Source: Patescibacteria group bacterium
GTDB taxonomy: Bacteria > Patescibacteriota > UBA1384 > DATEAH01
DNA length: 64,000 bases
Reading direction: 5' to 3'
Assembly: GCA_035288465.1 (NCBI GenBank)
Contig: DATEAH010000005.1
Coordinates: forward strand, 3,636-67,635
Shown here: piece after piece, positions 1 through 64,000 of the stretch
How the letters are laid out: every line of letters starts with the position of its first letter
How positions within the stretch are numbered: position 1 is the stretch's first letter
Notes under the pieces: model-generated
The model's database searches: none
Told to the model about the DNA's origin: nothing
What the model saw: the letters and a program-made list of their open reading frames with translations, nothing else
Position numbers and translations under genes: made by a program

Positions 1-113
1 TTCATTTTAAAATCAAGGTTCCCTTTCGGACCTGAAACTTTGACTTTTTGATCACCAACCGTGACTTGTACCCCTTCTGGAATTGTAATTATTCTTCGGC
101 CAAGCTTTGACAT
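1..113 (-). CDS. rplF: 50S ribosomal protein L6, N-terminal part only (gene continues past window start)
   Basis: Reverse-complement translation MSKLGRRIITIPEGVQVTVGDQKVKVSGPKGNLDFKM matches the L6 N-terminus. Start codon (cat on + strand) at 111-113; lies immediately downstream of rpsH in the conserved order. Confidence 0.85.
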   Translation of the reverse strand, partial: MSKLGRRIITIPEGVQVTVGDQKVKVSGPKGNLDFKM

Positions 114-121
114 TTATCTCC

Positions 122-511
122 TTACCAAACTCGACAAATTACTTCACCGCCTAAACCAGTTTTTTTTGCATCCATATCGTTCATTAAACCTTTTGGCGTG
201 GAAATAACTAATCGGGTATAACCTCGGGTGAGTTTGGAAATTTCTTTGGTTGAAATATAATACCGGCGGCCAGGTTTCGAAATACGAATTATATCAGAAA
301 TTGCCGGTCGCTCATTTTGATATTTTAAAGTTAGCACCAAAAACATTCTTTTAGCCCTGGTAACTTTTTTAAAACTATCGATAAAATCTAATGTTACTAA
401 AACTTTGGCAAAATTTTCTTTAAATTTGGAATGAGGCACGAATACTTTCGCTTTTTGAATATTCTGGGCATTTTTGATTCTGGCAATCATGTCTGATATT
501 GGGTCTGTCAT
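122..511 (-). CDS. rpsH: 30S ribosomal protein S8
   Basis: ORF MTDPISDMIARIKNAQN... has the typical S8 N-terminus and length (129 aa); operon position between L5/S14 and L6. Confidence 0.93.
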   Translation of the reverse strand: MTDPISDMIARIKNAQNIQKAKVFVPHSKFKENFAKVLVTLDFIDSFKKVTRAKRMFLVLTLKYQNERPAISDIIRISKPGRRYYISTKEISKLTRGYTRLVISTPKGLMNDMDAKKTGLGGEVICRVW

Positions 512-529
512 TTTGAATCTCCTTTGATC

Positions 530-715
530 TTACCAACTCGCTTTGGTTATTCCTGGTAAATCCCCTTTTGAAGCTAATTCGCGGAAACAAATTCTACACA
601 AGCCAAAATCCCGCATAAAAGCTCTTTTTCGACCACATTTTAAACAACGGCTGACTTTTCTGGTTGAATATTTTGGTTTACGTTGTGATTTTAAAATTTG
701 CGATTTTTTAGCCAT
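530..715 (-). CDS. rpsN: 30S ribosomal protein S14 type Z (zinc-binding)
   Basis: 61 aa, two CxxC pairs (CLKCGRK ... CRICFRE), ends ...KASW; position between L5 and S8. Confidence 0.92.
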
Positions 716-1274
716 TTTTCTCCTTAGTTTGGAAAATAATTCCTAATTGTCGAAATAATAATTCGGCTTCTTCTCTATTTTTGGCATTGGTGACAAAATT
801 AATCTGAAGCCCAAAGGTTTTGACAACTTGATCTGGTTTAATCTCAGGAAACACAATTTGTTCACGAATGCCTAAATTTAAATTAAAACCTTGATCTAAA
901 GCTGATGGTTTTACTCCACGAAAATCTCTAATTCGAGGCAAGACAATATTGATAATTTTATCCATAAAATTATACATTCTTTTGCCTCTTAGAGTTACCA
1001 CCAAACCGACCGGCATGCCCTTTCTCAATTTAAAACCAGAAATGGCTTTAGTTGATTTGGCAACCTTGGGTTTTTGGCCGGTTATATGGGATAAATCCAA
1101 AATTATAGGCTCTAAACTTTTAGAATCTTCAGACATCATCCGGCCAATTCCAACATTAACAATCACTTTAGTAACTTTGGGAACGGCTAAATTATTTTTA
1201 TATCCAAAATTTTTCTTGAAAAAGGGGATAATTTCTTTTTGGAATTTGGTTTGTAATTTGTCCATAAACCTCAT
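708..1274 (-). CDS. rplE: 50S ribosomal protein L5
   Basis: 188-aa ORF with L5-like sequence ([14 protein letters not shown]..., [12 protein letters not shown]...); conserved position. Confidence 0.92.
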
Positions 1275-1278
1275 TTGT

Positions 1279-1629
1279 TTAAATTTCTTCAGCGCATTTT
1301 TTACAAATTCTAACTTTTTTTTGCGCCGTGATTTTAAAACCTGTTCTGGTGGCTTTGTGACATTTTGGGCAAATCAACATTAAATTCGAAGTGGTGATCG
1401 GAACGGCAATTTCAACTTTACCACCTTTGGGATTTTTTTTAGTCGGTTTGACATGTTTTTTAATAATATTAATGCCTGAAATTTGAACTTTGCGATTCTT
1501 GGGAAATGCTTTTTCGATTTTACCGGTTTTACCACGATCTTTGCCTGAAATTACTAAAACATTGTCGCCTTTTTTAAGTTTAATGCTGATATTTTTTAAA
1601 TTTTTATTCTGAAACTTATGAATTTTCAT
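1279..1629 (-). CDS. rplX: 50S ribosomal protein L24 with C-terminal CxxC...CxxC zinc-ribbon-like extension
   Basis: KOW-type core (GDNVLVISGKDRGKTGKI) followed by tail ICPKCHKATRTGFKITAQKKVRICKKCAEEI; position between L14 and L5. Confidence 0.9.
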   Translation of the reverse strand: MKIHKFQNKNLKNISIKLKKGDNVLVISGKDRGKTGKIEKAFPKNRKVQISGINIIKKHVKPTKKNPKGGKVEIAVPITTSNLMLICPKCHKATRTGFKITAQKKVRICKKCAEEI

Positions 1630-1632
1630 TTT

Positions 1633-2001
1633 TTATACTACCTCTGGGGCTAAGGAAATAATTTTTTTATAACCCCTTTCCCTTAATTCTCGAGCGACTG
1701 GCCCTAAAATTCGGGTGCCTTTCGGATTTTTATCAGGATTAATAATCACCACGGCGTTATCATCAAATTTAATTGACGAACCGTCTCGGCGTTTAAAATT
1801 CTGGCGTTGTCGGACAATGACGGCTTTCACCACCTGCTTTTTCTTAACTTGACCATTTGGAATAGCACTCTTTACAGATGCAGTGATTAAATCGCCAATT
1901 CGAGCATAACGACGCTTAGTGCCACCAACAACTTGAATACACAATAATTCTCTGGCACCAGAATTGTCGGCAACTTTTAATCTTGAATATAATTGAATCA
2001 T
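1633..2001 (-). CDS. rplN: 50S ribosomal protein L14
   Basis: [27 protein letters not shown]... aligns with canonical L14 ([15 protein letters not shown]). The ORF track extends 16 codons upstream (to 2049), but the MIQ start fits L14 and avoids overlapping rpsQ. Confidence 0.9.
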
Positions 2002-2021
2002 AATACTCCTAAAATCACAGT

Positions 2022-2321
2022 TTAGGCGAGGCGTCTTAAGACTTGCCAATGTTTATTTTTTGAAATTGGCCGAGATTCAATAATTTCGACGGTTTCGCCT
2101 TCTTTGAATTCGTTTTTGGGATCATGAGCTTGAAAATGTCGATTAATTTTAAATTTCTTGCGATACACAGGATGTTCTTTCAAGCGCTCAACTGAAACTA
2201 CCACGGTTTTATCCATTTTATCGGAAATAATAACGCCTTTTAAAATCTTTTTATTGGAAAATTTAGGTAAACTTTTAGATTTTTGGGAAGATTTTTTAAT
2301 AGGAGTAGTTTTAGTTTTCAT
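2022..2321 (-). CDS. rpsQ: 30S ribosomal protein S17 (with basic N-terminal extension)
   Basis: [43 protein letters not shown]... is S17-like; operon position. Confidence 0.9.
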
Positions 2322-2616
2322 TTTGATCCTTATGGTTATCTATTTTTTGGGATTGATTATTTTTAATTTTTTTATCTGCTGTTTCTTCTTTTAAGGAAGA
2401 ATCTTTAATTAAATCTGCGGCTATTTTTTCTCGAATCACAGTTTGACAACGGGCGATATTTTTTTTGACTTTTTTTAAATCAGCGGTTTTCTTTAATTTT
2501 TCCATTAAATGATCCTTTCGCATTTGAAAATATTTTTCCCGCTCAACTTGTAATTCTTTGACCAACTCGGGTAAGTTTTTATTTCGAATTTTCTTTAATT
2601 CCTCTTTAGTCTTCAT
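2311..2616 (-). CDS. rpmC: 50S ribosomal protein L29 (with long charged C-terminal extension)
   Basis: [35 protein letters not shown]... L29-like helical N-terminus; position between L16 and S17. Confidence 0.85.
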
Positions 2617-3027
2617 TTATTCTTCCTTTTCCACAAATCTGGTTCGAATTGGTAGTTTAAAGGCGGCTAGAGTGATGGCTCTTTTAGCTAATTCTCGGGT
2701 AACTCCATCCATTTCAAACAAAATTGTCCCAGGTGCTACGCGAGCCACAAAATGTGAAACCGCTCCTTTACCACCACCCATTCGAGTTTCAACAGGCAAA
2801 GCTGTTTTAGGTTTGTCCGGATAAATTCTAATCCAAACTTCTCCGCCACGCTTAATTTCCCGGGTCATGGCACGTCTAGCAGCTTCAATCTGACGAGCGG
2901 AAATTAATCTAGCTTCTAAAGCTTTTAAGCCATATCTGCCAAAGACCAAATTTTGACCTTTGGTGGCAACTTTTCTCAAAGTGCCTTTTTGCTGTTTTCG
3001 ATATTTCATTTTTCGTGGCATTAACAT
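2617..3027 (-). CDS. rplP: 50S ribosomal protein L16
   Basis: [15 protein letters not shown]... [23 protein letters not shown] is L16-like; position. Confidence 0.93.
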
Positions 3028-3056
3028 GATAACTCTTTTTTAATACTTATTTTAGG

Positions 3057-3692
3057 TTATTTATTATTTTCTTCGATTTTTTTATAAACCCAAACTTTAA
3101 TACCAATGGTGCCATATTTAGTAAAAGCATCAACTTTGGCAAAATCTAAGGGGATTTTGAGGGTTTGCGTCGGAATCGAGCCTGAACCAAATTTTTCTCG
3201 ACGCGCAATTTCAGCACCATTTAAACGTCCCCCAATTTCAATTTTAATCCCGATGGCGCCAGCATCTTTAGCACGCTCAATTGCCATATTAACGGCGCGG
3301 CGATATGCGACCCGACGGGCAAGTTGAAAAGCAATATTTTCAGCAATAATTTGCGCTCTCGTGTCTGGATCGTGAACTTCAAAGATTTCAATTTTGACTT
3401 TTTTACCGATTTTTTTGTCTAAATAATTTTTTAAATCTTCAGTCCCCTTACCGCTGCGACCAATGAGGACACCCGGTTTCGGGGTATAAATTAAAATTTT
3501 AATATCCCCACCTCGTTCTCTAACAATTTCAATTAACTCAATCGTGCCAAGGCTAAATTTGGCTTTGATTTCTTTTCTAATATTTAAATCTTCCATCACG
3601 ATTTGAGGATAATTTTTTTTGCTATACCATTTTGAATGCCAATTTTTATTTAGAGGCAGTCTTAGACTTTCTGGATTGACTTTTTGTCCCAT
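3057..3692 (-). CDS. rpsC: 30S ribosomal protein S3
   Basis: MGQKVNPESLRLPLNKNWHSKWYS... with KH-domain region GVLIGRSGKG; 211 aa. Confidence 0.93.
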   Translation of the reverse strand: MGQKVNPESLRLPLNKNWHSKWYSKKNYPQIVMEDLNIRKEIKAKFSLGTIELIEIVRERGGDIKILIYTPKPGVLIGRSGKGTEDLKNYLDKKIGKKVKIEIFEVHDPDTRAQIIAENIAFQLARRVAYRRAVNMAIERAKDAGAIGIKIEIGGRLNGAEIARREKFGSGSIPTQTLKIPLDFAKVDAFTKYGTIGIKVWVYKKIEENNK

Positions 3693-4164
3693 TTTCTTCT
3701 CCTTTTTTTGCAGCTGGGGTTATGGTTGGTTTATTATTTTTATGGTCGGTTAATTTTTTTGAAGTGTTTTTTTCGGTTTTTGTAGATTCAACTTTATCTT
3801 CATATTTGGATGGTTTTTGGGGAGCTTTAACGTCTGCTAAAATGATGGTCAGATGAGAGGTGCGACGCTTGATAATGTCGGCTCGGCCTTTGGCGCGAAT
3901 TTTTCTTCTTTTTAAGGATGGACCGCCGTCAACTCTAATTTCTTTAATAGAAAGTTTTTCACCATCTAAATCCTTTTCTTTGGCAGCTGCGAGGGCGGAT
4001 TTTAACAATTGATGAATATATTTTGCCGATTTGGTGGGTGAAAATTTCAACGATTCTTCGGCTAAAATTGCCTTTTCGCCACGAACGGAATCGGCGATTA
4101 ATCTCGCTTTTTTGGGTGAAACTCTGGCATATTTGAAACAAACCTTAATCTCTGTTTTTTCCAT
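3646..4164 (-). CDS. rplV: 50S ribosomal protein L22 with ~60-aa Lys/Thr-rich C-terminal extension
   Basis: Core VRVDGGPSLKRRKIRAKGRADIIKRRTSHLTIIL is L22-like; the tail overlaps the rpsC start by ~47 nt. Confidence 0.88.
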   Translation of the reverse strand: MEKTEIKVCFKYARVSPKKARLIADSVRGEKAILAEESLKFSPTKSAKYIHQLLKSALAAAKEKDLDGEKLSIKEIRVDGGPSLKRRKIRAKGRADIIKRRTSHLTIILADVKAPQKPSKYEDKVESTKTEKNTSKKLTDHKNNKPTITPAAKKGEENGTKSQSRKSKTASK

Positions 4165-4172
4165 TTTTTCCT

Positions 4173-4511
4173 TTATTTTTTAGTCGCAGTTGCACTTTCG
4201 CTAGTTGTGCTAATTGCTCCGGCTTGGCGTTGACCCATTTCTTCCTCACGAGCCATTCTACCACCATGTCTGGTAAATTTTCTGGTTTTTGAAAATTCAC
4301 CTAATTTATGTCCGACCATTTCCTCGGAAATTTTGACTGAAATGTGTTCTTTGCCATTGTGAACGCCAAAAGTAAAACCAACCATCTCCGGGGTAATTGT
4401 GGCTGATCTTGACCAAGTTTTAATTGGTTTTGAATCGCCAGCGGCTTTTTTGGCAACTTTTTTCAATAATTTTTCATCAATATATGGACCTTTTTTAAGG
4501 GATCTGGACAT
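4173..4511 (-). CDS. rpsS: 30S ribosomal protein S19 (with C-terminal extension)
   Basis: [19 protein letters not shown]...[33 protein letters not shown] is S19-like. Confidence 0.92.
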
Positions 4512-4526
4512 GATACTCCTAAGATA

Positions 4527-5348
4527 TTATTTTCTTTTTTTAACAATTAATCTGTCAGAAGCTTGGCGTTTTCTGGTTTTATAACCTTTTGTAGGTTTGC
4601 CCCAAGGAGTTTTTGGCGATGGCATACCAACCGATGAGCGACCTTCACCACCACCATGAGGGTGAGCGTTTGGGGACATGGCCACACCTCGGACTTTGGG
4701 TCTAATATTTTGCCAGCGTTTTCGGCCAGCTTTACCAATCTTGATGAGTGAATTTTCTGGAAATGACAAGGCGCCAATTGAGGCTGAGCATTCGGCTAAG
4801 ACTTTTTTAACTTCTCGGGATGGAAACTGAATTGTAACATATTTTCCCTCTTTTGACAAGAGTTGAGCCGAAGCACCTGCCGATCTAACAGTTTGTCCGC
4901 CACGACCAGGATTTAACTCGATATTGTGTAAAACCGTACCAGTGGGTAAATTTTTTAATTTGGCGCGATTTCCAGTTTTGACCGGGGTTTTATCGGCAAA
5001 AATTACCGAATCTGTAACTTTTAAACCTTGTGGCGCTAAAATATATCTTTTTTCACCATCCGAAAAAACAATTTGAGCAATTCGAGCGGTTCGATTAGGA
5101 TCATATTCAATTGAAACTACTTTGGCTGAAAGATTTAATTTATTCTGTAAAAAATCAATTTTTCGAAAAAGTCTTTTGGCACCACCGCCTCTTTGACCAA
5201 CCGAAATTCCAGCTTTGGTGTGACCTCTCTTGCGATTATTTTTAACAATTAAAGATTTTTGCGGCTTTTTGGCGGTAATTTCTTTAAAATCTGCGCCGGA
5301 CATTTTTCGACGCGCTTGTGAAGTATTTTTATATTTCTTAATTCCCAT
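4527..5348 (-). CDS. rplB: 50S ribosomal protein L2
   Basis: 273 aa; GRNxxG..TxRxRGGGxKR-like motifs (GRGGQTVRSAGASAQ, SPNAHPHGGGEGR). Confidence 0.94.
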   Translation of the reverse strand: MGIKKYKNTSQARRKMSGADFKEITAKKPQKSLIVKNNRKRGHTKAGISVGQRGGGAKRLFRKIDFLQNKLNLSAKVVSIEYDPNRTARIAQIVFSDGEKRYILAPQGLKVTDSVIFADKTPVKTGNRAKLKNLPTGTVLHNIELNPGRGGQTVRSAGASAQLLSKEGKYVTIQFPSREVKKVLAECSASIGALSFPENSLIKIGKAGRKRWQNIRPKVRGVAMSPNAHPHGGGEGRSSVGMPSPKTPWGKPTKGYKTRKRQASDRLIVKKRK

Positions 5349-5375
5349 AAGAATCCTTTTTAAAGATGTTTAAAA

Positions 5376-5675
5376 TTATTTAATCGTTTCAAAGCCGGGA
5401 ATTTTTTGACCCTTTTTCAAAACCACGATGGCCTTTTTTTGACCTTTGATTTTTCGAACCATCATCCCATGCTTGGTAGGAGTTGCTTTCTGTTTGCCGG
5501 GATTTTTGGTAATGTTTATTTTAAGCGGATTAACTTTATATATTTTCTTGACTGCCGCATTAATTTGATTTTTGGTAGCAGTTTTAGCAACTAAAATCGT
5601 AAATTTACCGCTGTTAGCTAAAAAGGCGGTTTTTTCGGTTACTTTCGGGCCGATAATTATTTCATAACTTTCCAT
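5376..5675 (-). CDS. rplW: 50S ribosomal protein L23
   Basis: MESYEIIIGPKVTEKT...; 99 aa; position between L4 and L2. Confidence 0.9.
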   Translation of the reverse strand: MESYEIIIGPKVTEKTAFLANSGKFTILVAKTATKNQINAAVKKIYKVNPLKINITKNPGKQKATPTKHGMMVRKIKGQKKAIVVLKKGQKIPGFETIK

Positions 5676-5691
5676 TAATGCTCCAGGAATA

Positions 5692-6354
5692 TTAAAATGT
5701 TTTAACTATTTGTTCAAAACCAGCCTTGGTAGTTAAAATATATTCGAAATTTAATAAATCTAAAATATTTAAACTATCAGGCGATAAAATCTTTACATAA
5801 GCTAAATTCCGTGCAGATTTAATGATCTTTTCATCACGAACATCAGGAAGCAATAACACGGTGTCAAAAATATTCAAATTTGATAAAATTTCCTGCATTT
5901 TTTTAGTTTTAATTTCAGATAAAGCCAATTTTTCGACAATGATTAATTTTTGATGGGCAATTTTATCAGACAAAACCGCTTGGACGGCACTTTTTCGTTC
6001 TTTTTTGGGCATTTGAATTTGATAATTATTTTCAGGAGTTGGCCCAAAAGCGACGCCACCTTTTCGCCAAATTGGGTTTCGAGACGACCCAAATCGAGCA
6101 CGTCCGGTGCCTTTTTGCCGCCAAGGTTTTTTACCACCGCCCCGTCTTTCGGCTCGGTTTTTGGTGTGGGCCGTGGAAATTTGTTTCTTGGCTAATTGCC
6201 ATTGAACGGCTTTTAAAATCAAGTGTTCTTTGGGGGTAATTTTTAAAACCTCAGGAATTGAAATTTGGCCAGCTTTTTCGCCGTTTAATTTAAAAACCTG
6301 AATCTTTAAAACTTTTTTATTGGTGGGGATTTTTTGAGCAATTGTTTTTGGCAT
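5692..6354 (-). CDS. rplD: 50S ribosomal protein L4
   Basis: 220 aa; RRGGGKKPWRQKGTGRAR motif. Confidence 0.93.
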   Translation of the reverse strand: MPKTIAQKIPTNKKVLKIQVFKLNGEKAGQISIPEVLKITPKEHLILKAVQWQLAKKQISTAHTKNRAERRGGGKKPWRQKGTGRARFGSSRNPIWRKGGVAFGPTPENNYQIQMPKKERKSAVQAVLSDKIAHQKLIIVEKLALSEIKTKKMQEILSNLNIFDTVLLLPDVRDEKIIKSARNLAYVKILSPDSLNILDLLNFEYILTTKAGFEQIVKTF

Positions 6355-6361
6355 TAGACTC

Positions 6362-6976
6362 CTATTCAGCTTTAACTAAGACTAAATTACTCTTGGCTGC
6401 ACCCGGAACAGCCCCTTTGATTAATATAATATTTTTATCAGCTTGAACATCAATGATGACGGCTTTTTTAATGGTGATATTATCACTGCCCATATGTCCC
6501 GGCATTTTTTTGCCTTTTACGACGTGTTGTGGAAACATGGAACCAATTGATCCTGGACGACGATGGTGGTGTGAACCATGAGTCTCTGGACCTCGAGAAA
6601 AGCCATGTCTTTTGATTACACCAGCAAAGCCTTTTCCCTTTGAAACTCCTTGAACATTGACTTTATCGCCAGTTTGAAAAATATCCGCTTTGATTTCTTG
6701 CCCAAGTTCCAAATTATCAATTTTCTTGGCGGGAATTTCTCTAACAAAACTTAAATTTTTCGAAATTTTAGCTTTAGCGAGATGACCCTTTTGGGTTTTT
6801 AAAAGATGCTTTTTTTCACGAAAAGCTAATTGGACGGCGGTGTAACCATCTTTTTCTGGCGTCCTTAATTGCGAGATATAACATGGCCCAGCTTCAACGA
6901 CGGTGACTGGCTGAGGATGATTTTTATCGTCATAAACTTGGGTCATGCCAATTTTTCTGGCGAGAATAAAATTCAT
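6362..6976 (-). CDS. rplC: 50S ribosomal protein L3
   Basis: MNFILARKIGMTQVYDD... GKKMPGHMG; 204 aa. Confidence 0.93.
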   Translation of the reverse strand: MNFILARKIGMTQVYDDKNHPQPVTVVEAGPCYISQLRTPEKDGYTAVQLAFREKKHLLKTQKGHLAKAKISKNLSFVREIPAKKIDNLELGQEIKADIFQTGDKVNVQGVSKGKGFAGVIKRHGFSRGPETHGSHHHRRPGSIGSMFPQHVVKGKKMPGHMGSDNITIKKAVIIDVQADKNIILIKGAVPGAAKSNLVLVKAE

Positions 6977-7102
6977 ATTATCTCTCTAAAAAATAAATTA
7001 ATCGTCCGGAACTAGCCTTAATTTTATCTTTTAATTATCTAAAAGTATCAAGGCTGTTATCTGGACTTTAACTTTAAAATTATCAATTTAGCAATTATTT
7101 AT

Positions 7103-7131
7103 ATTCTATCTCAAAATTTTTAGAAAGTCAA
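7103..7131 (-). promoter_or_regulatory. Sigma-70-like promoter upstream of rplC (minus strand: TTGACT-N17-TAGAAT)
   Basis: rc of 7126-7131 = TTGACT; rc of 7103-7108 = TAGAAT; 17-nt spacer; ~120 nt upstream of the rplC start. Confidence 0.5.
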
Positions 7132-7155
7132 CATTTATAGTATTTATAGTATTTT

Positions 7156-7824
7156 TTAGGTGGTAAATTCAAAAGTGGCAAGAATATCATCAGAGATTGA
7201 ATCGTGAGTGCCAGCCGCATTTGAATTTTCCCACATAATCGAATATTCTTTACCTTTATAAATGATATAAATCGTCGTTTGAAAGCTGCCGTCCAACATG
7301 CTGGGGGTGGTGGAGACTAATTTTAAAGCACTTTGACCATCAACAGTAATAGTAGATTCGATATCGGCTGAGTCTTGGCTTCTTAATTGGGCAAAGGTTT
7401 GTGTTTCAGAAGGAATTACCACGGACAATTTAGTAATTTTATATTCTGATTCGCAAGGAGGAGTATTGCCAAAATCAGTATCATCAACTAAAACTAAATC
7501 TTTGGTGCCAACTCTTCTACTATAGGTTTGGGTATCATAGCAACCTTCAGCGACAAAATAATTTGTTGGATATTTGAATTGATAATTTTGAGGCTCATTA
7601 ATATAGGTTTTCCAGTCGGCAGTTTTTTTATCGATCCCGGAACTACTTTCATCATCTGAGGTTGAGTTAGGTTTTACAGTCACGGTGGCGCTCTTTTTTT
7701 CTAAATCTGGAATGATTTTGTAATTGTAATAAGCCCAGACACCACCGCCGGCAGCCGCAGCAGCTAAAAGCACCAATAAAATACCCAAAATTGTGGAAAT
7801 CCCTTTTTCGGAATTTGGTTCCAT
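7156..7824 (-). CDS. Hypothetical membrane-anchored protein (N-terminal signal-anchor, extracytoplasmic domain); paralog of 7864..8838
   Basis: N-terminus GISTILGILLVLLAAAAAGGGVWAYYNYKIIPDLEKK is near-identical to that of the adjacent upstream gene; contains an FKYPTNYF motif. Inserted between rpsJ and rplC. Confidence 0.7.
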   Translation of the reverse strand: MEPNSEKGISTILGILLVLLAAAAAGGGVWAYYNYKIIPDLEKKSATVTVKPNSTSDDESSSGIDKKTADWKTYINEPQNYQFKYPTNYFVAEGCYDTQTYSRRVGTKDLVLVDDTDFGNTPPCESEYKITKLSVVIPSETQTFAQLRSQDSADIESTITVDGQSALKLVSTTPSMLDGSFQTTIYIIYKGKEYSIMWENSNAAGTHDSISDDILATFEFTT

Positions 7825-7863
7825 TTTCCCTCCTTGATGAATTGTTTTATAATTTAGAATATT

Positions 7864-8838
7864 CTAAAACTTTAATGATTTCATTGCCAAATCAATGGTG
7901 TCCATTAATTCACCAAAACTCAATTGACTTCGTGTTTTAGATTCAATTAAAGTTTTAAATTCAGCATGGATTCTTGTATTAACGATTTCTTGTTGATTGA
8001 GGGCGGTATTATTTAATTGATCATTGAGAGCTTTGGTTTCTTTGGTAAAGGAAGACATACTATAATCAATGTTTACAACCGCGTTTTCGTCTTGATTAAA
8101 AAGTACTACATAATAGGTAGGATAAATCCCGACATCTTGTCCGGAAGTATTAATGCAAGAGAAACCGCGTGATTTATTGTCTGTGGAAGCAATGTATTTC
8201 CAGCTAATGGCGGACGAACCATTATATGGAAAAAATTCAATACTGAATTTACTTAAACGATTTATCAATTCGGGGGCTAGCTTTTGATTACTATATATTT
8301 CTTTCATCAAGGTTAATGCTTGCTTTCTTTCCGCTGAGGGCATAGTATATGGTTCGTTGGACGAATAGTTGCTCCATTTTGTCAAATTAGCATATTCTCC
8401 AATAACATTTGATTCGGTTTCTTTTTTATTCACCATATAAAATGAAATATCTTCCTTGGTGTTATTTTCCCATCCACTCTCCCTTCCACTCTCCCTAGTA
8501 ATTTTCCAGGTTTCTGGATATTTTAAAGTTGCTTTAGAAAAATCTAGGGTTAAAGTTTTCCAATTTGCAGTTTCGTCAGTTTTCGGGGTGGTGGTTGTTG
8601 AAGTCGAGGCTTTGTTGAGGTCTGGGATGACTCGATAGTTGTAATACGCCCAAACGCCACCACCAGCTAATAGCGCAATTAATAATAAGAGCAAAATTCC
8701 AGTAATTGTGGAAATGCCCTCTTGTGGATTTTCTCCATTGGTTGGCTCGCTTGTTGGTGCAGCTGGTGCTTGTTCGGTTGGTGGAGTTGGATCAGGTGCG
8801 GGATTAGCCACATGAAATTGATCTTGTTCTTCGCCCAT
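7864..8838 (-). CDS. Hypothetical membrane-anchored protein with Pro-rich cytoplasmic N-terminus; paralog of 7156..7824
   Basis: GISTITGILLLLLIALLAGGGVWAYYNYRVIPDLNK anchor; LKYPETWKI motif; 324 aa. Confidence 0.7.
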   Translation of the reverse strand: MGEEQDQFHVANPAPDPTPPTEQAPAAPTSEPTNGENPQEGISTITGILLLLLIALLAGGGVWAYYNYRVIPDLNKASTSTTTTPKTDETANWKTLTLDFSKATLKYPETWKITRESGRESGWENNTKEDISFYMVNKKETESNVIGEYANLTKWSNYSSNEPYTMPSAERKQALTLMKEIYSNQKLAPELINRLSKFSIEFFPYNGSSAISWKYIASTDNKSRGFSCINTSGQDVGIYPTYYVVLFNQDENAVVNIDYSMSSFTKETKALNDQLNNTALNQQEIVNTRIHAEFKTLIESKTRSQLSFGELMDTIDLAMKSLKF

Positions 8839-8892
8839 GGGTTCCTCCTTTTAGTTCAATTTAAAAATAAAAAAATAGATATTATATATTAA

Positions 8893-9225
8893 CTACATTT
8901 TAATTTCAATATCAACTCCGGCGGGTAAATCGAGTGTCATCAAAGAATCTACGGTTTTTGAAGTGGGATTGACAATATCAATTAAACGTTTGTGAACACG
9001 CATTTCAAACTGTTCTCGGGCATCTTTATGGACATTCGGCGATTTTAGGACGGTATAAAGAGTCCGTTGCGTGGGCAAAGGAATTGGACCCGACACTAAG
9101 GCACCGGTTCTTTCCGCGGTTTCAACAATTTTCTCCGCGGCATTATCGGCAATTCGATAATCAAAGGCAGTTAATTTAATGCGAATCTTGGTTTTCTTTT
9201 TAATACTAGTGGTCTTGGGAGACAT
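8893..9225 (-). CDS. rpsJ: 30S ribosomal protein S10
   Basis: [39 protein letters not shown]... is canonical S10. Confidence 0.93.
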
Positions 9226-9239
9226 TTTTTTAAATTCCT

Positions 9240-9384
9240 AAATATTTTCTACAAAATACGAATCGGCACAAAAATACAAAAAGTTGATTGAAGTTGATTG
9301 ATTTTATATAATACGAATTCTGACAAAAATACGAAACGTAAAATTTTATTTTTGTATTTTGGTATAATTTTTGTATTTCGTAGA
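9240..9384. promoter_or_regulatory. Repeat-rich tuf-rpsJ intergenic region (CAAAAATACGAA units, direct and inverted; tandem GTTGATTGA x2)
   Basis: Direct reading: acaaaatacgaatcggcacaaaaatacaaaaag ... aatacgaattctgacaaaaatacgaaacg ... ttttgtatttcgtag. Confidence 0.35.
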
Positions 9385-10572
9385 TTACTTTATAACTTTA
9401 GTAACGACACCGGCACCAACAGTCTTGCCACCTTCTCGAATGGCAAATCTCATTTTTTCTTCGATGGCAACCGGTTGAATTAATTTAATTTTTAAATTAG
9501 TGGTGTCGCCCGGCATAACCATTTCCGTACCTTCTGATAATTCAACTTCGCCGGTCACATCAGTGGTGCGAATATAGAATTGTGGTTTATAACCTTTAAA
9601 AAACGGGGTATGTCGACCACCTTCTTCTTTTGTCAAAACATAAACTTCGGCTTCAAATTCGGTATGAGGCGTAATTGAGCTGGGCTTGGCTAAAACTTGT
9701 CCTCGCTCAACTTGGTCCCTTTCGATACTTCTCAAAAGCACCCCGACATTATCGCCGGCTTGACCTTCGTTTAGGGATTTTCTAAACATTTCTACGCCGG
9801 TGACAGTGGTTTTTTTAGTCGGATGCAAACCAATTATTTCTAATTCCTCGCCAACTTTAACAATGCCTCTTTCAATTTTGCCGGTCACGACAGTACCGCG
9901 ACCTTTAATTGAAAAAACGTCTTCAACTGGCATCAAAAATGGCTTGTCGGTTTCTCTCTTGGGATCTGGGATAAAATCATCCATGGCTTTTAAGAGTTCT
10001 TCGATTGATTTTTCCGCTTCCGCATCGCCTTCTAAGGCTTTTAAGGCAGAACCTCGAATAATGGGGGTTTTATCGCCAGGATATTTATATTTGGTTAAAA
10101 GATCTCTAATTTCTTCTTCCACCAAATCAATTAATTCTGGATCTGAAACTTGATCAACTTTATTGATGAAAACAACAATTTCAGGCACACCCACTTGTCT
10201 GGCTAACAAAATGTGTTCTCGAGTTTGTGGCATTGGGCCATCAGTCGCGGCCACGACTAAAACGGCGCCATCCATTTGCGCGGCACCAGTAATCATGTTT
10301 TTGATGTAGTCTGCATGACCTGGAGCGTCAATGTGTGCATAATGTCGCTTGTCGGTTTCATATTCCAAATGATAAAGTGAAATTGTGAGTCCACGCTCTT
10401 TTTCTTCGGGAGCGTTGTCAATTTGGTCAACTTTAAAAGGCTCAGCTTTGCCTTTTTTGGATAAGACATGGGTAATGGCCGCAGTTAAAGTAGTTTTTCC
10501 ATGGTCAACATGACCAATCGTACCTACGTTTAAGTGGGGCTTGGTTCTTTCGAAGGATTTTTTCTCTGCCAT
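9385..10572 (-). CDS. tuf: Elongation factor Tu
   Basis: [34 protein letters not shown]... The ORF track adds 4 codons upstream (MRRK); MAEKK taken as the start. Confidence 0.95.
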
Positions 10573-10641
10573 TTTTCTCCTCAAAATTTTAGTTTAATGG
10601 ATTTTTATAAATTGATGATTCTATTTTATCAGACTTTTGTT

Positions 10642-10670
10642 ATTTTAACAAACTTTAAATTATATGTCAA
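10642..10670 (-). promoter_or_regulatory. Sigma-70-like promoter upstream of tuf (minus strand: TTGACA-N17-TAAAAT)
   Basis: rc of 10665-10670 = TTGACA; rc of 10642-10647 = TAAAAT. Confidence 0.45.
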
Positions 10671-10712
10671 GCGCCAACTTTTGGCTTTTTGGGAAAATTT
10701 TTAAATTTTAAA

Positions 10713-11330
10713 CTAATTAAATTGAAATGATTTTGCAAATGCTTCAAAAATTGGCCAGAATTCATCTTTATCTTGAGAGGCAAACCAACCATCGATTATT
10801 ATTAATTCATCTTTATTTTCGAATTTAATTTCTGCAGGAGCGGTATCTTCTGCAACATCTATATTGCTAATTAAATATTCTGAGGCTAAAAATTTTCCGA
10901 GAGTAATTTTCTTATTAATTTGGAATCGATCGCTGTTGTCGGTGTAACCTTCAAAAATTCCGATGGGCAAAATGCGGACGACAATTTGTGAACCATTTTC
11001 GATTTTTTTCTGGGGAGTGCTACCCCAATTCAAGTCTGAGCTAGAAAAACTAACAAAATCCTGAGCTGGCGATTTAGTGGTATCTTTATCTTCGCTAACT
11101 TTCCAAGTTGAAGGGTGACGAACGCTATAACTATAAGTTAAATTGGAATATTTTATCCAACTTGAAGTTAGCGTCTTTTGCAAATTTGAAGTTTTGTTTT
11201 TAGCGGCATCGGCTGCGGCTTGGTTTGAAGCTGGCACCAAACTTAAACCGGCGGCCCAAATCAAAATTGCCGCGACAGTGGCGCAGGTTATTAGCACAAA
11301 TAAGGCTGGAATTGGATGAACTCTTCTCAT
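10713..11330 (-). CDS. Hypothetical membrane-anchored protein (signal-anchor + extracytoplasmic domain with YSYSVRHPSTWKV motif)
   Basis: N-terminal hydrophobic segment ALFVLITCATVAAILIWAAGL; inserted between fusA and tuf. Confidence 0.65.
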   Translation of the reverse strand: MRRVHPIPALFVLITCATVAAILIWAAGLSLVPASNQAAADAAKNKTSNLQKTLTSSWIKYSNLTYSYSVRHPSTWKVSEDKDTTKSPAQDFVSFSSSDLNWGSTPQKKIENGSQIVVRILPIGIFEGYTDNSDRFQINKKITLGKFLASEYLISNIDVAEDTAPAEIKFENKDELIIIDGWFASQDKDEFWPIFEAFAKSFQFN

Positions 11331-11370
11331 TGCCCCTCAAATACATTATATACAAAACCGGTTGAGTTTA

Positions 11371-13494
11371 TCAACTTTTTTCAGTTTTAGTTTTTTCAAA
11401 ATCTCCCACAATTCGTTCAAAAATATGGTGTGGAACCGGTTCATAATGATCAAATTCCATAGTGGATGAACCGCGACCAGAAGTAAGGGTTCGCAAGGCG
11501 GTGGTGTAACCAAACATGGTTGCCAAGGGCACTTTAGCATCAATGACTTTCATATTGGTGCGGTCTGAAACTTGTTCAATCTGAGCACGGCGGCTGTTCA
11601 GGTCACCGGTGACATCACCCAAATCATCACTGGGGATAATAACTTCTAATTTCATAATCGGTTCGAGAATTTGTGGGGTAGCTTTTTTAACCGCACTTTG
11701 CAAGGCCATGGAACCGGCAATTTGGAAAGCAATTTCCGAAGAGTCAACTTCATGATAAGAACCATCATAAAGAGTCACGGCCAAATCAGTCAAAGGATAG
11801 CCGGCAAGAACCCCTCTTTGCGAAGCTTCTTTGATACCTTTTTCGACTGCTGGAATAAATTCTCGAGGAATGCGGCCACCGACAATTTTATCAATAAATT
11901 CAACGCCTTCGCCCCGTTCTTTGGGCTCAATATTAAGTAAAACGTGACCATATTGACCGCGACCACCGGTTTGTCGAATAAATTTGCCTTCAGCCTTGGC
12001 AGGTGCGGAAATGGTTTCTCTGTAAGCTACTTGAGGATTGCCAATATTAGCTTCGACGGAAAATTCACGCTTCATGCGGTCAACCAAAATTTCTAGATGT
12101 AATTCACCCATGCCAGAAATAATTGTTTGGCTGGTTTCTTCATCAACTTTGACTTTGAAGGTGGGATCTTCCTCGGCCAATCTTTTTAACGATTGGGCTA
12201 ATTTTTCTTGATCGGCTTTTGTTTTCGGTTCAATGGCAATGGAAATGACCGGATCTGGAAAATTAATTTTTTCCAAAATAACCGGTTTTGCGGGGTCACA
12301 CAAGGTATCGCCAGTAGTGGTCTCTTTTAAGCCCACGGCCGCGGCAATATCACCCGCATAGACCTCTTTGACTTCTTCGCGATGATTAGCGTGCATTCTT
12401 AAAATTCGGCCGATTCTTTCTCTCGCGCCGGTGCTGGCATTTAAAATATATGAGCCCGAGGATAAGGTTCCAGAATATACCCTAAAAAAGGCTAATTTGC
12501 CGACAAAAGGATCAGCGGCAATTTTAAACGCTAAAGCCGCAAATGGGGCGGAATCTTCGGGTTTAATTTCAATTTCGGTTTCATCTTTGGGGTTAGTACC
12601 TTTAATTTGAGGAGCTTCCAAGGGTGATGGTAAAAATCCAGCCACCGCATCTAATAAAGGCTGAACGCCTTTGTTTTTTAGGGCAGAACCGGTTAAAACT
12701 GGATAAATTTTATTTTCAATAGTGGCTTTTCGCAAAGCTTGATATAACTCATCATTAGTAATTTCTTTGCCGTCTAAATATTTTTGTAAAAGATCGTTTG
12801 AAGTCTCAACAATTTCTTCAATCATTTTATGACGCCATTTCTCAGCTTGAGCGTGATATTCCTCAGGCATTTCACTGGTGGTTAAGTCTTTGCCCAATTC
12901 ATCAGCGTGTTTATAGGCTTTCATTTCAAATAAATTGATAATGCCTTCAAATTTATCCTCAGAACCGATTGGGATTTGGATGACAACGGCTTTGGCACCT
13001 AATTTATCTTTGATTGATTTAAATGATTTTTCAAAATCGGCACCCATACGATCCATTTTATTGATAAAACAAATTCGAGGCACTGCAAATTTATCAGCTT
13101 GACGCCAAACAGTTTCTGATTGTGGTTCAACACCGGCGACACCATCAAAAACTACCACCGCACCATCTAAAACACGGAGTGAGCGTTGGACTTCAGCGGT
13201 AAAATCAATGTGGCCCGGAGTATCAATAATATTAATCAAACAATTACCGTTAGAATCATCTAACCATTTGGGGATTGGCCAAAAACTGGTGGTCGCCGCC
13301 GCCGTAATAGTGATGCCGCGTTCTTTTTCTTGTTCCATCCAGTCCATCACCGCCGTACCTTCGTGAACTTCACCAATTTTATAGGTTTTTCCAGAATAAT
13401 ATAAAATGCGCTCTGTGACAGTGGTTTTGCCAGCATCAATATGAGCAATAATACCAATATTTCTAATTTTTTCGATCGGGTATTCGCGAGCCAT
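11371..13494 (-). CDS. fusA: Elongation factor G
   Basis: [35 protein letters not shown]...; 707 aa. Confidence 0.95.
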
Positions 13495-13598
13495 AATAAG
13501 TCCTTTGGAAAAGTTATAAATTTTATTGAGCCTAAATTAATGATTATATTATAGGAATAAAAAAGCCTCTCCTTTAACTTTTAGCTTGAAACTCAGGC

Positions 13599-14096
13599 TT
13601 AAAGCCTGGCATAGTGGGCAAAAGCACGATTAACTTCAGCTAATTTGTGCATTTCCTGTTTTTTCTTGACCGCCGCCCCGATATTTTGAGCGGCATCCAT
13701 TAATTCTTGAGCAAGATAATCTGCCATTTGACTACCTTGGCGATCGCGAGCCGCTTGGATAATCCAACGCATCGCTAAAGTTTGTTGGCGGTCCCTTTTC
13801 ACTTCCATGGGTACTTGATAGGTCGCACCACCAATTCGACGCGAGCGCACTTCAAGTTGAGGGCAGGAATTGGAAATAGCGGTCTCAAAAATATCAACGG
13901 CTGGTTTTTTAAGTTTTACTTCACAAATTGCAAAAGCGGCATAAACAATTTTTTGAGCGGTGGATTTTTTGCCCCGTCTCATTAATTGATTAATAAATTT
14001 AGCTACTTGCGTAGAATTATATTTGGGATCCGGTTCAATTTGATTTTTTTTATAATTTCGAGCCTTACCTCTCATAAAATTCCTTTTTAAATCCAA
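13599..14096 (-). CDS. rpsG: 30S ribosomal protein S7
   Basis: EPDPKYNSTQVAKFINQLMRRGKKSTAQKIVY...; the true start may be the internal Met (MRGKAR, ~14075). Confidence 0.9.
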   Translation of the reverse strand: MDLKRNFMRGKARNYKKNQIEPDPKYNSTQVAKFINQLMRRGKKSTAQKIVYAAFAICEVKLKKPAVDIFETAISNSCPQLEVRSRRIGGATYQVPMEVKRDRQQTLAMRWIIQAARDRQGSQMADYLAQELMDAAQNIGAAVKKKQEMHKLAEVNRAFAHYARL

Positions 14097-14104
14097 TTAA
14101 GATA

Positions 14105-14515
14105 TTATTTGCCTCTTTTGGCACCATATTTAGAACGTCCTTGCTGCCGATTTTCCACACCAGCGGTGTCTAATTTCCCTCTCACTATATGATATCTGAC
14201 ACCAGGCAAGTCTTTGACTCTGCCACCGCGCAGCATAACCACAGAATGTTCTTGAAGATTATGGCCAATGCCGGGAATATAAGCGGTGACTTCTTGGCCA
14301 TTAGTAAGCCTGACCCTAGCAATTTTTCGCAGGGCTGAGTTTGGTTTTTTAGGGGTGACGGTGGTGACTTTAATGCAAATGCCTCTTTTAAATGGTGAGG
14401 GATGAGAATATGACTTTCGTCTAAGGGTGTTAAAACCCCTTAAAAGAGCTGGCACTTTGGATTTTTTCTGGATTTTCCGACGCGGTTTTCTAATTAATTG
14501 TGATATGGTGGGCAT
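14105..14515 (-). CDS. rpsL: 30S ribosomal protein S12
   Basis: [14 protein letters not shown]...[11 protein letters not shown]... Confidence 0.95.
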
Positions 14516-14567
14516 TTTGGTTTCCTTAACTTTCTTATTTTATCCTAAAATTTAACTTTTGGCAAGC

Positions 14568-17500
14568 CTATTTGTAGTTTTTTAAATATTTTCCTAATTC
14601 TTGACCAATTATGCTGTGGCTAAAGCCAGTCCCGGCCGGGATAATTCGACCAATAATGACATTTTCTTTTAAGCCTCTTAAATGATCGATTTTACCTTTA
14701 GTGGCGGCATCGATTAAAGTTCTGGTGGTTTCTTGGAAAGAGGCCGCAGAAAGAAAACTTTCCGTGCTCAAAGCGACCTTGGTAATACCTAAAACGATAT
14801 CTTCCATAATCGCTTGTGGCTTATTTTTATGGCTTAATTTTTCATTTTCAGTGACCACTAAAAACCGATCCACAATTTGGTTGGGTAGCCAAGCGGTGGC
14901 GCCGGGACTTTTAATGCGAACTTTTTGCAACATTTGTCTGACAATTAATTCAATATGCTTATCGTTAATGGTCTGACCTTGTGAGCTATAAATATTTTGG
15001 ATTTCTTTAACAATATATTTTTCAACCATGCGTCGGCCAGAAATCTTCAACATTTGGTTAAGATTCCAAGCCCCTTCAGTTAAAGCAGTCCCTTTTTCGA
15101 CCAGATCACTATTAGCAACCCGCAAATGCACCAAAGGAGAAACTTGATATTCGACAACCTTATATTCTCTGGAGGTTAAAGTGAGTTTATCTTTTTCGAT
15201 TTTTACTTCGCCGTCAAAGATGGCTCTAAGCGGAGACTTGCTTGGGCAATTGGCTAAAATTTGTTTAGCTTTAACTTTATCGCCATTTTTAACGACCATT
15301 TTGTAGCCTTTGGCGAGCTTATATTCTTGAGTGCTTTTTACATTTGATTTAATGCGAATAATTTTATGGTCTTTTTCGTTCGCAAGACTGATATGACCGG
15401 AAATTTCCGAAATTTGGGCAGGATTGCGAGGGTTCCGAGCTTCAAAAAGTTCTTCAACGCGAGGTAAACCCTGAGTAATATCTTCACCGGCAATACCACC
15501 AATATGAAACGTCCGCATCGTCAACTGCGTACCAGGTTCACCAATGGCTTGCGCGGCAATAATACCGATGGCAGTACCAGTTTCTACTAAAGTGCCGGTG
15601 GCTAAATTGCGACCATAACATTTTTGGCAAATGCCGGGTTTAGCTTTACAGGTTAGGACGGAGCGAACCTGAACCTCGGGAATCCGATTTTTCATAATCG
15701 TCTCAACGGCAACTTTACCAATTTCTTGATCTTTTTCTAAAATTACTTCACCAGTTTTAGGGTCAACTAAGGGCTTGGCAGTATATCTTCCGAGGACATT
15801 AGTTTCAAAATCGTCGCCGGCTTCTTCGGTTTCAGCCAAATTAACGGTAATACTGTCAGTGGTTTTACAGTCTGCAGAATCGACAATTAAATCTTGGGAA
15901 ACATCAATTAGACGGCGGGTCAAATATCCAGCGTCAGCCGTTCTTAAAGCCGTATCTGATTTTCCTTTTCTGGCACCGTGTGAAGAAATAAAATATTCAA
16001 ACTCAGATAAACCATCCTTATAGTTGGCTAAAATCGGCAACTCAATAATTTCACCAGCCGGGTTAGCCACCAGACCTCTCATGCCGGCAATCTGGACCAA
16101 CTGGTCCGGAGTCCCTTTTGAGCCTGAATTTACCATCATATAAATTGGGTTATCGGTCGAAAAATTATCTAACATCGCTTTTTTGATACGCGCTTTCACG
16201 TCAATCCATAAATCAACTGCTTTCAAATATCTTTCAAAAGAAGTAATTAAACCTTGCTGAAATTGTTTAGTAATTTCCGCAATTTGTTTTTCAGCTTCAG
16301 CAATTAATTCCTTTTTCTGTTCAGGAACTTTCACGTCATTTACCGAAAAAGTGATACCAGATTGGGTGGCGTAATGAAAACCTAATTTTTTAATATCATC
16401 GACAAATCTGACGGTTTCTTTATTGCCATATTTTTCAAAACATTCTAAAACTAAGGCTTTTAGAATTTTTTTATCAATGAAAAGATTTTTAAATTGCATG
16501 CCGATTGGGATAACTTGATTCAAAATAATTCTGCCTACTGAAGTGTCAATATTTGCACCATCGATTTTAACCTTAATCAGCGCTTTCAAACCAATAATTT
16601 CGTTTTCATAGGCCAATAAAGCCTCATCAGTATCAGCGAAAATACGACCGGCACCTTTGGCATTTTCTTCAATTTTAGTTAAATAGTAACAACCCAAAAC
16701 TATTTCCTGAGAAGGGGCAATGATTGGTTCACCTGAGGCTGGTTTTAATAAGTTTCGAATTGAATACATCATGCGATCGGCTTCAAAATTTGCTTGTCGA
16801 GATAAAGGAATATAAACTGCCATTTGGTCGCCATCAAAGTCAGCATTATAAGCTGGGCAAACCAAAGGATGAATCTGAATCGCTTTACCTTCAACCAAGA
16901 CTGGCTGAAAGGCTTGAATTCCTAAACGATGCAAGGTTGGCGCGCGATTTAAGAAAACTAAATGATTTTTAATAATGCTTTCTAAAATATCCCAAACTTC
17001 AGGGGTTTGTTTTTCTAATAATCGGCTTGCATTTTTAACATTATGAGCAAAACCATTCGAAATTAATTTGGAAATAATAAAAGGCTTAAAGAGTTCCAAA
17101 GCCATCATTTTAGGTAAACCGACTTGATTTAATTTCAATTGAGGACCAACCACAATCACAGAACGGCCAGAATAATCAACTCTTTTTCCTAAAAGATTTT
17201 GTCGAAAACGGCCTTGCTTGCCTTTAAGCATATCTGATAATGATTTTAATTTGCGACGGCCAGCGGTGGTAACCACGGAGCGGTCTCGGCGCGCCGAATT
17301 GTCGATTAAAGCATCGACGGCTTCCTGTAACATTCTTTTTTCGTTTCGACAAATGACTTCAGGGGCTTTTTGATCAATTAAACGCTTTAAACGATTGTTG
17401 CGGTTAATGACGCGTCGATATAAATCATTTAAATCCGAAGCGGCAAAACGACCACCATCTAATTGGACCATTGGTCTCAAATCCGGAGGAATCACCGGCA

Positions 17501-18380
17501 AGACTGTCAGCACCATCCATTCTGGTCTTAAGCCGGCTTTTTTGAATTCAATTAGGGTTCTTAATCTTTTTAGGTTCTTTTTGGATTCTTGTTCAGTCTT
17601 TTTTCTTAAACGATTTTGAATATCTTTAATTTCCCGGTCCAAATCAATTCTTTTGAGCAATTCGTAAATCGCTTCGGCACCAATACCAACCTTAATGACT
17701 TGACCATATTTTAAAGACAAGTCCAAATAATTTCTTTCGGAAATAATTTGTTTAGGTTTTAAATTTTTAATTTCATTTTTTGCAGAAAGATAAGAAATTT
17801 CGAGCTCTTCAACTTCTTTGCGCGATTTTGGACTATCGGCTTTGGTGGTTTCAATTTTTAAATTTTTAGTGGAAATTTTGGCGCCAGCGCGCATTTGTGA
17901 TTTAATTTTTTTCATTTCTGAATCAAGATCGGTTAAGGCTTTTTTTTGAACATCCTCAAAAACATCTAAAATAATATAATTAGCAAAATAAATCACTTTT
18001 TCTAATTCTTTAACCGATAAACCTAAAATTAAACCAATTTTAGATGGCACGCCGCGAGCATACCAAATATGGGTGATGGGAACGGAAAGCGCAATATGGC
18101 CCATTCGTTCACGTCTCACCGAGGCTCTGGTGACTTCGACCCCGCATTTATCACAAATTACACCTTTGTATCGGATCTTTTTATATTTTCCGCAATAACA
18201 TTCATAGTCTTTGGTCGGACCGAAAATTCGTTCATCAAATAAACCATCGCGTTCTGGTTTTTGGGTGCGGTAGTTGATCGTCTCAGGTTTTGTCACTTCC
18301 CCATATGACCATTTTTTAATATCCTCCGGAGAAGAAACCGAAATTCGAATTGAGTCAAAATCAATATTTTCTTCTGGCAT
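14568..18380 (-). CDS. rpoC: DNA-directed RNA polymerase subunit beta'
   Basis: 1270 aa; NADFDGDQMAV catalytic motif; zinc-finger CxxC..CxxC near the N-terminus. Confidence 0.95.
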   Translation of the reverse strand: MPEENIDFDSIRISVSSPEDIKKWSYGEVTKPETINYRTQKPERDGLFDERIFGPTKDYECYCGKYKKIRYKGVICDKCGVEVTRASVRRERMGHIALSVPITHIWYARGVPSKIGLILGLSVKELEKVIYFANYIILDVFEDVQKKALTDLDSEMKKIKSQMRAGAKISTKNLKIETTKADSPKSRKEVEELEISYLSAKNEIKNLKPKQIISERNYLDLSLKYGQVIKVGIGAEAIYELLKRIDLDREIKDIQNRLRKKTEQESKKNLKRLRTLIEFKKAGLRPEWMVLTVLPVIPPDLRPMVQLDGGRFAASDLNDLYRRVINRNNRLKRLIDQKAPEVICRNEKRMLQEAVDALIDNSARRDRSVVTTAGRRKLKSLSDMLKGKQGRFRQNLLGKRVDYSGRSVIVVGPQLKLNQVGLPKMMALELFKPFIISKLISNGFAHNVKNASRLLEKQTPEVWDILESIIKNHLVFLNRAPTLHRLGIQAFQPVLVEGKAIQIHPLVCPAYNADFDGDQMAVYIPLSRQANFEADRMMYSIRNLLKPASGEPIIAPSQEIVLGCYYLTKIEENAKGAGRIFADTDEALLAYENEIIGLKALIKVKIDGANIDTSVGRIILNQVIPIGMQFKNLFIDKKILKALVLECFEKYGNKETVRFVDDIKKLGFHYATQSGITFSVNDVKVPEQKKELIAEAEKQIAEITKQFQQGLITSFERYLKAVDLWIDVKARIKKAMLDNFSTDNPIYMMVNSGSKGTPDQLVQIAGMRGLVANPAGEIIELPILANYKDGLSEFEYFISSHGARKGKSDTALRTADAGYLTRRLIDVSQDLIVDSADCKTTDSITVNLAETEEAGDDFETNVLGRYTAKPLVDPKTGEVILEKDQEIGKVAVETIMKNRIPEVQVRSVLTCKAKPGICQKCYGRNLATGTLVETGTAIGIIAAQAIGEPGTQLTMRTFHIGGIAGEDITQGLPRVEELFEARNPRNPAQISEISGHISLANEKDHKIIRIKSNVKSTQEYKLAKGYKMVVKNGDKVKAKQILANCPSKSPLRAIFDGEVKIEKDKLTLTSREYKVVEYQVSPLVHLRVANSDLVEKGTALTEGAWNLNQMLKISGRRMVEKYIVKEIQNIYSSQGQTINDKHIELIVRQMLQKVRIKSPGATAWLPNQIVDRFLVVTENEKLSHKNKPQAIMEDIVLGITKVALSTESFLSAASFQETTRTLIDAATKGKIDHLRGLKENVIIGRIIPAGTGFSHSIIGQELGKYLKNYK

Positions 18381-18381
18381 T

Positions 18382-21300
18382 TTACCCCTTAGGTTTAATT
18401 TGAGTATTTTGACCGGCTTTTAATAATTCGACTGATAAACCCAAGCTCTGCAATTCTTTAACTAAAACATTAAATGATTCCGGAATAGAAACTTGGGTAA
18501 TGGGATCGCCCTTGATAATGGCTTCGTAGGCTTTGCTGCGACCAGTGACGTCATCAGATTTGATCGTCAACATTTCCTGCAAAGTATAGGCGGCGCCATA
18601 GGCTTCGAGGGCCCAAACTTCCATTTCTCCAAAACGCTGACCGCCGAATTGAGCTTTACCGCCTAATGGTTGCTGCGTGACCATCGAATATGGGCCAATG
18701 GAACGAGCATGCATCTTATCATCGACTAAATGGATTAATTTCATTATGTAAACGGCACCCACGGTGACTTCGTGCTCAAAAAGTTCACCAGTGCGGCCAT
18801 CATATAGTTTGGTCGTACCATTTTCAGATAAACCAGCTTTTTTAAGTTCTTGGCGGATCATGGTTTCGTCAACAGATCTAAAAACCGGATTGGCAATTTT
18901 ATAGCCTAAAACCTGAAGTGCCCGCCCCAAGTGGGCTTCGAAAATCTGACCAATGTTCATTCGAGAAATTACTCCCAACGGATTTAAAACCACATCAACT
19001 GGAGTGCCATCAGGTAAAAAGGGCATATCTTCTTGTGGTAAAATTCGAGAAATAACACCTTTGTTGCCGTAGCGTCCGGCTAATTTATCACCAATTGAGA
19101 CTTTTCTTAATTGGGCCACGGAGACTTCAATCATTTGAAAAACACCGGCGGAGAGTTCGGCACCTTTTTCTTTGGAAAAGATTTTTACATCGACAACCTT
19201 GCCTCTTTCGCCATGCGGCAATCTCAAAGAGGTATCGCGAACGTCTTTGGCTTTTTCACCAAAAATCGCTCTTAAAAGTCTTTCTTCAGCGGAAAGTTCG
19301 GTTTCGCCTTTGGGGGTAATTTTTCCAACTAAAATATCACCAGCTTTAATTTCGGCGCCGATTCGAACAACCCCCCCTTCATCGAGGTTGCGTAAAGTTT
19401 CTTCGGAAACATTGGGGATATCGCGGGTGACCACTTCTGGACCCAATTTAGTATCACGAACTTCAATCGCATATTTTTCGATATGAATTGAAGAATAAAC
19501 ATCATCTTCAACTAATTTTGAAGAAATGACAATCGCGTCATCACAGTTAGCACCCTCCCATGGCATATAAGCGACAACCACATTCTGACCTAAAGCCAAT
19601 TCTCCTAAATCAGTTGCCATTGAATCTGCCAAAACCGTGCCTTTTTCCACTTTTTGATTTAGGGTGACGGCTGGTCGTTGGTGCAAACAAGTACCTTGGT
19701 TAGAACGTAAATAATTTATTAAATGATAAGTTTTTTCTTCCTTAGAACCCTTAACCACAATTTTAGAAGCATCTACCTCGGTGATGGTACCGGCTTCTTG
19801 GGCAATTAAAAGCTGGCCAGAATCTCTAGCACAAATTTCTTCAATACCAGTCCCGACAATTGGTGAAGCGGCTTGAATCAACGGTACGGCTTGACGTTCC
19901 ATGTTAGCACCCATTGAAGCTCTCACACCATCAGTATGTTCCAAAAATGGGATTAGAGCGGCGGAAATAGAAATGATTTGTTCTGGAGAAATACCAATAT
20001 AATCAATTTTATCAATTGACTCAATGTCGGGTTTGCCAAATTTTCTAACCACCATTTTTGATTCAATTAACTGATTTTTTTCATCAACAACTTCAGTGTC
20101 GGCATAAGGCGAAGGGGCAATAGTGCATTGCTCTTCTTCGGCGGCATCCAAATATTCCAAATGGCTGGAAATAAATGGTCGCACTTTAATATTTTCTTGG
20201 ATTTTCTTTAAAGATTTTTGAATAGATTGAGTGATTGGTTGATTTTTTTCAATAATCACTTGATTAGTCTTGGGATCCGTGACTTTCTCGAAAGCTAATC
20301 TGCCAATTATTTTGGAAGATTTTGTGGGTAAAAGATTTATAATTTTTTTATAGGGACTTTCGATAAAACCATATTCATTAATTCTAGCATATGAAGCCAT
20401 ATAACCGACCAAACCAATGTTTGGACCTTCGGGAGTTTCCACTGGGCAGATTTTGCCATAGTGAGAACTATGAACATCGCGGGCTTCAAAACCAGCTCTT
20501 TCTCGAGACAAGCCACCCGGACCAATCGCCGACAAACATCGTTTGTGCTCAAGTTCAGCTAAAGGATTGGTTTGGTTCATAAATTGAGATAGTTGCGAAG
20601 AGGCAAAAAATTCCTGCAAAATCGCAATAATCGGACGAGCATTAATCATCATCGCCGGCGTGGCTAAATTTGGATCAACGACACTCATGCGGTCCTTGAC
20701 AATTCTTTCTAGTCTCACTAAACCGACTCGGGTGCGATCTTGAACTAATTCACCCACCGAGCGAATTCTTCGATTTGACAAATGGTCAATGTCATCTGGT
20801 TCAGATCCCGGAGTCAAATTTAAGCGCACGACCTCTTTGGTAACTTCGGCAACATCCTCGGGTTTTAGGACTCGATTTTCAAAACTGATGGCAATTTTTT
20901 GGTGTAAACGTTGGTTGAGGCGATATCGGCCAACTTTGGATAAATCGTATCTTTTTAAATCAAAAAACATGCTATCAAATAAAGATTTGGCATTTTCGTA
21001 AGTTGCCATTTCACCCGGTCGAATTCTTTTATAGGTTTCTAAAACTGCTTCTTGGTGGTTTTTGGAAGGATCTTTTTCAAGAGTCGCTTTAAAATAATCA
21101 TGGTCAGGATCCGAACCGGCAGCATCAAAAATTTTCTTGAGTTCTTCATCTGAGCCATATCCCAAGGCTCTTAAAAAAGTGGTGATTGGCAATCTTCTTT
21201 TTTGATCGATTCGAACAGAAATGACATCTTTTTGATTGGTTTCTAATTCTAGCCAGGCGCCGCGTTGAGGAATAATTTTGGCGCCAAATAAATTTCGGCC

Positions 21301-21735
21301 GTTAACTTCATCGGCGACGAATAAAACCCCGTAAGATCTAATAATTTGATTTACGACGACTCTTTCCACGCCGTTGATAATAAAGGTGCCTCGGTTAGTC
21401 ATTTGTGGAAAATCGCCCAAAAAGACTTCTTGCTCTTTAATCTCGCCGGTCTCTTTATTAACCAGTGATAATTTAACTTTAAGAGGCGCTTTATAAGTTA
21501 AATAATTTTCCCGAGCAAAGATTTCATCAAATTTAGGCTTTTCAAAAAAATAATCCCCAAATCTGAGTTCCATTTTTTCACCAGTAAAGTCAATGACTGG
21601 AGAAATCTCTTCAAAAAGTTCGCCCAAGCCTTGTTTTAAGAACCAATTATACGAATCAAGCTGGATTTCAATCAAATTAGGAAAAGGAAAATTTTCTTTG
21701 GACAAAAACTTTCTGCCGATTTGATTCTGAATCAT
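18382..21735 (-). CDS. rpoB: DNA-directed RNA polymerase subunit beta
   Basis: 1117 aa; typical beta-subunit motifs; directly followed by rpoC. Confidence 0.95.
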   Translation of the reverse strand: MIQNQIGRKFLSKENFPFPNLIEIQLDSYNWFLKQGLGELFEEISPVIDFTGEKMELRFGDYFFEKPKFDEIFARENYLTYKAPLKVKLSLVNKETGEIKEQEVFLGDFPQMTNRGTFIINGVERVVVNQIIRSYGVLFVADEVNGRNLFGAKIIPQRGAWLELETNQKDVISVRIDQKRRLPITTFLRALGYGSDEELKKIFDAAGSDPDHDYFKATLEKDPSKNHQEAVLETYKRIRPGEMATYENAKSLFDSMFFDLKRYDLSKVGRYRLNQRLHQKIAISFENRVLKPEDVAEVTKEVVRLNLTPGSEPDDIDHLSNRRIRSVGELVQDRTRVGLVRLERIVKDRMSVVDPNLATPAMMINARPIIAILQEFFASSQLSQFMNQTNPLAELEHKRCLSAIGPGGLSRERAGFEARDVHSSHYGKICPVETPEGPNIGLVGYMASYARINEYGFIESPYKKIINLLPTKSSKIIGRLAFEKVTDPKTNQVIIEKNQPITQSIQKSLKKIQENIKVRPFISSHLEYLDAAEEEQCTIAPSPYADTEVVDEKNQLIESKMVVRKFGKPDIESIDKIDYIGISPEQIISISAALIPFLEHTDGVRASMGANMERQAVPLIQAASPIVGTGIEEICARDSGQLLIAQEAGTITEVDASKIVVKGSKEEKTYHLINYLRSNQGTCLHQRPAVTLNQKVEKGTVLADSMATDLGELALGQNVVVAYMPWEGANCDDAIVISSKLVEDDVYSSIHIEKYAIEVRDTKLGPEVVTRDIPNVSEETLRNLDEGGVVRIGAEIKAGDILVGKITPKGETELSAEERLLRAIFGEKAKDVRDTSLRLPHGERGKVVDVKIFSKEKGAELSAGVFQMIEVSVAQLRKVSIGDKLAGRYGNKGVISRILPQEDMPFLPDGTPVDVVLNPLGVISRMNIGQIFEAHLGRALQVLGYKIANPVFRSVDETMIRQELKKAGLSENGTTKLYDGRTGELFEHEVTVGAVYIMKLIHLVDDKMHARSIGPYSMVTQQPLGGKAQFGGQRFGEMEVWALEAYGAAYTLQEMLTIKSDDVTGRSKAYEAIIKGDPITQVSIPESFNVLVKELQSLGLSVELLKAGQNTQIKPKG

Positions 21736-21985
21736 TCGACCTCCTCAAAATTTTGACACAAAAAAGACACTATTAAAATAATAGAGTTTAATCTAATTTA
21801 ATTTGTTTCGCAAAAATCTGATGCCAAGTTTAAGCCTTAACCCGCTCCTCAATTTGCCATTCAATAATTTTGATAAAATAAAATGGCAAAAATCGAGGCT
21901 AAATAAATGCTTTGACCACTAAAAACACTAAAGAAAAAGTTCTTTAGCAGAACTGGTCAAATCAATTTTAATTAATTCTATCTTT

Positions 21986-22014
21986 ATCTTAGCATACCGC
22001 TAAATCCTTGTCAA
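21986..22014 (-). promoter_or_regulatory. Candidate promoter for rpoB-rpoC (minus strand: TTGACA-N17-TAAGAT)
   Basis: rc of 22009-22014 = TTGACA; rc of 21986-21991 = TAAGAT; ~250-nt leader to the rpoB ATG, which has a GAGGAGG RBS. Confidence 0.4.
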
Positions 22015-22233
22015 TACCTCCACCTTAAAAAATAATAATTGACAGGTATTGACCCCTCTTAATCGCATCTTGAGCCGTGAACGAATAGTTCTCACCTGCC
22101 CGCCATCAGCTGCACTTCAGGCACTAGCAGGTGGGAAAGGCGAAAGATAAGATTTGTGGGGTCAAGCCCCTAAATTTTATAAAATGGATTTTTCGGGAAT
22201 TTTTTTGGGAAATTTAGCGGTTTTAAATATAAT

Positions 22234-23346
22234 TTAATAAATATAAATGCCATAATTGGTTGGGACGGTGCGATAATTTACTCGACCCCAACCAACATAA
22301 TTCATTTCAGAAATTGTGATCGTGCCACCATGGACTGCCTCAACATAAGCGACATGGCCCCACCTACTTTCACGAGTGGCTAAAATTGCACCCACGGCGG
22401 GAGCATAGCCGGTTCGATAACCATATCTGGAAGCTTGATAGGGCCAAGTTTCGGCATTGCCACGCCACGGTACGTATCTTCTCGAAGCGACATACCAAGT
22501 GCACCAGCCGAACGGAAAACTATTCGGACCACGTTGATTTCGAACCACAATACCGGCAACCTGACCAGACCCAGAACGATTGCTGGCAAGTTTAGTTCGA
22601 GTTGGAGCAGGTTTAGTGCCGCCAATAATAACTAATTTTTGACTGGCAAAGATGGCAGCAGATCCTCCTAAATTATTGGCTTTAATAGTGCCTTGCAAAT
22701 TTCCCTTGTAGGCAGCAACGATCTCGCTTAAGGTTTCTCCCCTTGCCACTGTATGTACGATTCCATCTGTAGGTAAGATGGTTAATTTTTGTCCAGGTTG
22801 AATCGTATCGCCAGATAAATTATTGGCATTTTTAACTGTAATATAGGAAATTCCAAATTTTTGCGCAATTGAGGCTAAGGTATCACCACCTTTGACTATA
22901 TAATAGGTAATACCAGCTCTTTGGGTGGCTGTCGCGGTTTGTATCGCGTTATTGCCTTGCGCGTATGTGGTTTGAATCACGGCTGGGCTAGCCACAAATT
23001 GACTATCATCGGTGATGATGGCATTTTTTAAGACAATTCTTTGAACAATGGCAGTTGGTTTTTGGGCTTTCACGGTTTGCGGAGTATATTTTTGGATTTT
23101 TGAGACTAGCGCGACTAAATCTTCTTCAGAAACTGCCGAAGATTCAGACAAAGCAATGTCAGTGTAATATTCTTCAGTAATAATTTTTGAACCCCGAGCG
23201 CTGATAAAATTGGCGGCAAAAACTATGCCGGCTAAGATAAAAAGGCCTAAATGCCGAGTCACAAAATTGTTAGCAAAATTAATTTGAAAAGTTTGAATTG
23301 GTATTGGGCTAATAATTTGCTTTGGCGTTGATTTATTTTTTGCCAC
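22234..23346 (-). CDS. Membrane-anchored peptidoglycan hydrolase: two LysM domains + C-terminal CHAP (Cys/His amidohydrolase-peptidase) domain
   Basis: LysM-like repeats (YYIVKGGDTLASIAQKFGISYITVKNANNL; HTVARGETLSEIVAAYKGN...). CHAP-like C-terminus (FPFGWCTWYVASRR...WGHVAYVEAV). Start set at GTG (MAKNKSTPKQ... before the TM helix); the ORF track extends to 23547. Confidence 0.65.
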   Translation of the reverse strand: MAKNKSTPKQIISPIPIQTFQINFANNFVTRHLGLFILAGIVFAANFISARGSKIITEEYYTDIALSESSAVSEEDLVALVSKIQKYTPQTVKAQKPTAIVQRIVLKNAIITDDSQFVASPAVIQTTYAQGNNAIQTATATQRAGITYYIVKGGDTLASIAQKFGISYITVKNANNLSGDTIQPGQKLTILPTDGIVHTVARGETLSEIVAAYKGNLQGTIKANNLGGSAAIFASQKLVIIGGTKPAPTRTKLASNRSGSGQVAGIVVRNQRGPNSFPFGWCTWYVASRRYVPWRGNAETWPYQASRYGYRTGYAPAVGAILATRESRWGHVAYVEAVHGGTITISEMNYVGWGRVNYRTVPTNYGIYIY

Positions 23347-23661
23347 AAATCTTTTGACTAATTGATTTGGTCTAAGCTGGTGTAAAATAATTTGAGACAA
23401 ACGGTAAAACCATACTCTTAGGGTATGGTTTATAAAATTCAAAAATAAAAATTTAATTTTACTGAAAATTATCAAATAACTTTGGGTGCGAAGATGTCTT
23501 ATAAGCCTGGACTTTTTAGAGTTCGGCTTTAAAGTAAAAATTGTCACCTCCCAAAACCTAAATTTATGATTCCGAATACAACAAATATTGTATAGGCTTT
23601 AAAAATAATGTCAAGGGTTTTTGGTGTTTTTTTACAAATTTAGGTTTAAAATTTGACAATA

Positions 23662-24714
23662 TCAACTGAAAATTACCAAAAAATGGAGGGTTTTTTTGAG
23701 CTCATCGCGAATTTCAGGATTAAGCTCTTTTTTAAGACGTTTTCGAAGATGTGGGATGGCTTTTGGATTGCGCAAATTGGAAATTGCTAAAATTGCTTGG
23801 AGCTGTAAAGATCGATTGGTACCCTTTAAAAGTTTGAGCAAGAATGGTAATGATTGATCAACTTTAAAGCTATTAAAAGCTAAAACTGCTTCAAATAAAA
23901 TTTCTTCAACCAGCTCTTGAGTTAATAAAAATTTAATTAATTCTAAATCATATTGATTTTTTCTCGCCGCAGCCATTGACCAAATTAGATTTTTTTGGAT
24001 GATTTCTGGTAAGTTATTAAATTCTTCAAGAAGCTTTTTAATTTGTCCATATTTCTCATTTTGGACAAAATAATCTACATATTCATTTAAAATTTCTGGC
24101 TCCAATTGTAAATTAAATTGCTTTTCTAGGAATTCGGCAGCTTCCGCGGGATCAATCTTGGCTAATAATTTGATGATTTTAGACTTAACCTGCAAATTGT
24201 TATCTTCTAAATATAATTTTTCGAGGCTAAAAATGCTAATTTGAGAATGCAATTTTTCTAAAGCATCAAGCGCTGATAATTTTAATTCGTTTTCCAGATG
24301 CCAGAATAAAATAGTTTCCAAAGCCTCAATAATTTCTTTATTCGGCCTCGTTGAAGCTAAAATCGCGATAATTTTCTTTTTAATTTCAAGGTCAATATTA
24401 GAAAAAAGTAAATTAATTAATTCATCAACCACCTCGTCCCCGGCTAACTGTCCTTGAGCGAGCAAGATTTCATTTCGAACATGAAAATTTTTTTCTTCAT
24501 TTTTGAGCTCAGATAATTGTTTATTTAAGGGCAAAAAACCAGATTGTCCAGATTGGCGTAAAAGTTCGATTTTCTGGTTCGGATCATTAATTTTCGAAAA
24601 GGTACTTTTTCTTAGTTTTTTTTGCAAAACCAAACCATCAACATTTTGAGGGGGATTTTTTATTTCAAGATTATTATTTTTAGGATCGGCAAAATCACTA
24701 AAATCAATTTCCAT
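23662..24714 (-). CDS. HEAT/PBS-lyase-type repeat protein
   Basis: Repetitive alpha-helical units, e.g. AIPHLRKRLKKELNPEIRDELKKTL, typical of HEAT repeats. Confidence 0.55.
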   Translation of the reverse strand: MEIDFSDFADPKNNNLEIKNPPQNVDGLVLQKKLRKSTFSKINDPNQKIELLRQSGQSGFLPLNKQLSELKNEEKNFHVRNEILLAQGQLAGDEVVDELINLLFSNIDLEIKKKIIAILASTRPNKEIIEALETILFWHLENELKLSALDALEKLHSQISIFSLEKLYLEDNNLQVKSKIIKLLAKIDPAEAAEFLEKQFNLQLEPEILNEYVDYFVQNEKYGQIKKLLEEFNNLPEIIQKNLIWSMAAARKNQYDLELIKFLLTQELVEEILFEAVLAFNSFKVDQSLPFLLKLLKGTNRSLQLQAILAISNLRNPKAIPHLRKRLKKELNPEIRDELKKTLHFLVIFS

Positions 24715-24722
24715 GCTTACCT

Positions 24723-25937
24723 TTATTTAATATTTACCACGACATTGTTAGGAATATAACTAATAATTGAAACACCGTTGGGAACTGAAATTGAGTCTTT
24801 ACCAATACCAATCATATGGCTTCCAGAAGAACGTCCAGACAAATCCAAATTGATCACGACATTATCGGCTGACAGATTTTGCAATAATCCTGGAGGACCC
24901 GAAACCATCACGATCACATTTTGTGGCGTCATACCCTGAACAGTTACCCCTGAACCTAAACCAGAATAAGAAAATCCGGCGGCAATCTCGCGAGTTTGAG
25001 CAGAAAGCGAAACTTTAACTTTGACAATAATTGTTTCGGTTTCTCCTTCAACCATGACCGCACCCTTGGGTAAGGCCGGGGTAATTTCAAATTCTTTGTC
25101 TTGATTTAAACCGGCGATATTAATCGGTTGTGTTTCGATCCATTCTAATTTTTCGACCACATCCTCATTTCCGGTGACGCGAATAGAGGCTGGCTCAAAA
25201 CTAACATTAGAAATCCAATACCCAGATGCAACCGATCCTGCAAATTTTGGCTTAATTCCGACGACTTTACCGCCACCAGATTTTGCCACACTAATTTTTA
25301 TGGTTACTTTCTCGGGTGAAAAGATGATATTTTTCACTTGTTTATCATATTCATCATAGGCTGACAATTTTACCTTTTGTTCAATATCTCGATCCTGTCC
25401 GGCTAAATTTACAACTGCCGTTGCCTGGGAAACGCTGTCAATGAGGTCCCTGGCTCCTCGAGCTTCAATTTTGACTGGATCAAGCTTGGTTTCCATCACT
25501 TCATAGCCTGCGGCTAATTGGCCTTCAAGCCGAGAAGATACATTTAATTGGGCAGTGACGGCAGTCTCAACACGCACCCTAATTTCCGCTGGATCTAATT
25601 CGACAATTTGCACACCAGGCACAGAACTCGTCACTTTGACCGGCACTTGGTGAGTTCCCAAACTCAAATTCCCCAAATCCACAAAAGCGACAAAATCCTC
25701 CAAAACTAATTTTTTCCAAACCGAGGCGGGAGCAGAAATTTTCACTCGAACTGTATCTTGATCATAAACTGGCGCTAAATTTGGAGCTAAATTTTGAGTT
25801 TCAATATTAATTTCACCTGGAAAATAATCAGTACGATTTTCAACGGTCACCACAAAAAGCCACAATGAAATTGCCAATAACAAACTTAAAAATTTGAGTG
25901 ATAAATTCTTGGTAAAAAACGACTTGATTGAACTCAT
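24723..25937 (-). CDS. cdaR: YbbR-domain protein (CdaR-like regulator of diadenylate cyclase)
   Basis: N-terminal TM helix followed by repeated beta-rich YbbR-like segments; immediately downstream of cdaA as in cdaA-cdaR operons. Confidence 0.7.
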   Translation of the reverse strand: MSSIKSFFTKNLSLKFLSLLLAISLWLFVVTVENRTDYFPGEINIETQNLAPNLAPVYDQDTVRVKISAPASVWKKLVLEDFVAFVDLGNLSLGTHQVPVKVTSSVPGVQIVELDPAEIRVRVETAVTAQLNVSSRLEGQLAAGYEVMETKLDPVKIEARGARDLIDSVSQATAVVNLAGQDRDIEQKVKLSAYDEYDKQVKNIIFSPEKVTIKISVAKSGGGKVVGIKPKFAGSVASGYWISNVSFEPASIRVTGNEDVVEKLEWIETQPINIAGLNQDKEFEITPALPKGAVMVEGETETIIVKVKVSLSAQTREIAAGFSYSGLGSGVTVQGMTPQNVIVMVSGPPGLLQNLSADNVVINLDLSGRSSGSHMIGIGKDSISVPNGVSIISYIPNNVVVNIK

Positions 25938-25948
25938 TTGGGCTTCCG

Positions 25949-26785
25949 TTAATTTAAATGAAATAATTTTTCAATAATTTGTTTAATGTCAGTCATGGTT
26001 AAACTTGATTCTAACTCGCCTTCGAAGGCCACCGAAATTACCCCTCTTTCTTCACTAATCACAATTACTAAAGCGTCGGTATGTCGGGAAAGGGTGCGGG
26101 CCGCACGATGCCTGGCGCCCCATTGCTCTTTTTCCTCGGAAACCGGCAAAACGCAGCCAGCGGCTATTAATTTATTGCCAGATATTAAAACTGCCCCATC
26201 GTGTAGAGGCGAAGGTGGCGTAAAAATACTTAAAATTAATTCCTGCGAAACATCAGCGTTTAAGGTATGACCTGATTTGTTATATTCTGAAAGAGGTATT
26301 TTTCGTTCTAAGGCGATGACAGCTCCTAAATGACGTTGCTGAATGGTTTGTACGGCGGTTAAAATTTCCGATAGAGTTTGGCGAGTAAATTTATGATTAT
26401 TCGCAAAACCAGCGCGACCGAGTTTGTCGAGGGCGGCTCTAATTTCGGGCTGAAAAATAATGGGAATTGCCACCACTAAAATTACTCCTAAGTATTTTAA
26501 AAGCCAGTTTAAGGTGGCTAAATTTAATAAATGGCCAACAATTAGTAATAAAATAATAATGATAATCCCATATAAAACTCGCACCGCTTTAGATTCCATA
26601 ATTTTGGACAAGAACCAGTAAATTATGAAAGCTGTCACTAAAATATCTAAAATAATCCAATAATTACCCTCAATGTGGGTGGTGGCAAAAATTCGAGACG
26701 ACCATTGGGTTAGGCTAAACAATAAGTTTTTTGAGAGTTCAGTTAAGGTATCTCCAAGATTTTGGAGCAAATCCCCTCCTTGCAT
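25949..26785 (-). CDS. cdaA: Diadenylate cyclase CdaA (DAC domain, membrane-anchored)
   Basis: Three N-terminal TM helices followed by a DAC domain with PLHDGAV and GARHRAA motifs. Confidence 0.88.
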   Translation of the reverse strand: MQGGDLLQNLGDTLTELSKNLLFSLTQWSSRIFATTHIEGNYWIILDILVTAFIIYWFLSKIMESKAVRVLYGIIIIILLLIVGHLLNLATLNWLLKYLGVILVVAIPIIFQPEIRAALDKLGRAGFANNHKFTRQTLSEILTAVQTIQQRHLGAVIALERKIPLSEYNKSGHTLNADVSQELILSIFTPPSPLHDGAVLISGNKLIAAGCVLPVSEEKEQWGARHRAARTLSRHTDALVIVISEERGVISVAFEGELESSLTMTDIKQIIEKLFHLN

Positions 26786-26926
26786 TATCCATTAAAAATT
26801 ACTTCTTAAGTTCAAAATTTAGAAATAAATTAATCATACTCAAAATTTGGGTCGAAAAAACTAGACTTAGTTATATTTTACAACTTTGCACAAATTTAGC
26901 AAATCAATATCGTGGATTTGAGATCG

Positions 26927-28906
26927 CTATTTAATTTCGGGCATTTTTTCTTCGATTTCGAAAGCCTTGATCTTATCGCCAACCAGCATTTCAAAATTTG
27001 CCTCTAAACCAATTCCGCACTCATTATTTTTTTCTATCTCTCGCACGTCTTCTTGTTTTATTTTCAAGGAATCAATTTTACCGATACCAACTTGATCTTC
27101 ACCTCGAAAAACCTCGACTTCGGCGCCATTAACTAATTTCCCCTCAGTAATATTGGCACCGATAATTTTCTCGCCTTTGCCATGTTTGAAAACGGCTAAA
27201 ATTTTAGCAGTGCCAATTTCTTTGCGAGTTCGAATTGGACCGATTAATTTGGCTAACATTTTTTTAGCTTCATCAATAAGTTCATAAATTATGGAAAAGG
27301 AAGCAATTTTAATTCTTTTTTCTTGTGCTAATTCTTTGGCAGCTGGCGAGATTAAAGCACGAAAGGCTAAAATAGCCGCGCCAGAAGCATCAGCAGACAT
27401 CACATCTGATTCGGAAACGGCGCCAACCCCAGCCATGATGACAAAAACTTCGCCTTGATCATTTTTAATTTTTTTCACCGCGTCTAAAACTGCTTTTAGG
27501 GAACCGGCCACATCAGCCTTGATAATAACATTTAATTTTTGCACGCCCGGTTTTTGACTCGAAACTGTGTTTGCCATTTGGGCAATCATCCCCTTATACG
27601 ACCGACGCTTGTCTAATTCCAAAAGATATTCTTTGGCGGTTTTTTCGGTCTCAAAAGCGGTCATTTCTTCGCCAAAATCTGGCACGGCGCTAAAGCCATA
27701 AACTCGAACTGGATCAGAAGGCTTCGCTTCGCGAATTTTTTGGCCTAAAAAGTTTTCCATGCTTCGAATTTTACTAATTCTATCCCCGGAAACTACAATA
27801 TCTCTAACTTTTAAAATTCCTTTTTGAATTAATATGGAAGCAGTGGAACCTTTTTGCGGATCTAAATGTGATTCAATCACCACGCCTTTAGCGGTTCCGG
27901 AATAACTGGTTTTTAAACCCTCTAAATCCGTGGAAAGCAAAATCATTTCCAGCAAACCTGATACGCCTTTACCGGTCTTGGCGGAAACTGGAATCATAAT
28001 CGTGGCACCACCCCATTCCTCTGGAGTAAGATTTATTTTGGCTAATTGCTTTTTAACTCTTTCAATGTCTGCTTCGGGTTTATCAGCTTTATTAATAGCC
28101 ACAATAATCGGCACGCCGGCGGCTTTGGTGTGATTAACCGCTTCGATGGTTTGCGGCATCACCCCTTCGTCGGCAGCCACCACTAAAATTGCCATATCAC
28201 AAAGCTTGGTGCCATGTTCACGCATCGCTACAAAAGCTTCATGGCCGGGTGTGTCTAAAAAAGTAATCAAGCGCTTTTTGCCCTCTTTTTTAATTTCAAT
28301 TTGATATGCGCCGATATGCTGAGTAATTCCCCCAGATTCACCACCAACAATATTTGTTTTTCGAATATAATCTAATAAAGATGTTTTGCCATGGTCAATA
28401 TGACCAATAATAGTGACAACTGGTGGTCTGGTTTGCAGGTCTTTGGCGGAAACTTTTTCTTTAACCTCAATTTTTTCTTCCTCAGCCGGCTTAACGCTGT
28501 AACCTAAATCTTCGGCAATAATCGCGGCAGTTTCAAAATCAATATTTTCGTTAATAGTAGCCATGACGCCATTTTTGACTAATTCTTTAATTACCTCAGT
28601 GACTGGTAAATTAAGTCGGGTTGAAAAATCTTTCACGGTGACGATGGGTGGCAAAACAACGGTTTTTGTTTTTAGGTTAGTTTTGGGAGACTTTTTTTCA
28701 TCTCGAGGTGCAATATCTTTAATGCTGGCCGCTTCTGATTTTTCTAAAAATTCTTTTTCTTTATTGATTTTATCAATGACTTCTTCGGCAATTTTATCTT
28801 TTATGGTGCGTGATTTTTTGCCAACTTCATAGCCAAAAACCGAGATTTTCTCTCTAAGTTCTTTGGGGGTAAAATCTAATTTTTTGGCTAAATCAGCAAT
28901 CTTCAT
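26927..28906 (-). CDS. infB: Translation initiation factor IF-2
   Basis: GTPase motifs [17 protein letters not shown]; 659 aa. Confidence 0.93.
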
Positions 28907-29050
28907 AATAATTTAAAGTGTAAAATGTAAATATCAAAGTGGCAGTTTAAAGTGCAAAATTATCTAATTTAAATTTATATTTTAAATTCCTATTTTACAT
29001 TTTGATTTTTAAATTTTGATTTAGCTTTATTATATCACGAACGAAGCAAT

Positions 29051-29098
29051 AAAAAAAGGCGTCACGCAAGATTGGTTTTGTGGGGGGGTAAATCTTGG
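29051..29098 (-). terminator. Possible hairpin terminator downstream of 29120..29515 gene
   Basis: 7-bp inverted repeat caagatt (29067-73) / aatcttg (29091-97) with a G-rich loop; a T-run follows on the minus strand after a 9-nt gap (imperfect). Confidence 0.3.
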
Positions 29099-29119
29099 CA
29101 ACACCAAGGGATGAAAAAA

Positions 29120-29515
29120 TTAATTATTGGAAGTGGGAGCAGGGCTTGGAACAGAAAGTGTTGAATTTGGAGTAATTGGTACTGACATTTCGGGCAATTT
29201 GGAAGTTGGATTAGCGTCAGTTCGAGGTTCTATTAATACTATCCATATTTCCTGAAATACAACAATATTCTTAATCCTATTATCAATAGAAATGGCTTTA
29301 AGATAATCTATAGGATTAAAATATGATAAATTACCGGCTCTTGTAGGTCTTAGAATAATAATTTCATTGGGAACAATAATTTCGTAGGGGTTTCTGCCTT
29401 GAAGTTCTGTATCTGTCGCGACCATATTATGAGGTGCATAAAATAATGCACTCAATATGGCAAATGCCGCTAAAACAATCATAACCATAATAGCTATATC
29501 TTTTGTTGCTGGCAT
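29120..29515 (-). CDS. Small single-pass membrane protein (hypothetical); candidate SOS-type division inhibitor (see findings)
   Basis: 131 aa; N-terminal TM IAIMVMIVLAAFAILSALFY; Pro/Ser/Thr-rich C-terminal tail. Confidence 0.6.
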   Translation of the reverse strand: MPATKDIAIMVMIVLAAFAILSALFYAPHNMVATDTELQGRNPYEIIVPNEIIILRPTRAGNLSYFNPIDYLKAISIDNRIKNIVVFQEIWIVLIEPRTDANPTSKLPEMSVPITPNSTLSVPSPAPTSNN

Positions 29516-29529
29516 CCATCTCGCCTCCC

Positions 29530-29543
29530 AGAACTGATGTTCT
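29530..29543. promoter_or_regulatory. Perfect palindrome AGAAC-TGAT-GTTCT (GAAC-N4-GTTC, Gram-positive-type LexA/Cheo-box core)
   Basis: Lies between the consensus promoter (below) and the GGGAGG RBS of the 131-aa gene, at ~+9 to +22. Confidence 0.35.
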
Positions 29544-29559
29544 GAAAGCGAACAAAAAT

Positions 29560-29588
29560 ATTATATTAAAAAACATTAAAGATGTCAA
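29560..29588 (-). promoter_or_regulatory. Consensus sigma-70 promoter (minus strand: TTGACA-N17-TATAAT) for the 29120..29515 gene
   Basis: rc of 29583-29588 = TTGACA; rc of 29560-29565 = TATAAT; 17-nt spacer. Confidence 0.55.
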
Positions 29589-29636
29589 GGTTTTTGACAA
29601 TTATCGAATTGGTTGAAAATTAAATTGTTTATATAT

Positions 29637-32621
29637 TTAGATCTTGCGTTTTTTCCAAAGCGTTGAGTCTTTACCCCAATAATTAGGTTCATCGCTTTGA
29701 ACGACTTTGGGAGTTGGCGGGGTAATTTTTTTCTCCACAAAACCAGGAACAATGGTTTTTGGTTTTGGGGGTTTAACGGTTTTGGTTTTTAGGGCGGTTT
29801 TTTTCGGTTTTTTCGCTCGACTTAATTTTTGAGTCTTTCCGCCAGGGGCGGGTTGTCTCTTGGTCAACTTTTTAGGTTTAGCTTTTGTGGTTTTTTTCTG
29901 AACAATCTGCTTTTTGGTTGAAGTTTTACGAACTGGTTTTTTCTTTATTTTTGCCTGTTTTGGCTTTTTTGGGGCGGTTTTATTGACTGATTTTTTAAGT
30001 TTTCGAGCCGCAACCTGATTTGCAATTTCTTGGCGATCTTTGGCTCTTTCTTTATCCTCAATTTCATCCATCGGTTCTTTAATTAGAATTGTTACTGAAG
30101 CGACGCTATCTCTTAAATTTAATTTCATTAAGCGAACACCAGAGGTGGCGCGACCCAACCTTTTAACATTTTTAATTGGCGTTCGAATCACCTGACCTCT
30201 TTTAGAAAAGATAATTAAATCCGCTTTTTCATTTTCGGTAATTTTCGTTTGGATAATTGGTCCAGTTTTTTCGGTAATTCTGGCGGTTCTTAAACCAATG
30301 CCACCGCGAGATTGCAAAGGATAATTTTTAAGAGCGGTTTTTTTGCCATAACCTTTTTCTGTCACCACCAACAAATCCGAAGAAAAACTTTTCAATTTTA
30401 CATCATGAGCCATGATAGCGGTATCAGCATCAATATTAACCCCTGATATTTTTGCCGGACTTAAAACATCCATACCCACGACAGCATCTTTTGGTTTTAA
30501 GCGAATGCCTCTCATACCACCCGCTGATCTGCCCATAGGTCTGATTAAACTTTCTTTAAATTTAATTGCTTGGCCATTTTTGGAAACAATGATGATTTGA
30601 TCTTCGCCAGTGGTGGGTCTGACCCATTTTAGAAAATCGTCTTTGCGCAATTTGATCGCGTTTAAACCAGATTTTCTAATTTTTTGAAAATTTGCCAAAG
30701 GAGTTTTTTTGATTTGGCCTTTTTCTGTGACCATTAATAAATATTTGGCATGATTGCTTTTGGCAACATTAATAATACCGGTAATAAAATCATTGGGATT
30801 AATCTGTAAGAGATTAACAATCGCCTGACCTTTAGAACGGCGCGATCCCAAAGAGATTTCGTAGGCTTTTGAACTCAAAACGCGACCCGAACTGGTGAAA
30901 AATAAAATATCATCATGATTATTGGCAATTAATAAATGCTCGACTAAATCTTCTTCTTTGGTGGTCATACCGATAACACCTTTGCCGCCCCGATGTTGGC
31001 TGCGACAAACTGAAATCGGCATTCTTTTGATATAATTGCCGCGAGTCAAAGTAATCATCACTTTGCGGTTTGGAATTAAGTCTTCTTTTTCAAAAGATTC
31101 AATTCTTTGTCGATAAATGCGAGTTTTTCGCTCGGAAGGAAAATTCTTTTTGAGATTTTTTAACTCTTCTTTAATAATATCCAAAATCATTTGCGGATTT
31201 TCTAAAATCTCAGTTAATTTGGTGATTAATTTCTTGAGCTGATCAAATTCAAGTTCTATTTTAGTCCGCTCTAAATGCGCTAAGGTGGCTAATTTCATCT
31301 CCAAAATCGCGTTGGCTTGAATTTCGGTTAAAGCAAGTTTCTTTTCTAAACGAACTTTAGCTTCTTCGCGATTTTCCGAAGCTTTGATAGTTTTAATCAC
31401 CTCATCGATTTGTTTTAAAGCAATTAACAAACCTTCTAAAATATGGAGACGGTTTTTAGCTTGGTTTAATTCATATTGGGTGCGTCTAAAAATTACTTTT
31501 TGGCGATGCTTTAAATATTCTTCTAATATATTTTTTAAGTTTAAAACGGTTGGTTTAATGCCGTCCACCAAAGCTAACATATTAATATGAAAAGCTTCCT
31601 GCATTTGGGTATATTGATAAAGTTGATTCAAAATTTTTTTAGGGTAAGCGTCTTTTTTGAGATCAATGACAACCCGGATACCGTCTTTGTCAGATTCATC
31701 GCGCACATCGGCAATGCCAACGATTTTTTTATTTTTGACCAAATCGGCAATTTGTGTGACCAAAACCGATTTGTTAACCTGATATGGGATTTCGGAAATA
31801 ATAATTTTAAATGCGGATTTTTTGCCTTCAACGATTTCCGCTTTGGCGCGCATCACGATCCTGCCTTTGCCTTGCGCATAGGCATTTTTGATTTCATCTG
31901 AATCATAAATTTGTGCGGCGGTGGGAAAATCCGGACCCAAGACAAATTGGCACAAATCTTCAACCGTCGAATCTGGATGATCAATTAAACGAATGGTGGC
32001 ATCACAAACTTCGCCTAAATTATGTGGCGGAATATTGGTCGCCATACCCACGGCAATGCCCATGGCGCCATTTACTAACAGATTTGGTAATTTGGCGGGT
32101 AAAAATTGGGGTTCTTTGCGGGTGCCGTCATAGTTGTCTTGATAATTAACGGTATCTTTGTCTAAATCGGTTAACATTTCTTCGGCGATTTTGGTCATTT
32201 TGGCTTCGGTATAACGCATCGCCGCCGGGTTATCACCATCAACAGAACCAAAGTTGCCCTGGCCATTTACCAAGGGATAACGCATCGCAAAAGTTTGTGC
32301 TAATCTCACCATAGAAGGATAAACAATCGCTTCACCATGAGGATGATAATTACCGGAAACATCACCACAAATTTTCGCTGATTTTCGGTGTTTGGCGGTG
32401 TGTTTTAAATTTAAATCATTCATAGTTACCAAAATTCGGCGATGCACCGGTTTTAAACCATCGCGAACGTCTGGAAGAGCTCGAGAAACAATGACTGACA
32501 TAGCATAATCCAAATAAGAGGTTTCCATTTCCTCTTCGATGCGGCGGGGTAAAACCGTGCCTAAATCTGATTTTTCCTTTGTCGGCTCTAGGTTGTTGTT
32601 GGGATTTTTAATATCTGGCAT
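29637..32621 (-). CDS. gyrA: DNA gyrase subunit A with ~150-aa Lys-rich C-terminal tail
   Basis: Active-site region ...AMRYTEAKMTKIAEEML...; GyrA-box-like beta-pinwheel repeats. The tail KKSVNKTAPKKPKQAKIKKKPVRKTSTKKQ...KTKTVKPPKPK is translated from ~29637-30090. Confidence 0.93.
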   Translation of the reverse strand: MPDIKNPNNNLEPTKEKSDLGTVLPRRIEEEMETSYLDYAMSVIVSRALPDVRDGLKPVHRRILVTMNDLNLKHTAKHRKSAKICGDVSGNYHPHGEAIVYPSMVRLAQTFAMRYPLVNGQGNFGSVDGDNPAAMRYTEAKMTKIAEEMLTDLDKDTVNYQDNYDGTRKEPQFLPAKLPNLLVNGAMGIAVGMATNIPPHNLGEVCDATIRLIDHPDSTVEDLCQFVLGPDFPTAAQIYDSDEIKNAYAQGKGRIVMRAKAEIVEGKKSAFKIIISEIPYQVNKSVLVTQIADLVKNKKIVGIADVRDESDKDGIRVVIDLKKDAYPKKILNQLYQYTQMQEAFHINMLALVDGIKPTVLNLKNILEEYLKHRQKVIFRRTQYELNQAKNRLHILEGLLIALKQIDEVIKTIKASENREEAKVRLEKKLALTEIQANAILEMKLATLAHLERTKIELEFDQLKKLITKLTEILENPQMILDIIKEELKNLKKNFPSERKTRIYRQRIESFEKEDLIPNRKVMITLTRGNYIKRMPISVCRSQHRGGKGVIGMTTKEEDLVEHLLIANNHDDILFFTSSGRVLSSKAYEISLGSRRSKGQAIVNLLQINPNDFITGIINVAKSNHAKYLLMVTEKGQIKKTPLANFQKIRKSGLNAIKLRKDDFLKWVRPTTGEDQIIIVSKNGQAIKFKESLIRPMGRSAGGMRGIRLKPKDAVVGMDVLSPAKISGVNIDADTAIMAHDVKLKSFSSDLLVVTEKGYGKKTALKNYPLQSRGGIGLRTARITEKTGPIIQTKITENEKADLIIFSKRGQVIRTPIKNVKRLGRATSGVRLMKLNLRDSVASVTILIKEPMDEIEDKERAKDRQEIANQVAARKLKKSVNKTAPKKPKQAKIKKKPVRKTSTKKQIVQKKTTKAKPKKLTKRQPAPGGKTQKLSRAKKPKKTALKTKTVKPPKPKTIVPGFVEKKITPPTPKVVQSDEPNYWGKDSTLWKKRKI

Positions 32622-32629
32622 GTTGAATC

Positions 32630-32842
32630 CTAATAATCTTTTTTAGCTTTTTTAATTTTTTTCCCAGCCATATCTAATCTGGGCTTACCGAGTTGTTTTC
32701 CCATAGCATTAGCCAAATACCACTTATTATGGGCTCGTTGAGTTTCTAAATAAGTATTTTCGACAGCAGTTTTGGCTTGGTTATTTTTGGACAATTTTGT
32801 GGATTTTAATCTTTTTGAATTTTCGGTTGGAAATTTTTTCAT
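32630..32842 (-). CDS. Small basic hypothetical protein (70 aa) between gyrB and gyrA
   Basis: ORF MKKFPTENSKRLKSTKLSKNNQAK...KKIKKAKKDY; no recognisable motif. Confidence 0.4.
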   Translation of the reverse strand: MKKFPTENSKRLKSTKLSKNNQAKTAVENTYLETQRAHNKWYLANAMGKQLGKPRLDMAGKKIKKAKKDY

Positions 32843-32861
32843 TAATTTACTCTTAAAATTA

Positions 32862-34784
<1,923 letters not shown>

Positions 34785-34889
34785 TTATAGATTTTAATTG
34801 CAAATCACTTCTTAATTATAGCTGAAAATGGTTCCTTTTGCAAGCTGCCCAAAAATAAAAAAAGACGTTTCTCGGTAATTTTTCTGGCG

Positions 34890-36833
34890 TTATTTAATAC
34901 GTAAATTAACCTGCCGATCAACCTTTAAAACATCTAAATATTTAAAATTATTTAAATTTTGAGTGATATAATCAGGGCTAAAATTTGAAACTGACAGATT
35001 GGCCGGTTTATTAATTTCAATTGCCAGTGGATCAGCGTCGCGGCCGGCTTGTTTTTGAACATAAATTTGATAATGGTCGCTTAAATTATTAATTTGAAAT
35101 GGTAATTCCCAGCTTAAGGTTAATTTACTAGACTGCACGGCAAAAACAATAAAATCTTTAATGCCAAAAACAGTTTTATCCAGTTCGGAAAAAGTGAAAA
35201 TTTGCGAAGCGGGAACATCAATTTCGCCCATTTTAGCCGAAAGTAATTCTGAACCCGACGGTACAAATACTTCTACAAAACTACAATCCTTATCAGCCAA
35301 CAAGCCTGATAATTTTGTGGCGTCATGGGTAATGGTAAGGGTATTTTTGACCTGGCCTGAATTATTAATATTCACGGATAAATTTAAACTTTGCCCCATT
35401 TTATAACTCGATTTAGTGCCGCAGGTGTTGGCATTTGTGACCATTAAATAATCCGGAGAGGAAGATTTTAAAGCCCCGCTCCAACCAAAATTGCCAATTA
35501 CTTCTTCGACTTTTTGATCTTTGGCATAGAGGAGAAAATGTTTTTCATCTAAATTTTGAAGAAGACTTTTGATAATTTTTACTTTTTGGTCTTTGGAGCT
35601 GTTTTCAATTTTTTGCAGGAAAAGTGGGGTAAAATCTTGGAGGATTTTTTTGGGATCGTAAATACCTTCACCGCGCTTAAAGGCGTTATCGACTTCAACT
35701 TTATACATTAAGGTGTCGCGAAAGTTCGCTTTGTTTAGGGTGGCGTTATAATCTGGCATTTCGATATCGCCGATAATTCCCATAATATCTTCAAAAATCT
35801 TGGGATCTAAGGCAATCACGCCACTTGGGGCAGGTTCACCATAAAGCTGATAAAGCCTCATCATTTCCTTGGCAGTGGTGGGAAAATCTGCTTTCCAATT
35901 ACCTTCGTAAAAATATAATCGGTCGCTTAAATACTTTAGAGGAATTTCTGGTTTCAACATCGGCTCTTTATCGTTTAAATGCTCCTTGCGGAGATTGTAG
36001 ACATCATCAACTTTCATTTTGGATACTTTGCCGCCGGTTAAAGTGATTTCGCCATAATTGCCAATGAATCCACCGGCCGGCCTAGCTTCGGCAGGATTTT
36101 GAAAGAGAATTAAATAACTTTTTGAGCCTGATTGACCAACAATGCTCGGCATTACTGTAATGACACTTTGTAATTTGGCGAGGACAGTTGAAGCTTGTGC
36201 TAATTCTAAACGAATTGTTTTGGCATTTTGTATTGGTAAATTTTGAAGATTTTTTTCCGCCGCCAACGCGACTTTTTGGGTTTGGGTAATGTCTTTTTCA
36301 ATTTGTGAAATAAGGGTGAGCAGATTTTGATTTTGATTAAAATTGGACAATGACTCTAAGTGTGCTAAATCTTTTTTTAGCCAATAACAAAGCTCAATAG
36401 CATTATTTAAAGCGGAATCCGCGAGGATAATTTGATTTTCGGAATTTTGAAAATTAGTCAAATAATTGGAGTTTTGTCCAGATTTTGCCAACAAAAGTTG
36501 CGCTTGATTGAAATTGGTTTCAGATTGAGTTAATTCCAGTTGCGCCAAGGCTAAATCATTTTGTACAATAGCTTGTTTGGCTAATTCGAAATGATTCGCC
36601 GCTTCACTACTAAATCCTAGAATTTGGGTTTTAATTTTTGGGGTCTTAAAATAAAAATTAAACCCAGATATGATGAGGGCTAAAAGAAAAACTACCAAAA
36701 ATGAGTCTGCAAAAAATCTTTTGGCGGAAAAAGTCGCCGTTTTAGTTTGGGCGATGGCGACTGCAGGAATAATTTGGGAACGGCGAGCTCTATAAATGCC
36801 GTCAACGAGTTTGGGATGTTGCTGCCCCTCCAT
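34890..36833 (-). CDS. DUF4012-domain membrane-anchored protein (polysaccharide-locus associated)
   Basis: Hallmark DUF4012 motif SYLILFQNPAEARPAGGFIGNYGEI; N-terminal TM; coiled-coil region. Confidence 0.7.
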   Translation of the reverse strand: MEGQQHPKLVDGIYRARRSQIIPAVAIAQTKTATFSAKRFFADSFLVVFLLALIISGFNFYFKTPKIKTQILGFSSEAANHFELAKQAIVQNDLALAQLELTQSETNFNQAQLLLAKSGQNSNYLTNFQNSENQIILADSALNNAIELCYWLKKDLAHLESLSNFNQNQNLLTLISQIEKDITQTQKVALAAEKNLQNLPIQNAKTIRLELAQASTVLAKLQSVITVMPSIVGQSGSKSYLILFQNPAEARPAGGFIGNYGEITLTGGKVSKMKVDDVYNLRKEHLNDKEPMLKPEIPLKYLSDRLYFYEGNWKADFPTTAKEMMRLYQLYGEPAPSGVIALDPKIFEDIMGIIGDIEMPDYNATLNKANFRDTLMYKVEVDNAFKRGEGIYDPKKILQDFTPLFLQKIENSSKDQKVKIIKSLLQNLDEKHFLLYAKDQKVEEVIGNFGWSGALKSSSPDYLMVTNANTCGTKSSYKMGQSLNLSVNINNSGQVKNTLTITHDATKLSGLLADKDCSFVEVFVPSGSELLSAKMGEIDVPASQIFTFSELDKTVFGIKDFIVFAVQSSKLTLSWELPFQINNLSDHYQIYVQKQAGRDADPLAIEINKPANLSVSNFSPDYITQNLNNFKYLDVLKVDRQVNLRIK

Positions 36834-36843
36834 AAAACCTCTT

Positions 36844-37998
36844 TTATTTATTATTTTTTGAATTTTTTAACCACCGGCTATATTCACGCACCATCATTTG
36901 TAGAAATTTTATTTGAAATGATTGAATGGAAAATTTTTTCGCATGGCTTCTTAAACTTCGAGCCAAGTATTTTTTACGGTTAAATTTGGTTATTGCCAGG
37001 TTGAGTGAAGCTGGGTTTGGTTGGTGGAAAAAGGTACCAGTTTTACCTTCAATAACGGTTTCTAGGGCGCCACCTTTAGCAAAAGCAATTGTCGGCGTGC
37101 CGCAAGCGGCCGCTTCCAAAGGCACTAAACCGAAATCTTCTTCTTGTGGAAAAATGACCGCCTTAGCAGCGCTATATAAATCTCTCAATTTCGTATCTGA
37201 AACTTCGCCTAAAAATTCAATATTACTTGAAGCCGAGGCTTTAAGAGAATCGAACATTGAGCCTGTACCAACTACTTTTAAAGGTAAACCATTTTTAACA
37301 AAGGCTAAAACTGCTAAATCAGGCTTTTTATGTGGCTCTAGCCTAGAAATATACAAAAAGAAATCAGAAGTCTGACCAGTTGGCCTAAAAAAGTCCCAAT
37401 CAATCGGCGGATAAATTATCTGACTATTTCTATTATAATACTTTTTCACCCTTTTTTGCACGTTTTTGCAAATAGACACAAAAATATCAGGTCTTTTCGC
37501 GGCCTCAAAATCCCATTTTTTCAAACGATTAATAAAGTAGGGGATAATTTTCTTAAAAGGCCCGAAAAATTGAGTTCGCTTGATGTGTTCTGTTGGATTT
37601 AACCATAAATATCTGGTTGGCGTATAACAATAATTAATATGAAAAGTCTTATTACCGGTAATGACACCTTTGCTAAAACTATGATTATCAGAAATCACCA
37701 GATTATACTTTGAAAAATCCAAAGATTCAACGGCTTTCGCCATCCAAGGCAAATATAACTGATATTTGGAAACACCGCCTAAAAAATGCTGCAAAAATGA
37801 GCTCTTAATTTGATGAGGTTTTTTGAGAATTTTTCTAACTTGATCGGGATCATAGACAATCGTAAAAATATCGGCTTTAGGAAATAAATCAGTTAACACT
37901 TTTAAAACCCGCTCTCCCCCGCCAATTTTCACTAAATATTCATGCATGAGGGCAATTTTCAGTTTTTTAATATCTAATTTTTTATTTATATTTTGCAT
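36844..37998 (-). CDS. Glycosyltransferase, GT4 (GT-B fold) family
   Basis: N-terminal Rossmann-like region (LKIALMHEYLVKIGGGERV) and C-terminal GT1/GT4 region (EDFGLVPLEAAACGTPTIA). Confidence 0.75.
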   Translation of the reverse strand: MQNINKKLDIKKLKIALMHEYLVKIGGGERVLKVLTDLFPKADIFTIVYDPDQVRKILKKPHQIKSSFLQHFLGGVSKYQLYLPWMAKAVESLDFSKYNLVISDNHSFSKGVITGNKTFHINYCYTPTRYLWLNPTEHIKRTQFFGPFKKIIPYFINRLKKWDFEAAKRPDIFVSICKNVQKRVKKYYNRNSQIIYPPIDWDFFRPTGQTSDFFLYISRLEPHKKPDLAVLAFVKNGLPLKVVGTGSMFDSLKASASSNIEFLGEVSDTKLRDLYSAAKAVIFPQEEDFGLVPLEAAACGTPTIAFAKGGALETVIEGKTGTFFHQPNPASLNLAITKFNRKKYLARSLRSHAKKFSIQSFQIKFLQMMVREYSRWLKNSKNNK

Positions 37999-38038
37999 TT
38001 TATATCTTTTATCTTTTATTTTTTATCTTTAATTTTAT

Positions 38039-39436
38039 TTAGTAAGCGCCGACTTTAGTCACGACCATAATCATGGTTCGCAATAGTATTTGAAAGTCTA
38101 ATTTTAAAGACCAATTTTCAATATAATATTTATCTAATTTGACCCAATCGGAAAAGGATAAATTTGATCGACCCGATACTTGCCATAAACCAGTCATACC
38201 AGGTTTAACGCCAAGACGTTTCTTTTGCCAATGATTGTATTTGGCAACTTCTTCGGGCATCGGCGGTCTGGGTCCAACTAAACTCATATCACCGATAAGA
38301 ACATTAAAAAGCTGGGGCAATTCATCAAGGCTGGATTTTCTCAGCCATTTTCCAAATCGTGTTACCCTAGGATCATTTTTTAGTTTGAACATAATCCCGT
38401 ATTTTCTCATATATTTTAAGTGTTCTTTTTCAGCGCCTGGTTTCATGCTGCGGAATTTCAAAAAAATAAAATTCCGATCTAAACCGACTCTTTTTTGGCG
38501 AAAAAAGATTGGACCTGCCGAATCAATCTTAATAATAATCGGAATAACGATAAAAAACGGCGAAAGAATAATTAAGGCCAGAATAGCACCCACGATATCG
38601 ATAATTCTTTTGACAATTCTGCCCCAACCATCAAGTGGAGTCCGTTTTAATTCTAAAATCGGCAAACTTTGCCAAATTTCAATATCAATATTGCGCGTTC
38701 CCAATTCAAAAATCGAGGGCGAATATTTAAAAATTAAACGGCAATCATGACAATATTCTAAAATTCGATTTGTTTTCTTTTCCGATAAATCCGGATCAGC
38801 TAAAATAATTTCTTTAATCCGATATTCTTTGACAATCCGGTCAAGCTCTTTTAATTTGCCTAAAACCGGTATATGAACAAAATGTTTATCTGGGGTCAAA
38901 TTCGTACTAATTATGCCAACAACCCGATAGCCTAAATATTTGTCCGAAAACTCTCGGATGATTTTTCTGGCAATCCGGGTGGTGCCAATAATTAAAACCA
39001 GTCTTTGGCCATGGCCTCGATAATACATAATTTTCAAAATTATCCGCGCCAATAATCTGCCCGAAGTAACCAAAACAATTGCTAAGATCCAGGCGAATAA
39101 AACAATTAATCTGGAAAAGAAAAAGACGCGGCTAAAAAAGAAGATGCCAAAAAGAACCGCGATCCCGGCTGAAACTGCCATGACAATCGCCACTAATTCA
39201 TCTAAAAAGGGCTGTTTTTTGAAGCTATATAAACGGTTTAAGCTAAAAAGAACCAACCAAACTGGAATAATAACAATTAGCCAACGCAAATATTCGGTTT
39301 GAGACATCACTGAAGTGAACGGCACCCAGCCGGTGAAACGCACCAAAAAAGCCAGCCAAAAAGCCAAAAAAATCATGGCGGCATCAAGCGGCAAAAGCAA
39401 AAAATTAAAAATTAATTCAAACTTATTCCGATTCAT
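38039..39436 (-). CDS. Polyprenyl-phosphate sugar phosphotransferase (bacterial sugar transferase, WbaP/CpsE-like)
   Basis: Multi-TM N-terminus; C-terminal catalytic domain KRIIDIVGAILALIILSPFF...FRQKRVG...FLKFRSM...DELPQLFNVLIGDMSLVGPRP. Confidence 0.85.
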   Translation of the reverse strand: MNRNKFELIFNFLLLPLDAAMIFLAFWLAFLVRFTGWVPFTSVMSQTEYLRWLIVIIPVWLVLFSLNRLYSFKKQPFLDELVAIVMAVSAGIAVLFGIFFFSRVFFFSRLIVLFAWILAIVLVTSGRLLARIILKIMYYRGHGQRLVLIIGTTRIARKIIREFSDKYLGYRVVGIISTNLTPDKHFVHIPVLGKLKELDRIVKEYRIKEIILADPDLSEKKTNRILEYCHDCRLIFKYSPSIFELGTRNIDIEIWQSLPILELKRTPLDGWGRIVKRIIDIVGAILALIILSPFFIVIPIIIKIDSAGPIFFRQKRVGLDRNFIFLKFRSMKPGAEKEHLKYMRKYGIMFKLKNDPRVTRFGKWLRKSSLDELPQLFNVLIGDMSLVGPRPPMPEEVAKYNHWQKKRLGVKPGMTGLWQVSGRSNLSFSDWVKLDKYYIENWSLKLDFQILLRTMIMVVTKVGAY

Positions 39437-39523
39437 TTTCCTCGTTTAAGCTTGATTATAGCAAAAAATTAATACTTTGACAAGACTAAAATTAAAATTG
39501 ATTTAAACATATAATAAGACGAT

Positions 39524-39575
39524 AAAAAAACGGCCTAAGCTTTGGGATGATTTGGGAAAAATCATTCTGGGCCGA
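39524..39575 (-). terminator. Rho-independent terminator of the 39597..40556 gene
   Basis: Minus strand: CGGCC-cagaATGATTTttcccAAATCATcccaaagcttaGGCCG followed by TTTTTTT. Confidence 0.55.
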
Positions 39576-39596
39576 GACCGCGAAATTGCACAAGAG

Positions 39597-40556
39597 TTAA
39601 TAGTCAGTTTTTGGATATTTTAATTCTTGAATGGGTTTTTCAAGGGCGACGGCAATTCTAAGTAAGGCACACTCTAATTCCTCAAAAGGTATGGCAGCGG
39701 AATATTGGTCATAATAAACCTCATTCCTTAGTCCTAAAACAACTGAATAACCAATTTCTGTGGGGTGATAAGCTAATTGTTCGGCTGATCCGACCAGAAT
39801 TAGAGCTCGGCAAATTGTTTTATTTTGCCACTCACCGCTTTGACGAACTCGTTCCTCTTCTTGCCAGAATGGCAATTCCATTCTTGACTCTTCAGAATCC
39901 CTAAAGGGATCATATTTCGGATCATTAAGGTGCTCGTCTAAAACCTGCAAAACAATTTGGCTGTGGATGGCGGCTTCAACCATCTTTCGAGAAATTGTTA
40001 AAGCTGGGTCCTGGCGATAGTTCCAAGTTTTATAATTGGCCCAAAAAGTAAAAATCATTTCAACGGATTGGCGAAAAATATCAGGCATCCAAAATTGATA
40101 GCGACCAGTCTGCGGATCAATCGTGTGCAGGCAAGATCCAGCACATTTATGATCGCCATAATCAGCTAGGTCTAAAACTGCCCGGATGGCATGATTGCCA
40201 ATTCCTTGGCTTCTAATTAACCCTTGTTCCCTCGTGCTTAAAGCGACTTCCATGGCAAGATTAAGGACTTGAAGATGTTCAAGCATTCGATCTTGTTGGC
40301 CCTGGCCAGTTAAACAAGTAAGGTTATGAGAATATTTTCCTGGCACCTGAGCAACTTTGGGTAGGACATCAAGCAAACTGCAGGCAAATTCTAATTGTTT
40401 TGGTCCCTCGAGATTTTGCCGCCAAAGCTCAGACCATTGCTTAAAATCTTTAACTTCATGCCACTCATCTGGTTTTGGAAGCGCCACGATGATCACCTTC
40501 CAGTTTGGAGTATGCTGAGTTGCCGCGGGGGTAGAATTACTATATAAATTGTACAT
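39597..40556 (-). CDS. Hypothetical protein (319 aa), GC-richer than surroundings
   Basis: Long ORF with diverse composition and no recognised motifs; own terminator. Confidence 0.6.
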   Translation of the reverse strand: MYNLYSNSTPAATQHTPNWKVIIVALPKPDEWHEVKDFKQWSELWRQNLEGPKQLEFACSLLDVLPKVAQVPGKYSHNLTCLTGQGQQDRMLEHLQVLNLAMEVALSTREQGLIRSQGIGNHAIRAVLDLADYGDHKCAGSCLHTIDPQTGRYQFWMPDIFRQSVEMIFTFWANYKTWNYRQDPALTISRKMVEAAIHSQIVLQVLDEHLNDPKYDPFRDSEESRMELPFWQEEERVRQSGEWQNKTICRALILVGSAEQLAYHPTEIGYSVVLGLRNEVYYDQYSAAIPFEELECALLRIAVALEKPIQELKYPKTDY

Positions 40557-40642
40557 TATCTAATGAGTTTAGTCAACAAAGACAAAATTAATTTTCTAAA
40601 ACTTGACAAAATGGGATTATTCAGGATATAATTAGGATAATC

Positions 40643-41179
40643 TTGGAACCGGAAATGATCGGAGGGGAGGAAAATCTGGTGGGAGTAAAAGAACCGCCAC
40701 TCTATCATCTGGCTCGAAGTATTATTGAAGATTTGGATTTATCCTTGAGCAACGAAGAAATAGTGAACCGATGCAATTTGACTTCAACATCACCCCATGG
40801 TTGGCAGGCGATTGTCAGACCGGGCTGGTTTGAGTGTTTCGCGGCGATTCTTCGCGAATGTTTATCCCCTGAAAAAGAACCACGAGAGGAATTAAAAGAA
40901 CAACAACAAAGATGTACATTATTTGCAAATCAACTGCTATATGCTGGCAAGCCGGAAAATGCCATGGAGCCGGTAGAGACAGAATTTAAAGATTCCGGAA
41001 ACAGCACCACGTCAATCGTGATTGGACTACTTACAAGAATTTATTTTCATCAAACCGCCAGTCTGGTCGGGATTGAAATTTTGCCCGAAGAACAAAGCGA
41101 ATCATCCGATGGTTCCGATCATGACGATTCCGCTGACGTTAAAATCAACCAAAGACCTAATTTGTCATTAGTTGAATAA
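40643..41179 (+). CDS. Hypothetical acidic protein (178 aa), divergent from the preceding gene
   Basis: ORF MEPEMIGGEENLVGV...; acidic C-terminus; followed by a terminator. Confidence 0.55.
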   Translation: MEPEMIGGEENLVGVKEPPLYHLARSIIEDLDLSLSNEEIVNRCNLTSTSPHGWQAIVRPGWFECFAAILRECLSPEKEPREELKEQQQRCTLFANQLLYAGKPENAMEPVETEFKDSGNSTTSIVIGLLTRIYFHQTASLVGIEILPEEQSESSDGSDHDDSADVKINQRPNLSLVE

Positions 41180-41186
41180 TGAACCC

Positions 41187-41235
41187 AGCCTTGCTTGCAG
41201 GTCCAAAACCCAAATCTTGCGCAAGGCTTTTTTTA
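41187..41235 (+). terminator. Rho-independent terminator
   Basis: agccttgc (41187-94) ... gcaaggct (41221-28) followed by TTTTTTT. Confidence 0.6.
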
Positions 41236-41493
41236 TTGTCTCGATGACAATAATCCCGCACTCCATACGTTAAGATGGAAAAATTGCGCATTGCCCCACC
41301 TTGCTCTTTGATAACTTTTCGCATCAGCCAGATTTGCAAAATCCATACCGACATGTCCCGGAATCAGTGGCCAATCCTTTTCGCAATTACTTCACTGGCT
41401 GTTTCCAATCACCTCCAAGACAGACTTTTTACCGCTACTATCAGTATTATTTAAAATTATATCATAATTCCAGATTAAATCAAAAACATTTTT

Positions 41494-42732
41494 TCAATGT
41501 CTGATTTCGTATCTGGGTTTGCCAAAAGCGATGCGGTCTGGGGCGGTTTTTAGAACCTGATGCATCGCGGCAGGATAAATAGTTTCGGCGCCAAATTTAT
41601 CATTTAATTTATCCAAAGCTTCGGCTGATTTTTTGATTTTTTCCATTTGCGGAAAAATAGCAATTTGGTGATTTTTTAAATCCGGTTTGAGCCAAAAAGC
41701 CGATACTGACACCCAAATTGGCTGACCATGCCACAAACAATCTGCCAAAAGGCTGAAGATATTTTTAGTAAAACTCAAATTATCAGAAAAGGTAGGCACG
41801 CGGCGGCTTTTGGCAAATGAGGTGCGGTTTGTAAATCTGACCGCCACGCTCACGCCAGAAGCGGAAAAACCCTTTTGTCTTAATCTCGAGCTTGACTTAA
41901 AAATTAATTTTTTAATCACAGCCTCCGCTGATGTACGATTTCTAAACTCAGGCGCTAAAACATGGGAATGGCCAATATTTTGGGTCTGGCTCGCATAATC
42001 GTCAACCTCAAAACCGCGCAAACGCAAATACCATAATTTCCCCCAATGTTTTAAAATTTTTTCTAATTGATGAGAGCTTTTTTGAAAAAATTGCTCAGGC
42101 GTCTTGATCTGAAAAAAATTTAATCTTTTGGCAAGTTGGCAATTTATACCAGTCAGATCAGTCAATTTAGAAAATTCAACATAAAAATTATTTAATTTGG
42201 CAAGTTCCACCACGGCTAAACCGTCGGGCTTGTTTTCTTCGGAGATCATTTTCGCCAAAAAACGGTTTGGCCCAATCCCCACCGAACAAGTCAAGAAATC
42301 GCCGACTTGGCTTTTGAGATTGGTTTTGATTTTTCGGCCAATTTCAGTAGCTTTTTGAAAATTTTGTTCAGAAGGCGAGAGCGGCAAAATAAATTCATCC
42401 ACACTTAAGGGCTGATAAAAAGGGGTAATATTTTCCAGGGCTTTTTTAATTTCTTGATGATAAATCATATACAAAGCTGGTCGAGCCTCGACAATTTTAA
42501 TTTTGGGGTAAATTCTTTTCGCCTCGCCAACACCCATGCCAGTTTTCACGCCGACAGTTTTAGCTTCTTTGGAGGCGGCAATCACGCAACCGGTGGCGCC
42601 GGTGTAAGGCGCAATACCAATTGCCTGGCCTCGAAGAGGCGGCTGCACTTGCTGCTCAATAGAAGCGAAAAAAGAATCCATATCCAAAAACAAAACTTGA
42701 AAATCGCAAGGTTTTTGATTCAATGAGAACAT
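41494..42732 (-). CDS. dinB: Y-family DNA polymerase (DinB / Pol IV-like)
   Basis: N-terminal LDMDSFFASIEQ (matches DinB DMDxFFA[SA]VE), catalytic GIGPNRFLAKM-type region; 412 aa. Confidence 0.85.
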   Translation of the reverse strand: MFSLNQKPCDFQVLFLDMDSFFASIEQQVQPPLRGQAIGIAPYTGATGCVIAASKEAKTVGVKTGMGVGEAKRIYPKIKIVEARPALYMIYHQEIKKALENITPFYQPLSVDEFILPLSPSEQNFQKATEIGRKIKTNLKSQVGDFLTCSVGIGPNRFLAKMISEENKPDGLAVVELAKLNNFYVEFSKLTDLTGINCQLAKRLNFFQIKTPEQFFQKSSHQLEKILKHWGKLWYLRLRGFEVDDYASQTQNIGHSHVLAPEFRNRTSAEAVIKKLIFKSSSRLRQKGFSASGVSVAVRFTNRTSFAKSRRVPTFSDNLSFTKNIFSLLADCLWHGQPIWVSVSAFWLKPDLKNHQIAIFPQMEKIKKSAEALDKLNDKFGAETIYPAAMHQVLKTAPDRIAFGKPRYEIRH

Positions 42733-42780
42733 TTAAAAAATCCTTTGCCCCTTTATTTTCACAAATTTCTAGCCAAGCCA

Positions 42781-42808
42781 TCATATTCTAATTATACAAA
42801 AGGTTATA
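42781..42808 (-). promoter_or_regulatory. Candidate dinB promoter (minus strand: TTGACC-N16-TATAAT)
   Basis: rc of 42803-42808 = TTGACC; rc of 42781-42786 = TATAAT. Confidence 0.45.
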
Positions 42809-43003
42809 CAAAGGTCAATAATCAAACTTGTGGATAACTAAATAAATTGTGGGGTTCGTTTTTAAACTTCAACCAACTGACGATTGTGTTTAGTGAGTAC
42901 TAAATATTTTACCAGTTGATTTTGGGGGATACAGCTTAAATTATAAGTAATACCGCCGCACATTTTGCGCCTTAGTTTATTTTCTTTTAAATTACCTTAG
43001 TTT

Positions 43004-43687
43004 CTATTTAAATTCAAGGCTGCGAATTAATTGCTGGAAAAGTTCGCCATAATCTGAGTCCAAAGAAGCTGAACCTGAGGCTGGGAAAAACATAGTCGCC
43101 AAAAAATTAGTGCCGTTATGGGTAAAAGGAGCGCGGATTACATTAGTATTTCTGGGATTATCAGTGGTGGCAGGTTGATTATAGAAAGAATATTTGACGG
43201 TTTGGCAAATAATTTGCATATCTGTTTCAGATTCGAGATTTAAACCTTTGGTAGTAAAACCGCTCACTTTATCACCAGCCACAATAATAATATTTGAAAC
43301 CTTCGCAATATCCTCTTCGCCACTCACAACACTGACTTCTGTCCATTTGTTCACGCCAGTATCAGCAATCGACCAATCATCAGGATATTTAAAAGAATGA
43401 TTATATTCAGTATTAGTAAATGTTTTCCAGCCTGGCATTTGCGCCTTATCGGTCGAGGTTAGCGAATCTGCACAGGGTGTATTTTGAGCAGTAGCGGTAG
43501 TGGCTGAATTAGTGGTGGTAGCGCTGTCGGATTTTTTCTCGCCAGAACCAATCTCAGAGACTAAGGCCGGGGTATTTTTACTTTCCTTGATAATCGTCCA
43601 GGAATAATATCCTAAAACTCCTAACGCTAAAACTGCGATTATTAGCATCACAATTTTCACGGTTTGCACTTTGTTAAATGAACCCAT
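43004..43687 (-). CDS. Hypothetical membrane-anchored secreted protein (FKYPDDW motif family)
   Basis: Start taken at MGSFNKVQTVKIVMLIIAVLALGVLGYYSW (avoids overlap with the sortase gene); Thr/Ser-rich linker; FKYPDDWSI motif. Confidence 0.6.
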   Translation of the reverse strand: MGSFNKVQTVKIVMLIIAVLALGVLGYYSWTIIKESKNTPALVSEIGSGEKKSDSATTTNSATTATAQNTPCADSLTSTDKAQMPGWKTFTNTEYNHSFKYPDDWSIADTGVNKWTEVSVVSGEEDIAKVSNIIIVAGDKVSGFTTKGLNLESETDMQIICQTVKYSFYNQPATTDNPRNTNVIRAPFTHNGTNFLATMFFPASGSASLDSDYGELFQQLIRSLEFK

Positions 43688-43716
43688 AACCCCCCTTTTT
43701 AAATTCAATTTGGTTT

Positions 43717-44319
43717 TTATTTTATTTTGGCAATAATTACTAATCTTTTTTCCAAGGAACCTATCGGCCAGCAAGTCATTAAAGTTAATCTTTTCTCAAA
43801 AGTTTGCCCTAAAACTGAAAAATCATCAGGTTGAACAATTTTTTTCCCAATAACTTTGTATTCGTATTCTCGACTTTTATAAACCACTTTTATGGTATCA
43901 TCATCTTGCAGATCGTTTAAGTTAATAAAAATCTGGCGGTAATGGCCCCCAAAATCACTTGATGAATGCCCAAAGATAAAAATATTTCCAACCTTTCCCG
44001 GATAGGGTGTACCTGAATAATGGACAACGCCTTTTTTGAGCAATTTCTGATATAAATCTGGCTGGTTACTATCAGCTTCACCCGCAACTGGCACCCTGAC
44101 ATTGATTTTATCAATTTGAAGGCCAAATTTTTGGAAAGCGACTTCATCAATTTGAAGACTTGACTCGGCATTTTTTTCAGCATTAACTTTATTTGTTTTT
44201 TGAAATGGATTTTTAGGGTGCAATTTATAAAATATAGAATAGCCGATAATAAAATTAATTACCAAATAAACTAAAATCCCAGATGAAATTAGGAAAATCT
44301 GCTTTTTTTTATTGTTCAT
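43717..44319 (-). CDS. Sortase (transpeptidase)
   Basis: N-terminal TM; conserved His (IFIFGHSS) and catalytic Cys in an LTLMTCWP (TLxTC) motif. Confidence 0.85.
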   Translation of the reverse strand: MNNKKKQIFLISSGILVYLVINFIIGYSIFYKLHPKNPFQKTNKVNAEKNAESSLQIDEVAFQKFGLQIDKINVRVPVAGEADSNQPDLYQKLLKKGVVHYSGTPYPGKVGNIFIFGHSSSDFGGHYRQIFINLNDLQDDDTIKVVYKSREYEYKVIGKKIVQPDDFSVLGQTFEKRLTLMTCWPIGSLEKRLVIIAKIK

Positions 44320-45940
44320 AAATTCTTTTATATTTCCGTCGAATTAGCGATGCCATCATTAAAACCAAAGGAATAGATAATAGAATCGGGATAATAGGCT
44401 TATTGGAAGTGATTTTCCCAGTGGCTGGTAGGGTGGCTGCATCAATGTGCAGGCTCAATTGCCGATATACAAGTTGCTGTGGAGAGCCCGAATCTAAAAC
44501 AACAACATAAAAAGTATAATCACCGGCCACAGTTGGCGTCCCGTTAATTCGGCCTGAACTACTATCTAAAGATAAACCGGCCGGTAAGATGCCAAAATAA
44601 TCCTCACATTCTTCATCCCCGGGATTATATAAATTAAGATCTTTAAGCCCTTCTTTGAAAAGATCGGCTTCTTGTGGTTGCAAATCACCGTAATCAATTT
44701 GGCAAAAATATGAAGCGACATACCAGCTTAGCGGATTTGTGCCGGAATTTGACTCTAAGCTCGTCGAATAACTTGAACCTTGGGTTCCGTTTGGCAATTG
44801 AGTGGTGGTGATACTCAATAAATCTACTGGGCTTGACCGCCAAACCTCGGTGCCAGTACCGGCGTTAGAAAAAGCCACATAAAGCCTTTCATTAAAAGTG
44901 ACGGCAAATAAAGCATAATTTGCCGCACTGCCAAAACCATCGGTTTTTTCTTTTGTCCAAGTGGTACCATTAGTGCTGCGATACAATTGGGCACCAGTCA
45001 CCCCATTTCTGGTTCCGAGCCAAAATACTCCATTCACCACCGCCCCCTCATAACCTACCCAAATGTTGTTATCAGAACCAAAACCATCTGTATTAGCTTG
45101 AGTCCAAGCAGTGCCATTGGCTGATCGCCATAATTCCGTGCCGGTCGCAGAGTTTATTGTGCCGGCGTATAAATAACCATTGAATGATTGTAATAAATTG
45201 GTTGAAGAATTGGCAGCTGAACCAAAGCCGTTGGTATTTACTTGCGTCCAACTTTCTCCATCTAAGCTTCGATATATTTTCGTCCCAGTCGCATTGGTGA
45301 CTCCAGCATACAGATAACCGCCAAAAATACTCAAAGAACGAGTTGATGTATTAGCGGCAACGCCAAAACCATCAGTGTTGGTTTGGTCCCAGCTTGTGCC
45401 GTTTGTGGTTCGCCAAATTTCCGTACCTGTGGTGATATTTTCAGTTGCCACATATAAATATCCACCAAATGAGGCAACAGCTCTGGAACCTAAATTATTA
45501 GCATCGCCAAGTCCATCGGTGCCTGATTGTGACCAAGTCCCGGTGGCACCAGTGGCCGAACGCCAAACTTCTAAAACTCCGGCGCCGCTGGTGATGGTGG
45601 TGGCATAAAGATAACCTCCATGACCCACAAAAGCATGAATTTCATCATTATCAGCATTACTAAAACCGCCAGAGACAACTTGACTCCAAACCGTACCATT
45701 GGCTGATCGCCAAATTTGAGCACCAGCGGCAGTATTTGATACCCCGGCAAAAACATAGCCGCCATAAACATAAAGACGAATATCACCCCAGTTAGCGGCA
45801 TTACCAAAACCATCGTCATTAACTTGGCTCCAAGTATATAAATCAGCGGCTTTGGTGGTGGTGGGCAAAAACGAAAAAATAATAAAGAAACATATTAATA
45901 AATAAAAAACAATTCTTGGGCCGAATTTCGTTTTTCTCAT
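44309..45940 (-). CDS. LPXTG-anchored surface protein with ~8 tandem ~48-aa beta-propeller-like repeats and an Ig-like domain
   Basis: Signal peptide. Repeats WxQxNTDGFGxAANxxxxxLxxFxGYLYAGTxNxxTGTELWRSxNGTxW. C-terminal sorting signal LPATGK + hydrophobic segment + RRKYKR. Confidence 0.8.
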   Translation of the reverse strand: MRKTKFGPRIVFYLLICFFIIFSFLPTTTKAADLYTWSQVNDDGFGNAANWGDIRLYVYGGYVFAGVSNTAAGAQIWRSANGTVWSQVVSGGFSNADNDEIHAFVGHGGYLYATTITSGAGVLEVWRSATGATGTWSQSGTDGLGDANNLGSRAVASFGGYLYVATENITTGTEIWRTTNGTSWDQTNTDGFGVAANTSTRSLSIFGGYLYAGVTNATGTKIYRSLDGESWTQVNTNGFGSAANSSTNLLQSFNGYLYAGTINSATGTELWRSANGTAWTQANTDGFGSDNNIWVGYEGAVVNGVFWLGTRNGVTGAQLYRSTNGTTWTKEKTDGFGSAANYALFAVTFNERLYVAFSNAGTGTEVWRSSPVDLLSITTTQLPNGTQGSSYSTSLESNSGTNPLSWYVASYFCQIDYGDLQPQEADLFKEGLKDLNLYNPGDEECEDYFGILPAGLSLDSSSGRINGTPTVAGDYTFYVVVLDSGSPQQLVYRQLSLHIDAATLPATGKITSNKPIIPILLSIPLVLMMASLIRRKYKRIYEQ

Positions 45941-46169
45941 TTATCCCCCCTTTTTTTTGGTGATAAATTAAATAAATTTAGAACAACATATTCCTATATA
46001 TATTATAGAAAACCCTTTCCAAATGTCAAGCTGAAAAATACCCATGAAATAATTTATATAACGATTCTTAATATTTTATCTCGTTCAAATTTACAACTGA
46101 CGATGATTAGCCTAAATACGCTGAAAATATTCTTGACAATAATATAACAATTTGAGAAAATGGATTTAG

Positions 46170-46195
46170 ATACCTATACCATAGGTGCGGGTAAT
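46170..46195. promoter_or_regulatory. Operator-like palindrome ATACCTATACCATAGGTGCGGGTAAT upstream of csoR
   Basis: 6-bp inverted repeat ACCTAT-acc-ATAGGT plus a GGGTA element. Resembles known CsoR operators of the ATACC...GGGGGTAT type, but this comparison is from memory. Confidence 0.35.
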
Positions 46196-46237
46196 TAGAA
46201 ATATATTATATAAGAAGAATATCCAAGGATTAAAAAA

Positions 46238-46510
46238 ATGAATCTTCAAAAGCAAAAAACTACCATTTGCTTTAAAAAAGCACAGAGCTTGATCACTAAA
46301 ATTTCCCAAATGATTGAAAAGGACGAATACTGCATTAATATTATGCAGCAAAATTTAGCCGTAATTGGCTTGTTAAAATCTGCTCATCAATCTTTGCTGG
46401 AAAACCACCTTGCCACCTGTTTTAAACATGCAATAGATTCTGGCAATTATCGTCGAAAAAAAGCGATGGCTGATGAAATTTTAAAAGTTACTAAACTTTA
46501 CAATAAATAA
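46238..46510 (+). CDS. csoR: CsoR/RcnR-family metal-sensing transcriptional repressor
   Basis: 90 aa, all-helical; conserved Cys/His positions (C..H..C); directly upstream of the copper ATPase cluster. Confidence 0.75.
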   Translation: MNLQKQKTTICFKKAQSLITKISQMIEKDEYCINIMQQNLAVIGLLKSAHQSLLENHLATCFKHAIDSGNYRRKKAMADEILKVTKLYNK

Positions 46511-46520
46511 GAGGGGCTTA

Positions 46521-48242
46521 ATGCCAAAAACAATTGTACCGATTAGGGGAATGCATTGTCGTTCTTGCGAAATATTAATAGAAGATGAAATATTAAAACT
46601 TAGCTGGGTCAAAAAAGTTGAAGTCTCACATCAAAAAGCACAAGCTAAGATTTATTATCGCCATAAATTTGATTATTCGGCAGTTGAAAAAGCAATTTCA
46701 AAAGCAGGCTATAGGTTAGGCAATTCCAATAAAAAACAATTTATTTCTAAGAATCCTCAAGATTTTATTGATTTGGTAATTGCCGCAATTTGTCTTTTAG
46801 GATTATTTTTGTTTCTGAAAAAAACTGGTTTAATCAATATCAAATTTGCGTCATCACCAAGTTTAACTAATATATCTGGAGCTTTATTAATTGGAATATT
46901 GGCTGGATTTTCGACCTGTATGGCGTTAGTGGGTGGTTTAATTTTGGGAATATCTGCCCGACATTCAGAAAAGCATCCCAACGCTTCGACCTGGCAAAAA
47001 TTTCGTCCTCATCTCTTTTTTAATCTTGGCAGAATCGCTTCTTTCTTTATCTTAGGTGGCTTGATAGGATTTGCAGGCTCAGCTTTACAGCTTTCAAGCA
47101 GGATATCCGGAACTTTAATGATTGGGGTGGGATTATTAATGCTAACATTAGGCATTCAGCTCACCGAAATTTTTCCCAAGATTAGTTCTGGAAGATTTAC
47201 TCTACCTAAAGGTATTTCTCAAATTTTGGGAATTAAAAAACGAGAACAACTGGAATACAGTCATAAAAATGCCGTAATTTTGGGGGCCGCCACTTTTTTT
47301 CTACCTTGCGGTTTTACACAAGCAATGCAATTATTGGCGGTGAGTTCGGGAAAATTTTTAGTGGGTGCTGAAATTATGGCCTTATTTGCAATTGGGACCA
47401 GCCCAGGATTATTGGGAATTGGTGCTTTAACTTCAGTTTTTAAGGGGACGATGGCTAAAAAATTTTTCAAGTTTGCCGGATTAGCAGTAATTTCCTTAGC
47501 GCTCTTAAATATTGTAAACGGCTATCATCTTTTGGGTTGGAAATTCTCCTCAAAAAAAGCACCAATCGCCAATGCTCAGGATCCAAATGTTAAAATTGAA
47601 AACGGAATCCAAAAGATTTATATGGTACAAAAAAGTTCGGGATATGCTCCCGACCATTTTACAATTCAAAGGGGAATTTCTACCCAGTGGATAATCAATT
47701 CCGAAGATGCTTCTTCTTGTGCTTCCGCAATTACTGCTCCTGACCTTGATATCAAGAAAATTTTAAAACTTGGTGAAAATATCATTGAATTCACGCCTCA
47801 AAAAACTGGCGAAGTTGGATTTTCTTGTTTAATGGGAATGTATCGAGGTTATTTTTCCATTATTGAAAAAAAAGATTCTCAAGATACACAAACCCAAACA
47901 CAAAATCAAAAACCGAAAACGGAATCCGAAGTTACTCCTCCAAAAACTAATCCGGCGCCAATTACGAATGAGCAAATCATCAAAACGACTTATACTCTCA
48001 ATGAAGATATTGTTCCAAAACAATTCATGGTTCAAGCTGGACTGCCAGTCCGTTTTGAAATAGACGTCAAGGAAGATGGCCAAGGCTGTATGAGCACAAT
48101 CGGAATTCCAAAATTAATAGATGAGCCCCAATTTTTAGAAAAAGGCAAAACAATCGTTTTCACTTTTACGCCCGAAGAACCTGGGGACTATTATATTACT
48201 TGTGCAATGGGATCAATTAGAGGCAAAATTTCAGTAAAATAA
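46521..48242 (+). CDS. Fusion protein: N-terminal HMA metal-binding domain + DsbD_2/UreH-like multi-TM permease with two conserved TM cysteines + two C-terminal cupredoxin-like domains
   Basis: GMHCRSCE (MxCxxC); TM segments with FSTCMALVGG and FFLPCGFTQAMQ; tandem C-terminal domains ending GEVGFSCLMGMYRGYFSII and GDYYITCAMGSIRGKISV. Confidence 0.6.
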   Translation: MPKTIVPIRGMHCRSCEILIEDEILKLSWVKKVEVSHQKAQAKIYYRHKFDYSAVEKAISKAGYRLGNSNKKQFISKNPQDFIDLVIAAICLLGLFLFLKKTGLINIKFASSPSLTNISGALLIGILAGFSTCMALVGGLILGISARHSEKHPNASTWQKFRPHLFFNLGRIASFFILGGLIGFAGSALQLSSRISGTLMIGVGLLMLTLGIQLTEIFPKISSGRFTLPKGISQILGIKKREQLEYSHKNAVILGAATFFLPCGFTQAMQLLAVSSGKFLVGAEIMALFAIGTSPGLLGIGALTSVFKGTMAKKFFKFAGLAVISLALLNIVNGYHLLGWKFSSKKAPIANAQDPNVKIENGIQKIYMVQKSSGYAPDHFTIQRGISTQWIINSEDASSCASAITAPDLDIKKILKLGENIIEFTPQKTGEVGFSCLMGMYRGYFSIIEKKDSQDTQTQTQNQKPKTESEVTPPKTNPAPITNEQIIKTTYTLNEDIVPKQFMVQAGLPVRFEIDVKEDGQGCMSTIGIPKLIDEPQFLEKGKTIVFTFTPEEPGDYYITCAMGSIRGKISVK

Positions 48243-48270
48243 TATAATTAATGTCGAGAAAGGATAAGAA

Positions 48271-50541
48271 ATGAAAAAAGAAATTTATAAGATTGAGGGT
48301 ATGCACTGCGCTTCATGCGCGGCAAATATTGAACATCGGCTCGCCAAAGAATCAGGCATTCATAAAGCAAATGTTAATTTTGCCGTGGAAAAACTTTACT
48401 TAGATTACGACGAGAACATCATTAGTTTTGATCAGATTGAGAAAATAATTAATAGTTTAGGGTATAAATTATTCCCGGAAAAATCAGACGATGAAACTGG
48501 CAAAATGGATCATCAAAATCACGAACAAGACCAAAGCCATGCAGATCATAAACATACCGAACCAACCAAAGAAAAAGAAATTCAAAAACTCCGTCAACGC
48601 TTTTTAATTTCCCTAATCTTTGGTTTGCCCATCATCTACATGGTCATGGGTAAAATGCTCCAGGCGCCGATACCGATGTTTTTAGAAAAAAATACCATCC
48701 TCTTGGAATTTATTTTAGCGACGATTATTATTGGCGCTTCGATTACAATTTGGCTTTCCGGAATCAAAGAATTATTAAGGTTTCGACCGGGCATGGATTC
48801 TCTTATTTTCATCGGCACAGTTGCTGCTTATATTTATAGTATTATAATCTCAATAAGTATCATGATGGGAAAACAAATTGGAACAATGGATAATTTGTAT
48901 TATGAAAGTGCGGCCTTTATTTTAATTTTTATTAATTTAGGGAGATATTTAGAGGCTGCGACTAAGGGCCGCACCAGCTTAGCAATTAAAAGATTGATGG
49001 GCTTAGCGCCAAAATATGCTTTAGTGATAAAAAACGGGCAAGAAATAAAAATCCCAATTTCTGAAGTTGTACCCGGCAATATAGTTTTGGTTAAACCCGG
49101 TGCTAAAATCCCAGTTGATGGTGTTGTCATTGATGGATATTCAGCGGTTGATGAAAAAGCCATTACTGGGGAAAGCATTCCAGCGGAAAAAAATAAAGGT
49201 GATAAAGTGATCGGCGCGACCATTAATAAAACCGGGGTTTTAAAAATTAAAGCCCAACATGTTGGTAAAGACACAGTTTTGGCACAAATTATTAAAATCG
49301 TTGAAGAAGCGATGGGTTCTAAAGCCCCCATCCAATTATTGGCGGATAAGGTTTCTTTTTATTTTGTCCCAGCAGTTATTGTAATCGCCCTTATCTCAGC
49401 TTTAATCTGGTTGCTTTTGGGCTTTTCTTTTTCTTTTAGCCTCACAATTTTTGTGGCAGTTTTAATAATTGCCTGCCCTTGTGCCTTAGGATTAGCAACT
49501 CCAACCGCAATTATGATGGGTTCTGGCTTAGCGGCGCAAAGAGGTATTTTAATTAAAAATGGCGAAGCCCTGGAAAAAGCCCAAAAAATTAATTTTGTTG
49601 TTTTCGATAAAACTGGGACATTAACAAAAGGGGAACCTAAAGTTGTTGATATTATTGAAATTGGGGGAGATAAATCAACAATTTTAAAACTCGCAGCCAG
49701 CATCGAAAAAAATTCAGAACATCCCTTAGCCCAAGCAATTATTAATAAAGCAAAATTGGAAAAAATCGAATTATATAATCCCACTGATTTTCAAGCCGTC
49801 CCAGGCCAAGGAGTTAAAGCCAAAATTGATAATAAAGAAATTCTTTTAGGAACTCGGAAATTATTGCAGGAAAATAAAATCAATATTAATGAATTTGAAA
49901 AGAATATTAGTAATCTTGAAAATTTGGGCAAGACGGTGATTATTTTGGCTTTTGGCGAAAAAGTTCAAGGTTTATTAGCCTTAGCTGATACGTTAAAAGA
50001 AAATTCCCAAAAAGCGATTAAACTGCTTCATGAAAATGGTATTAAAACCGCCATTCTCACCGGCGATAATGCACGGGTCGGCAAAGCAATTGCTAAAGAA
50101 GTTGGCATTGACAAAGTATTGGCTGAGGTATTACCTCATGAAAAAGCGGCTAATATTAAAAAATTACAAAAACAGGGTTGGAAAGTGGCAATGGTTGGTG
50201 ATGGCATTAATGATGCGCCAGCTTTAGCTCAAGCTGATTTGGGGGTTGCTTTAGGTTCTGGCACAGATGTTGCTATGGAAACTGGCGAACTAATCTTGAT
50301 TAAAAATAATCTTTTGGATGTCGTCACCGCAATTGATTTATCAAAATATACTTTGCGCAAAATTAAACAAAATCTTTTTTGGGCGTTTTTTTACAATATT
50401 ATTAGTATCCCGGTGGCGGCGGGTTTGCTTTATCCTTTTTTTGGTTGGATTTTAAATCCCTCAATTGCCGCGGCCGCGATGGCATTTTCTTCGGTTTCGG
50501 TGGTCACCAACGCCCTCTTAATGAAAGGATATAAGAAATGA
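48271..50541 (+). CDS. copA: Copper-translocating P1B-type ATPase
   Basis: N-terminal HMA GMHCASCA; TM CPC motif (ACPCALGLATP); DKTGTLT; GDGINDAP. Confidence 0.93.
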   Translation: MKKEIYKIEGMHCASCAANIEHRLAKESGIHKANVNFAVEKLYLDYDENIISFDQIEKIINSLGYKLFPEKSDDETGKMDHQNHEQDQSHADHKHTEPTKEKEIQKLRQRFLISLIFGLPIIYMVMGKMLQAPIPMFLEKNTILLEFILATIIIGASITIWLSGIKELLRFRPGMDSLIFIGTVAAYIYSIIISISIMMGKQIGTMDNLYYESAAFILIFINLGRYLEAATKGRTSLAIKRLMGLAPKYALVIKNGQEIKIPISEVVPGNIVLVKPGAKIPVDGVVIDGYSAVDEKAITGESIPAEKNKGDKVIGATINKTGVLKIKAQHVGKDTVLAQIIKIVEEAMGSKAPIQLLADKVSFYFVPAVIVIALISALIWLLLGFSFSFSLTIFVAVLIIACPCALGLATPTAIMMGSGLAAQRGILIKNGEALEKAQKINFVVFDKTGTLTKGEPKVVDIIEIGGDKSTILKLAASIEKNSEHPLAQAIINKAKLEKIELYNPTDFQAVPGQGVKAKIDNKEILLGTRKLLQENKININEFEKNISNLENLGKTVIILAFGEKVQGLLALADTLKENSQKAIKLLHENGIKTAILTGDNARVGKAIAKEVGIDKVLAEVLPHEKAANIKKLQKQGWKVAMVGDGINDAPALAQADLGVALGSGTDVAMETGELILIKNNLLDVVTAIDLSKYTLRKIKQNLFWAFFYNIISIPVAAGLLYPFFGWILNPSIAAAAMAFSSVSVVTNALLMKGYKK

Positions 50542-51029
50542 AAATGTTTGGTATTTTTATCGCGATCATTTCCATCATCATTATTGCCGCAGTTTGGATA
50601 GGTTCATCTGTTTCAGAATCATCAACGCCAACTTATTCTAAAGATGACCCCAACCGCCCGAATGTAAAGTTGTCGGAAAAGTCTTTTGACTTTGGCGAAA
50701 TAAACATTAAAGAAACTCGAGATCATATTTTTAAAATTACCAATGTCGGTAAAAGTGATTTAAACCTGTCCAGAGTTTCCACATCCTGCGATTGCACATA
50801 TGCTTATATCATCAACGCGAATGGCGAACAAAGCCCAAAATTTTCGATGCATGACACTAGTTCTTGGCAAATGGCCCTTAAGCCTCAGGAATCAGCGAGC
50901 TTAAAAGTATATTATAAACCTTCAATTATGCCAGTTGAGGGCGCTGTTGATCGCACCATCAATGTTGTCACCAATGACCCGACAAATCCTAACCTTGAAA
51001 TAAAAATTACAGCCACGGTGGTAAAATGA
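50538..51029 (+). CDS. DUF1573-like membrane-anchored protein
   Basis: FDFGEINIKETRDHIFKITNVGKSDLNLSRVSTSCDCT matches the DUF1573 pattern (FDFG...N.G...L.I..V..SCGCT), as recalled from memory. Confidence 0.55.
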   Translation: MKMFGIFIAIISIIIIAAVWIGSSVSESSTPTYSKDDPNRPNVKLSEKSFDFGEINIKETRDHIFKITNVGKSDLNLSRVSTSCDCTYAYIINANGEQSPKFSMHDTSSWQMALKPQESASLKVYYKPSIMPVEGAVDRTINVVTNDPTNPNLEIKITATVVK

Positions 51030-51697
51030 ACCTATGGCCACTTTTTTTAGCCGGCATTACTGATTCATATAACCCTTGCAGTATTGGCGTTTTACTAATA
51101 TCCTTGACAATTCTTTTCAGTTTAGGTCGGAAAAAATTAATTGCTTTGTTTGGCTTAAGTTATTTGGCGACAATTTTTACCACCTATTTTTTAATCGGCT
51201 TGGGATTGTTGCGCGCTTTTCACCTTTTTGGAATTCATGGCTTTTTCGGATATGCCGCAGGTGTAATTTTAATTGTGGCTGGGTTGATTCATTTGGCGCC
51301 TGGACCAATTAGAAACTTACCCGGGATCCGCTGGATTCTGGGCTGCCACCTTCCCAAAAATATCGAAAAACACCTTGAAAATAGTGTTTTTATTTCTGGA
51401 ATAATTTTAGGTTTTTTGATTGGTTTGTGCACGGTACCATGCGCGGGCGGAATCTATTTAGGCGCGATTGGTTTATTGGCAAGCCGAGTTAGTTATTGGC
51501 GCGGGGTCTTGGGAATCTTTATTTTTAATCTCGGTTTTATTCTGCCATTATTGGCAATATTTTTAGTGGCAAGCCGCAAGTCGGTTTTAGAAAAACTCCA
51601 AAAACTCAATGTTAAACTTAGCTCATATAGTCACTATATTATCCCAATCATAATGATTTTAATGGGAATTATCCTAATTTTAATCGCGAAAAAATAA
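51026..51697 (+). CDS. ccdA: CcdA/DsbD-family thiol-disulfide transmembrane transporter
   Basis: Six predicted TM helices; conserved Cys in TM1 (YNPCSIGV) and TM4 (CTVPCAGG). Confidence 0.7.
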   Translation: MNLWPLFLAGITDSYNPCSIGVLLISLTILFSLGRKKLIALFGLSYLATIFTTYFLIGLGLLRAFHLFGIHGFFGYAAGVILIVAGLIHLAPGPIRNLPGIRWILGCHLPKNIEKHLENSVFISGIILGFLIGLCTVPCAGGIYLGAIGLLASRVSYWRGVLGIFIFNLGFILPLLAIFLVASRKSVLEKLQKLNVKLSSYSHYIIPIIMILMGIILILIAKK

Positions 51698-51727
51698 GTT
51701 TGTCATCACTTAAATAAAGGAGTTAAA

Positions 51728-51862
51728 ATGATGAATGTCAATAATATGATGGGCGTCAACGGCTTTTCAATGATGTTTTTTGGCTGGATTATTTATATAA
51801 TTATCCTGATTGTTTTGGTTTTGGCGATTATCGCCCTCGTAAAATATATTGAGAAAAAATAA
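51728..51862 (+). CDS. Small hydrophobic peptide (44 aa), not in the ORF track
   Basis: AAAGGAG RBS 5-11 nt upstream of ATG; MMNVNNMMGVNGFSMMFFGWIIYIIILIVLVLAIIALVKYIEKK. Confidence 0.4.
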   Translation: MMNVNNMMGVNGFSMMFFGWIIYIIILIVLVLAIIALVKYIEKK

Positions 51863-51863
51863 A

Positions 51864-52805
51864 TTAGATTCCTTTTTGTTTTAAGATTTTGGCATGAATT
51901 GATATGGCGGCTAAGGCACCTTCGCCGCCAGCCACAATCGCTTGGTCTGGACCTTCGTTAACTGGACCTGTGGCATATAAATTTTTAACTGAGGTTTCGA
52001 AAGTTTCAAAATTTACTTTTAAAAATCCGTCCTCATCTCTTTTTGGTTTTAGACCACCTCGAGCTAAAAATCCATCCAAATGGACATAGCCTAATTCGGT
52101 AAATAAAACTTCGGCTTCGACTTTCGTGCCGTCTTTAAGCTGGATTTTTTGCAAATACCCATTTCTACCTTTAAGTTTGGTAATTGGGCTTGAAAATACG
52201 GCAATTTGGTTCTTTTTCGCTTTTTGTACCATTTTCTTGGAAAATTTGGTGGGAACGGCGGGTACGACCGCAAGTTTAGGCGGTTTTTGCATCGAATTAA
52301 TAGCCAAAGCAGTGGTAATAGCTGAGTCGCCATTACCAATCACGGCAATTTTTTTATGGCGGTTTTGATACCAATCACAAGTCAAACAATGAAAAATCGA
52401 GTGGTCATAATACGGATCAAGGCCGGAAATCTCAGGCATTTTGTCAATTAAACCCACTGCCACGACCAAATATTGAGCTTGATATTTTTTGCCAGTATCA
52501 GTAATAACCAAAAATTGGCCTTGGTTATTTTGGCTGACTTTGAGGACTTTTTCTGAAATTCTGGAAATTGGAAATCTGGCCAATTGCTTATCAATTCTGG
52601 CTAAAAAATCTGTGCCTGAGGTTTTTCGCCTATGGCCTAAAAAGTTTTCAATTGTGGTCGCCATTGAAGTGCGGCCATGAACCTTAATGCCGGCATCAAT
52701 TAATATCACCGGATGATTATAACGAGCTAAATAAATAGCCACTGATGAACCGGCAGGTCCAGCACCAATAATAATGGTTTTTTCGCTTGGATTATTTTTT
52801 GCCAT
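51864..52805 (-). CDS. Thioredoxin-reductase-like FAD/NAD(P)-dependent oxidoreductase
   Basis: GAGPAGSSVAIYLA FAD-binding motif; CLTC redox-pair candidate; second Rossmann motif IAVIGNGDSA. Confidence 0.75.
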   Translation of the reverse strand: MAKNNPSEKTIIIGAGPAGSSVAIYLARYNHPVILIDAGIKVHGRTSMATTIENFLGHRRKTSGTDFLARIDKQLARFPISRISEKVLKVSQNNQGQFLVITDTGKKYQAQYLVVAVGLIDKMPEISGLDPYYDHSIFHCLTCDWYQNRHKKIAVIGNGDSAITTALAINSMQKPPKLAVVPAVPTKFSKKMVQKAKKNQIAVFSSPITKLKGRNGYLQKIQLKDGTKVEAEVLFTELGYVHLDGFLARGGLKPKRDEDGFLKVNFETFETSVKNLYATGPVNEGPDQAIVAGGEGALAAISIHAKILKQKGI

Positions 52806-52884
52806 TTTGCCTCCATGTTTTATATTCCTATTATATTATATAATTTTTGGTTTTAAAGAAGAACTGTAAAAATCAACAAAACCA

Positions 52885-52913
52885 TTGACTATAATTTGTT
52901 TTAGTGATATATT
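52885..52913 (+). promoter_or_regulatory. Candidate promoter TTGACT-N17-TATATT for the following gene
   Basis: 52885-52890 TTGACT; 52908-52913 TATATT; supports ATG 52957 as the true start. Confidence 0.4.
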
Positions 52914-52956
52914 TTCTAATGACGCAAACCATCCTGTTGTACGTGGAGTGAAAGTC

Positions 52957-53862
52957 ATGAGCCGTACGGTCTGTCTCTATTCTATTGCGGGCATGCTTAA
53001 GGCAGCCGAAGAATATCTAGGCTTAGGGATTGAGGGGGGAGTCGAACCTGATTGGCAAACAAAAAACGTCGCGCAAAGAAAGTTTATTCGACAATACTAT
53101 AATCCCTGCCGTGCGGAAATTGATAAAATTCCCGAAATTGAATACACCGCCTCCCCGAAAGCCTCGGAGATTAACGAATTTCTGCGGCAACGCGGTTTTA
53201 GCATCTCGATCGATTTTCCAGAAAACCCCATGCACTTTGGGGCGGCTGGAGTTTTGGATGTTTTAGTTGAGTGGAAGATTAAGGGCGAAAAGAAACCAAT
53301 TAGAATGGGAACTAAGGTAATTCCAGATGCGGTCCGCCTACCCAAAGAAGGTGTTGGTTTTGTGAAACTTCTGTCTTTGTCCGAACCTATTGTCCATCTT
53401 GAGACCAAATCGGATGTCCATGTATTTATGTACCAACATCCAGAACATATTGATGGTTTTGAACTTCTGGAAATGGCGTCTGACTTAACTGCCCAATGCC
53501 AATCTACCTTTAACTACCATAGAGATTATGACGGAATTCATTTTCCCATGGTCAATTTGCAGCAGCAAGTTGATTTGAGTTGGCTGCTTGGCATCAACAT
53601 CGACTCTTTAGATGGAGTACCGGTTGATTTGGTCCAAGTTTTGCAAGAGAATAAACTCCGCATCAATGAAATCGGCGCTCGCGCCCAAAGTGCCACTGTC
53701 GGCAAAATGGTTTTTCGGGGAATTGAAATGCCCCTACCCGATTATATCATTGATCAACCCTTCCTGATTTGGTTTGTTCGCGCTGGTCTTTCCATGCCAT
53801 TCTTTGCCGCCTGGGTTTCAGAAGAAGACTGGAAAGAACCGCCAGATATTCACAAAGCGTAA
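52957..53862 (+). CDS. Serpin-like protein (short), GC-richer gene
   Basis: C-terminal region resembles the serpin reactive-centre-loop hinge and s1C/s5B strands: NEIGARAQSATVG (cf. EEGTEAAAATA) and IIDQPFLIWFV (cf. DRPFLFLI). Confidence 0.4.
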   Translation: MSRTVCLYSIAGMLKAAEEYLGLGIEGGVEPDWQTKNVAQRKFIRQYYNPCRAEIDKIPEIEYTASPKASEINEFLRQRGFSISIDFPENPMHFGAAGVLDVLVEWKIKGEKKPIRMGTKVIPDAVRLPKEGVGFVKLLSLSEPIVHLETKSDVHVFMYQHPEHIDGFELLEMASDLTAQCQSTFNYHRDYDGIHFPMVNLQQQVDLSWLLGINIDSLDGVPVDLVQVLQENKLRINEIGARAQSATVGKMVFRGIEMPLPDYIIDQPFLIWFVRAGLSMPFFAAWVSEEDWKEPPDIHKA

Positions 53863-53888
53863 TTATTGGCGAAATCATTATAAATTTT

Positions 53889-53930
53889 CCCTCGTAGGGA
53901 TGCTAACCTCATCGTGCGAGGGCTTTTTTT
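53889..53930 (+). terminator. Rho-independent terminator
   Basis: ccctcg ... cgaggg stem followed by CTTTTTTT. Confidence 0.55.
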
Positions 53931-53997
53931 ATATAAAGAAAATTTAAAAAAGCCGAGGCTCGATTGTGAGCTGCGGCTCAGGAACTAAATTAAATTG

Positions 53998-54456
53998 TTA
54001 GGAGGGGTCTAGTCGATATTGCGGAGGAAGAATAATGTCCAAACCTTCATTTTTGATCGCTTCAATGACTGCCTTAGGTTCAACGCGGCGCCTCAGAGCC
54101 AAGGTGACAATTGCCCGAATACCGGCAGTTTTATTAATTTCCCCAACTTTCACATTTACATCGGCTAACCAGGCGTAATAACGTTCAATAGACGCTTCGT
54201 CAATTTGCGAAAATATTTCCGTATTAACCAGGTCTGTGAGTTCAACCCTGTGTTGTTCAACTTCTGCTTCGATGCAATAGATACAAACAGTGGTGCCGTC
54301 ATCAAAACCCAAATGGGGCTTTTTGTGTTTCAGGCAATAGACTCCGGATTTCTTGGCGCATTCCAAACAAGCAATAGTATTTAAACATCCATCAGGTCGA
54401 TGAAGAGGTAAAATAACAAGCAGATTAGCATCTTTTTCGCATTTCTCGCAGTTCAT
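53998..54456 (-). CDS. Cys-rich hypothetical protein (zinc-ribbon-like N-terminus)
   Basis: MNCEKCEK...CLECAK...CIYC; 152 aa. Confidence 0.5.
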   Translation of the reverse strand: MNCEKCEKDANLLVILPLHRPDGCLNTIACLECAKKSGVYCLKHKKPHLGFDDGTTVCIYCIEAEVEQHRVELTDLVNTEIFSQIDEASIERYYAWLADVNVKVGEINKTAGIRAIVTLALRRRVEPKAVIEAIKNEGLDIILPPQYRLDPS

Positions 54457-54462
54457 GCTCTA

Positions 54463-54993
54463 TCACCTCCGGGTTGGTTCAGTTTGGTGTTTGCGCCACC
54501 ATTTGTCCAATTCGGAAAATTCGTTTTTTTCGGCAATGTATTTGGCCAAATCGACAACCTCATCCGGTAAATCAATTTGCTGAGTTTCTCGCAGCAATTC
54601 CCGTTGAAGATTATACTCAACATCATCGACTATCTCGACGGCAGGTTGCTTAGCAATTGCAAAGACGAGAAAAACTGCCTCAGGCCGAATGACATTTCGG
54701 GCAAAAAGTGCTGCTAATTCATCAGCTAAAATATTAGCCATCGTTCCAACGCAAAACCCATTTTCCATTTCTTGAGTTGGGAGATTCGAAATAGCTTCCA
54801 TTAATTCAAAATCTTCTTCAGTGTCTTGCGAAGTATACCCGACGGCGTTTTCTAAAGCTCTCGCCATTTCAAATTCTTGAATTTCTTCAGGAGTGGCGTC
54901 AGGAATGTCCAAACCGACGGCTTCCAATGCCAAAATAGCTTTCCTAACTCCTTCAGGAAGAAGATCTTCTATCCTCGGACACATGCTGGTCAC
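54463..54993 (-). CDS. Acidic hypothetical protein (176 aa)
   Basis: ORF with own TTGACT-N18-TATAAT promoter upstream (~55005-55035, minus strand). Confidence 0.5.
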   Translation of the reverse strand: MTSMCPRIEDLLPEGVRKAILALEAVGLDIPDATPEEIQEFEMARALENAVGYTSQDTEEDFELMEAISNLPTQEMENGFCVGTMANILADELAALFARNVIRPEAVFLVFAIAKQPAVEIVDDVEYNLQRELLRETQQIDLPDEVVDLAKYIAEKNEFSELDKWWRKHQTEPTRR

Positions 54994-55226
54994 CTCGTTT
55001 CGGGATCTATGATTAATAAAATTATACCATTAATCTCCTGAAATAGTCAAGATTTTTTATTTTTTTGTGAGGGTAATGAATATTATTTATTAAATTTGTG
55101 GATAATTGCTACTTGACAAATATATAGTGATTTGCTCTACTCGAGTAGAGATCGGGTGGGTTGCCGATTGTTTGGCGCTTCACCTTTGGTGGAGGCAAGG
55201 CCAGCTTTAAGCAATCCCCGATTTAT

Positions 55227-55277
55227 AAAATCCTCGGCCGCAGGTTTCGCCCTGCAACTTGGCGGAGGATTTTTTTA
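55227..55277. terminator. Strong GC-rich hairpin flanked by T-runs on both strands; terminator of the DUF433/DUF5615 operon
   Basis: aatcctcggccGCAGGtttcgcCCTGCaacttggcggaggatt followed by TTTTTTTATTTT (+); minus strand followed by TTTTATAAAT. Abuts the stop codon at 55275-77. Confidence 0.55.
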
Positions 55278-55664
55278 TTTTGGTTTTATATAATTAATTT
55301 TATCAATTGAAACACGACAAATTTTACCTTTTAATTTATTAATAGAAATAGCTTTGAGGTGACGTTTTAAGATGGTAATTAATTTAGTAGAACGCGGATC
55401 ACTACTTTGGATAAGAATAATGCCCATACTCTTGCTAATTATTTCAGATAAATTTTTATTTGCTTTGAAATCCTTATCCAGAGAGACAAAAATTCTTTGA
55501 TGTTTATTAGCTTCTTTAATTTGAGCAAAATCACTTAATTTTCTTGGCTTTCTTTTTATGGGAGTATAGATTATATTATGTCCCTTCGAACTTAAAAACT
55601 TCCCCGTTGGAATGGGGAAGTTTTCGTCGCAGTAAAAATGAAATTTAGGCATTCTTGGGTTCAA
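55275..55664 (-). CDS. DUF5615-family PIN-like toxin
   Basis: MPKFHFYCDENFP...GHNII...SDF...RIFVSLDKDF matches the DUF5615 pattern (FLxDENxP...GHxV...D...R.xxTxDKDF). Confidence 0.7.
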   Translation of the reverse strand: MNPRMPKFHFYCDENFPIPTGKFLSSKGHNIIYTPIKRKPRKLSDFAQIKEANKHQRIFVSLDKDFKANKNLSEIISKSMGIILIQSSDPRSTKLITILKRHLKAISINKLKGKICRVSIDKINYIKPK

Positions 55665-55872
55665 GCTTTATCCTTTCCCTTATTGCCCGCTTTTCAATAT
55701 AATTTAAGGCTGATATAATTTGTTCTTTAGTCAAATGAGGATAATCTTTTTGTATCTCTTTAATTCCATAACCCATAACAATATAATCTGCAATTACATC
55801 AACTGATATTCTTGTATTTGAAATTCTTTTTTTGCCACTTAAAACCTGTTTTGTAGAAATTATTCGAGTCAT
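55645..55872 (-). CDS. DUF433-family antitoxin
   Basis: LSGKKRISNTRISVDVIADYIVMGYGIKEIQKDYPHLTKEQIISALNYIEKRA; overlaps the downstream DUF5615 gene by 20 nt. Confidence 0.7.
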   Translation of the reverse strand: MTRIISTKQVLSGKKRISNTRISVDVIADYIVMGYGIKEIQKDYPHLTKEQIISALNYIEKRAIRERIKLEPKNA

Positions 55873-56020
55873 TTTTTCCTCCAGTTTTATACCATATTCA
55901 TCTTAATTATATTATTTGCAATCGTATCTGTCAAATTAACACTTTTTAATATAAATGCTAGCCTTTAACAGATAAATTTAATTTTAAAAATACATAACAC
56001 GAATTCTAAAATCCCAGCCA

Positions 56021-56880
56021 GAGGTGGGGGACGAGGTGGGGGACGGTTCTCTTTGAGCGAGGTGGGGGACGGTTCTCTTTTAAATAGACTTTTTGGCTTT
56101 TCTTACTAGCTTCCTCCATCTTTCTTTAGTTTTCGGTTTATCTTTTGCCTTTCCAAATATCTCTGATTATCACTTCCCCAGATATCTTTATTATACGATT
56201 CTTTAATTATTTGATCTACCATCAGCCGTTGATAGTTTGTTTGGCGCTCTTTTGAATTATCTCCTAATGCCCTGCAAAAGAAATCATCAGTTAAAAGTTT
56301 GTCTTTTTGACCTTGAGCATAATGGTTGTAGCTTGAAAAACGATATTTTTCAGGGCTCTTTACAAGTCTAGCCCTTACTGGATTTAATTCAATATATTTC
56401 CCGCATTGGATGAAGTACTCATCTTTTCCTATCGGTTGGCTCTTGAATCTACCTTGCCAAAAGTGTCCTGTCCAGCCATATCTTTTTTTAAAATAATGAA
56501 AGTATGCAAGGTTGAGTTTTTTCATAAAGATAGAGAAATCAGGAGCTTTTTTGGTTTGAATCAAGAAATGGACATGGTTTGGCATTAAACAATAATGATA
56601 AATATCAAACAAATGTTCTTTTTTGTACTTATTGATTAAATCTAAAAAATGGAGATAATCTTCCTTTGTTTTAAAAACAACATTTCGATTATTACCTCTT
56701 GTTATGATGTGGTAATAAGATTGAGATAAAATAAAACGAGGTGGTCTTGGCATAATTTAATGATAACATATATCAGCCAAAACGCCTAATTTCCTGTTCA
56801 TTTGAGAACCGTCCCCCAATCCAATCCGTTTTTTATGGACTACCAAGCTATCTGACCCCGCTCACGCGGGGTTTTCTTTT
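56021..56880. mobile_element. RAYT / IS200-like tyrosine-transposase element with REP-like terminal repeats
   Basis: HUH/Y1 transposase gene flanked by GAGGTGGGGGACGGTTCTCTTT (x2 plus a partial copy, 56021-56080) and an inverted copy GAGAACCGTCCCCCAA (56804-56819), plus a GC hairpin ccccgc..gcgggg (56856-56871). Confidence 0.6.
56106..56753 (-). CDS. REP-associated tyrosine transposase (RAYT) / IS200-like HUH transposase
   Basis: MPRPPRFILSQSYYHIITRGNNRNVVF (typical RAYT N-terminus); HUH motif MPNHVHFLI; candidate catalytic Tyr in RFSSYNHY. Confidence 0.8.
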   Translation of the reverse strand: MPRPPRFILSQSYYHIITRGNNRNVVFKTKEDYLHFLDLINKYKKEHLFDIYHYCLMPNHVHFLIQTKKAPDFSIFMKKLNLAYFHYFKKRYGWTGHFWQGRFKSQPIGKDEYFIQCGKYIELNPVRARLVKSPEKYRFSSYNHYAQGQKDKLLTDDFFCRALGDNSKERQTNYQRLMVDQIIKESYNKDIWGSDNQRYLERQKINRKLKKDGGS

Positions 56881-56946
56881 TATCTTATTTTACCAGATTT
56901 CCAGATATTTTATCTAAAAACTAAAGATAGTTTATTCAATTAAACT

Positions 56947-56976
56947 TTGACAAATTAAAAATTAGGTTTATAATAT
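56947..56976 (+). promoter_or_regulatory. Promoter TTGACA-N18-TAATAT
   Basis: 56947-52 TTGACA; 56971-76 TAATAT; GAGGAG RBS before ATG 57009. Confidence 0.45.
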
Positions 56977-57008
56977 AAATAACCCCGAAACGCGAGGAGT
57001 GGTGTAAG

Positions 57009-57497
57009 ATGTCGGCAAAGAGAGTTGTCGGTTTTGTGACTATTATGCTGCTTTCTCTGATTTTGACCCAAGTCGCCATTGCTGGCCCCAAGGGTCGGCG
57101 TAACACTGCCGCTATTCTTGGCGGTCTCACCGTTTATCACGCCCTCAAAGGGCACGACAATGAAGCATTAACTTTTGGACTGGCTACTATTGTTGCCAAC
57201 GAACGATATCGAGATTCGCGAGAGCAAGATTACTCATATGGCAGGCACAGACCGCGTCCCCATCCCTATTCTTATGGTGGTGGCTATGATAGTTACTACC
57301 GTCAGCCTTCATACTATTACCCTTCATCTTATGATTACACGCCTCGTTACTATGCGCCTTGTTATGAACCTCGCTATCGGCGGGTTGATGAATCTTATTA
57401 CGGGCCGCGTCGGTCTTTATTGGAGCGATACGAAGAACGCCCAATCATTATTATTATTGAAGCCGCTCCTGCCAATAACAGATATTACGGCCGGTGA
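57009..57497 (+). CDS. Secreted Tyr/Arg/Pro-rich low-complexity protein
   Basis: Signal peptide VGFVTIMLLSLILTQVAIAG; YSYGRHRPRPHPYSYGGGYDSYYRQPSYYYPSSYDYTPRYY...; GC-rich codons. Confidence 0.55.
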   Translation: MSAKRVVGFVTIMLLSLILTQVAIAGPKGRRNTAAILGGLTVYHALKGHDNEALTFGLATIVANERYRDSREQDYSYGRHRPRPHPYSYGGGYDSYYRQPSYYYPSSYDYTPRYYAPCYEPRYRRVDESYYGPRRSLLERYEERPIIIIIEAAPANNRYYGR

Positions 57498-57683
57498 GAA
57501 TCTTCATCTTTATGCCAAACCAGGCACATCCTCCATAGGAATTTGCCTGGCTTTTTTTATTGAAAAAATTTATTTAATTTTAAGAATCAATGTTCACGAA
57601 TTCCAAAATCCACTTTTTGAGAAATTTATTATTTCACTTCTAAAATCTGTACACCCTCGGAATATTCAAGTTTTTCGGAAGCC

Positions 57684-57986
57684 TTAAAAATTCCATGTGT
57701 CTCTATTTAAAACCTCGTGTTTTTTACAGAGTAATTTAAGGTCAGTTTCAAGCTCGACGATTTTATTTTTTTGTATTTCAATTTCATCTTTAACTGCTAA
57801 TACAATATATTTTTGAGTTTCCGCCAGCTCATCATTTTTCTCCTCAAGCTCGACCAATATCCTTTCTTCAACTTTAAATTGATTTTCCAAATTTTCCAAC
57901 TCGTCTTTTTCTTTTTCCAAATCTTCGCGAAAACAATTAGCTTGCTTTTTTACATTTTCAAGTATTTCTTTCGATGCCAAAATCAT
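57684..57986 (-). CDS. Coiled-coil hypothetical protein (100 aa)
   Basis: Heptad-like Glu/Lys-rich sequence. Confidence 0.45.
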   Translation of the reverse strand: MILASKEILENVKKQANCFREDLEKEKDELENLENQFKVEERILVELEEKNDELAETQKYIVLAVKDEIEIQKNKIVELETDLKLLCKKHEVLNRDTWNF

Positions 57987-58267
57987 TTTTATTCTCCTTG
58001 TTCAATTAAATCTTCGACTTTGGATTTGGCTTGTTCGAGTAATTCTTTGGATTTTTGACGCGCTATAATTCTTCGATTCTAATGAACTTTAAATTTTCCT
58101 TTTCCACCGGCATCGTGTCGCCATTTTCAAGACAAATATCAAATAAATAGGTTTTAGGATTCGCCCAATTTTCCATTTCTACTAACCCGTCCCCGTACTT
58201 ACTTTTGACTTTTACACCCATCATCTCAACCCTCCTCTTTAATTAAACTTTCAACTTTTATTTTTAT

Positions 58268-58740
58268 TTATATTCCTTTTATTGTATTTTTATTGCAAAG
58301 ATTCATTAAATCACTCCTAATATATTCATCGCGCCAGTCAGTTAGTTTTATTGGCTTGAATGGCAATTCCTTTTTAAGAATTTTCATTGCATAAACTATT
58401 AAACTTTTATTACCATTTCTAATAAATATTCCTTTATTCGTATCTTCTCTTACACAAGCTTCGATTCCATTACAAATATTATTCTGTTTATTTTTAAATT
58501 CTTTAATAGTAAATTTTTTATATAATTTTTTAATTTTACAAACAATACAATTATCGGTTCCCCAATTAAAATTATTATTAAAAAATTTTGCCGTATCTTG
58601 AATATTTTGAACCCTATAATCTTTACCTGTTTTTTCTTTAATAGTTTTTTAATATTATTCCAATTACAATCGTCGTCCGAATTTAATTCATAATAAACTA
58701 TTGCATTATAGAAATCACTTAATTTCTTAATTTTATTCAA
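58268..58740 (-). pseudogene. Hypothetical gene disrupted by a -1/+1 frameshift in an A-run (or sequencing indel)
   Basis: Frame 1 is protein-like only to ...IKKLLK, then low-complexity. An alternative frame from the A-run (~58625-58641) gives a protein-like 120-aa continuation ...TGKDYRVQNIQDTAKFFNNNFNWGTDNCIVCKIKKLYKKF... Confidence 0.35.
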
Positions 58741-58810
58741 TTATTTTTTAACTCCCAAATATTTTGCCGTGAGTAAAATCTAATGAGAACTATCCACATC
58801 AAATAGTTAA

Positions 58811-59263
58811 TTATTCTGACACAATTTTATATACTTTCTCGCATGCCGAAATTAATTTTGATGAATATTCTTGATTTAAAAATGTTGCTTCATGTACAAA
58901 TAAATTTCTATACTTTACTGACATTTTAAAAAAATCCCAATCTATCCCCAATTCATTTTTAATATTCACATGTTTAATCCCGAAAACCAGATTGACTAAT
59001 CGGATTACTTTTGTATTACGATATTTTTCATATTTTTCTTCTACAGTTAATGAATTATCATCAGAATGGATAATAATACTTCGAGAAACTGCCTCAATCA
59101 AAGAACATAATAATGCCACATCTTTTATCCCAACATCAAAATATTGATAAAGTTGATTAGCTATATTAATTCGTGATTTTGATGGTACAGAATAATATTT
59201 TCTTCGTAATTCAATAACATGACGTTGCATTTCCATCAAAAGCTGTTGGTCATCATTACTCAT
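58811..59263 (-). CDS. Hypothetical protein with HEPN-like Rx4H motif (RNLFVHE)
   Basis: 150 aa, helical; R-x4-H near the C-terminal third. Weak assignment. Confidence 0.4.
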   Translation of the reverse strand: MSNDDQQLLMEMQRHVIELRRKYYSVPSKSRINIANQLYQYFDVGIKDVALLCSLIEAVSRSIIIHSDDNSLTVEEKYEKYRNTKVIRLVNLVFGIKHVNIKNELGIDWDFFKMSVKYRNLFVHEATFLNQEYSSKLISACEKVYKIVSE

Positions 59264-59290
59264 TTTTGATTTCCTTATTAAATTTTCTCA

Positions 59291-59761
59291 CTAATTTTTG
59301 TTTAATTTTTCCATTACATCAACAGCATGGCCAATTGTAATTTTTTTATCCCGGATATTTATATCAACGATATATTCTCCAATGGGATCTCCTGCAGTAC
59401 TCTTCATTAAACAAACAAGATAGGCAAAACTATTCTTATCCAATTTTGATATAAGCCAACAAGATTCAAAATAATTGCAATCTATTTTTTTAGATAGCGA
59501 AGGAATTAATATTTGACCATTTTTATCAGAAAAAATTATTAACCCATATCCCTCGGCATAATGTTTTCCCTTTTTGGTTTTTTTATTTATTGCATCAATT
59601 ATTGCCATTTCAAGATCACCTTGAATAAATCTAGGTATAAAAACTTGTTCAAATGCAATACCAACCGGGATATTATTTTTATCGAATCCAATAATATTTC
59701 CATCTCGACCGTCGGGATCTGATGAAGGTACAACTAACACCGGAGATATAATGACCCACAC
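59291..59761 (-). CDS. Hypothetical protein; N-terminus may be supplied by the overlapping ORF 59679..59939 (frameshift near 59755-59775)
   Basis: Both ORFs look protein-like only in their non-overlapping parts. Confidence 0.35.
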   Translation of the reverse strand: MWVIISPVLVVPSSDPDGRDGNIIGFDKNNIPVGIAFEQVFIPRFIQGDLEMAIIDAINKKTKKGKHYAEGYGLIIFSDKNGQILIPSLSKKIDCNYFESCWLISKLDKNSFAYLVCLMKSTAGDPIGEYIVDINIRDKKITIGHAVDVMEKLNKN

Positions 59762-59961
59762 AGCACACTATAATAAGTCCAAAAAGTTCACGAAATAATA
59801 AATCCATTTTCTCTATTTTTTTTGAAGAATAGAGTATATCCGGATTTTTTAATAATTCCGGAATAATTATCTTTTCCAGTATTACTTCTACTGACTTCGC
59901 TGCTATTATTTTTTTATTTATGCCAAATTTTTTTATCATAACTATTCCTTAAATTTTTTAA

Positions 59962-60198
59962 TTAAATTTTGCCGATTTTTCTCCTTGCCTTGTGAATCCT
60001 CATGTGTTTTATCTTTGTCACAACACGTGTTCCCTTAGAAGTAGTTTTTCCTCCCTCAACGATAGGTTTGACGTGGTGCAAAACTTTACCTTTGGGTAAT
60101 TTGCCTTTATTATAACCTTTTTGTTTAAGAACTTTTTTAATTTTTAATGGATTTCTTTCTTTTTTAATTTGTTTTTTAGATAGTTTTCTTTTCTTCAT
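59962..60198 (-). CDS. Small basic HNH-endonuclease-like protein
   Basis: LHHVKPIVEGGKTT...HMRIHKARR fits the HNH pattern (HH..P...GG...H..H). Start taken at the ATG preceded by an AAGGAG RBS; the ORF track begins 10 codons upstream at GTG. Confidence 0.5.
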   Translation of the reverse strand: MKKRKLSKKQIKKERNPLKIKKVLKQKGYNKGKLPKGKVLHHVKPIVEGGKTTSKGTRVVTKIKHMRIHKARRKIGKI

Positions 60199-60292
60199 TC
60201 CATACTCCTTTTTATATAAGTTATCCACAGATTGACTTTCGATTTATTTTCGATTATATTTTAATTATAATGCGTAAAAAAGGGGGTGTCAA

Positions 60293-61855
60293 ATGATCAC
60301 TAAACGCCAAAAACAAGTTCTCGAATTTATTAAAAAATTCATTAGAACGCATGACTACGCTCCCTCTTTAGAAGAAATTAAAAAGCACCTCAATCTTTCT
60401 TCTGTTTCTACTGCCCATCATCATATTTCAAAACTATACAATAAAGGATTTATTAATAGATTAAAAAATAATCCACGAGCGATCGAACTTGTTGAGACTA
60501 AAAAACTAAATTTAATTAAAATCCCTATTGTGGGAACAATAGCTGCGGGTCAACCGATTGAAGCGATAGAAGTTCCTGGTCAGTCAGTGACTCTATCACG
60601 AGATGAAATTGGAAAATTCGGAAATTTTTATGCTCTGAAAGTTGACGGCAATAGTATGATCGACGAAGGTATATTTGATGGTGACTTTGTAATAATTCGC
60701 AGACAAGAAACTGCTGATAATGGACAGACGGTCGTGGCGATTATTGATGATAACGAAGCTACCCTTAAAAAAATTTATAAAGAAAATAAAAGAATTAAAT
60801 TACAGCCAGCGAATCAGGTTATGCTACCTATCTTTCGAAAAGAGGTAAAAATTCGTGGTGTAGTGGTTAAAATCATCAGAAACTTAGAAAATAGCGTTCA
60901 GGATAATACACTGGCTTATAAAAAGAAAATATTATTAAATCGCATTAGAAGTTCTAATCCTAATAGTAGCAATAAATATAAAAGAGTTGCTCTTTCAACA
61001 ATAAGATATGCTGGTGGGAAAAGCTTGGCAGTTGGACATGTGATTGAATTGTTGCCAGACAATATCGAAAAGGTTATTTCTCCGTTTTTTGGTGGTGGTT
61101 CAATTGAAATAGCTATGAGCAAAGAGCTAGATTTGGAAGTAGTAGGTTATGATATATTTGATATCCTTTGCAATTATTGGAAATTTCAGATAGAAAAACC
61201 GAAACTTCTTTATGAAAAATTAAAAGTACTAGAACCAAATAAAAAAACTTTTGAGAAAATTAGATTAATCTTGAATAAAGTATGGAAAAAAAGAATAAAG
61301 TTAGACCCTATAACATTAGCGGTTTATTATGTTTATAACTTTAACTTATCATATGGCCCAGGATTTATGGGTTGGGCTTCTGATATTTATTTAAATGAGA
61401 AAAAATATAATAGAGTAATTAAAAAAATTAGAGACTTTGATCCTAAAAATTTACGGGTTAAATGTGAAGATTTCCAAAAAGTAATCAAGAATCACCCAAA
61501 TGATTTTCTTTATTGTGATCCTCCATATTATATTGGAAAGGATTCAAAAATGTTTAAAGGAATATATCCGATGAGGAATATTCCTGTCCATCATAATGGA
61601 TTCCCACATGAGGCATTAAGAGATTTGCTGAAGAAACACAAGGGTGGCTTTATTTTATCCTATAACAATTGTTCGACAATAAGGGAATACTACAAAGAGT
61701 TCCAACAAGTATTTCCAAGTTGGCAGTACACAATGGGACAAGGAGAAACAAGAATAGGCCAAAATCGCATTAATAATGGGAGTAAAAATCATATAAAGTC
61801 ATCTCATGAAATAATTATTTACAATTTGCCAAAGAATAAATTTTATAATTCTTGA
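60293..61855 (+). CDS. Fusion: complete LexA repressor (wHTH + S24 autopeptidase) + Dam-family N6-adenine DNA methyltransferase
   Basis: LexA hallmarks: ITKRQKQVLEFI, cleavage-site IVGTIAAGQP (Ala-Gly), nucleophile VDGNSM, GDFVIIRR...GQTVVAIIDDNEATLKKIYK (catalytic Lys), VVVKIIRN. ~35-aa linker. Dam hallmarks: RYAGGKS (AdoMet motif I), CDPPYY (motif IV). One 520-aa ORF, no in-frame stop. Confidence 0.8.
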   Translation: MITKRQKQVLEFIKKFIRTHDYAPSLEEIKKHLNLSSVSTAHHHISKLYNKGFINRLKNNPRAIELVETKKLNLIKIPIVGTIAAGQPIEAIEVPGQSVTLSRDEIGKFGNFYALKVDGNSMIDEGIFDGDFVIIRRQETADNGQTVVAIIDDNEATLKKIYKENKRIKLQPANQVMLPIFRKEVKIRGVVVKIIRNLENSVQDNTLAYKKKILLNRIRSSNPNSSNKYKRVALSTIRYAGGKSLAVGHVIELLPDNIEKVISPFFGGGSIEIAMSKELDLEVVGYDIFDILCNYWKFQIEKPKLLYEKLKVLEPNKKTFEKIRLILNKVWKKRIKLDPITLAVYYVYNFNLSYGPGFMGWASDIYLNEKKYNRVIKKIRDFDPKNLRVKCEDFQKVIKNHPNDFLYCDPPYYIGKDSKMFKGIYPMRNIPVHHNGFPHEALRDLLKKHKGGFILSYNNCSTIREYYKEFQQVFPSWQYTMGQGETRIGQNRINNGSKNHIKSSHEIIIYNLPKNKFYNS

Positions 61856-62613
61856 AATTTAGAAATCGCTCTACCGTGGACTAAAACATTATTATATTTA
61901 ATTTTTATTTTATTAATTTTATTTTTTAATAAATTTAGTGTTTTTTCTCGACTCATCCAAAATTTGATTTCTCTATAATGCACATCACTATCATTTCTAA
62001 GTTCAATTTCGCCAATAGTTACACCCTTATTAATCAATATAAAAATAACTTTTTGAGCATCCATCTGCCCAATTCTTTTTGCTTTTGAATTTGAAATCGT
62101 GGTAGAATTATCAAGGGCTTCGATAGCTTCATACCCATCAAAAACATGAAATTGATGATTTTCTTTAATGGTTAAATAATCAACTTCTCCATTATTCAAA
62201 AATGCTTTTTTGAAAAAAATAATTTTGTTTTGCCCTTTATTTAAATATTTACTTAAATTTTTCATTGCAATAGTCAGTAATTCCTTAAACTTTATTTTAT
62301 TTAGTAAATATTTATCTCTAGATGAGGGGAAACAATTAAGACAATCACGAAGAAAATTTGATCCTTGGAAATCAATATCAGTCATTAACCTATTATAACC
62401 ATATAAGAATATTTGCCATTTTTTCTCTCCACTTTTCACGGAATGTATATCACCACGTTTGTCTATTACATCTTTTTTCTTGCCACTACCATGCGTTTTA
62501 CCCCCGATTATACACGCAAATTCTTTTTCGGCATCATGACCACGCTGTCTTACCATCCTAGCATTTTCAGAAGTCATTGCACGACGTTTTATTATTGTAT
62601 TCTTTTGATCCAT
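61843..62613 (-). CDS. Hypothetical protein (256 aa); candidate restriction endonuclease partner of the methyltransferase
   Basis: Convergent with, and overlapping by 13 nt, the 3' end of the LexA-MTase gene. No confident motif (possible D...EIELR). Confidence 0.5.
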   Translation of the reverse strand: MDQKNTIIKRRAMTSENARMVRQRGHDAEKEFACIIGGKTHGSGKKKDVIDKRGDIHSVKSGEKKWQIFLYGYNRLMTDIDFQGSNFLRDCLNCFPSSRDKYLLNKIKFKELLTIAMKNLSKYLNKGQNKIIFFKKAFLNNGEVDYLTIKENHQFHVFDGYEAIEALDNSTTISNSKAKRIGQMDAQKVIFILINKGVTIGEIELRNDSDVHYREIKFWMSREKTLNLLKNKINKIKIKYNNVLVHGRAISKFQEL

Positions 62614-62628
62614 TTTATATTCCTTTTC

Positions 62629-62650
62629 TGCTTCAAGTTTACTCTTTAAA
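62629..62650. promoter_or_regulatory. 18-nt element TGCTTCAAGTTTACTCTT (+AAA), copy 1 (copy 2 at 63898-63918)
   Basis: Identical sequence 15-37 nt upstream of the 256-aa gene start and ~40-60 nt upstream of the 87-aa/308-aa operon start. Confidence 0.5.
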
Positions 62651-62667
62651 ATGATTTTTGTACTTTT

Positions 62668-63594
62668 TTATCCTTTTATTAGCTTAAAACTGATTTTATA
62701 TGTGTAAAAGTCAATATTTTGGGTTACAGACAAGGCACGATGCAGACGAATATCATCTTCATGAGCAATAATTAATCCGCAAACTTTTTGACCTTTTTCG
62801 GCAAGTTCTTCTTTAATATAACCCATATAACTCTGCACTTGACCGATAACAACATCACTCGCTCTTCCTCTTTTAAGTTCTATGACTAATAATTCCTTTT
62901 TGTCCTTGCTGATTGCGAGAATATCAAGCGGCCCGGTGTCTGTTTGATATTGCTTACCAATAATTTCACCCTTTTCTTTAAAAATATTATATTTTTTCCC
63001 TAGAATTGTATGTTCCCAGTTTTGGACCAAAAAATCTTCTAAATACTGCTCGAGCGCAAAAACCGAAGGATCCTCAATGGTTTCATCGGTCGCAATAATA
63101 TCTGCGGGTTTTTTGCCAGAAATGAGTTTTTCAATCTCCTCTGCATATCCTGAGATATTGATAGCCGTTCCGGCTGCGCCTGTTGAATTTTGAAGAGCTT
63201 CACTCATTTGATTTCTTTCAATAACCCCCGGAAACCAACGTACTCCTCGACGATGGGGTAATTTTTCACCTTTTTGATATTCGTAGTTAGTTGTGATTTC
63301 GCCAACCATATATTCGGCTCTACCATTAGGACAAAGAACGATATCATCAACATTTATTCCTTTTGCAATAGTCCAAAGCATGCCACAAGCAAGACCAGCC
63401 GCGACTCTTGATCTCCCTGGATTTTCTTTGAGATATTTAGGAATCATCACTTTATTAAATTCGCGCCAATTTTCGGGTAGTTTATTTGATAAATCTGTTT
63501 TTTTAATCCACCCAACACCAATAAAATTACCAACATGGGCTTCTTCTGCATAAATACTATTTTGCCCTAGCATAATTCTATAATATGCTCTCAT
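62668..63594 (-). CDS. Nuclease: N-terminal PUA/EVE-like domain (tentative) + C-terminal NucS/DUF91 (Shedu-like) PD-(D/E)xK domain
   Basis: C-terminus GPLDILAISKDKKELLVIELKRGRASDVVIGQVQSYMGYIK matches the NucS-type D...ExK...Q..Y motif. N-terminus has FIGVGW...VDDIVLCP..AEYMVGEI...HRRGVRW (PUA-like pattern). Confidence 0.6.
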   Translation of the reverse strand: MRAYYRIMLGQNSIYAEEAHVGNFIGVGWIKKTDLSNKLPENWREFNKVMIPKYLKENPGRSRVAAGLACGMLWTIAKGINVDDIVLCPNGRAEYMVGEITTNYEYQKGEKLPHRRGVRWFPGVIERNQMSEALQNSTGAAGTAINISGYAEEIEKLISGKKPADIIATDETIEDPSVFALEQYLEDFLVQNWEHTILGKKYNIFKEKGEIIGKQYQTDTGPLDILAISKDKKELLVIELKRGRASDVVIGQVQSYMGYIKEELAEKGQKVCGLIIAHEDDIRLHRALSVTQNIDFYTYKISFKLIKG

Positions 63595-63596
63595 CG

Positions 63597-63860
63597 CTAT
63601 TCCTTTATTTTTGTTCTATTGATAATATTTTCGATTACCCAATATTTATAACCATAAATTTTTAGATATTTGTATTTTTTGCCATAAAATGATTTTTTAT
63701 AACCATTTTTATCGATCTCGGCAATAAAAGTATTAATTTCTTCCGATTTTTCCGGATATAAGTCTGTAACAATATATTCGTGGGGAATTTCGGGCATCGT
63801 TTTAGCAAATTGCCAATCAACTGACTTGATTAATTTTTCAATCTGCATTAAATTATTCAT
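63597..63860 (-). CDS. Small hypothetical protein (87 aa), first gene of an operon with the nuclease
   Basis: MNNLMQIEKLIKSVDWQFAKTMPEIPHEYIV...KYKYLKIYGYKYWV; its stop abuts the nuclease start. Confidence 0.45.
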   Translation of the reverse strand: MNNLMQIEKLIKSVDWQFAKTMPEIPHEYIVTDLYPEKSEEINTFIAEIDKNGYKKSFYGKKYKYLKIYGYKYWVIENIINRTKIKE

Positions 63861-64000
63861 TCAGTTTTGTTTTTTAATCTCCAAAAGAAAATCTATTTGC
63901 TTCAAGTTTACTCTTAAATTGGGTGGAAAGCAAGAAGTTGTGGGCACAATAGGAAATTAACCTAATTAGTCTAATTATTCTAAAATTGTTATGTTAAGGC

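Follow-up and report, generated by a model that had tools for sequence, protein, structure and literature searches.

Few bacterial gene orders are as well conserved as the str-S10-spc array, an anchor in phylogenetics and binning, which raises the question of why two additional genes separate rpsJ from rplC in the window (the whole 64,000-nucleotide stretch of Patescibacteria DNA analyzed here), and of how such genes are expressed and tolerated. The original prediction described two tandem membrane-anchored paralogs, inserted into an otherwise invariant rpsJ-rplC junction. Their coordinates and sizes (324 and 222 aa; hereafter ORF324 and ORF222) proved exact, the flanking genes were identified as S10 and L3 by Pfam, and both inserted genes are preceded by strong AAGGAGG-type Shine-Dalgarno sites (Table 1). 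The 1916 nt from the rpsJ stop to the rplC start comprise these two genes and spacers of 54 nt (rpsJ-ORF324), 39 nt (ORF324-ORF222), and 179 nt (ORF222-rplC).

Table 1. Features of the locus and related elements, in window coordinates
Feature	Position	Strand	Description or basis
rplC (L3)	6362..6976	(-)	Opens the downstream ribosomal operon; Pfam Ribosomal_L3 E 1e-15; NCBI name
U-rich tract, attenuator-like	6988..7001	(-)	Directly 3' of the hairpin; T-rich run in all aligned relatives
Three-stem leader hairpin, rplC 5' UTR, GUCCAGAUAAC...GUUCCGGAC	7004..7066	(-)	RNAalifold, covariation, covariance model
rplC promoter, TTGACT-N17-TAGAAT	7103..7131	(-)	Promoter scan; conservation in relatives
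ORF222	7156..7824	(-)	TM anchor, linker, PsbP_2-type ectodomain; NCBI name "PsbP-related protein"
ORF222 anchor and juxtamembrane module, residues 6-41, EKGISTILGILLVLLAAAAAGGGVWAYYNYKIIPDL	7702..7809	(-)	BLASTP, alignment, DNA repeat, AF2 helix
ORF324	7864..8838	(-)	Acidic Pro-rich tail, single TM anchor, Thr-rich linker, ectodomain of ~230 aa
ORF324 anchor and juxtamembrane module, residues 40-74, EGISTITGILLLLLIALLAGGGVWAYYNYRVIPDL	8617..8721	(-)	BLASTP, alignment, hhalign, DNA repeats D1/D2, AF2 helix
rpsJ (S10)	8893..9225	(-)	Final conserved gene in the tuf-rpsJ unit; Pfam Ribosomal_S10 E 7e-37
tuf (EF-Tu)	9385..10584	(-)	Probable true start ATG 10572, judged from relatives
tuf promoter, TTGACA-N17-TAAAAT, extended -10 TG	10642..10670	(-)	Scan, 11/12 matches; conserved in the window, L086, and L088
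ORF205, third anchored paralog	10713..11330	(-)	Slot between fusA and the tuf promoter
fusA (EF-G)	11371..13494	(-)	Upstream neighbor of ORF205
Fourth paralog, same architecture	43004..43774	(-)	hmmsearch with the N-terminal module, E 5e-10; outside the ribosomal region

To place this arrangement, we compared it with a background set of 80 unrelated genomes, drawn from an L3 scan of genome contigs and representing distant phyla (L3 identity ≤56%, among the matches listed). In 78 of these 80, among the matches listed, the rpsJ-rplC gap was 18-277 nt, and the fusA-tuf gap in the same set was mostly -3 to 93 nt. The junction is nevertheless not invariant, since L048 (Fimbriimonadaceae) carries rplC without rpsJ upstream; 79 of the background loci extend far enough upstream to be assessed, and this is the one such case among them. 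The window itself departs from the canonical bacterial S10 operon, in which rpsJ is followed directly by rplC within a single unit. In cyanobacteria, plastids, and archaea, rps10 is kept with tuf and apart from rplC; here, likewise, rpsJ ends the tuf unit and rplC opens a unit with its own promoter, the difference being that the two units are still adjacent and co-directional. In our literature searches we found no published account of inserts at the S10 region of Patescibacteria, and a single paper naming PsbP together with Patescibacteria proved unrelated. The gene order here is an unusual, clade-conserved variant rather than a new kind of system.

The synteny comparison called for by the original prediction was made with about 6-8 related genomes (metagenomic contigs), and L086, L088, L089, and L090/L091 all carry inserts at the same position and share the layout of the window. 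The S10 proteins of L086 and L088 are 83-86% identical to that of the window, and the layout is kept at an L3 identity of only about 65%. Moreover, the identical proteins occur on 17-23 contigs drawn from NCBI, JGI, Logan, and ENA, the gene order recurs on an independently assembled ENA contig (L003), and homologs reach E values as low as 1e-77. Together with the Shine-Dalgarno sites, these observations argue against an assembly or binning artefact, named in the original prediction as what would refute it, and against spurious reading frames; we regard both as next to inconceivable.

While the position is conserved, its content is not. Between the tuf-rpsJ unit and the rplC unit, the genomes of this clade hold 0.6-1.9 kb of variable content: (i) one or two anchored proteins; (ii) a GC-rich foreign ORF, namely the second slot gene of L086, which lies in a block of 50-53% GC against flanks of 37-40%; (iii) a surface protein of at least 768 aa in L096; or (iv) decayed sequence, with a pseudogene in L094 and remnants in both L094 and L095. 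Further, a coiled-coil ORF of 92/93 aa (53% identity, E 1e-29) recurs in two genomes: in L002 it stands before an ORF324-type gene at a non-ribosomal site, and in L095 it comes after rpsJ. L094 retains fragments of both genes. A metagenome contig scan with a degenerate anchor pattern confirmed four short contigs, two of them informative. The variability of the slot explains why, in one relative, metagenomic contigs break time and again some 230-290 nt upstream of rplC. A second slot lies between fusA and tuf, where ORF205 has an ortholog at the same position in L086 (L086_193; 39%, E 2e-49) and L088 carries a PsbP_2 protein of the anchor family. A slot conserved across the clade with changing content, accompanied by a second one, is at odds with the single insertion event that had been proposed.

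The anchor that ORF324 and ORF222 had been said to share is borne out at the protein, profile, and DNA levels. BLASTP aligned the two with 51% identity over 83 aa (E 3e-10), rising to 72.5% over a 40-aa core; profile-profile comparison gave a probability of 99.3% (E 9e-21); and the anchor-coding DNA is 74-77% identical in a constant register. In alignments, this module is better conserved than the ectodomains. The paralogs also extend beyond the pair: ORF205 matches the ORF222 family in hhalign (96% probability), and the fourth paralog, with a probable start at Met30 (coordinate 43687), adjoins a sortase and an LPATG surface protein. The N-terminal module is common to ~1950 representative clusters, and a WKTY..F.YP strand motif occurs in 93 of the 147 top matches. 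A single-pass N-terminal anchor followed by an extracytoplasmic PsbP/Mog1-type domain is a very common architecture in Patescibacteria.

Two other kinds of anchor were considered and rejected. A lipoprotein anchor would carry a lipobox ([LVI][ASTVI][GAS]C ending the signal sequence), and none is present, ORF222 having no Cys before residue 95 and ORF324 none in its N-terminal 120 residues; a distant relative, P0005, does carry a lipobox. A type IV pilin-like (class III) signal would read G/A-F/M-T/S-L-x-E where the hydrophobic segment begins, and the motif here is K-G-I-S-T-x-x-G-I-L, with no Glu at +5. Matches to pilin or SoxE_N models were faint, TM-driven, and all below cut-off, and searches of NCBIfam, PHROGs, and PADLOC returned just sub-threshold TM or low-complexity matches.

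ORF222 scores 20.9 bits (E 4e-4) against PF18933, below the Pfam gathering cut-off of 27 bits, with its residues 52-220 aligned to positions 25-184 of 184 and so spanning the full domain. Both its ortholog L089_213p (41% identical, E 2e-45), at 35.1 bits, and the paralog-type L088_214, at 27.7 bits, exceed the cut-off, so we assign ORF222 to PsbP_2 by transitive homology through its orthologs, its own score being sub-threshold. A profile search of the ORF222 family against PDB sequences gave nothing useful, and its single-sequence AF2 model (pLDDT 37.7), with a helix at residues 6-35, is unusable as fold evidence.

For ORF324, a profile search of the family gave no match among PDB sequences, and the protein has no Pfam match, including to PF18933 or PF01789; among 30 family members, each of these two models found just one weak match (E 2e-3). 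Orthologs are found in L086 at the same position (L086_316; 41%, E 2e-64) and in P0002 (48%), and the family has a conserved motif of its own (D-x-K-S-R-G-F...G-Q-D). Homology between the ORF324 and ORF222 families beyond the anchor is confined to the first β-strands (hhalign E 9e-21, 79 columns). The AF2 model of ORF324 (pTM 0.64; helix at residues 44-75) has PsbP, SciW, DcrB, and LpqN as its best Foldseek matches, all weak (best E 4e-3). The ORF324 ectodomain comes from an uncurated family, and the fold predicted for it is PsbP/Mog1-like, extended by helices at the C-terminus. The two ectodomains, previously called divergent, probably belong to one fold class, PsbP/Mog1, as the PsbP_2 scores of the ORF222 group and the Foldseek matches of ORF324 suggest. 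The domains would lie outside the membrane; this topology is not certain, and the N-terminal tail of ORF324 is acidic rather than basic.

Among known systems, the inserts come closest to PsbP_2 within the PsbP/Mog1 superfamily (PsbP, CyanoP, DcrB, LpqN, and the DUF1795 Eag chaperones such as SciW): ORF222 spans PF18933, and the best structural neighbors of the ORF324 model all have this fold. Like DcrB and LpqN, both would be membrane-tethered extracytoplasmic domains without enzyme motifs, and they may serve as an envelope scaffold or in ligand binding. Unlike the lipobox-anchored members, they have a TM helix that looks uncleaved, with a conserved aromatic juxtamembrane motif (WAYYNYK.IPDL); unlike PsbP_2, ORF324 lacks a significant PF18933 or PF01789 match and has extra helices; and no photosystem, T6SS, or MmpL partner lies near the inserts. 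As passengers, they resemble secY, adk, map, and infA of the spc and alpha clusters, non-ribosomal genes carried in ribosomal superclusters, in being stably embedded in a ribosomal array, co-directional, and separated by short spacers. Those genes, however, are ancient, near-universal, and cytoplasmic or translocon-related, whereas the inserts here encode envelope proteins that are specific to the clade, evolve fast, and differ in identity from one relative to the next.

The transcription signals at the locus define its units. The -35 and -10 hexamers of the rplC promoter align in the window, L086, L088, and L090 and are also present in L096, L095, and L089; the promoter is kept in every relative examined (seven other genomes). 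The claim that rplC has a promoter of its own therefore holds, and the part that it was newly acquired does not: promoter and leader are also found in the more distant relatives L094 and L095, where the slots hold remnants only, so the promoter is not a result of the insertion. Because the rplC and tuf promoters are both conserved, every insert lies at an operon boundary, in the 3'-terminal part of its transcription unit. In relatives, the tuf-rpsJ spacers are 5-31 nt. The spacers of the inserts are 40-54 nt with a conserved Shine-Dalgarno site, and a scan found no terminator-like hairpin in any spacer of the inserts. Promoter-like hexamers precede ORF324 (8909-8881) and ORF222 (7890-7861) in the window, and these sites, like one upstream of ORF205, match at 10-11 of 12 positions. 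The site at ORF324 was rejected as a conserved feature, its -10 lying inside a 14-nt insertion absent from relatives. Co-transcription of ORF324 and ORF222 with the upstream translation genes is thus plausible, as is the high, growth-coupled expression originally predicted. ORF222 has a codon index of 0.699, within the range of translation genes and above all 35 non-translation genes in the window; it is the only inserted gene with ribosomal-like codon usage, ORF324 (0.618) and ORF205 (0.623) being barely over the background of 0.603.

Downstream of its promoter, the rplC 5' UTR contains a conserved hairpin with a covarying structure, as expected of a ribosomal leader in an r-protein operon. 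Its 19 pairs are paired in 94.7% of alignment cells and 9 of 19 show compensatory changes, which none of 500 shuffles matched; in slid registers of the alignment, 30-62% was paired. The fold z-score was -4.0, independent folds were stable, and the loops GGAUAAC, GAUAC, and GAUAAAAU are conserved. Covariance-model matches in relatives lie solely upstream of rplC: the untrained instance from L089 scored 66.5 bits, and L094 and L095 carry short forms; nothing convincing appeared in 80 distant genomes or in 80 pattern-matched control loci (chance matches from a viral-contig pattern scan), where controls reached ≤21.5 bits. In the window, no Rfam family reached its gathering score, positions 6900-7200 gave only noise at E > 1, and the scan found no rRNA. 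Hairpin and U-tract together are probably an attenuator-type ribosomal leader. Direct occlusion of the Shine-Dalgarno site is unlikely, because the leader lies 28 to about 160 nt from the start codon, depending on the genome. To our knowledge, no ribosomal leader RNA has been catalogued in the Patescibacteria phylum, and we consider this previously uncatalogued hairpin a candidate new ribosomal leader. The S10 leader of Escherichia coli responds to L4 by attenuation and translational control (PMC3616713), and a candidate L4 leader lies upstream of rplC in Archaeoglobi (PMC7247131). The element described here is likewise a conserved structured 5' UTR RNA of an L3/L4 operon, with an attenuator-like hairpin and U-tract. 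It differs in lying before rplC rather than rpsJ, in forming a single nested three-stem hairpin instead of five hairpins, and in having no Rfam match, the known S10/L4 leader models giving none in the window.

These elements suggest an arrangement in which the str-S10 supercluster would be cut by promoters into [rpsL-rpsG-fusA-ORF205], Ptuf [tuf-rpsJ-ORF324-ORF222], and PrplC plus leader [rplC...], with inserts always last in a unit, immediately before the next promoter. An extra gene at a unit end would therefore exert no polar effect on essential genes. Both slots would be old, and duplication, replacement, foreign DNA, and decay would keep changing what they contain. The passengers would most likely be transcribed by read-through from the tuf and str promoters, and their supply would thus track the translation apparatus. 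The hairpin and U-tract would halt or meter transcription into rplC, whether it arrived by read-through or began at the rplC promoter, much as r-protein-controlled attenuation does in the E. coli S10 leader. To this reading as a whole, anchored envelope genes in old turnover slots at unit ends, expressed by read-through, with a leader metering rplC, we give slightly better than even credence. That a genome-reduced lineage with few regulators has deliberately wired envelope genes to the 3' ends of translation operons, with an r-protein-sensing attenuator insulating the rplC operon, we find unlikely.

The inserts could instead be neutral passengers, expressed from their own promoters at ordinary levels and with no regulatory link, their synteny persisting through immobile flanks. 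The promoter-like sites before ORF324, ORF222, and ORF205 fit such a picture, as do the near-background codon usage of ORF324 and ORF205, the replaceable slot content (foreign and decayed DNA included), and the paralogs and orthologs elsewhere in unrelated housekeeping neighborhoods; indeed, the ORF324 homologs P0002 and P0003 are located in non-ribosomal neighborhoods, and a ribosomal location is therefore dispensable for function. Yet the promoter nearest ORF324 is specific to the window, the spacers are very short, no terminator separates rpsJ from the inserts, the codon index of ORF222 is that of a translation gene, and orthologs have stayed in the slot over about 35% L3 divergence, so that we regard neutrality as possible but doubtful.

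A mobile or recently transferred cassette, whether the pair itself or a two-gene unit of coiled-coil and anchored PsbP-like proteins, would account for the coiled-coil ORF recurring in L002, L095, and, as fragments, L094, and for the compositionally foreign DNA in the L086 slot. The window inserts, however, lack the marks of mobile elements and genomic islands: the window ORFs include no integrase or transposase gene, the inserts have no flanking direct or inverted repeats, no tRNA, and no PHROG or PADLOC match, and their GC content (0.37-0.38) equals that of the flanks, the second L086 ORF alone being foreign in composition among the slots. Same-position orthologs in diverged genomes moreover point to age rather than recency, and a recent cassette is improbable. 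Still further from likely is a direct link to translation or secretion, in which the proteins would, for instance, tether ribosomes or the Sec machinery to the membrane or help to assemble them. Positions conserved in two separate translation-gene slots and an anchor more conserved than the ectodomains would suit it, but the folded domains are PsbP/Mog1-like and predicted outside the membrane, the cytoplasmic parts are short or disordered, the slots accept unrelated proteins and pseudogenes, and family members occur far from translation genes.

On the favored reading of turnover slots at unit ends, the str-S10-spc array of this clade tolerates two slots at promoter-defined unit boundaries, in which envelope genes specific to a lineage come, go, and replace one another, while the rplC promoter and covarying hairpin define an operon boundary independently of the inserted genes. 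The slots would show in concrete terms how a compact Patescibacteria genome with very few regulators expresses abundant surface proteins. If both the wiring and the attenuator reading are true, the locus would represent a clade-specific regulatory architecture, in which surface growth is metered by ribosome-synthesis promoters, rather than an accident of gene order.

The minus strand of the window runs rpoB, rpoC, rpsL, rpsG, fusA, ORF205, tuf, rpsJ, ORF324, ORF222, rplC, rplD, rplW, rplB and onward, with 1916 nt from the rpsJ stop to the rplC start (spacers of 54, 39, and 179 nt). Re-measured ORF calls and spacers reproduced the original prediction of coordinates, lengths, and anchor motif for the anchored-protein genes ORF324 and ORF222, and the predicted paralogy was borne out. 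The two proteins are 51% identical across their first 83 residues (E 3e-10) and 72.5% identical over a 40-residue anchor core, and a profile-profile comparison of their families (99.3% probability, E 9e-21) matched only the anchor, the linker, and the first beta-strands. Their anchor-coding DNA shows 74-77% identity with a fixed offset of 915 nt, which fits an old tandem duplication.

Features of the window (NCBI proteins HLC38647-52, locus tags VJJ80_; Patescibacteria (CPR) metagenome-assembled genome) and of the compared loci (L-numbers)
Feature	Position	Strand	Remark
fusA	11371-13494	-	
ORF205	10713-11330	-	third membrane-anchored paralog, between fusA and conserved tuf promoter
tuf	9385-10584	-	mechanical ORF
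tuf-rpsJ spacer	9226-9384		159 nt; 5-31 nt in relatives
Imperfect direct repeat	9247-9284, 9302-9339		38 nt, 76%
rpsJ	8893-9225	-	S10 by Pfam
ORF324	7864-8838	-	SD AAGGAGG-type
ORF222	7156-7824	-	SD AAGGAGG-type
Promoter, leader, U-tract	6988-7131	-	conserved upstream of rplC
rplC	6362-6976	-	L3 by Pfam
Fourth anchored PsbP-like paralog	within 43004-45940 (gene 43004-43774)	-	directly downstream of sortase
Sortase (TLMTC motif)	43717-44319	-	beside fourth paralog
Repeat-rich surface protein, 543 aa	44309-45940	-	LPATG sorting signal; beside sortase
Leader in relatives	L086 9908-9971; L088 8264-8328; L090 891-955; L096 2376-2439; L089 727-802; L095 9912-9962; L094 8772-8822		
Coiled-coil ORF family, ~92 aa (MxEQDKKEIRxIF...)	L095 9422-9700; L002 849-1130; L094 8167-8259		53% identical, L095 vs L002
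Cys-rich gene, 280 aa	L086 9005-9847		
214-aa gene	L094 16495-17139; L095 17448-18092		between rplR (L18) and rpsE (S5)

Three side observations concern this region. The mechanical tuf ORF begins at a TTG (MRRKMAEKK...), relatives begin MAEKK, and translation therefore probably begins at the ATG at 10572. The tuf-rpsJ spacer also contains 12-nt ATTTTTGTATTT repeats. Nearly all ORFs of at least 100 aa in 122-45940 (~46 kb) lie on the minus strand, except at 40643-41179 and for a few nested within larger minus-strand ORFs; such long co-directional arrays are typical of compact genomes and bear on read-through transcription.

ORF222, named 'PsbP-related protein' by NCBI, scored 20.9 bits over the whole PsbP_2 model (Pfam PF18933; cut-off 27 bits), below threshold, and its ortholog L089_213p and the 214-aa L088 protein scored 35.1 and 27.7 bits. 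For ORF324, searches of Pfam, NCBIfam, and PDB sequences gave no match, whether with the protein itself or via 30 family members; when 1.84 billion representatives were searched by profile, ~40 clusters matched along its ectodomain and ~1950 shared the N-terminal module only. Its AF2 model (pTM 0.64; ectodomain mostly pLDDT 70-90, from an alignment of four sequences) has as best PDB neighbours PsbP, SciW, DcrB, cyanobacterial PsbP (target TM 0.55), LpqN, and PA0094, all of the Mog1/PsbP fold, although the best E is only 4e-3. The ORF205 family is linked to that of ORF222 via the same N-terminal module (hhalign 96%), and an ORF205 ortholog aligns weakly to PsbP_2 over its full length. These scores, fold neighbours, and module link argue for one predicted architecture in all three inserts, comprising (i) a TM anchor, (ii) a Ser/Thr-rich linker, and (iii) a PsbP/Mog1-type domain starting 'W-K-T-Y...F-K-Y-P..W', and mark them as further members of a known family very common in Patescibacteria. 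The strand motif occurs in 93 of the 147 top superfamily hits, and the juxtamembrane WAYYNYK.IPDL is clade-specific (3/147). From the linker composition, the lipoprotein relative P0005, the sortase beside the fourth paralog, and a Cys pair conserved in ORF222 and L089_213p we infer an extracytoplasmic topology, which the acidic N-terminal tail of ORF324 places in some doubt. The insert proteins carry no enzyme signature; a polar motif kept in the ORF324 family (D-x-K-S-R-G-F...G-Q-D) suggests a specific ligand or partner.

Even the closest L3 relatives in a set of 5.8 billion proteins share only 60-66% identity, and the lineage is therefore sparsely sampled. L086 (GCA_004196255.1) reads fusA, 193 aa, tuf, rpsJ, 316 aa, 280 aa, rplC; L088 reads fusA, 214 aa, tuf, rpsJ, 197 aa, 183 aa, rplC; L090/L091, a single organism, reads tuf, rpsJ, 230 aa, rplC; and L089 has a partial 213-aa gene immediately upstream of rplC. 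All-against-all comparison identified L086_316 (41%, E 2e-64), L089_213p (E 2e-45), and L086_193 (39%, E 2e-49) as orthologs of ORF324, ORF222, and ORF205, respectively; the 230-aa ORF aligns with ORF222 over its full length (tblastn, 37%, E 2e-42), and all three L088 inserts carry the same anchor motif. Other fillings differ. Upstream of rplC in L096 lies a reading frame of 768 aa or more that encodes CarboxypepD_reg domains together with an HExxH motif. The 280-aa L086 gene, at the position of ORF222, is probably horizontally acquired foreign DNA, because no homolog was found, Pfam, PHROG, and PADLOC gave no match, and it sits in a 50-53% GC block against flanks of 37-40%. The more distant L094 and L095 (L3 57-59%) have no fusA-tuf insert and rpsJ-rplC gaps of 600-712 nt; the L094 gap encodes '...ETAEWKIYTNKKYGYSFKYPKDWEY' with stop codons in between, apparently a decayed member of the anchored-protein family, and that of L095 a 92-aa coiled-coil ORF whose match (E 1e-29) is the ORF located ahead of the ORF324 homolog P0002, away from ribosomal genes. 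These layouts indicate two slots conserved in the clade whose filling turns over. Conserved synteny was found in L086, L088, L089, and L090/L091. The ORF324 homologs P0002 and P0003 lie elsewhere, among unrelated housekeeping genes.

Beside these layouts, we observed that the coiled-coil family accompanies anchored PsbP-like genes in the ribosomal slot and elsewhere, and the two may form a two-gene cassette. Nine further contigs from different samples (L097-L105), with the same L3 as L096, all start 227-368 nt upstream of rplC, mostly at the leader or just before, which suggests that strain-level variability of the slot breaks their assemblies. Another non-ribosomal passenger, in the spc cluster of L094 and L095, is the 214-aa gene, which weakly matches the PDDEXK_1 nuclease model.

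The rpsJ-rplC gap is 18-277 nt in 78 of 80 unrelated genomes retrieved via L3, among the matches listed, versus 1916 nt here; between fusA and tuf, 12/13 such genomes have -3 to 93 nt, versus 786 nt here. The other two genomes yielded no S10 ahead of rplC; they are L066, whose upstream sequence spans only ~320 nt, and L048, a Fimbriimonadaceae MAG (JAHBTC010000055, 1-2600) of an unrelated phylum, which has no rpsJ within 2.6 kb. There, two co-directional unrelated ORFs (442 and 336 aa, the latter with a signal-like hydrophobic segment) precede rplC. The junction, originally called invariant, is therefore strongly conserved but not invariant.

The rplC promoter TTGACT-N17-TAGAAT (7131-7103) is real, its -35/-10 aligning with equivalents in L086, L088, and L090 and recurring in L096, L095, and L089. 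The tuf promoter, TTGACA-N17-TAAAAT with an extended -10 TG, is likewise conserved. A promoter-like site before ORF324 (8909-8881) was rejected as a conserved feature, its -10 falling in 14 nt inserted only in the window and its -35 belonging to the rpsJ coding sequence. The rpsJ-ORF324 spacer is 40-54 nt across genomes with a conserved SD, and no terminator-like hairpin was found in any spacer. Each insert would thus form the 3' end of a unit, just before the next conserved promoter, and the simplest reading would have it transcribed together with fusA or with tuf-rpsJ. As a weak proxy, the codon index of ORF222 (0.699) is higher than that of every one of the 35 non-translation genes of the window and agrees with the translation set (mean 0.687), and ORF324 (0.618) and ORF205 (0.623) lie near background (0.603).

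A 63-nt element (7066-7004) lies between the rplC promoter and a U-rich tract. Its sequences from five diverged genomes fold into a nested three-stem hairpin with 94.7% of cells paired and compensatory double changes in 9/19 pairs, values reached by 0/500 shuffles (slid registers, 30-62% paired). A covariance model from these genomes recovered the untrained L089 instance (66.5 bits) and shortened versions immediately upstream of rplC in L095 (28 bits) and L094 (26 bits), with scores of no more than 21.5 bits in 80 distant genomes and no more than 19 bits in 80 pattern-matched controls. Independent single-sequence folds reproduced the structure in 6/7 cases (z-scores -0.75 to -4.0), and no Rfam family matched. 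The hairpin is a candidate ribosomal-protein leader or attenuator of Patescibacteria new to catalogues, with known analogues in the E. coli S10 leader, which responds to L4 (PMC3616713), and an L4 leader candidate upstream of rplC in Archaeoglobi (PMC7247131). Its variable distance to the start codon (28 to ~160 nt) and the U-tract favour transcription attenuation over SD occlusion as the likelier mode. In L088 only (8310-8347), the 3' arm of the outer stem can pair with a downstream segment (UUCCGGACAA...UUGUUCGGAA), a possible alternative structure.

The best-supported picture is a clade-specific architecture of three units, rpsL-rpsG-fusA-passenger, Ptuf with tuf-rpsJ-passenger(s), and PrplC-leader with rplC onward, whose passenger positions would be permissive slots gathering fast-evolving envelope-protein genes. 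That rplC acquired its promoter through the insertion did not hold, as promoter and leader exist in relatives with a decayed slot; the boundary is probably older than the insertions and rendered the site tolerant of them. Neutral passengers transcribed independently are a rather unlikely alternative.

A mobile cassette is improbable; the coiled-coil ORF that accompanies an ORF324-type gene at a non-ribosomal site speaks for it, and orthologs at the same position in diverged genomes speak against it. We give still less credence to a direct role in translation, to which the ribosomal setting might point, for proteins of predicted extracytoplasmic topology. An assembly artefact can be dismissed with near certainty, given identical proteins on 17-23 contigs from four repositories and the same gene order in L003, an ENA contig that was assembled independently.

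Ribosomal clusters with non-ribosomal passengers, and a split between rpsJ and rplC, are already known in principle. New here are two conserved slots for envelope genes, with contents that turn over, and an uncatalogued candidate rplC leader.

Follow-up and report, generated by a model that had tools for sequence, protein, structure and literature searches.

Bacterial copper export is generally viewed as the work of P1B ATPases, RND systems and soluble or tethered chaperones, and several surface or periplasmic Cu(I) binders, namely CusF (with E. coli CopA), CopL (S. aureus copBL) and CueP/ScsC (Salmonella), limit copper damage outside the cytoplasm. To our knowledge, none of these binders shares its polypeptide with a polytopic membrane domain that bears Cys and with a cytoplasmic HMA domain. 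The CPR/Patescibacteria have minimal genomes and no cultured genetics. Among described chaperones, CupA has been reported to be confined to a few streptococci, where it is membrane-tethered by an anchor that matters for its function (PMC5646241, PMC7558416); its ligands are documented (PMC5646241, PMC7558416, PMC5552934), and it has been reported to reduce Cu(II) via C74/C111, a reaction that needs an unknown re-reductant (PMC5646241). Hand-off from CopA to CusF is cited in PMC5552934. With regard to membrane proteins, many metal exporters belong to the LysE superfamily, of which DsbD is a member (PMC4608589), Ni is transported by UreH-family permeases (PMC2667541), ScsB is linked to copper tolerance, ScsB-type DsbD proteins serving copper-tolerance oxidoreductases (PMC3322552), and proteins combining HMA with DsbD_2 (COG2836) have been predicted to belong to the CsoR regulon of gut Firmicutes (PMC4938975).

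We analysed a 64,000-nucleotide stretch of DNA from a Patescibacteria group bacterium (hereafter the window), in which one gene encodes an HMA domain, a DsbD_2 membrane core and two C-terminal cupredoxin domains in a single polypeptide (Table 1). A first-pass annotation had proposed this three-part composition, and all three Pfam models set beforehand as its refutation test (HMA, DsbD_2 and Cupredoxin_1) matched above their cut-offs; the strings it had quoted were likewise located, as MHCRSC (C13/C16), FSTCMA (C133), FLPCGF (C263), FSCLMG (C436) and ITCAMG (C561). The domain matches are far beyond chance, because their E-values range from 1e-8 to 1e-31 and none of the candidate ligand residues varies among 79 diverse relatives. 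Across these relatives, which share 28-51% identity, the invariant columns were C13, C16, C133, P262, C263, C400, C436, M438 and M440, and apart from this set only a few Gly, Arg and Pro columns did not vary.

Table 1. Features of the copper locus, with positions in the window.
Feature	Positions	Strand	Basis and details
Sigma-70-like promoter, TTGACA-17-GAAAAT with TG, upstream of csoR	46133..46161	+	consensus scan, 10/12 matches; pattern only
Candidate CsoR operator ATACCTATACCATAGGTGCGGGTA	46170..46194	+	inverted repeat ACCTAT-ACC-ATAGGT and TACC...GGGTA pseudo-palindrome
csoR-type Cu(I)-sensing repressor, 90 aa	46238..46510	+	PF02583 53.5 bits; C32/H57/C61
Fusion gene	46521..48242	+	573 aa, ATG start; HMA - TM1 - DsbD_2 core - CupA-type domain 1 - linker - CupA-type domain 2
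HMA domain (residues 6-64), GMHCRSC	46536..46712	+	Pfam HMA; predicted cytoplasmic
TM1, extra transmembrane helix (residues 79-102)	46755..46826	+	top hydrophobic peak 2.51; helix 79-102 in model
DsbD_2/UreH-like 6-TM core (residues 118-337)	46872..47531	+	Pfam DsbD_2; invariant C133, P262-C263
CupA-type cupredoxin domain 1 (residues 357-448), ligands C400 ... C436-x-M438-x-M440	47589..47864	+	phmmer, Foldseek
Linker (residues 454-481), disordered, Q/T/P/K-rich	47880..47963	+	pLDDT below 50
CupA-type domain 2 (residues 485-572), variant ligands C523-M524 ... C561-x-M563	47973..48236	+	match to domain 1 and CupA
copA, Cu(I)-type P1B ATPase	48271..50541	+	TIGR01511 614 bits; Pfam E1-E2_ATPase/Hydrolase/HMA
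DUF1573 Ig-like protein, membrane-anchored, S-C-D-C motif	50538..51029	+	PF07610 54.7 bits
CcdA-like 6-TM protein, 223 aa, PC motifs NPCS and VPCAGG	51026..51697	+	weak DsbD_TM, ArsG-family and DsbD matches only

The N-terminal domain matched PF00403 with 34.6 bits (cut-off 24.8), its two cysteines C13 and C16 were invariant in alignments of relatives, and the AF2 model displayed the beta-alpha-beta-beta-alpha (E-H-E-E-H) fold at a pLDDT of 83-97; by sequence and predicted fold it therefore has the characters of a Cu(I)-type HMA domain. It shares 36% identity with the HMA domain of CopA itself, and MerTP/MerP models also matched it weakly. The helix that follows, TM1, is missing in split homologues in which the HMA is a separate protein, and it is predicted to bridge the membrane between the HMA in the cytoplasm and the 6-TM core, whose N-terminus faces outward.

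The core matched PF13386 (DsbD_2, DsbD clan) over residues 121-328 with 109.8 bits against a cut-off of 24.9 (E 2e-31), spanning profile positions 2-198 of 199; the same model was found in all 79 relatives, and DsbD_TM was additionally matched in 10 of them. One invariant cysteine, C133, lies in TM2 in the context S-T-C-M, and the invariant P262-C263 lies in TM5 in the context FFLPCGFTQAMQ, where the motif FFLPCGFTQ is strongly conserved; the structure model breaks its helices at 130-131 and 261-263, that is, at C133 and P262-C263. When the core was compared with DsbD, CcdA and ScsB, which belong to the same Pfam clan, it shared the 6-TM layout, one essential-looking Cys per half, one Pro-Cys and, with DsbD, the fusion of extracytoplasmic cysteine-pair domains to the core. 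However, DsbD and CcdA have Pro-Cys in the first helix of each 3-TM half, whereas a proline precedes only C263 here and C133 sits in S-T-C, and the fused domains are metal chaperones (HMA and CupA-type) rather than the thioredoxin or Ig-like redox domains of DsbD. No thioredoxin-fold domain was found in the fusion protein by Pfam; among the 79 relatives, one variant (P0182) carries a C-terminal ScsC_N-DsbA after its Cup domain with the CxxC intact (NCSYC), which points to thiol-redox chemistry. A further difference from the DsbD/CcdA/ScsB systems is the separate CcdA-like gene in the operon of the fusion itself. No solved DsbD or CcdA member matched the core by sequence or fold: a profile of the TM core searched against all PDB sequences gave no true match, the best being a spurious Holliday-junction resolvase (E 0.27), and the TM-only AlphaFold model, which is mediocre (pLDDT 66.8), found nothing better than E 0.08 or a TM-score of 0.29 in Foldseek. 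A 3+3 internal repeat was not detectable when the two halves were compared by BLASTP (E 0.05). M134 and M269 might have formed a Met-thioether Cu(I) site within the membrane, but both residues vary in diverse relatives and the idea was dropped.

The C-terminal domains had been described as cupredoxin-like, and phmmer and Foldseek sharpened this assignment to CupA-type. Cupredoxin_1 was matched in two stretches (67.7 bits, cut-off 27, E 1e-18). For domain 1, phmmer against PDB returned 4F2F (E 2.8e-11) and CupA (2MRY/4F2E, E 2.3e-10) with the ligands aligned, and Foldseek returned S. pneumoniae 4F2E with a TM-score of 0.87 and an rmsd of 1.2 A over 92 columns, followed by 4F2F with a TM-score of 0.86, in keeping with the eight-stranded cupredoxin-like beta-sandwich of CupA; identities in these CupA-type matches were 28-34%. 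The full ligand set of domain 1 (C400...C436-L-M438-G-M440) was invariant in 79 diverse relatives. Domain 2 resembles domain 1 (35% identity, E 8e-13) and CupA (E 4e-4, with the Cys aligned), and possesses the CupA ligand set in part (C523-M524...C561-A-M563-G-S): another residue takes the place of the second Met in CxMxM, and the first Cys is directly followed by a Met that does not vary. Judged by sequence, both are specifically CupA-type Cu(I) chaperone domains. The motif previously given for the ends of both, G-x-[YF]-x-[FI]-[ST]-C-x-M-G, is exact in domain 2 (GDYYITCAMG), although in domain 1 (GEVGFSCLMG) the third residue is Val. Filamin matches to domain 2 were set aside, being below the Pfam cut-off and reflecting a generic Ig-like sandwich likeness, whereas CupA aligns with the cysteines. 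Laccases and NirK, listed beside CupA in the full-length Foldseek search, had TM-scores of 0.1-0.27 and rmsd values above 10 A, and these multidomain cupredoxin enzymes were dismissed as tandem-domain artefacts. The linker between the two domains has a Cys/Gly-rich equivalent in 31 of 120 close homologues (for example, GSCGGSGGGCGGCGGG).

Seven hydrophobic helices were found in the fusion protein, and the K+R counts were 16/4/7/4 on one membrane side and 1/1/1 on the other, a strong positive-inside bias. Because the TM count is odd and the charges are so distributed, the HMA and Cup domains fall on opposite sides, the HMA being predicted cytoplasmic and the CupA-type domains outside. The earlier suggestion that the C-terminal domains are extracytoplasmic thus gains support, to which the split homologues add 6 TM with an N-out/C-out bias and HMA partners without signal peptides, and to which the ScsC/DsbA-fused variant also contributes. 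Compared with S. pneumoniae CupA and the N-terminal domain of its CopA (4F2E, 2MRY, 4F2F), the fusion shares the cupredoxin fold (TM-score 0.86-0.87), the membrane tether and a gene position immediately upstream of copA under a copper repressor. CupA, however, is cytoplasmic behind one N-terminal helix, whereas the CupA-type domains of the fusion follow 7 TM and are predicted outside; the fusion carries the domain twice, the second site being a variant; its partner CopA has an N-terminal HMA, whereas the cognate CopA of CupA has an isostructural cupredoxin domain; and the repressor is CsoR instead of the CopY found with pneumococcal CupA.

The gene had been placed between csoR and copA, and domain models agreed, with a CsoR-type repressor (PF02583) upstream and a P1B-type ATPase (TIGR01511) downstream. 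The C-H-C ligands of the repressor are spaced by 25 and 4 residues, which is the CsoR spacing, and CopA displays CPC402, DKTGT446, YN708 and MAFSS737; its N-terminus carries one HMA domain (52.8 bits), and Pfam found no Cupredoxin_1 in the protein. Gaps of 10 and 28 nt separate csoR from the fusion and the fusion from copA, and 4-nt overlaps follow: the DUF1573 gene overlaps copA by 4 nt (translational coupling), and the ccdA-like gene is translationally coupled to DUF1573, giving a tight csoR-fusion-copA-DUF1573-ccdA-like operon. The candidate operator, which lies directly after the sigma-70-like promoter, may correspond to the G-tract pseudo-palindromic operators of CsoR. In its metal ligands, P1B-1 ATPase motifs, co-directional tight spacing and promoter with an operator-like palindrome, the locus reads as a CsoR-regulated cop operon, and the proposed copper link of the fusion gene is supported by the conservation of the CsoR/CopA operon across relatives. 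The DUF1573 protein, which has a weak match to the OS_HP2 selenoprotein family, occurs in 14 of 80 related loci and was also seen in loci L003 and L004, and is an accessory of a subset only; the CcdA-like gene occurs in 7 of the 80 and is probably the operon's own reductant conduit.

Relatives of the fusion protein formed 974 clusters at E<=1e-30 and came from at least 600 species genomes, mostly CPR, so that the family spans hundreds of CPR species compared with the few streptococci of CupA. The architecture had been called unusual, which holds relative to the literature but not for CPR bacteria, in which it is very common. In the largely open-access literature searched, we found no study of it except the CsoR meta-regulon paper (PMC4938975); the COG2836 HMA-DsbD_2(-DUF2318) proteins of that study have the same HMA and DsbD_2 and the same predicted CsoR control with copA, but end in DUF2318, whereas the fusion ends in CupA-type cupredoxin domains. 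In 60 of 80 related loci copA directly followed the fusion, and in at least 28 csoR preceded it. In public databases the protein is named a sulfite exporter TauE/SafE, a name that we rejected: neither Pfam nor NCBIfam gave a TauE match at E<=0.1, and the gene context points to copper rather than sulfur; the label looks over-generalised.

A split form, in which a DsbD_2-Cup gene accompanies a separate HMA gene, was found in heavy-metal/mercury loci of Actinobacteria, Deinococcus and Chloroflexota. In all six contexts from cultured or enriched organisms, a small HMA gene directly follows the DsbD_2-Cup gene. These six are heavy-metal loci, with a P-type ATPase in four and also merA, merB, MerR and YHS; canonical CcdA+TlpA/peroxiredoxin pairs are encoded separately in them. 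In Tsukamurella the split module is directly upstream of merA, and in Deinococcus it is near merB/MerR, although merA adjoins the module in only one of the six annotated contexts examined.

We tentatively favour the explanation that the fusion works with CopA as a Cu(I) thiolate relay, from the HMA through the TM Cys pair to the external CupA sites. Rising cytoplasmic Cu(I) would free the operon from CsoR, and the cytoplasmic HMA (C13/C16) would bind Cu(I) and swap it with the similar HMA of CopA. The extra helix would take the chain across the membrane to the six-helix DsbD_2/UreH-like core, in which one invariant Cys per half (C133; P262-C263) would sit at the mid-membrane helix breaks, and two CupA-type domains would lie on the cell surface, the first with the complete CupA binuclear site (C400/C436; C400/M438/M440) and the second with a variant Cys/Met site. 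Cu(I) could then pass by ligand exchange between two-cysteine stations, crossing the TM Cys pair by alternating access, and would be held at the external CupA sites, kept off the membrane and from re-entry. Such a relay would be similar to MerP-MerT-NmerA, but for copper and outward. The likeness to that system, and to the MerTP and MerT-CopZ fusions, lies in the handling of a soft metal via cysteine pairs outside, in the membrane and in a cytoplasmic HMA; MerP-type models weakly match the fusion HMA, and split relatives occur in mer loci. However, MerT and the membrane part are not homologous, a cupredoxin takes the place of the HMA outside, and the proposed direction and metal differ.

Both soluble ends appear from their motifs and folds to be bona fide Cu(I) modules (HMA with GMHCxSC; CupA-type C...CxMxM with a 1.2 A fold match), and metal is suggested as the cargo because an HMA partner, fused or adjacent, is obligatory. 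We also counted in favour the metal exporters of the LysE superfamily (PMC4608589), the UreH Ni permeases (PMC2667541), the COG2836 proteins of the CsoR regulon (PMC4938975) and the separate CcdA-like gene of the window. That Cu(I) goes through the core, that it moves outward, and by what energetics, are points that we infer, and several observations argue against them. The invariant TM signature is exactly the redox signature of DsbD/CcdA and is equally compatible with electron transfer; the membrane site gains no extra thioether support, because Met134 and Met269 vary among diverse relatives; neither sequence nor fold ties the core to a solved protein (PDB profile, Foldseek); and the ScsC_N-DsbA variant exists. 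In addition, the energy source for outward movement is not evident, a passive relay beside an ATP-driven pump seems redundant, and the mercury-locus contexts would imply import rather than export. More speculatively, the fusion and its split form may represent a new class of ATP-independent thiophilic-metal transporter on the DsbD/LysE scaffold, a one- or two-polypeptide Cu(I) 'bucket brigade' leading from the HMA via the Cys pair to external binuclear sites. If so, actinobacterial and Deinococcus mer loci would employ this module again for mercury, and the CupA chaperone fold would be widespread in bacteria and deployed outside the cell, and not a streptococcal oddity.

The main alternative, only somewhat less probable, is that the core is a DsbD-like reductant conduit, whose TM Cys pair carries reducing equivalents outward and keeps the external CupA cysteines reduced in an oxidising exterior. 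The Cup domains would then form a surface sink comparable to CopL, CueP or CusF, binding the Cu(I) that CopA pumps out and perhaps also reducing Cu(II), and the HMA would be a copper-sensing or CopA-docking module. The membership of the core in the DsbD clan (DsbD_2 at 110 bits; DsbD_TM in 10 of 79 relatives), the clan signature of an invariant Cys per 3-TM half with one Pro-Cys, and the cysteine pair at each station, as in the DsbD cascade, are consistent with this, as are the DsbA fusion of P0182, the service of ScsB-type proteins to copper-tolerance oxidoreductases (PMC3322552) and the re-reductant demand of CupA (PMC5646241). A TrxR-like gene also lies nearby in the window, but it is missing from all 80 related loci. 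The obligatory cytoplasmic partner is an HMA instead of a thioredoxin, in 6/6 split contexts, and a thioredoxin-fold fusion occurs in only 1 of 79 diverse members. Furthermore, a second generic conduit would be redundant, because these loci also have separate genes for CcdA-type conduits, either CcdA with TlpA/peroxiredoxin or the CcdA-like gene of the window. In the anoxic habitats of many CPR hosts, thiols outside the cell need little protection.

It is improbable, in our estimation, that the protein is solely a two-sided tethered chaperone, with the HMA feeding CopA inside (CopZ-like), the CupA-type domains taking Cu(I) at the exit (CusF-like) and nothing crossing the DsbD_2 core, which would be an anchor or have an unrelated role. 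The position of copA immediately 3' in 60/80 loci and the resemblance of the fusion HMA to that of CopA would suit such a chaperone, as would the tether of CupA, with its functionally important anchor (PMC5646241, PMC7558416), and the CopA-to-CusF hand-off cited in PMC5552934. The operon of the window has no separate copZ and some relatives have one, but the HMA is kept even in the relatives that already encode CopZ. One helix is enough to anchor CupA, and if the core did no more than anchor the protein, neither the invariance of C133 and P262-C263 at 28-51% identity nor the strongly conserved TM5 motif FFLPCGFTQ would have been kept. Least probable of all is inward, MerT/MerP-like uptake of Hg(II) or Cu(I) from the external CupA-type domains via the TM Cys pair to the HMA, with MerA as the sink in mercury loci and cuproenzymes or CopA in copper loci: the Tsukamurella and Deinococcus gene orders, the weak MerTP/MerP matches of the HMA, the UreH-family relatives that are uptake permeases (PMC2667541) and the tendency of passive ligand exchange to run to the side with the stronger sink speak for it, but in the window and most relatives the protein is paired with a Cu(I) exporter under a CsoR-type repressor, copper import under copper excess would be counter-productive, the Met-containing ligand set at the external site is the Cu(I)-specific one of CupA, and merA is adjacent in only that one context.

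CusF, CopL, CueP and ScsC, in a comparison drawn partly from PMC5552934 and PMC5947656, resemble the fusion in that they bind Cu(I) and are either encoded together with a P1B ATPase or cooperate with one, but their folds are unrelated to it. A membrane-spanning protein that joins inside and outside copper chaperones via a Cys-bearing DsbD-like core would add a new component to bacterial copper export, give CPR/Patescibacteria a defined and apparently near-universal copper-defence accessory, and extend the CupA paradigm far past the streptococci and to the outer membrane face. Whether scaffolds of the DsbD type can carry metal ions instead of electrons could also be tested cleanly in this system, and the assignment corrects a misleading sulfite exporter name that is attached to thousands of sequences. 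The Cu(I) relay is directly testable, because cultured organisms have relatives of the protein (Acetoanaerobium, Streptomyces, Tsukamurella, Mycolicibacterium and Deinococcus). In the Acetoanaerobium relative (a Firmicute protein encoded upstream of copA), the first Cys helix carries an H-C-x-x-M-C-G-G motif, which counts for the relay as supporting evidence only and was otherwise seen in 2 of 150 representatives.

The three-part architecture claimed in the first-pass annotation was supported by a Pfam profile search, in which HMA (residues 6-64, 34.6 bits), DsbD_2 (residues 121-328, 109.8 bits, E 2e-31) and Cupredoxin_1 (two stretches, 67.7 bits) all scored above the curated cut-offs. The cysteine contexts that it listed are also present: MHCRSC (C13/C16), FSTCMA (C133), FLPCGF (C263), FSCLMG (C436) and ITCAMG (C561). 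Both C-terminal domains were said to end in a G-x-[YF]-x-[FI]-[ST]-C-x-M-G motif; domain 2 (residues 485-572) fits it exactly, whereas domain 1 (residues 357-448) carries Val at the [YF] position. When conservation was assessed in two sets of close relatives (40 and 120) and in a diverse set of 79 representatives at 28-51% identity, the invariant columns of all sets corresponded essentially to candidate ligands, namely C13, C16, C133, P262-C263, C400, C436, M438 and M440. C523-M524 and C561/M563 are also invariant in the close relatives, to which the conservation of M134 and M269 is limited. The public record of an identical protein is named 'sulfite exporter TauE/SafE family protein [Patescibacteria group bacterium]', a name without Pfam or NCBIfam profile support for the fusion; on this protein and on thousands of homologues, the label masks the copper-related architecture.

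The cupredoxin-like assignment of the C-terminal (Cup) domains was borne out and could be narrowed to the CupA type. Residues 357-449 matched the metal-binding domain of S. pneumoniae CopA (4F2F, E 2.8e-11) and CupA (2MRY/4F2E, E 2.3e-10), and the AlphaFold model of the fusion (mean pLDDT 82.7, pTM 0.67) was superposed on 4F2E with a TM-score of 0.87 and an rmsd of 1.2 A, and on 4F2F with a TM-score of 0.86; a generic cupredoxin identity is displaced by these specific sequence and fold matches. CupA holds two Cu(I), S1 by C74/C111 and S2 by C74/M113/M115 (PMC5646241, PMC7558416), and domain 1 contains the complete ligand set, C400...C436-L-M438-G-M440, aligned with those of CupA. Domain 2 is a paralogue of domain 1 (35% identity, E 8e-13; E 4e-4 against CupA) with the variant set C523-M524...C561-A-M563, in which, we infer, the invariant Met behind the first Cys stands in for the missing second Met. 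The linker between the two domains (window 47880-47963) is Q/T/P-rich in the fusion, and its equivalent is Cys/Gly-rich in 31 of the 120 close homologues (for example, GSCGGSGGGCGGCGGG), where it could be an additional external metal-binding or metallothionein-like element. Two homologues in the close set (P0002-P0120) have a third Cup domain.

Seven hydrophobic helices were found in the fusion, at residues 79-102 followed by the six of the DsbD_2 core, and the same seven appear in the model. Lys and Arg residues number 16 on the N-terminal tail and 4, 7 and 4 on loops TM2-3, TM4-5 and TM6-7, versus 1/1/1 on the other loops, and no signal peptide was found in the fusion, whose HMA domain begins at residue 5. 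Based on these features, the HMA domain is predicted to lie inside and the Cup domains outside, in agreement with the extracytoplasmic location first proposed. The split homologues, in which a DsbD_2-Cup protein adjoins a separate HMA gene, independently point the same way: they have six helices, the extra helix being absent, with K+R counts of 4/4/2, 2/8/2 and 5/5/2 for loops 1/3/5 and none in loops 2/4, from which an N-out/C-out topology with a C-terminal Cup domain is predicted, and the adjoining HMA proteins are without a signal peptide. Given this arrangement, the extra helix of the fusion would be exactly what joins a cytoplasmic HMA domain to an outward-facing N-terminus. In the variant homologue P0182 (720 aa, Ala-rich and non-CPR-looking, from the representative search), the order is HMA-DsbD_2-Cup-ScsC_N-DsbA with an intact NCSYC active site; ScsC_N and DsbA are extracytoplasmic and follow the Cup domain, which supports the outside location, and this protein ties the family to Scs-type copper-tolerance thiol chemistry. 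TM2 and TM5 break in the model at 130-131 and 261-263, just ahead of each invariant Cys, a predicted discontinuous-helix arrangement typical of substrate sites. No solved relative of the membrane core was matched by sequence or fold search.

The reported placement between csoR and copA is correct, and the gene order on one strand is csoR, a 10-nt gap, the fusion gene, a 28-nt gap, copA, a 4-nt overlap, DUF1573, a 4-nt overlap and a CcdA-like gene. The repressor is of the CsoR type (PF02583); its C32, H57 and C61 lie 25 and 4 residues apart, the canonical spacing. The copA product is a P1B ATPase of the Cu(I) type (TIGR01511, 614 bits; CPC402, YN708, MAFSS737) and carries one HMA domain, at its N-terminus. 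An N-terminal anchor and an S-C-D-C motif are present in the DUF1573 protein, which weakly matches the OS_HP2 selenoprotein family; the 223-aa CcdA-like protein contains the motifs NPCS and VPCAGG and is a weak match to the ArsG family. Together, these two proteins resemble a second, distinct thiol system within the copper operon. The surface protein encoded with a sortase 5' of the operon, on the opposite strand, is a repeat-rich protein of 543 aa with a He_PIG domain and a C-terminus of LPATG, hydrophobic anchor and basic tail. This is cell-wall sorting of Gram-positive style in a CPR (Patescibacteria) genome, and it fits a single-membrane, Gram-positive-like envelope.

Positions of the features discussed (window coordinates unless a replicon is named)
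Feature	Position	Strand	Remarks
Fusion gene	46521..48242	+	573 residues; three Pfam families above curated cut-offs
Sigma-70-like promoter	46133-46161		pattern match
Candidate CsoR operator, inverted repeat ATACCTATACCATAGGTGCGGGTA	46170-46194		after promoter; likeness to CsoR operators is a pattern match
DUF1573 Ig-like and CcdA-like pair	50538-51697	+	coupled translationally to copA through 4-nt overlaps
Sortase and surface protein	43717-45940	-	sortase gene directly 3' of and overlapping surface-protein gene
Thioredoxin-reductase-like flavoprotein, HCLTC motif	51864-52805	-	165.6 bits versus TrxR equivalog cut-off of 343
IS200/IS605-type Y1 transposase (PF01797)	56106-56753	-	just upstream of low-G+C stretch
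A. noterae fusion relative	NZ_CP154629.1 (locus L091), 3953-5425
Tsukamurella split module	plasmid NZ_LR134469.1 (locus L088), 5031-7912		directly 5' of merA and of multicopper oxidase

The fusion architecture is very common. Among the scored candidates, 4107 proteins were found at E<=1e-5, the best 120 of which all share the architecture at 48-57% identity; a search of 1.84 billion representatives of clusters at 50% identity matched 5157 clusters at E<=1e-3 and, at E<=1e-30, 974, many of whose representatives are ~450 aa with a single Cup domain. HMA and DsbD_2 occur in 79/79 diverse relatives and Cupredoxin_1 in 75/79. At least 600 GTDB species genomes carry relatives, and the best 80 of these belong nearly all to CPR lineages, the complete WWE3 genome CP006914.1 included. 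Many GTDB records with the locus (L007, L011, L013, L020 and others) carry the title 'uncultured Gammaproteobacteria/Pseudomonadales/Bdellovibrionales bacterium'. Since the proteins are 47-52% identical to CPR proteins and lie in a CPR-like context, this taxonomy looks like an unreliable placeholder. When the 80 loci were searched by tblastn with the window's own proteins, a CopA core lay <=6 kb away in 74 and, in 60, immediately 3' of the fusion relative on its own strand; DUF1573 was present in 14 and a CcdA-like gene in 7; CsoR was just upstream in at least 28, a lower bound with a 90-aa query.

Some cultured organisms also have relatives. In Acetoanaerobium noterae (Clostridia), a gene for HMA-TM-DsbD_2-Cup (C...C-W-M-G-M) lies directly 5' of copA, and the first Cys helix of its product reads H-C-L-T-M-C-G-G, with two Cys, a His and a Met, where CPR proteins read S-T-C-M-A-L-V-G-G. 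The replicon of this gene, NZ_CP154629.1, is labelled 'plasmid', yet at 2.63 Mb with 4 annotated features it is probably the chromosome. The split form, DsbD_2-Cup (C...C-[GS]-M-G-M) followed at once by a 72-85-aa HMA protein, was found on plasmids of Tsukamurella, Streptomyces (two examined), Mycolicibacterium, Deinococcus and Ca. Chlorohelix. A heavy-metal P-type ATPase is present in 4 of 6 such loci, and other neighbours include merA (Tsukamurella), merB/MerR (Deinococcus), a YHS protein (Chlorohelix) and MerR/ArsR regulators; separate genes nearby encode a canonical CcdA together with TlpA or peroxiredoxin. In mer loci without merT/merP, the split pair may be an unrecognised mercury transporter.

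The soluble ends of the fusion are Cu(I)-handling modules predicted on opposite membrane sides, and in the core that joins them the two cysteines are the sole invariant side chains of chemical interest. We tentatively favour a Cu(I) ligand-exchange relay that moves metal rather than electrons, in which Cu(I) would pass from HMA through C133/C263 to S1/S2 on the outside. Such a relay would act together with CopA, depositing copper at surface sites, and by analogy shares the logic of MerP-MerT-NmerA. This preference rests on the obligatory HMA partner, fused or adjoining, the CcdA systems that these loci (window included) encode separately, the His/Cys/Met/Cys motif of a distant branch, the many metal exporters of the LysE superfamily (PMC4608589) and the transport of Ni by the UreH family (PMC2667541). 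Several points count against the metal relay: the invariant residues of the core are those of the DsbD/CcdA redox signature, one relative is fused to ScsC/DsbA, the CupA cysteines reportedly reduce Cu(II) and require a reductant (PMC5646241), and nothing apparent would supply the energy for outward movement. The HMA partner and the separate CcdA systems also speak against a DsbD-like reductant conduit, which we consider only somewhat less likely than the relay. A purely two-sided tethered chaperone is improbable, and an inward MerT-like relay slightly more so.

Pneumococcal CupA is a cytoplasmic domain on a single membrane anchor, and its partner CopA itself bears a cupredoxin domain, whereas the Cup domains of the fusion are predicted on the opposite membrane side and its CopA has an HMA N-terminal domain; unlike DsbD, the fusion has no thioredoxin partner. 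It is best regarded as a variant combining known kinds, a member of neither family and not categorically new. Its parts (HMA, the DsbD clan and the CupA fold) are already known, and a related HMA-DsbD_2(-DUF2318) group has been predicted in the CsoR regulon of gut Firmicutes (PMC4938975). In the searched literature, with most subscription journals outside its scope, we found no description of CupA-type domains whose ligands are intact in organisms other than streptococci, of their predicted external location, of such domains joined to an HMA and a Cys-bearing DsbD_2 core, or of split/fused equivalence across phyla.

The thioredoxin-reductase-like gene is convergent with the cop operon, and this adjacency is probably a coincidence, because none of the 80 related loci has such a neighbour. 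Further along the window, G+C falls to 0.28-0.30 at 58001-62000, versus a window mean of ~0.37, with a strong negative GC skew at 58-60 kb; this stretch may be foreign or intergenic-rich DNA.

What the first reader, a model, noticed from the sequence alone, without database searches (positions are those of the whole stretch)
60293..61855. A complete LexA repressor fused in one ORF to a Dam-family N6-adenine methyltransferase
The first ~197 aa carry every LexA hallmark:
- wHTH N-terminus
- Ala-Gly cleavage site within IVGTIAAGQP
- Ser nucleophile in VDGNSM
- catalytic Lys in ATLKKIY
- C-terminal VVVKIIRN

After a ~35-aa linker the ORF continues, with no stop, into a Dam-type methyltransferase with RYAGGK (AdoMet binding) and CDPPYY (catalytic motif IV). 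Methyltransferases with simple N-terminal HTH autoregulatory domains are known, but I do not recall an autocleaving SOS repressor joined to a methyltransferase. The architecture implies that DNA damage (RecA*-stimulated autocleavage) would sever the DNA-binding domain from the S24-methyltransferase part. That would couple methylation and/or expression of the neighbouring nucleases to the SOS response. It sits in a defence-like island next to candidate nucleases.
Basis: partly seen in the sequence, partly recalled or inferred. Interest (0 to 1): 0.9.

Follow-up and report, generated by a model that had tools for sequence, protein, structure and literature searches.

The report
SOS-repressor-fused methyltransferase of a restriction system
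A complete, apparently self-cleaving LexA DNA-damage repressor is fused to the protective methyltransferase of a restriction-modification system, a recurrent design in Patescibacteria for which I found no published description and which probably lets DNA damage switch up self-protective methylation.

Summary
ORF 60293-61855 (+) is one uninterrupted 520-aa protein. It combines a full LexA (wHTH plus S24 peptidase; Ala85-Gly86, Ser121 and Lys159 invariant) with a complete D12-class N6-adenine methyltransferase.

- **Not an artefact:** at least 120 independent protein clusters share the architecture.
- **A restriction-modification system:** the convergent, overlapping 256-aa gene (61843-62613, -) has a HinP1I/MspI-type restriction-endonuclease fold.
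- **LexA was bolted on:** the same M-R pair occurs without LexA in DPANN archaea and SAR11. In the genome set, the fusion is seen only in MAGs labelled or likely Patescibacteria.
- **Modular:** 47 of 47 long relatives of this LexA module carry DNA methyltransferase domains of every major class, with the cleavage residues invariant.
- **Self-repression likely:** the fusion's promoter spacer holds an 11-bp-period tandem operator (60237-60255). It co-varies with the recognition helix, is unique in the window, and is of the lineage's SOS-box type. R promoters lack it.

Best model: an SOS-cleavable autorepressor of the M gene, so DNA damage raises methylation and relieves restriction.

No published description was found.

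The parts
60293..61855 (+). LexA-methyltransferase fusion gene (520 aa), the M gene of a Type II R-M system
   Evidence: ORF with no stop; three Pfam domains; at least 120 full-length homologous clusters
60296..60481 (+). LexA winged-HTH DNA-binding domain (aa 2-63); recognition helix SVSTAHHHISKL
   Evidence: PF01726 at 67 bits; helix co-varies with operator half-site across loci
60545..60550 (+). Ala85-Gly86 autocleavage site (IVGTIAA|GQP)
   Evidence: Invariant in 21 D12 fusions and in 47 fusion representatives of all MTase classes
60524..60868 (+). S24 peptidase / dimerisation domain (aa 78-192) with Ser121 (60653-60655) and Lys159 (60767-60769)
   Evidence: PF00717 at 93 bits; S121 and K159 invariant
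60905..61852 (+). Complete D12-class (alpha) N6-adenine DNA methyltransferase (aa ~205-520); motif I FFGGGS at 61085-61102, motif IV DPPY at 61517-61528
   Evidence: PF02086 at 114.5 bits; PADLOC MTase_II PDLC03281 at 367 bits over aa 207-510, covering nearly the whole 309-position profile; unfused homologues begin at query residue ~190-210
60237..60255 (+). Tandem direct-repeat operator TTTCGATT-TAT-TTTCGATT (11-bp period)
   Evidence: Only exact copy in 64 kb; the same architecture lies at the fusion promoter in 23 of 26 loci against 0.9% of shuffles; unique per locus; half-sites co-vary with the recognition helix
60232..60260 (+). Promoter of the fusion gene: -35 TTGACT, 17-nt spacer, -10 TATATT; the operator fills the spacer
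   Evidence: Consensus scan, 10 of 12 matches
60221..60229 (+). TTATCCACA box (DnaA-box consensus sequence) flanking the operator
   Evidence: 31 exact hits in 435 kb of fused loci against about 3 expected, around 23 of them at the fusion promoter; present in 24 of 26 fusion promoters and 0 of 52 unfused MTase promoters
60264..60292 (-). Perfect consensus antisense promoter (TTGACA-17-TATAAT) overlapping the RBS/start codon and firing back across the operator
   Evidence: 12 of 12 match; a -35 at 0 to -7 from the ATG recurs in 11 of 26 fused loci, while 8% of shuffles have any comparable promoter
61843..62613 (-). Cognate Type IIP restriction endonuclease candidate (256 aa), convergent, with a 13-bp 3' overlap with the M gene

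Best explanation
This is a horizontally acquired Type II restriction-modification system whose methyltransferase carries a complete LexA repressor as an N-terminal control module.

Shown by sequence and comparative evidence:
- The fusion is real and conserved.
- The C-terminal half is a full stand-alone-type D12 methyltransferase.
- The convergent neighbour is a restriction-endonuclease-fold protein that travels with this methyltransferase.
- The fusion's promoter spacer carries a tandem 11-bp-period operator of the Patescibacteria SOS-box type. It is unique in the available DNA and co-varies with the wHTH recognition helix.
- R promoters lack it.
- The Ala-Gly site and Ser/Lys dyad are invariant across fusions to all methyltransferase classes.

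Inferred mechanism:
1. The fusion dimerises through its S24 domain and sits on its own promoter. This holds methyltransferase synthesis at a set level, the same logic as SsoII/EcoRII-type HTH-methyltransferases.
2. In a naive cell the unrepressed promoter gives an early burst of M. Convergent transcription into the overlapping R gene may damp R during that burst.
3. DNA damage produces RecA filaments. Sources include self-restriction of under-methylated sites or unmethylated DNA made by repair synthesis.
4. RecA filaments stimulate autocleavage at Ala85-Gly86. The DNA-binding domain is severed and the promoter is derepressed, so more methyltransferase is made.
5. The released S24-methyltransferase fragment needs no operator to work. 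The outcome is a Type II equivalent of restriction alleviation.

In this genome the module has its own operator (TTTCGATT x2). That operator differs from the host SOS box on dinB (TTTGTATAA x2), so the module is a dedicated local regulator rather than the master SOS repressor.
For: - Architecture.
- The MTase half is a complete Type II MTase: PDLC03281, 367 bits, near end-to-end; unfused homologues at 58-77% identity in DPANN, SAR11 and others, with the same N-terminal segment.
- Partner is a REase.
- Conserved tail-to-tail adjacency, with either a ~256-aa family (15 loci) or a ~180-aa family (44 loci).
- Operator.
- Same operator type on CPR dinB promoters (19 of 30, against 0.9% of shuffles) and on stand-alone LexA genes. 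PMC7739468 states that the Patescibacteria LexA motif is a direct repeat.
- R promoters lack the operator.
- Modularity: the second fusion in L022 joins LexA to a gamma-class MTase with the same promoter design. About 45 of the top 55 LexA-domain representatives are 300-890 aa. All 47 scanned have LexA plus S24; 29 match the N6_N4 (beta) class, 5 match D12, 3 match C5, and Eco57I (7) and N6_Mtase (5) hits mark gamma-class members, with some overlap between families. AG, S and K are invariant.
- HGT and island context: GC 0.28-0.33 against 0.36-0.41; IS200-type transposase and PDC-S02 nearby. The host DinB is Berkelbacteria-like at 51-64% identity, while the fusion is 75-79% identical to proteins from other CPR classes.
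- Host SOS box differs from the fusion operator.
- Type II R-M imbalance is known to induce SOS, and HTH-MTases are known to autoregulate: review PMC3874152.
Against: - No experiment supports this. DNA binding, RecA-stimulated cleavage, methyltransferase activity and specificity are all untested.
- RecA is not in the window.
- The fate of the S24-MTase fragment after cleavage is unknown. In E. coli both LexA fragments are degraded (established knowledge), which could reverse the predicted outcome.
- Whether this genome has a separate host lexA could not be checked, because only 64 kb is available.
- In some loci (L012, L072) the fusion operator equals the canonical SOS box, so cross-talk with, or replacement of, the host LexA cannot be excluded there.
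- The invariant TTATCCACA box and the conserved antisense promoter show that regulation is more complex than this model.
- The full-length structure model was uninformative (pLDDT 58).
Confidence: 0.6

Rival explanations
1. The fusion is the cell's master SOS repressor (the only LexA). It has captured a methyltransferase, so methylation activity is a passenger of, or an output of, the global SOS regulon.
For: The N-terminal 198 aa pass the NCBIfam lexA equivalog cut-off. No other lexA lies in the 64-kb window. The operator is of the same tandem type as the SOS boxes on CPR dinB genes, and in L012 and L072 it is identical to them. NCBI annotates such proteins as 'transcriptional repressor LexA'.
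Against: - In this window the SOS gene dinB carries a different tandem (TTTGTATAA x2, 12-bp period), shared with its closest relatives L103 and L107, not the fusion's TTTCGATT x2.
- The fusion operator occurs once per locus.
- One genome holds two adjacent fusions with different MTases.
- About 45 distinct fusion families exist across all MTase classes.
- Distribution is patchy, identity across CPR classes is 70-79%, and the gene lies in a low-GC island, all pointing to a mobile R-M module.
- Stand-alone LexAs of about 200 aa with the same box type exist in the lineage.
Confidence: 0.1
2. This is a damage-triggered suicide (abortive-infection) switch. RecA-stimulated cleavage exposes degrons, and the S24-methyltransferase fragment is destroyed. 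Methylation then lapses and the stable restriction enzyme kills the damaged or infected cell.
For: The cleavage residues are invariant. Cleavage would leave a new C-terminus ...GTIAA, which resembles the ClpX-recognised end of cleaved E. coli LexA (sequence, plus established knowledge of LexA fragment degradation). R promoters are not under LexA control, so R would persist. The gene sits in a defence island.
Against: Cleavage simultaneously derepresses the promoter, so new protein is made. Nothing shows that the MTase fragment is unstable. Existing methylation persists until replication. The MTase domain is intact and independent of the DNA-binding domain.
Confidence: 0.15
3. The LexA module serves only as a dimeric DNA-binding autorepressor, a bulky replacement for a C protein or an SsoII-type HTH. 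Autocleavage would be vestigial and there would be no SOS link.
For: The operator sits in the fusion's own promoter and shows helix/half-site co-variation. The S24 domain is the LexA dimerisation domain (established knowledge). HTH-MTase autoregulation is a known solution.
Against: Ala-Gly, Ser and Lys are invariant in 21 D12 fusions and in 47 representatives clustered at 50% identity, whose C-terminal halves are unrelated. Such conservation is not expected for unused catalytic residues.
Confidence: 0.1
4. Assembly or sequencing artefact: two separate genes joined by a missed stop codon or frameshift.
For: None found.
Against: The frame is uninterrupted. At least 120 independent full-length clusters come from four data sources, and 25 independent genome loci show the fused match. 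The junction is conserved.
Confidence: 0.01

Closest known systems
SsoII / Ecl18kI / EcoRII / ScrFI-type methyltransferases with an N-terminal regulatory HTH
   Same: A DNA-binding domain is fused to the N-terminus of an R-M methyltransferase. It binds the methyltransferase's own promoter region and autoregulates M (review PMC3874152). Here the operator lies in the promoter spacer.
   Different: Those domains are simple HTH segments with no protease or signal input. Here the module is a full LexA with an S24 autoprotease, an Ala-Gly site and a Ser/Lys dyad, all invariant, which adds a DNA-damage input. The module is also joined to alpha, beta, gamma and C5 methyltransferases alike.
Canonical LexA (SOS master repressor), including the direct-repeat-binding LexAs of Patescibacteria and Alphaproteobacteria
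   Same: The N-terminal 198 aa pass the lexA equivalog model. The operator is a tandem (G/T)TTC-N7-(G/T)TTC-type direct repeat, like the boxes on CPR dinB and lexA genes. A direct-repeat motif for Patescibacteria LexA is stated in PMC7739468.
   Different: It is not a stand-alone ~200-aa protein. It carries a 320-aa enzyme, lies in a mobile defence island, has a private operator distinct from the host dinB box in this genome, and can occur more than once per genome.
S24-family repressors of mobile elements (lambda CI, SXT SetR, phage LexA-like repressors next to defence genes)
   Same: A RecA-sensitive, self-cleaving repressor dedicated to one mobile module and carrying its own operators. LexA-like repressor genes lie next to restriction genes in Thermus phages (PMC11437467).
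   Different: Those are separate genes that control lysogeny or transfer. Here the repressor is covalently fused to the enzyme it regulates, and no integrase or phage genes are linked. No D12 fusion was found on IMG/VR contigs.
Restriction alleviation of Type I R-M systems (ClpXP degradation of HsdR after DNA damage)
   Same: The proposed outcome is the same: after DNA damage the balance shifts from restriction towards protection of unmodified host DNA (PMC4231737 abstract).
   Different: The mechanism is entirely different. One is proteolysis of the R subunit of a translocating Type I enzyme. The other is proposed derepression of the M gene of a Type II system through an autocleaving repressor domain. 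The latter is not demonstrated.
C-protein-controlled Type II R-M systems
   Same: A dedicated transcription factor times M against R expression for a mobile Type II system.
   Different: There is no separate C gene or C-box here. The regulator is part of M, acts only on the M promoter, and has a cleavage-based input.

Membership tests
LexA (TIGR00498 / PF01726 + PF00717) | N-terminal winged-HTH LexA DNA-binding domain | tested here: met
   PF01726 at 67 bits, aa 2-63; TIGR00498 at 189.6 bits against a cut-off of 110.95
LexA (TIGR00498 / PF01726 + PF00717) | S24 domain with Ser-Lys dyad and Ala-Gly cleavage site | tested here: met
   PF00717 at 93 bits; A85-G86, S121 and K159 invariant in 21 and in 47 sequences
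LexA (TIGR00498 / PF01726 + PF00717) | Operator (SOS box) in its own promoter | tested here: met
   The tandem at 60237-60255 lies in the promoter spacer. It is the same type as CPR dinB and lexA boxes. Physical binding was not tested.
LexA (TIGR00498 / PF01726 + PF00717) | RecA-stimulated autocleavage and control of a multi-gene SOS regulon | not testable with these tools
   Biochemistry and a whole genome are needed. Within 64 kb the operator is unique, and dinB has a different box.
LexA (TIGR00498 / PF01726 + PF00717) | Stand-alone two-domain protein of about 200 aa | tested here: not met
   The protein is 520 aa with a C-terminal methyltransferase
D12-class (alpha) N6-adenine DNA methyltransferase (PF02086) | Profile match above the curated cut-off, with AdoMet motif I (FxGxG) and catalytic motif IV (DPPY) in alpha order | tested here: met
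   114.5 bits against a cut-off of 22, over profile positions 1-253 of 253; FGGG 266-269 (within motif I FFGGGS 265-270) and DPPY 409-412 invariant; nearest structures are 7m6b and DpnM 2dpm
D12-class (alpha) N6-adenine DNA methyltransferase (PF02086) | N6-adenine methylation of a defined DNA site | not testable with these tools
   Palindrome avoidance was inconclusive
Dam orthologues (TIGR00571, GATC) | Score above the Dam subfamily cut-off | tested here: not met
   60 bits against a cut-off of 114.85; PRK10904 scores 17.5 against 441
Dam orthologues (TIGR00571, GATC) | GATC specificity | tested here: inconclusive
   GATC O/E is 0.52-0.73, not distinct from several other palindromes
Type II restriction-modification system | Methyltransferase with an adjacent, co-inherited restriction endonuclease | tested here: met
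Type II restriction-modification system | R and M act on the same sequence; methylation blocks cleavage | not testable with these tools
   Enzymology is required
HTH-methyltransferase autoregulation (SsoII-like) | N-terminal DNA-binding domain of M that binds the M promoter | tested here: met
   The operator is in the fusion's own promoter, unique per locus, and co-varies with the recognition helix. The domain type differs: LexA wHTH plus S24 rather than a simple HTH.
C-protein-controlled R-M | Separate controller (C) gene with C-boxes upstream of C/R | tested here: not met
   No conserved small HTH gene was found. The upstream neighbours in the window are not conserved in any locus.

The most novel reading that the evidence does not exclude
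LexA-methyltransferase fusions may be a distinct, widespread regulatory class of restriction-modification systems in Patescibacteria, with occasional members elsewhere such as Omnitrophota. In this class a RecA-cleavable repressor domain built into M makes protective methylation respond to DNA damage. That would give Type II systems a built-in autoimmunity brake (restriction alleviation), or possibly a suicide trigger if the cleaved enzyme is degraded. The invariant TTATCCACA (DnaA-box-like) element in helical register with the operator on both fusion and dinB promoters hints that replication status is integrated with the SOS signal at these promoters.
Probability: 0.45. Interest if true: 0.85.

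Novelty: new variant of a known kind. Interest (0 to 1): 0.75.

Why it matters
**Autoimmunity in Type II systems.** Type II R-M systems are toxin-antitoxin-like modules. Their main hazard is self-restriction when methylation lags, for example after entry into a new host, after repair synthesis, or under stress. Type I systems have a known damage-responsive safety valve (restriction alleviation). No equivalent has been described for Type II systems in the literature I could search. A methyltransferase that carries its own SOS-cleavable repressor would be such a valve, and it makes the question directly testable with one protein.

**Re-use of LexA.** LexA has been treated as a single-copy global regulator. 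Here it has been recruited repeatedly as a portable control module on methyltransferases of every class in ultra-small CPR bacteria. This affects regulon reconstructions and automated annotation, because these proteins are currently named simply 'LexA' or 'DNA adenine methylase'.

**Gene flow.** The same R-M cassette is shared at 70-77% identity among CPR bacteria, DPANN archaea and SAR11. That documents gene flow among the smallest-genome lineages.

Tried and rejected
- **Full-length AF2 model.** Built from the 21-sequence alignment, it reached only pLDDT 58 and pTM 0.45. It was not used for any inference.
- **Target-site inference.** Markov-corrected palindromic 4-mer avoidance in the window and loci gave no clear outlier. 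GATC was at 0.52-0.73, alongside GGCC, CTAG, ACGT and TCGA, so specificity is left open.
- **The alternative ~180-aa partner family** has a GIY-YIG-like 'VYIIV..IKKIGGS' signature by eye. It gave no Pfam or PDB sequence hit. It could not be modelled because loci-derived sequences are not accepted by the structure tool. Its nuclease identity is therefore unproven.
- **The 256-aa partner** had no Pfam, NCBIfam, PADLOC or PDB sequence hits. Only the fold search identified it.
- **The primary paper on the Patescibacteria SOS regulon** (Sanchez-Osuna et al. 2017, Environ Microbiol 19:3465) is not held. I could not check whether it mentions fused LexAs or the TGTGGATAA element. Only a secondary statement that the motif is a direct repeat was available.
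- **Considered and rejected: the TTATCCACA box belongs to the methyltransferase cassette.** 0 of 52 unfused MTase promoters have it.
- **Considered and rejected: the LexA operator also controls R.** It was absent from 21 of 22 R upstream regions. The exception is the shared intergenic region in L022.
- **Considered and rejected: a phage origin.** No D12 fusion lies on IMG/VR contigs, which carry only unfused MTases or stand-alone LexAs.
- **Not answerable here:** whether this genome has a second, host lexA. Only 64 kb is available.
Full report
**1. Observation**

The ORF at 60293..61855 (+) is a single 520-aa reading frame with no internal stop.

- Pfam finds LexA_DNA_bind (aa 2-63, 67 bits), Peptidase_S24 (aa 78-192, 93 bits) and MethyltransfD12 (aa 239-481, 114.5 bits). 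All are far above the curated thresholds.
- The NCBIfam lexA equivalog TIGR00498 scores 189.6 bits against a cut-off of 110.95, over aa 2-198.
- The Dam subfamily model TIGR00571 scores only 60 bits against a cut-off of 114.85.

So the protein contains a bona fide LexA and a D12-class adenine methyltransferase, but it is not a demonstrated Dam orthologue.

**2. Not an artefact, and strongly conserved**

A search of 5.8 billion proteins returned 120 top clusters that are all full length (501-538 aa, nearly all 511-522) and 71-79% identical. All but one have the three Pfam domains on record. They come from NCBI, JGI, ENA and Logan assemblies. Where named, they are from Patescibacteria and are annotated 'transcriptional repressor LexA', 'Type II adenine specific DNA methyltransferase' or 'DNA adenine methylase'.

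In an alignment of 21 of them, the following are invariant: Ala85-Gly86, Ser121, Lys159, motif I (FGGG, within FFGGGS) and motif IV (DPPY). The wHTH is the most variable part and the methyltransferase the most conserved.

**3. The methyltransferase half is a complete, mobile Type II enzyme**

Scanning one genome per GTDB species gave 273 relatives. Loci L001-L023, L072 and L073 (record titles naming Patescibacteria lineages, plus a few generically or doubtfully labelled MAGs) hold the fusion. L024-L080 hold a stand-alone methyltransferase matching query residues ~190-515 at 58-77% identity. These come from DPANN archaea, many SAR11 single-cell genomes, Dehalococcoidales, Altarchaeum and others.

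The true linker is about five residues.

PADLOC's REBASE-derived Type II methyltransferase model PDLC03281 matches aa 207-510 almost end to end at 367 bits. The nearest solved structures are 7m6b and DpnM.

**4. It is the M of an R-M pair**

The 256-aa ORF at 61843..62613 (-) converges on the fusion gene and overlaps it by 13 bp.

- It has no Pfam, NCBIfam, PADLOC or PDB sequence match.
- It belongs to a 691-member family of 'hypothetical proteins'.
- It abuts this methyltransferase in 15 loci, convergent or co-directional.
- The invariant residues D48, D51 and S58-V59-K60 resemble, by my reading, the D...(Q/N)xK active-site variant of that restriction-enzyme group.

In 44 other loci (16 fused, 28 unfused) an unrelated ~180-aa protein occupies the same tail-to-tail position. 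Its identity is unproven.

Virtually every locus with enough DNA therefore has an M-R layout. LexA was added to a pre-existing cassette.

**5. Context in the window**

- GC falls from 0.36-0.41 to 0.28-0.33 over the last 6 kb.
- An IS200-type transposase lies at 56106..56753.
- The next gene, 62668..63594 (-), is a strong match to the PADLOC candidate system PDC-S02, with a NucS-like nuclease domain.
- The host's DinB is closest to Candidatus Berkelbacteria / Patescibacteria at 51-64% identity. The fusion is 75-79% identical to proteins from other CPR groups.

Together these point to horizontal acquisition into a defence island.

**6. Cis-regulation**

The fusion's promoter is TTGACT (60232)-17 nt-TATATT (60260). 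The spacer is filled by TTTCGATT-TAT-TTTCGATT at 60237-60255, a direct repeat with an 11-bp period. This is the only such element in 64 kb.

Across the other fused loci:
- The same arrangement is present, in either orientation.
- It occurs exactly once per locus, at the fusion promoter. L015 has two.
- The half-site changes in both copies together and tracks the recognition helix. STAHFH/STAHHH helices pair with TTTC(T/G)ATT, and ST(I/V)H(Q/E)H helices pair with TTTCGG(T/G).

This is good comparative evidence that the fused wHTH binds its own promoter.

R-gene upstream regions lack the element in 21 of 22 fused loci. No terminator-like site separates the convergent genes.

**7. Relation to the host SOS system**

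Thirty CPR dinB promoters were fetched from metagenomes. Nineteen show a tandem (G/T)TTC(G/T)-N6-(G/T)TTC(G/T), typically TGTTCGGTnTnTGTTCGGTATAAT, against 0.9% of shuffled controls. 23 of 26 fusion promoters have the same type.

Stand-alone LexAs of about 200 aa (50-57% identical) on other contigs also have TTCGG-N6-TTCGG on their own promoters. PMC7739468 states that the Patescibacteria LexA motif (its ref. 52) is a direct repeat. The module therefore uses the lineage's ordinary SOS-box type.

In this window, however, the Y-family polymerase gene at 41494..42732 (-) carries a different tandem: TTTGTATAA-CCT-TTTGTATAA at 42792-42812, with a 12-bp period. Its closest relatives L103 and L107 have the same version.

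The fusion therefore has a private operator in this genome. That argues for a dedicated local regulator, with a separate host LexA presumed to lie outside the window. In L012 and L072 the fusion operator equals the canonical box, so cross-talk is likely in those genomes.

**8. Modularity**

L022 (Portnoybacteria) has two adjacent fusions. One is the D12 type. The other is a 617-aa LexA plus S24 plus gamma-class N6_Mtase/Eco57I protein. It has its own convergent 323-aa partner and the same promoter design: TTATCTACA ... TTTCGCT-N4-TTTCGCT-TGGTATAAT.

An exhaustive HMMER search was run with the LexA part alone against 1.84 billion representatives clustered at 50% identity. About 45 of the top 55 hits are 300-890 aa with LexA at residues 1-198. 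Ordinary ~200-aa LexAs dominate only below about 47% identity.

All 47 long representatives scanned have LexA_DNA_bind plus S24. Their C-terminal DNA methyltransferase domains span every class:
- N6_N4_Mtase: 29
- Eco57I: 7
- N6_Mtase: 5
- D12: 5
- C5 DNA_methylase: 3

The Ala-Gly, Ser and Lys residues are invariant in all 47. NCBI names several of them 'transcriptional repressor LexA', from Patescibacteria, Nealsonbacteria and one Omnitrophota.

**9. Mechanism**

Steps 1 to 8 are shown by sequence and comparative data. The following is inferred.

- The fusion dimerises and autorepresses its promoter, which gives methyltransferase homeostasis and an early burst in a naive host.
- RecA filaments stimulate cleavage at Ala85-Gly86. 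Such filaments are known to arise when Type II R-M balance fails (PMC3874152).
- Cleavage frees the promoter, so methyltransferase synthesis rises. Transcription into the overlapping R gene may lower R.

I rate this at about 0.6.

Alternatives are a sole master LexA (0.1), a suicide switch through degradation of the cleaved enzyme (0.15), a vestigial protease (0.1), and an artefact (about 0).

**10. Novelty**

These included a 2026 preprint devoted to CPR methyltransferases, which never mentions LexA, fusion, SOS or repressor. The primary Patescibacteria SOS paper could not be read.

The proteins are already in public databases, and the components and logic are known: HTH-methyltransferases and S24 repressors of mobile elements. 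I therefore class it as a new variant of a known kind, of high interest.

Noticed in passing
window 60221-60229; 42829-42837; 55097-55105; fused loci L001-L023, L072, L073; dinB loci L104, L110, L113, L114, L124: An invariant TGTGGATAA / TTATCCACA element, identical to the DnaA-box consensus, lies next to the SOS-type tandem operator. It is in 24 of 26 LexA-MTase promoters and 9 of 30 CPR dinB promoters, against 5-6% of shuffles. Spacing from the tandem is 1 nt or 10-16 nt in fusion promoters and 2-5 nt in dinB promoters, which I read as helical register. It does not vary while the LexA half-sites do, so a different, conserved factor (DnaA?) may bind it. It is absent from 0 of 52 unfused MTase promoters.
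   Followed up: partly
window 60264-60292 (- strand): A perfect 12/12 sigma-70 consensus promoter runs antisense to the fusion gene. It overlaps the RBS and start codon and fires across the operator towards the 88-aa ORF. The same arrangement, with the -35 at 0 to -7 from the ATG, recurs in 11 of 26 fused loci. Its function is unknown; it may compete with the M promoter or drive divergent genes.
   Followed up: partly
window 41494-42732 (-) and promoter 42780-42840: A Y-family (DinB-type) polymerase gene whose promoter has TTATCCACA, a -35, and a tandem TTTGTATAA-CCT-TTTGTATAA over the -10. This is probably the host lineage's own SOS box (12-bp period). It is shared with the closest dinB relatives L103 and L107 and differs from the GTTCGG-type box of most CPR dinB genes.
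   Followed up: partly
L022 2410-4263 (+) and 4253-5224 (-): A second LexA fusion in the same genome: 617 aa, with a gamma-class N6_Mtase/Eco57I domain. It has a convergent 323-aa partner with no database match, and its operator TTTCGCT-N4-TTTCGCT lies in the intergenic region shared with the first system's R gene.
   Followed up: partly
loci L024-L080 (e.g. L025, L031, L040, L045, L070, L074): The same methyltransferase and its partner nuclease are shared at 58-77% identity among CPR bacteria, DPANN archaea (Nano-, Woese-, Pacearchaeota, Altarchaeum), many SAR11 single-cell genomes, Dehalococcoidales and Chlorobiota. That is an unusually well-conserved, widely transferred R-M cassette among small-genome lineages.
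   Followed up: no
e.g. L001 3294-3860 (-), L009 11533-12075 (-), L040 region: An alternative ~180-aa partner protein replaces the 256-aa nuclease in 44 loci, at the same tail-to-tail position. It has a GIY-YIG-like 'VYIIV..IKKIGGS' segment by eye but no Pfam or PDB sequence hit. It may be a second, unrelated restriction enzyme for the same methyltransferase.
   Followed up: partly
window 62668-63594 (-): A 308-aa protein matches the PADLOC defence candidate PDC-S02 end to end (489 bits) and has a C-terminal NucS/YhcG-like PD-(D/E)XK domain. It lies immediately upstream of the R gene, separated by 54 bp.
   Followed up: no
window 59962-60228 (-): An 88-aa lysine-rich ORF with an HNH-like signature by eye (HHVKPIVEGG...HMRIH), divergent from the fusion gene and downstream of the antisense promoter. 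It is not conserved in any other locus and has no family hit.
   Followed up: no
window 56106-56753 (-); 58000-64000: An IS200-like Y1 transposase lies near the boundary of a low-GC (0.28-0.33) stretch that contains the R-M system and several unannotated small ORFs.
   Followed up: no
loci L083-L091 (IMG/VR contigs): Small 'viral' contigs of 5-9 kb begin with a stand-alone ~200-aa LexA that is 50-57% identical to the fused module. Where upstream DNA is available (L086, L090, L091), a TTCGG-N6-TTCGG box sits on the LexA promoter. Whether these contigs are true CPR phages or plasmids, or misclassified fragments, was not examined.
   Followed up: no
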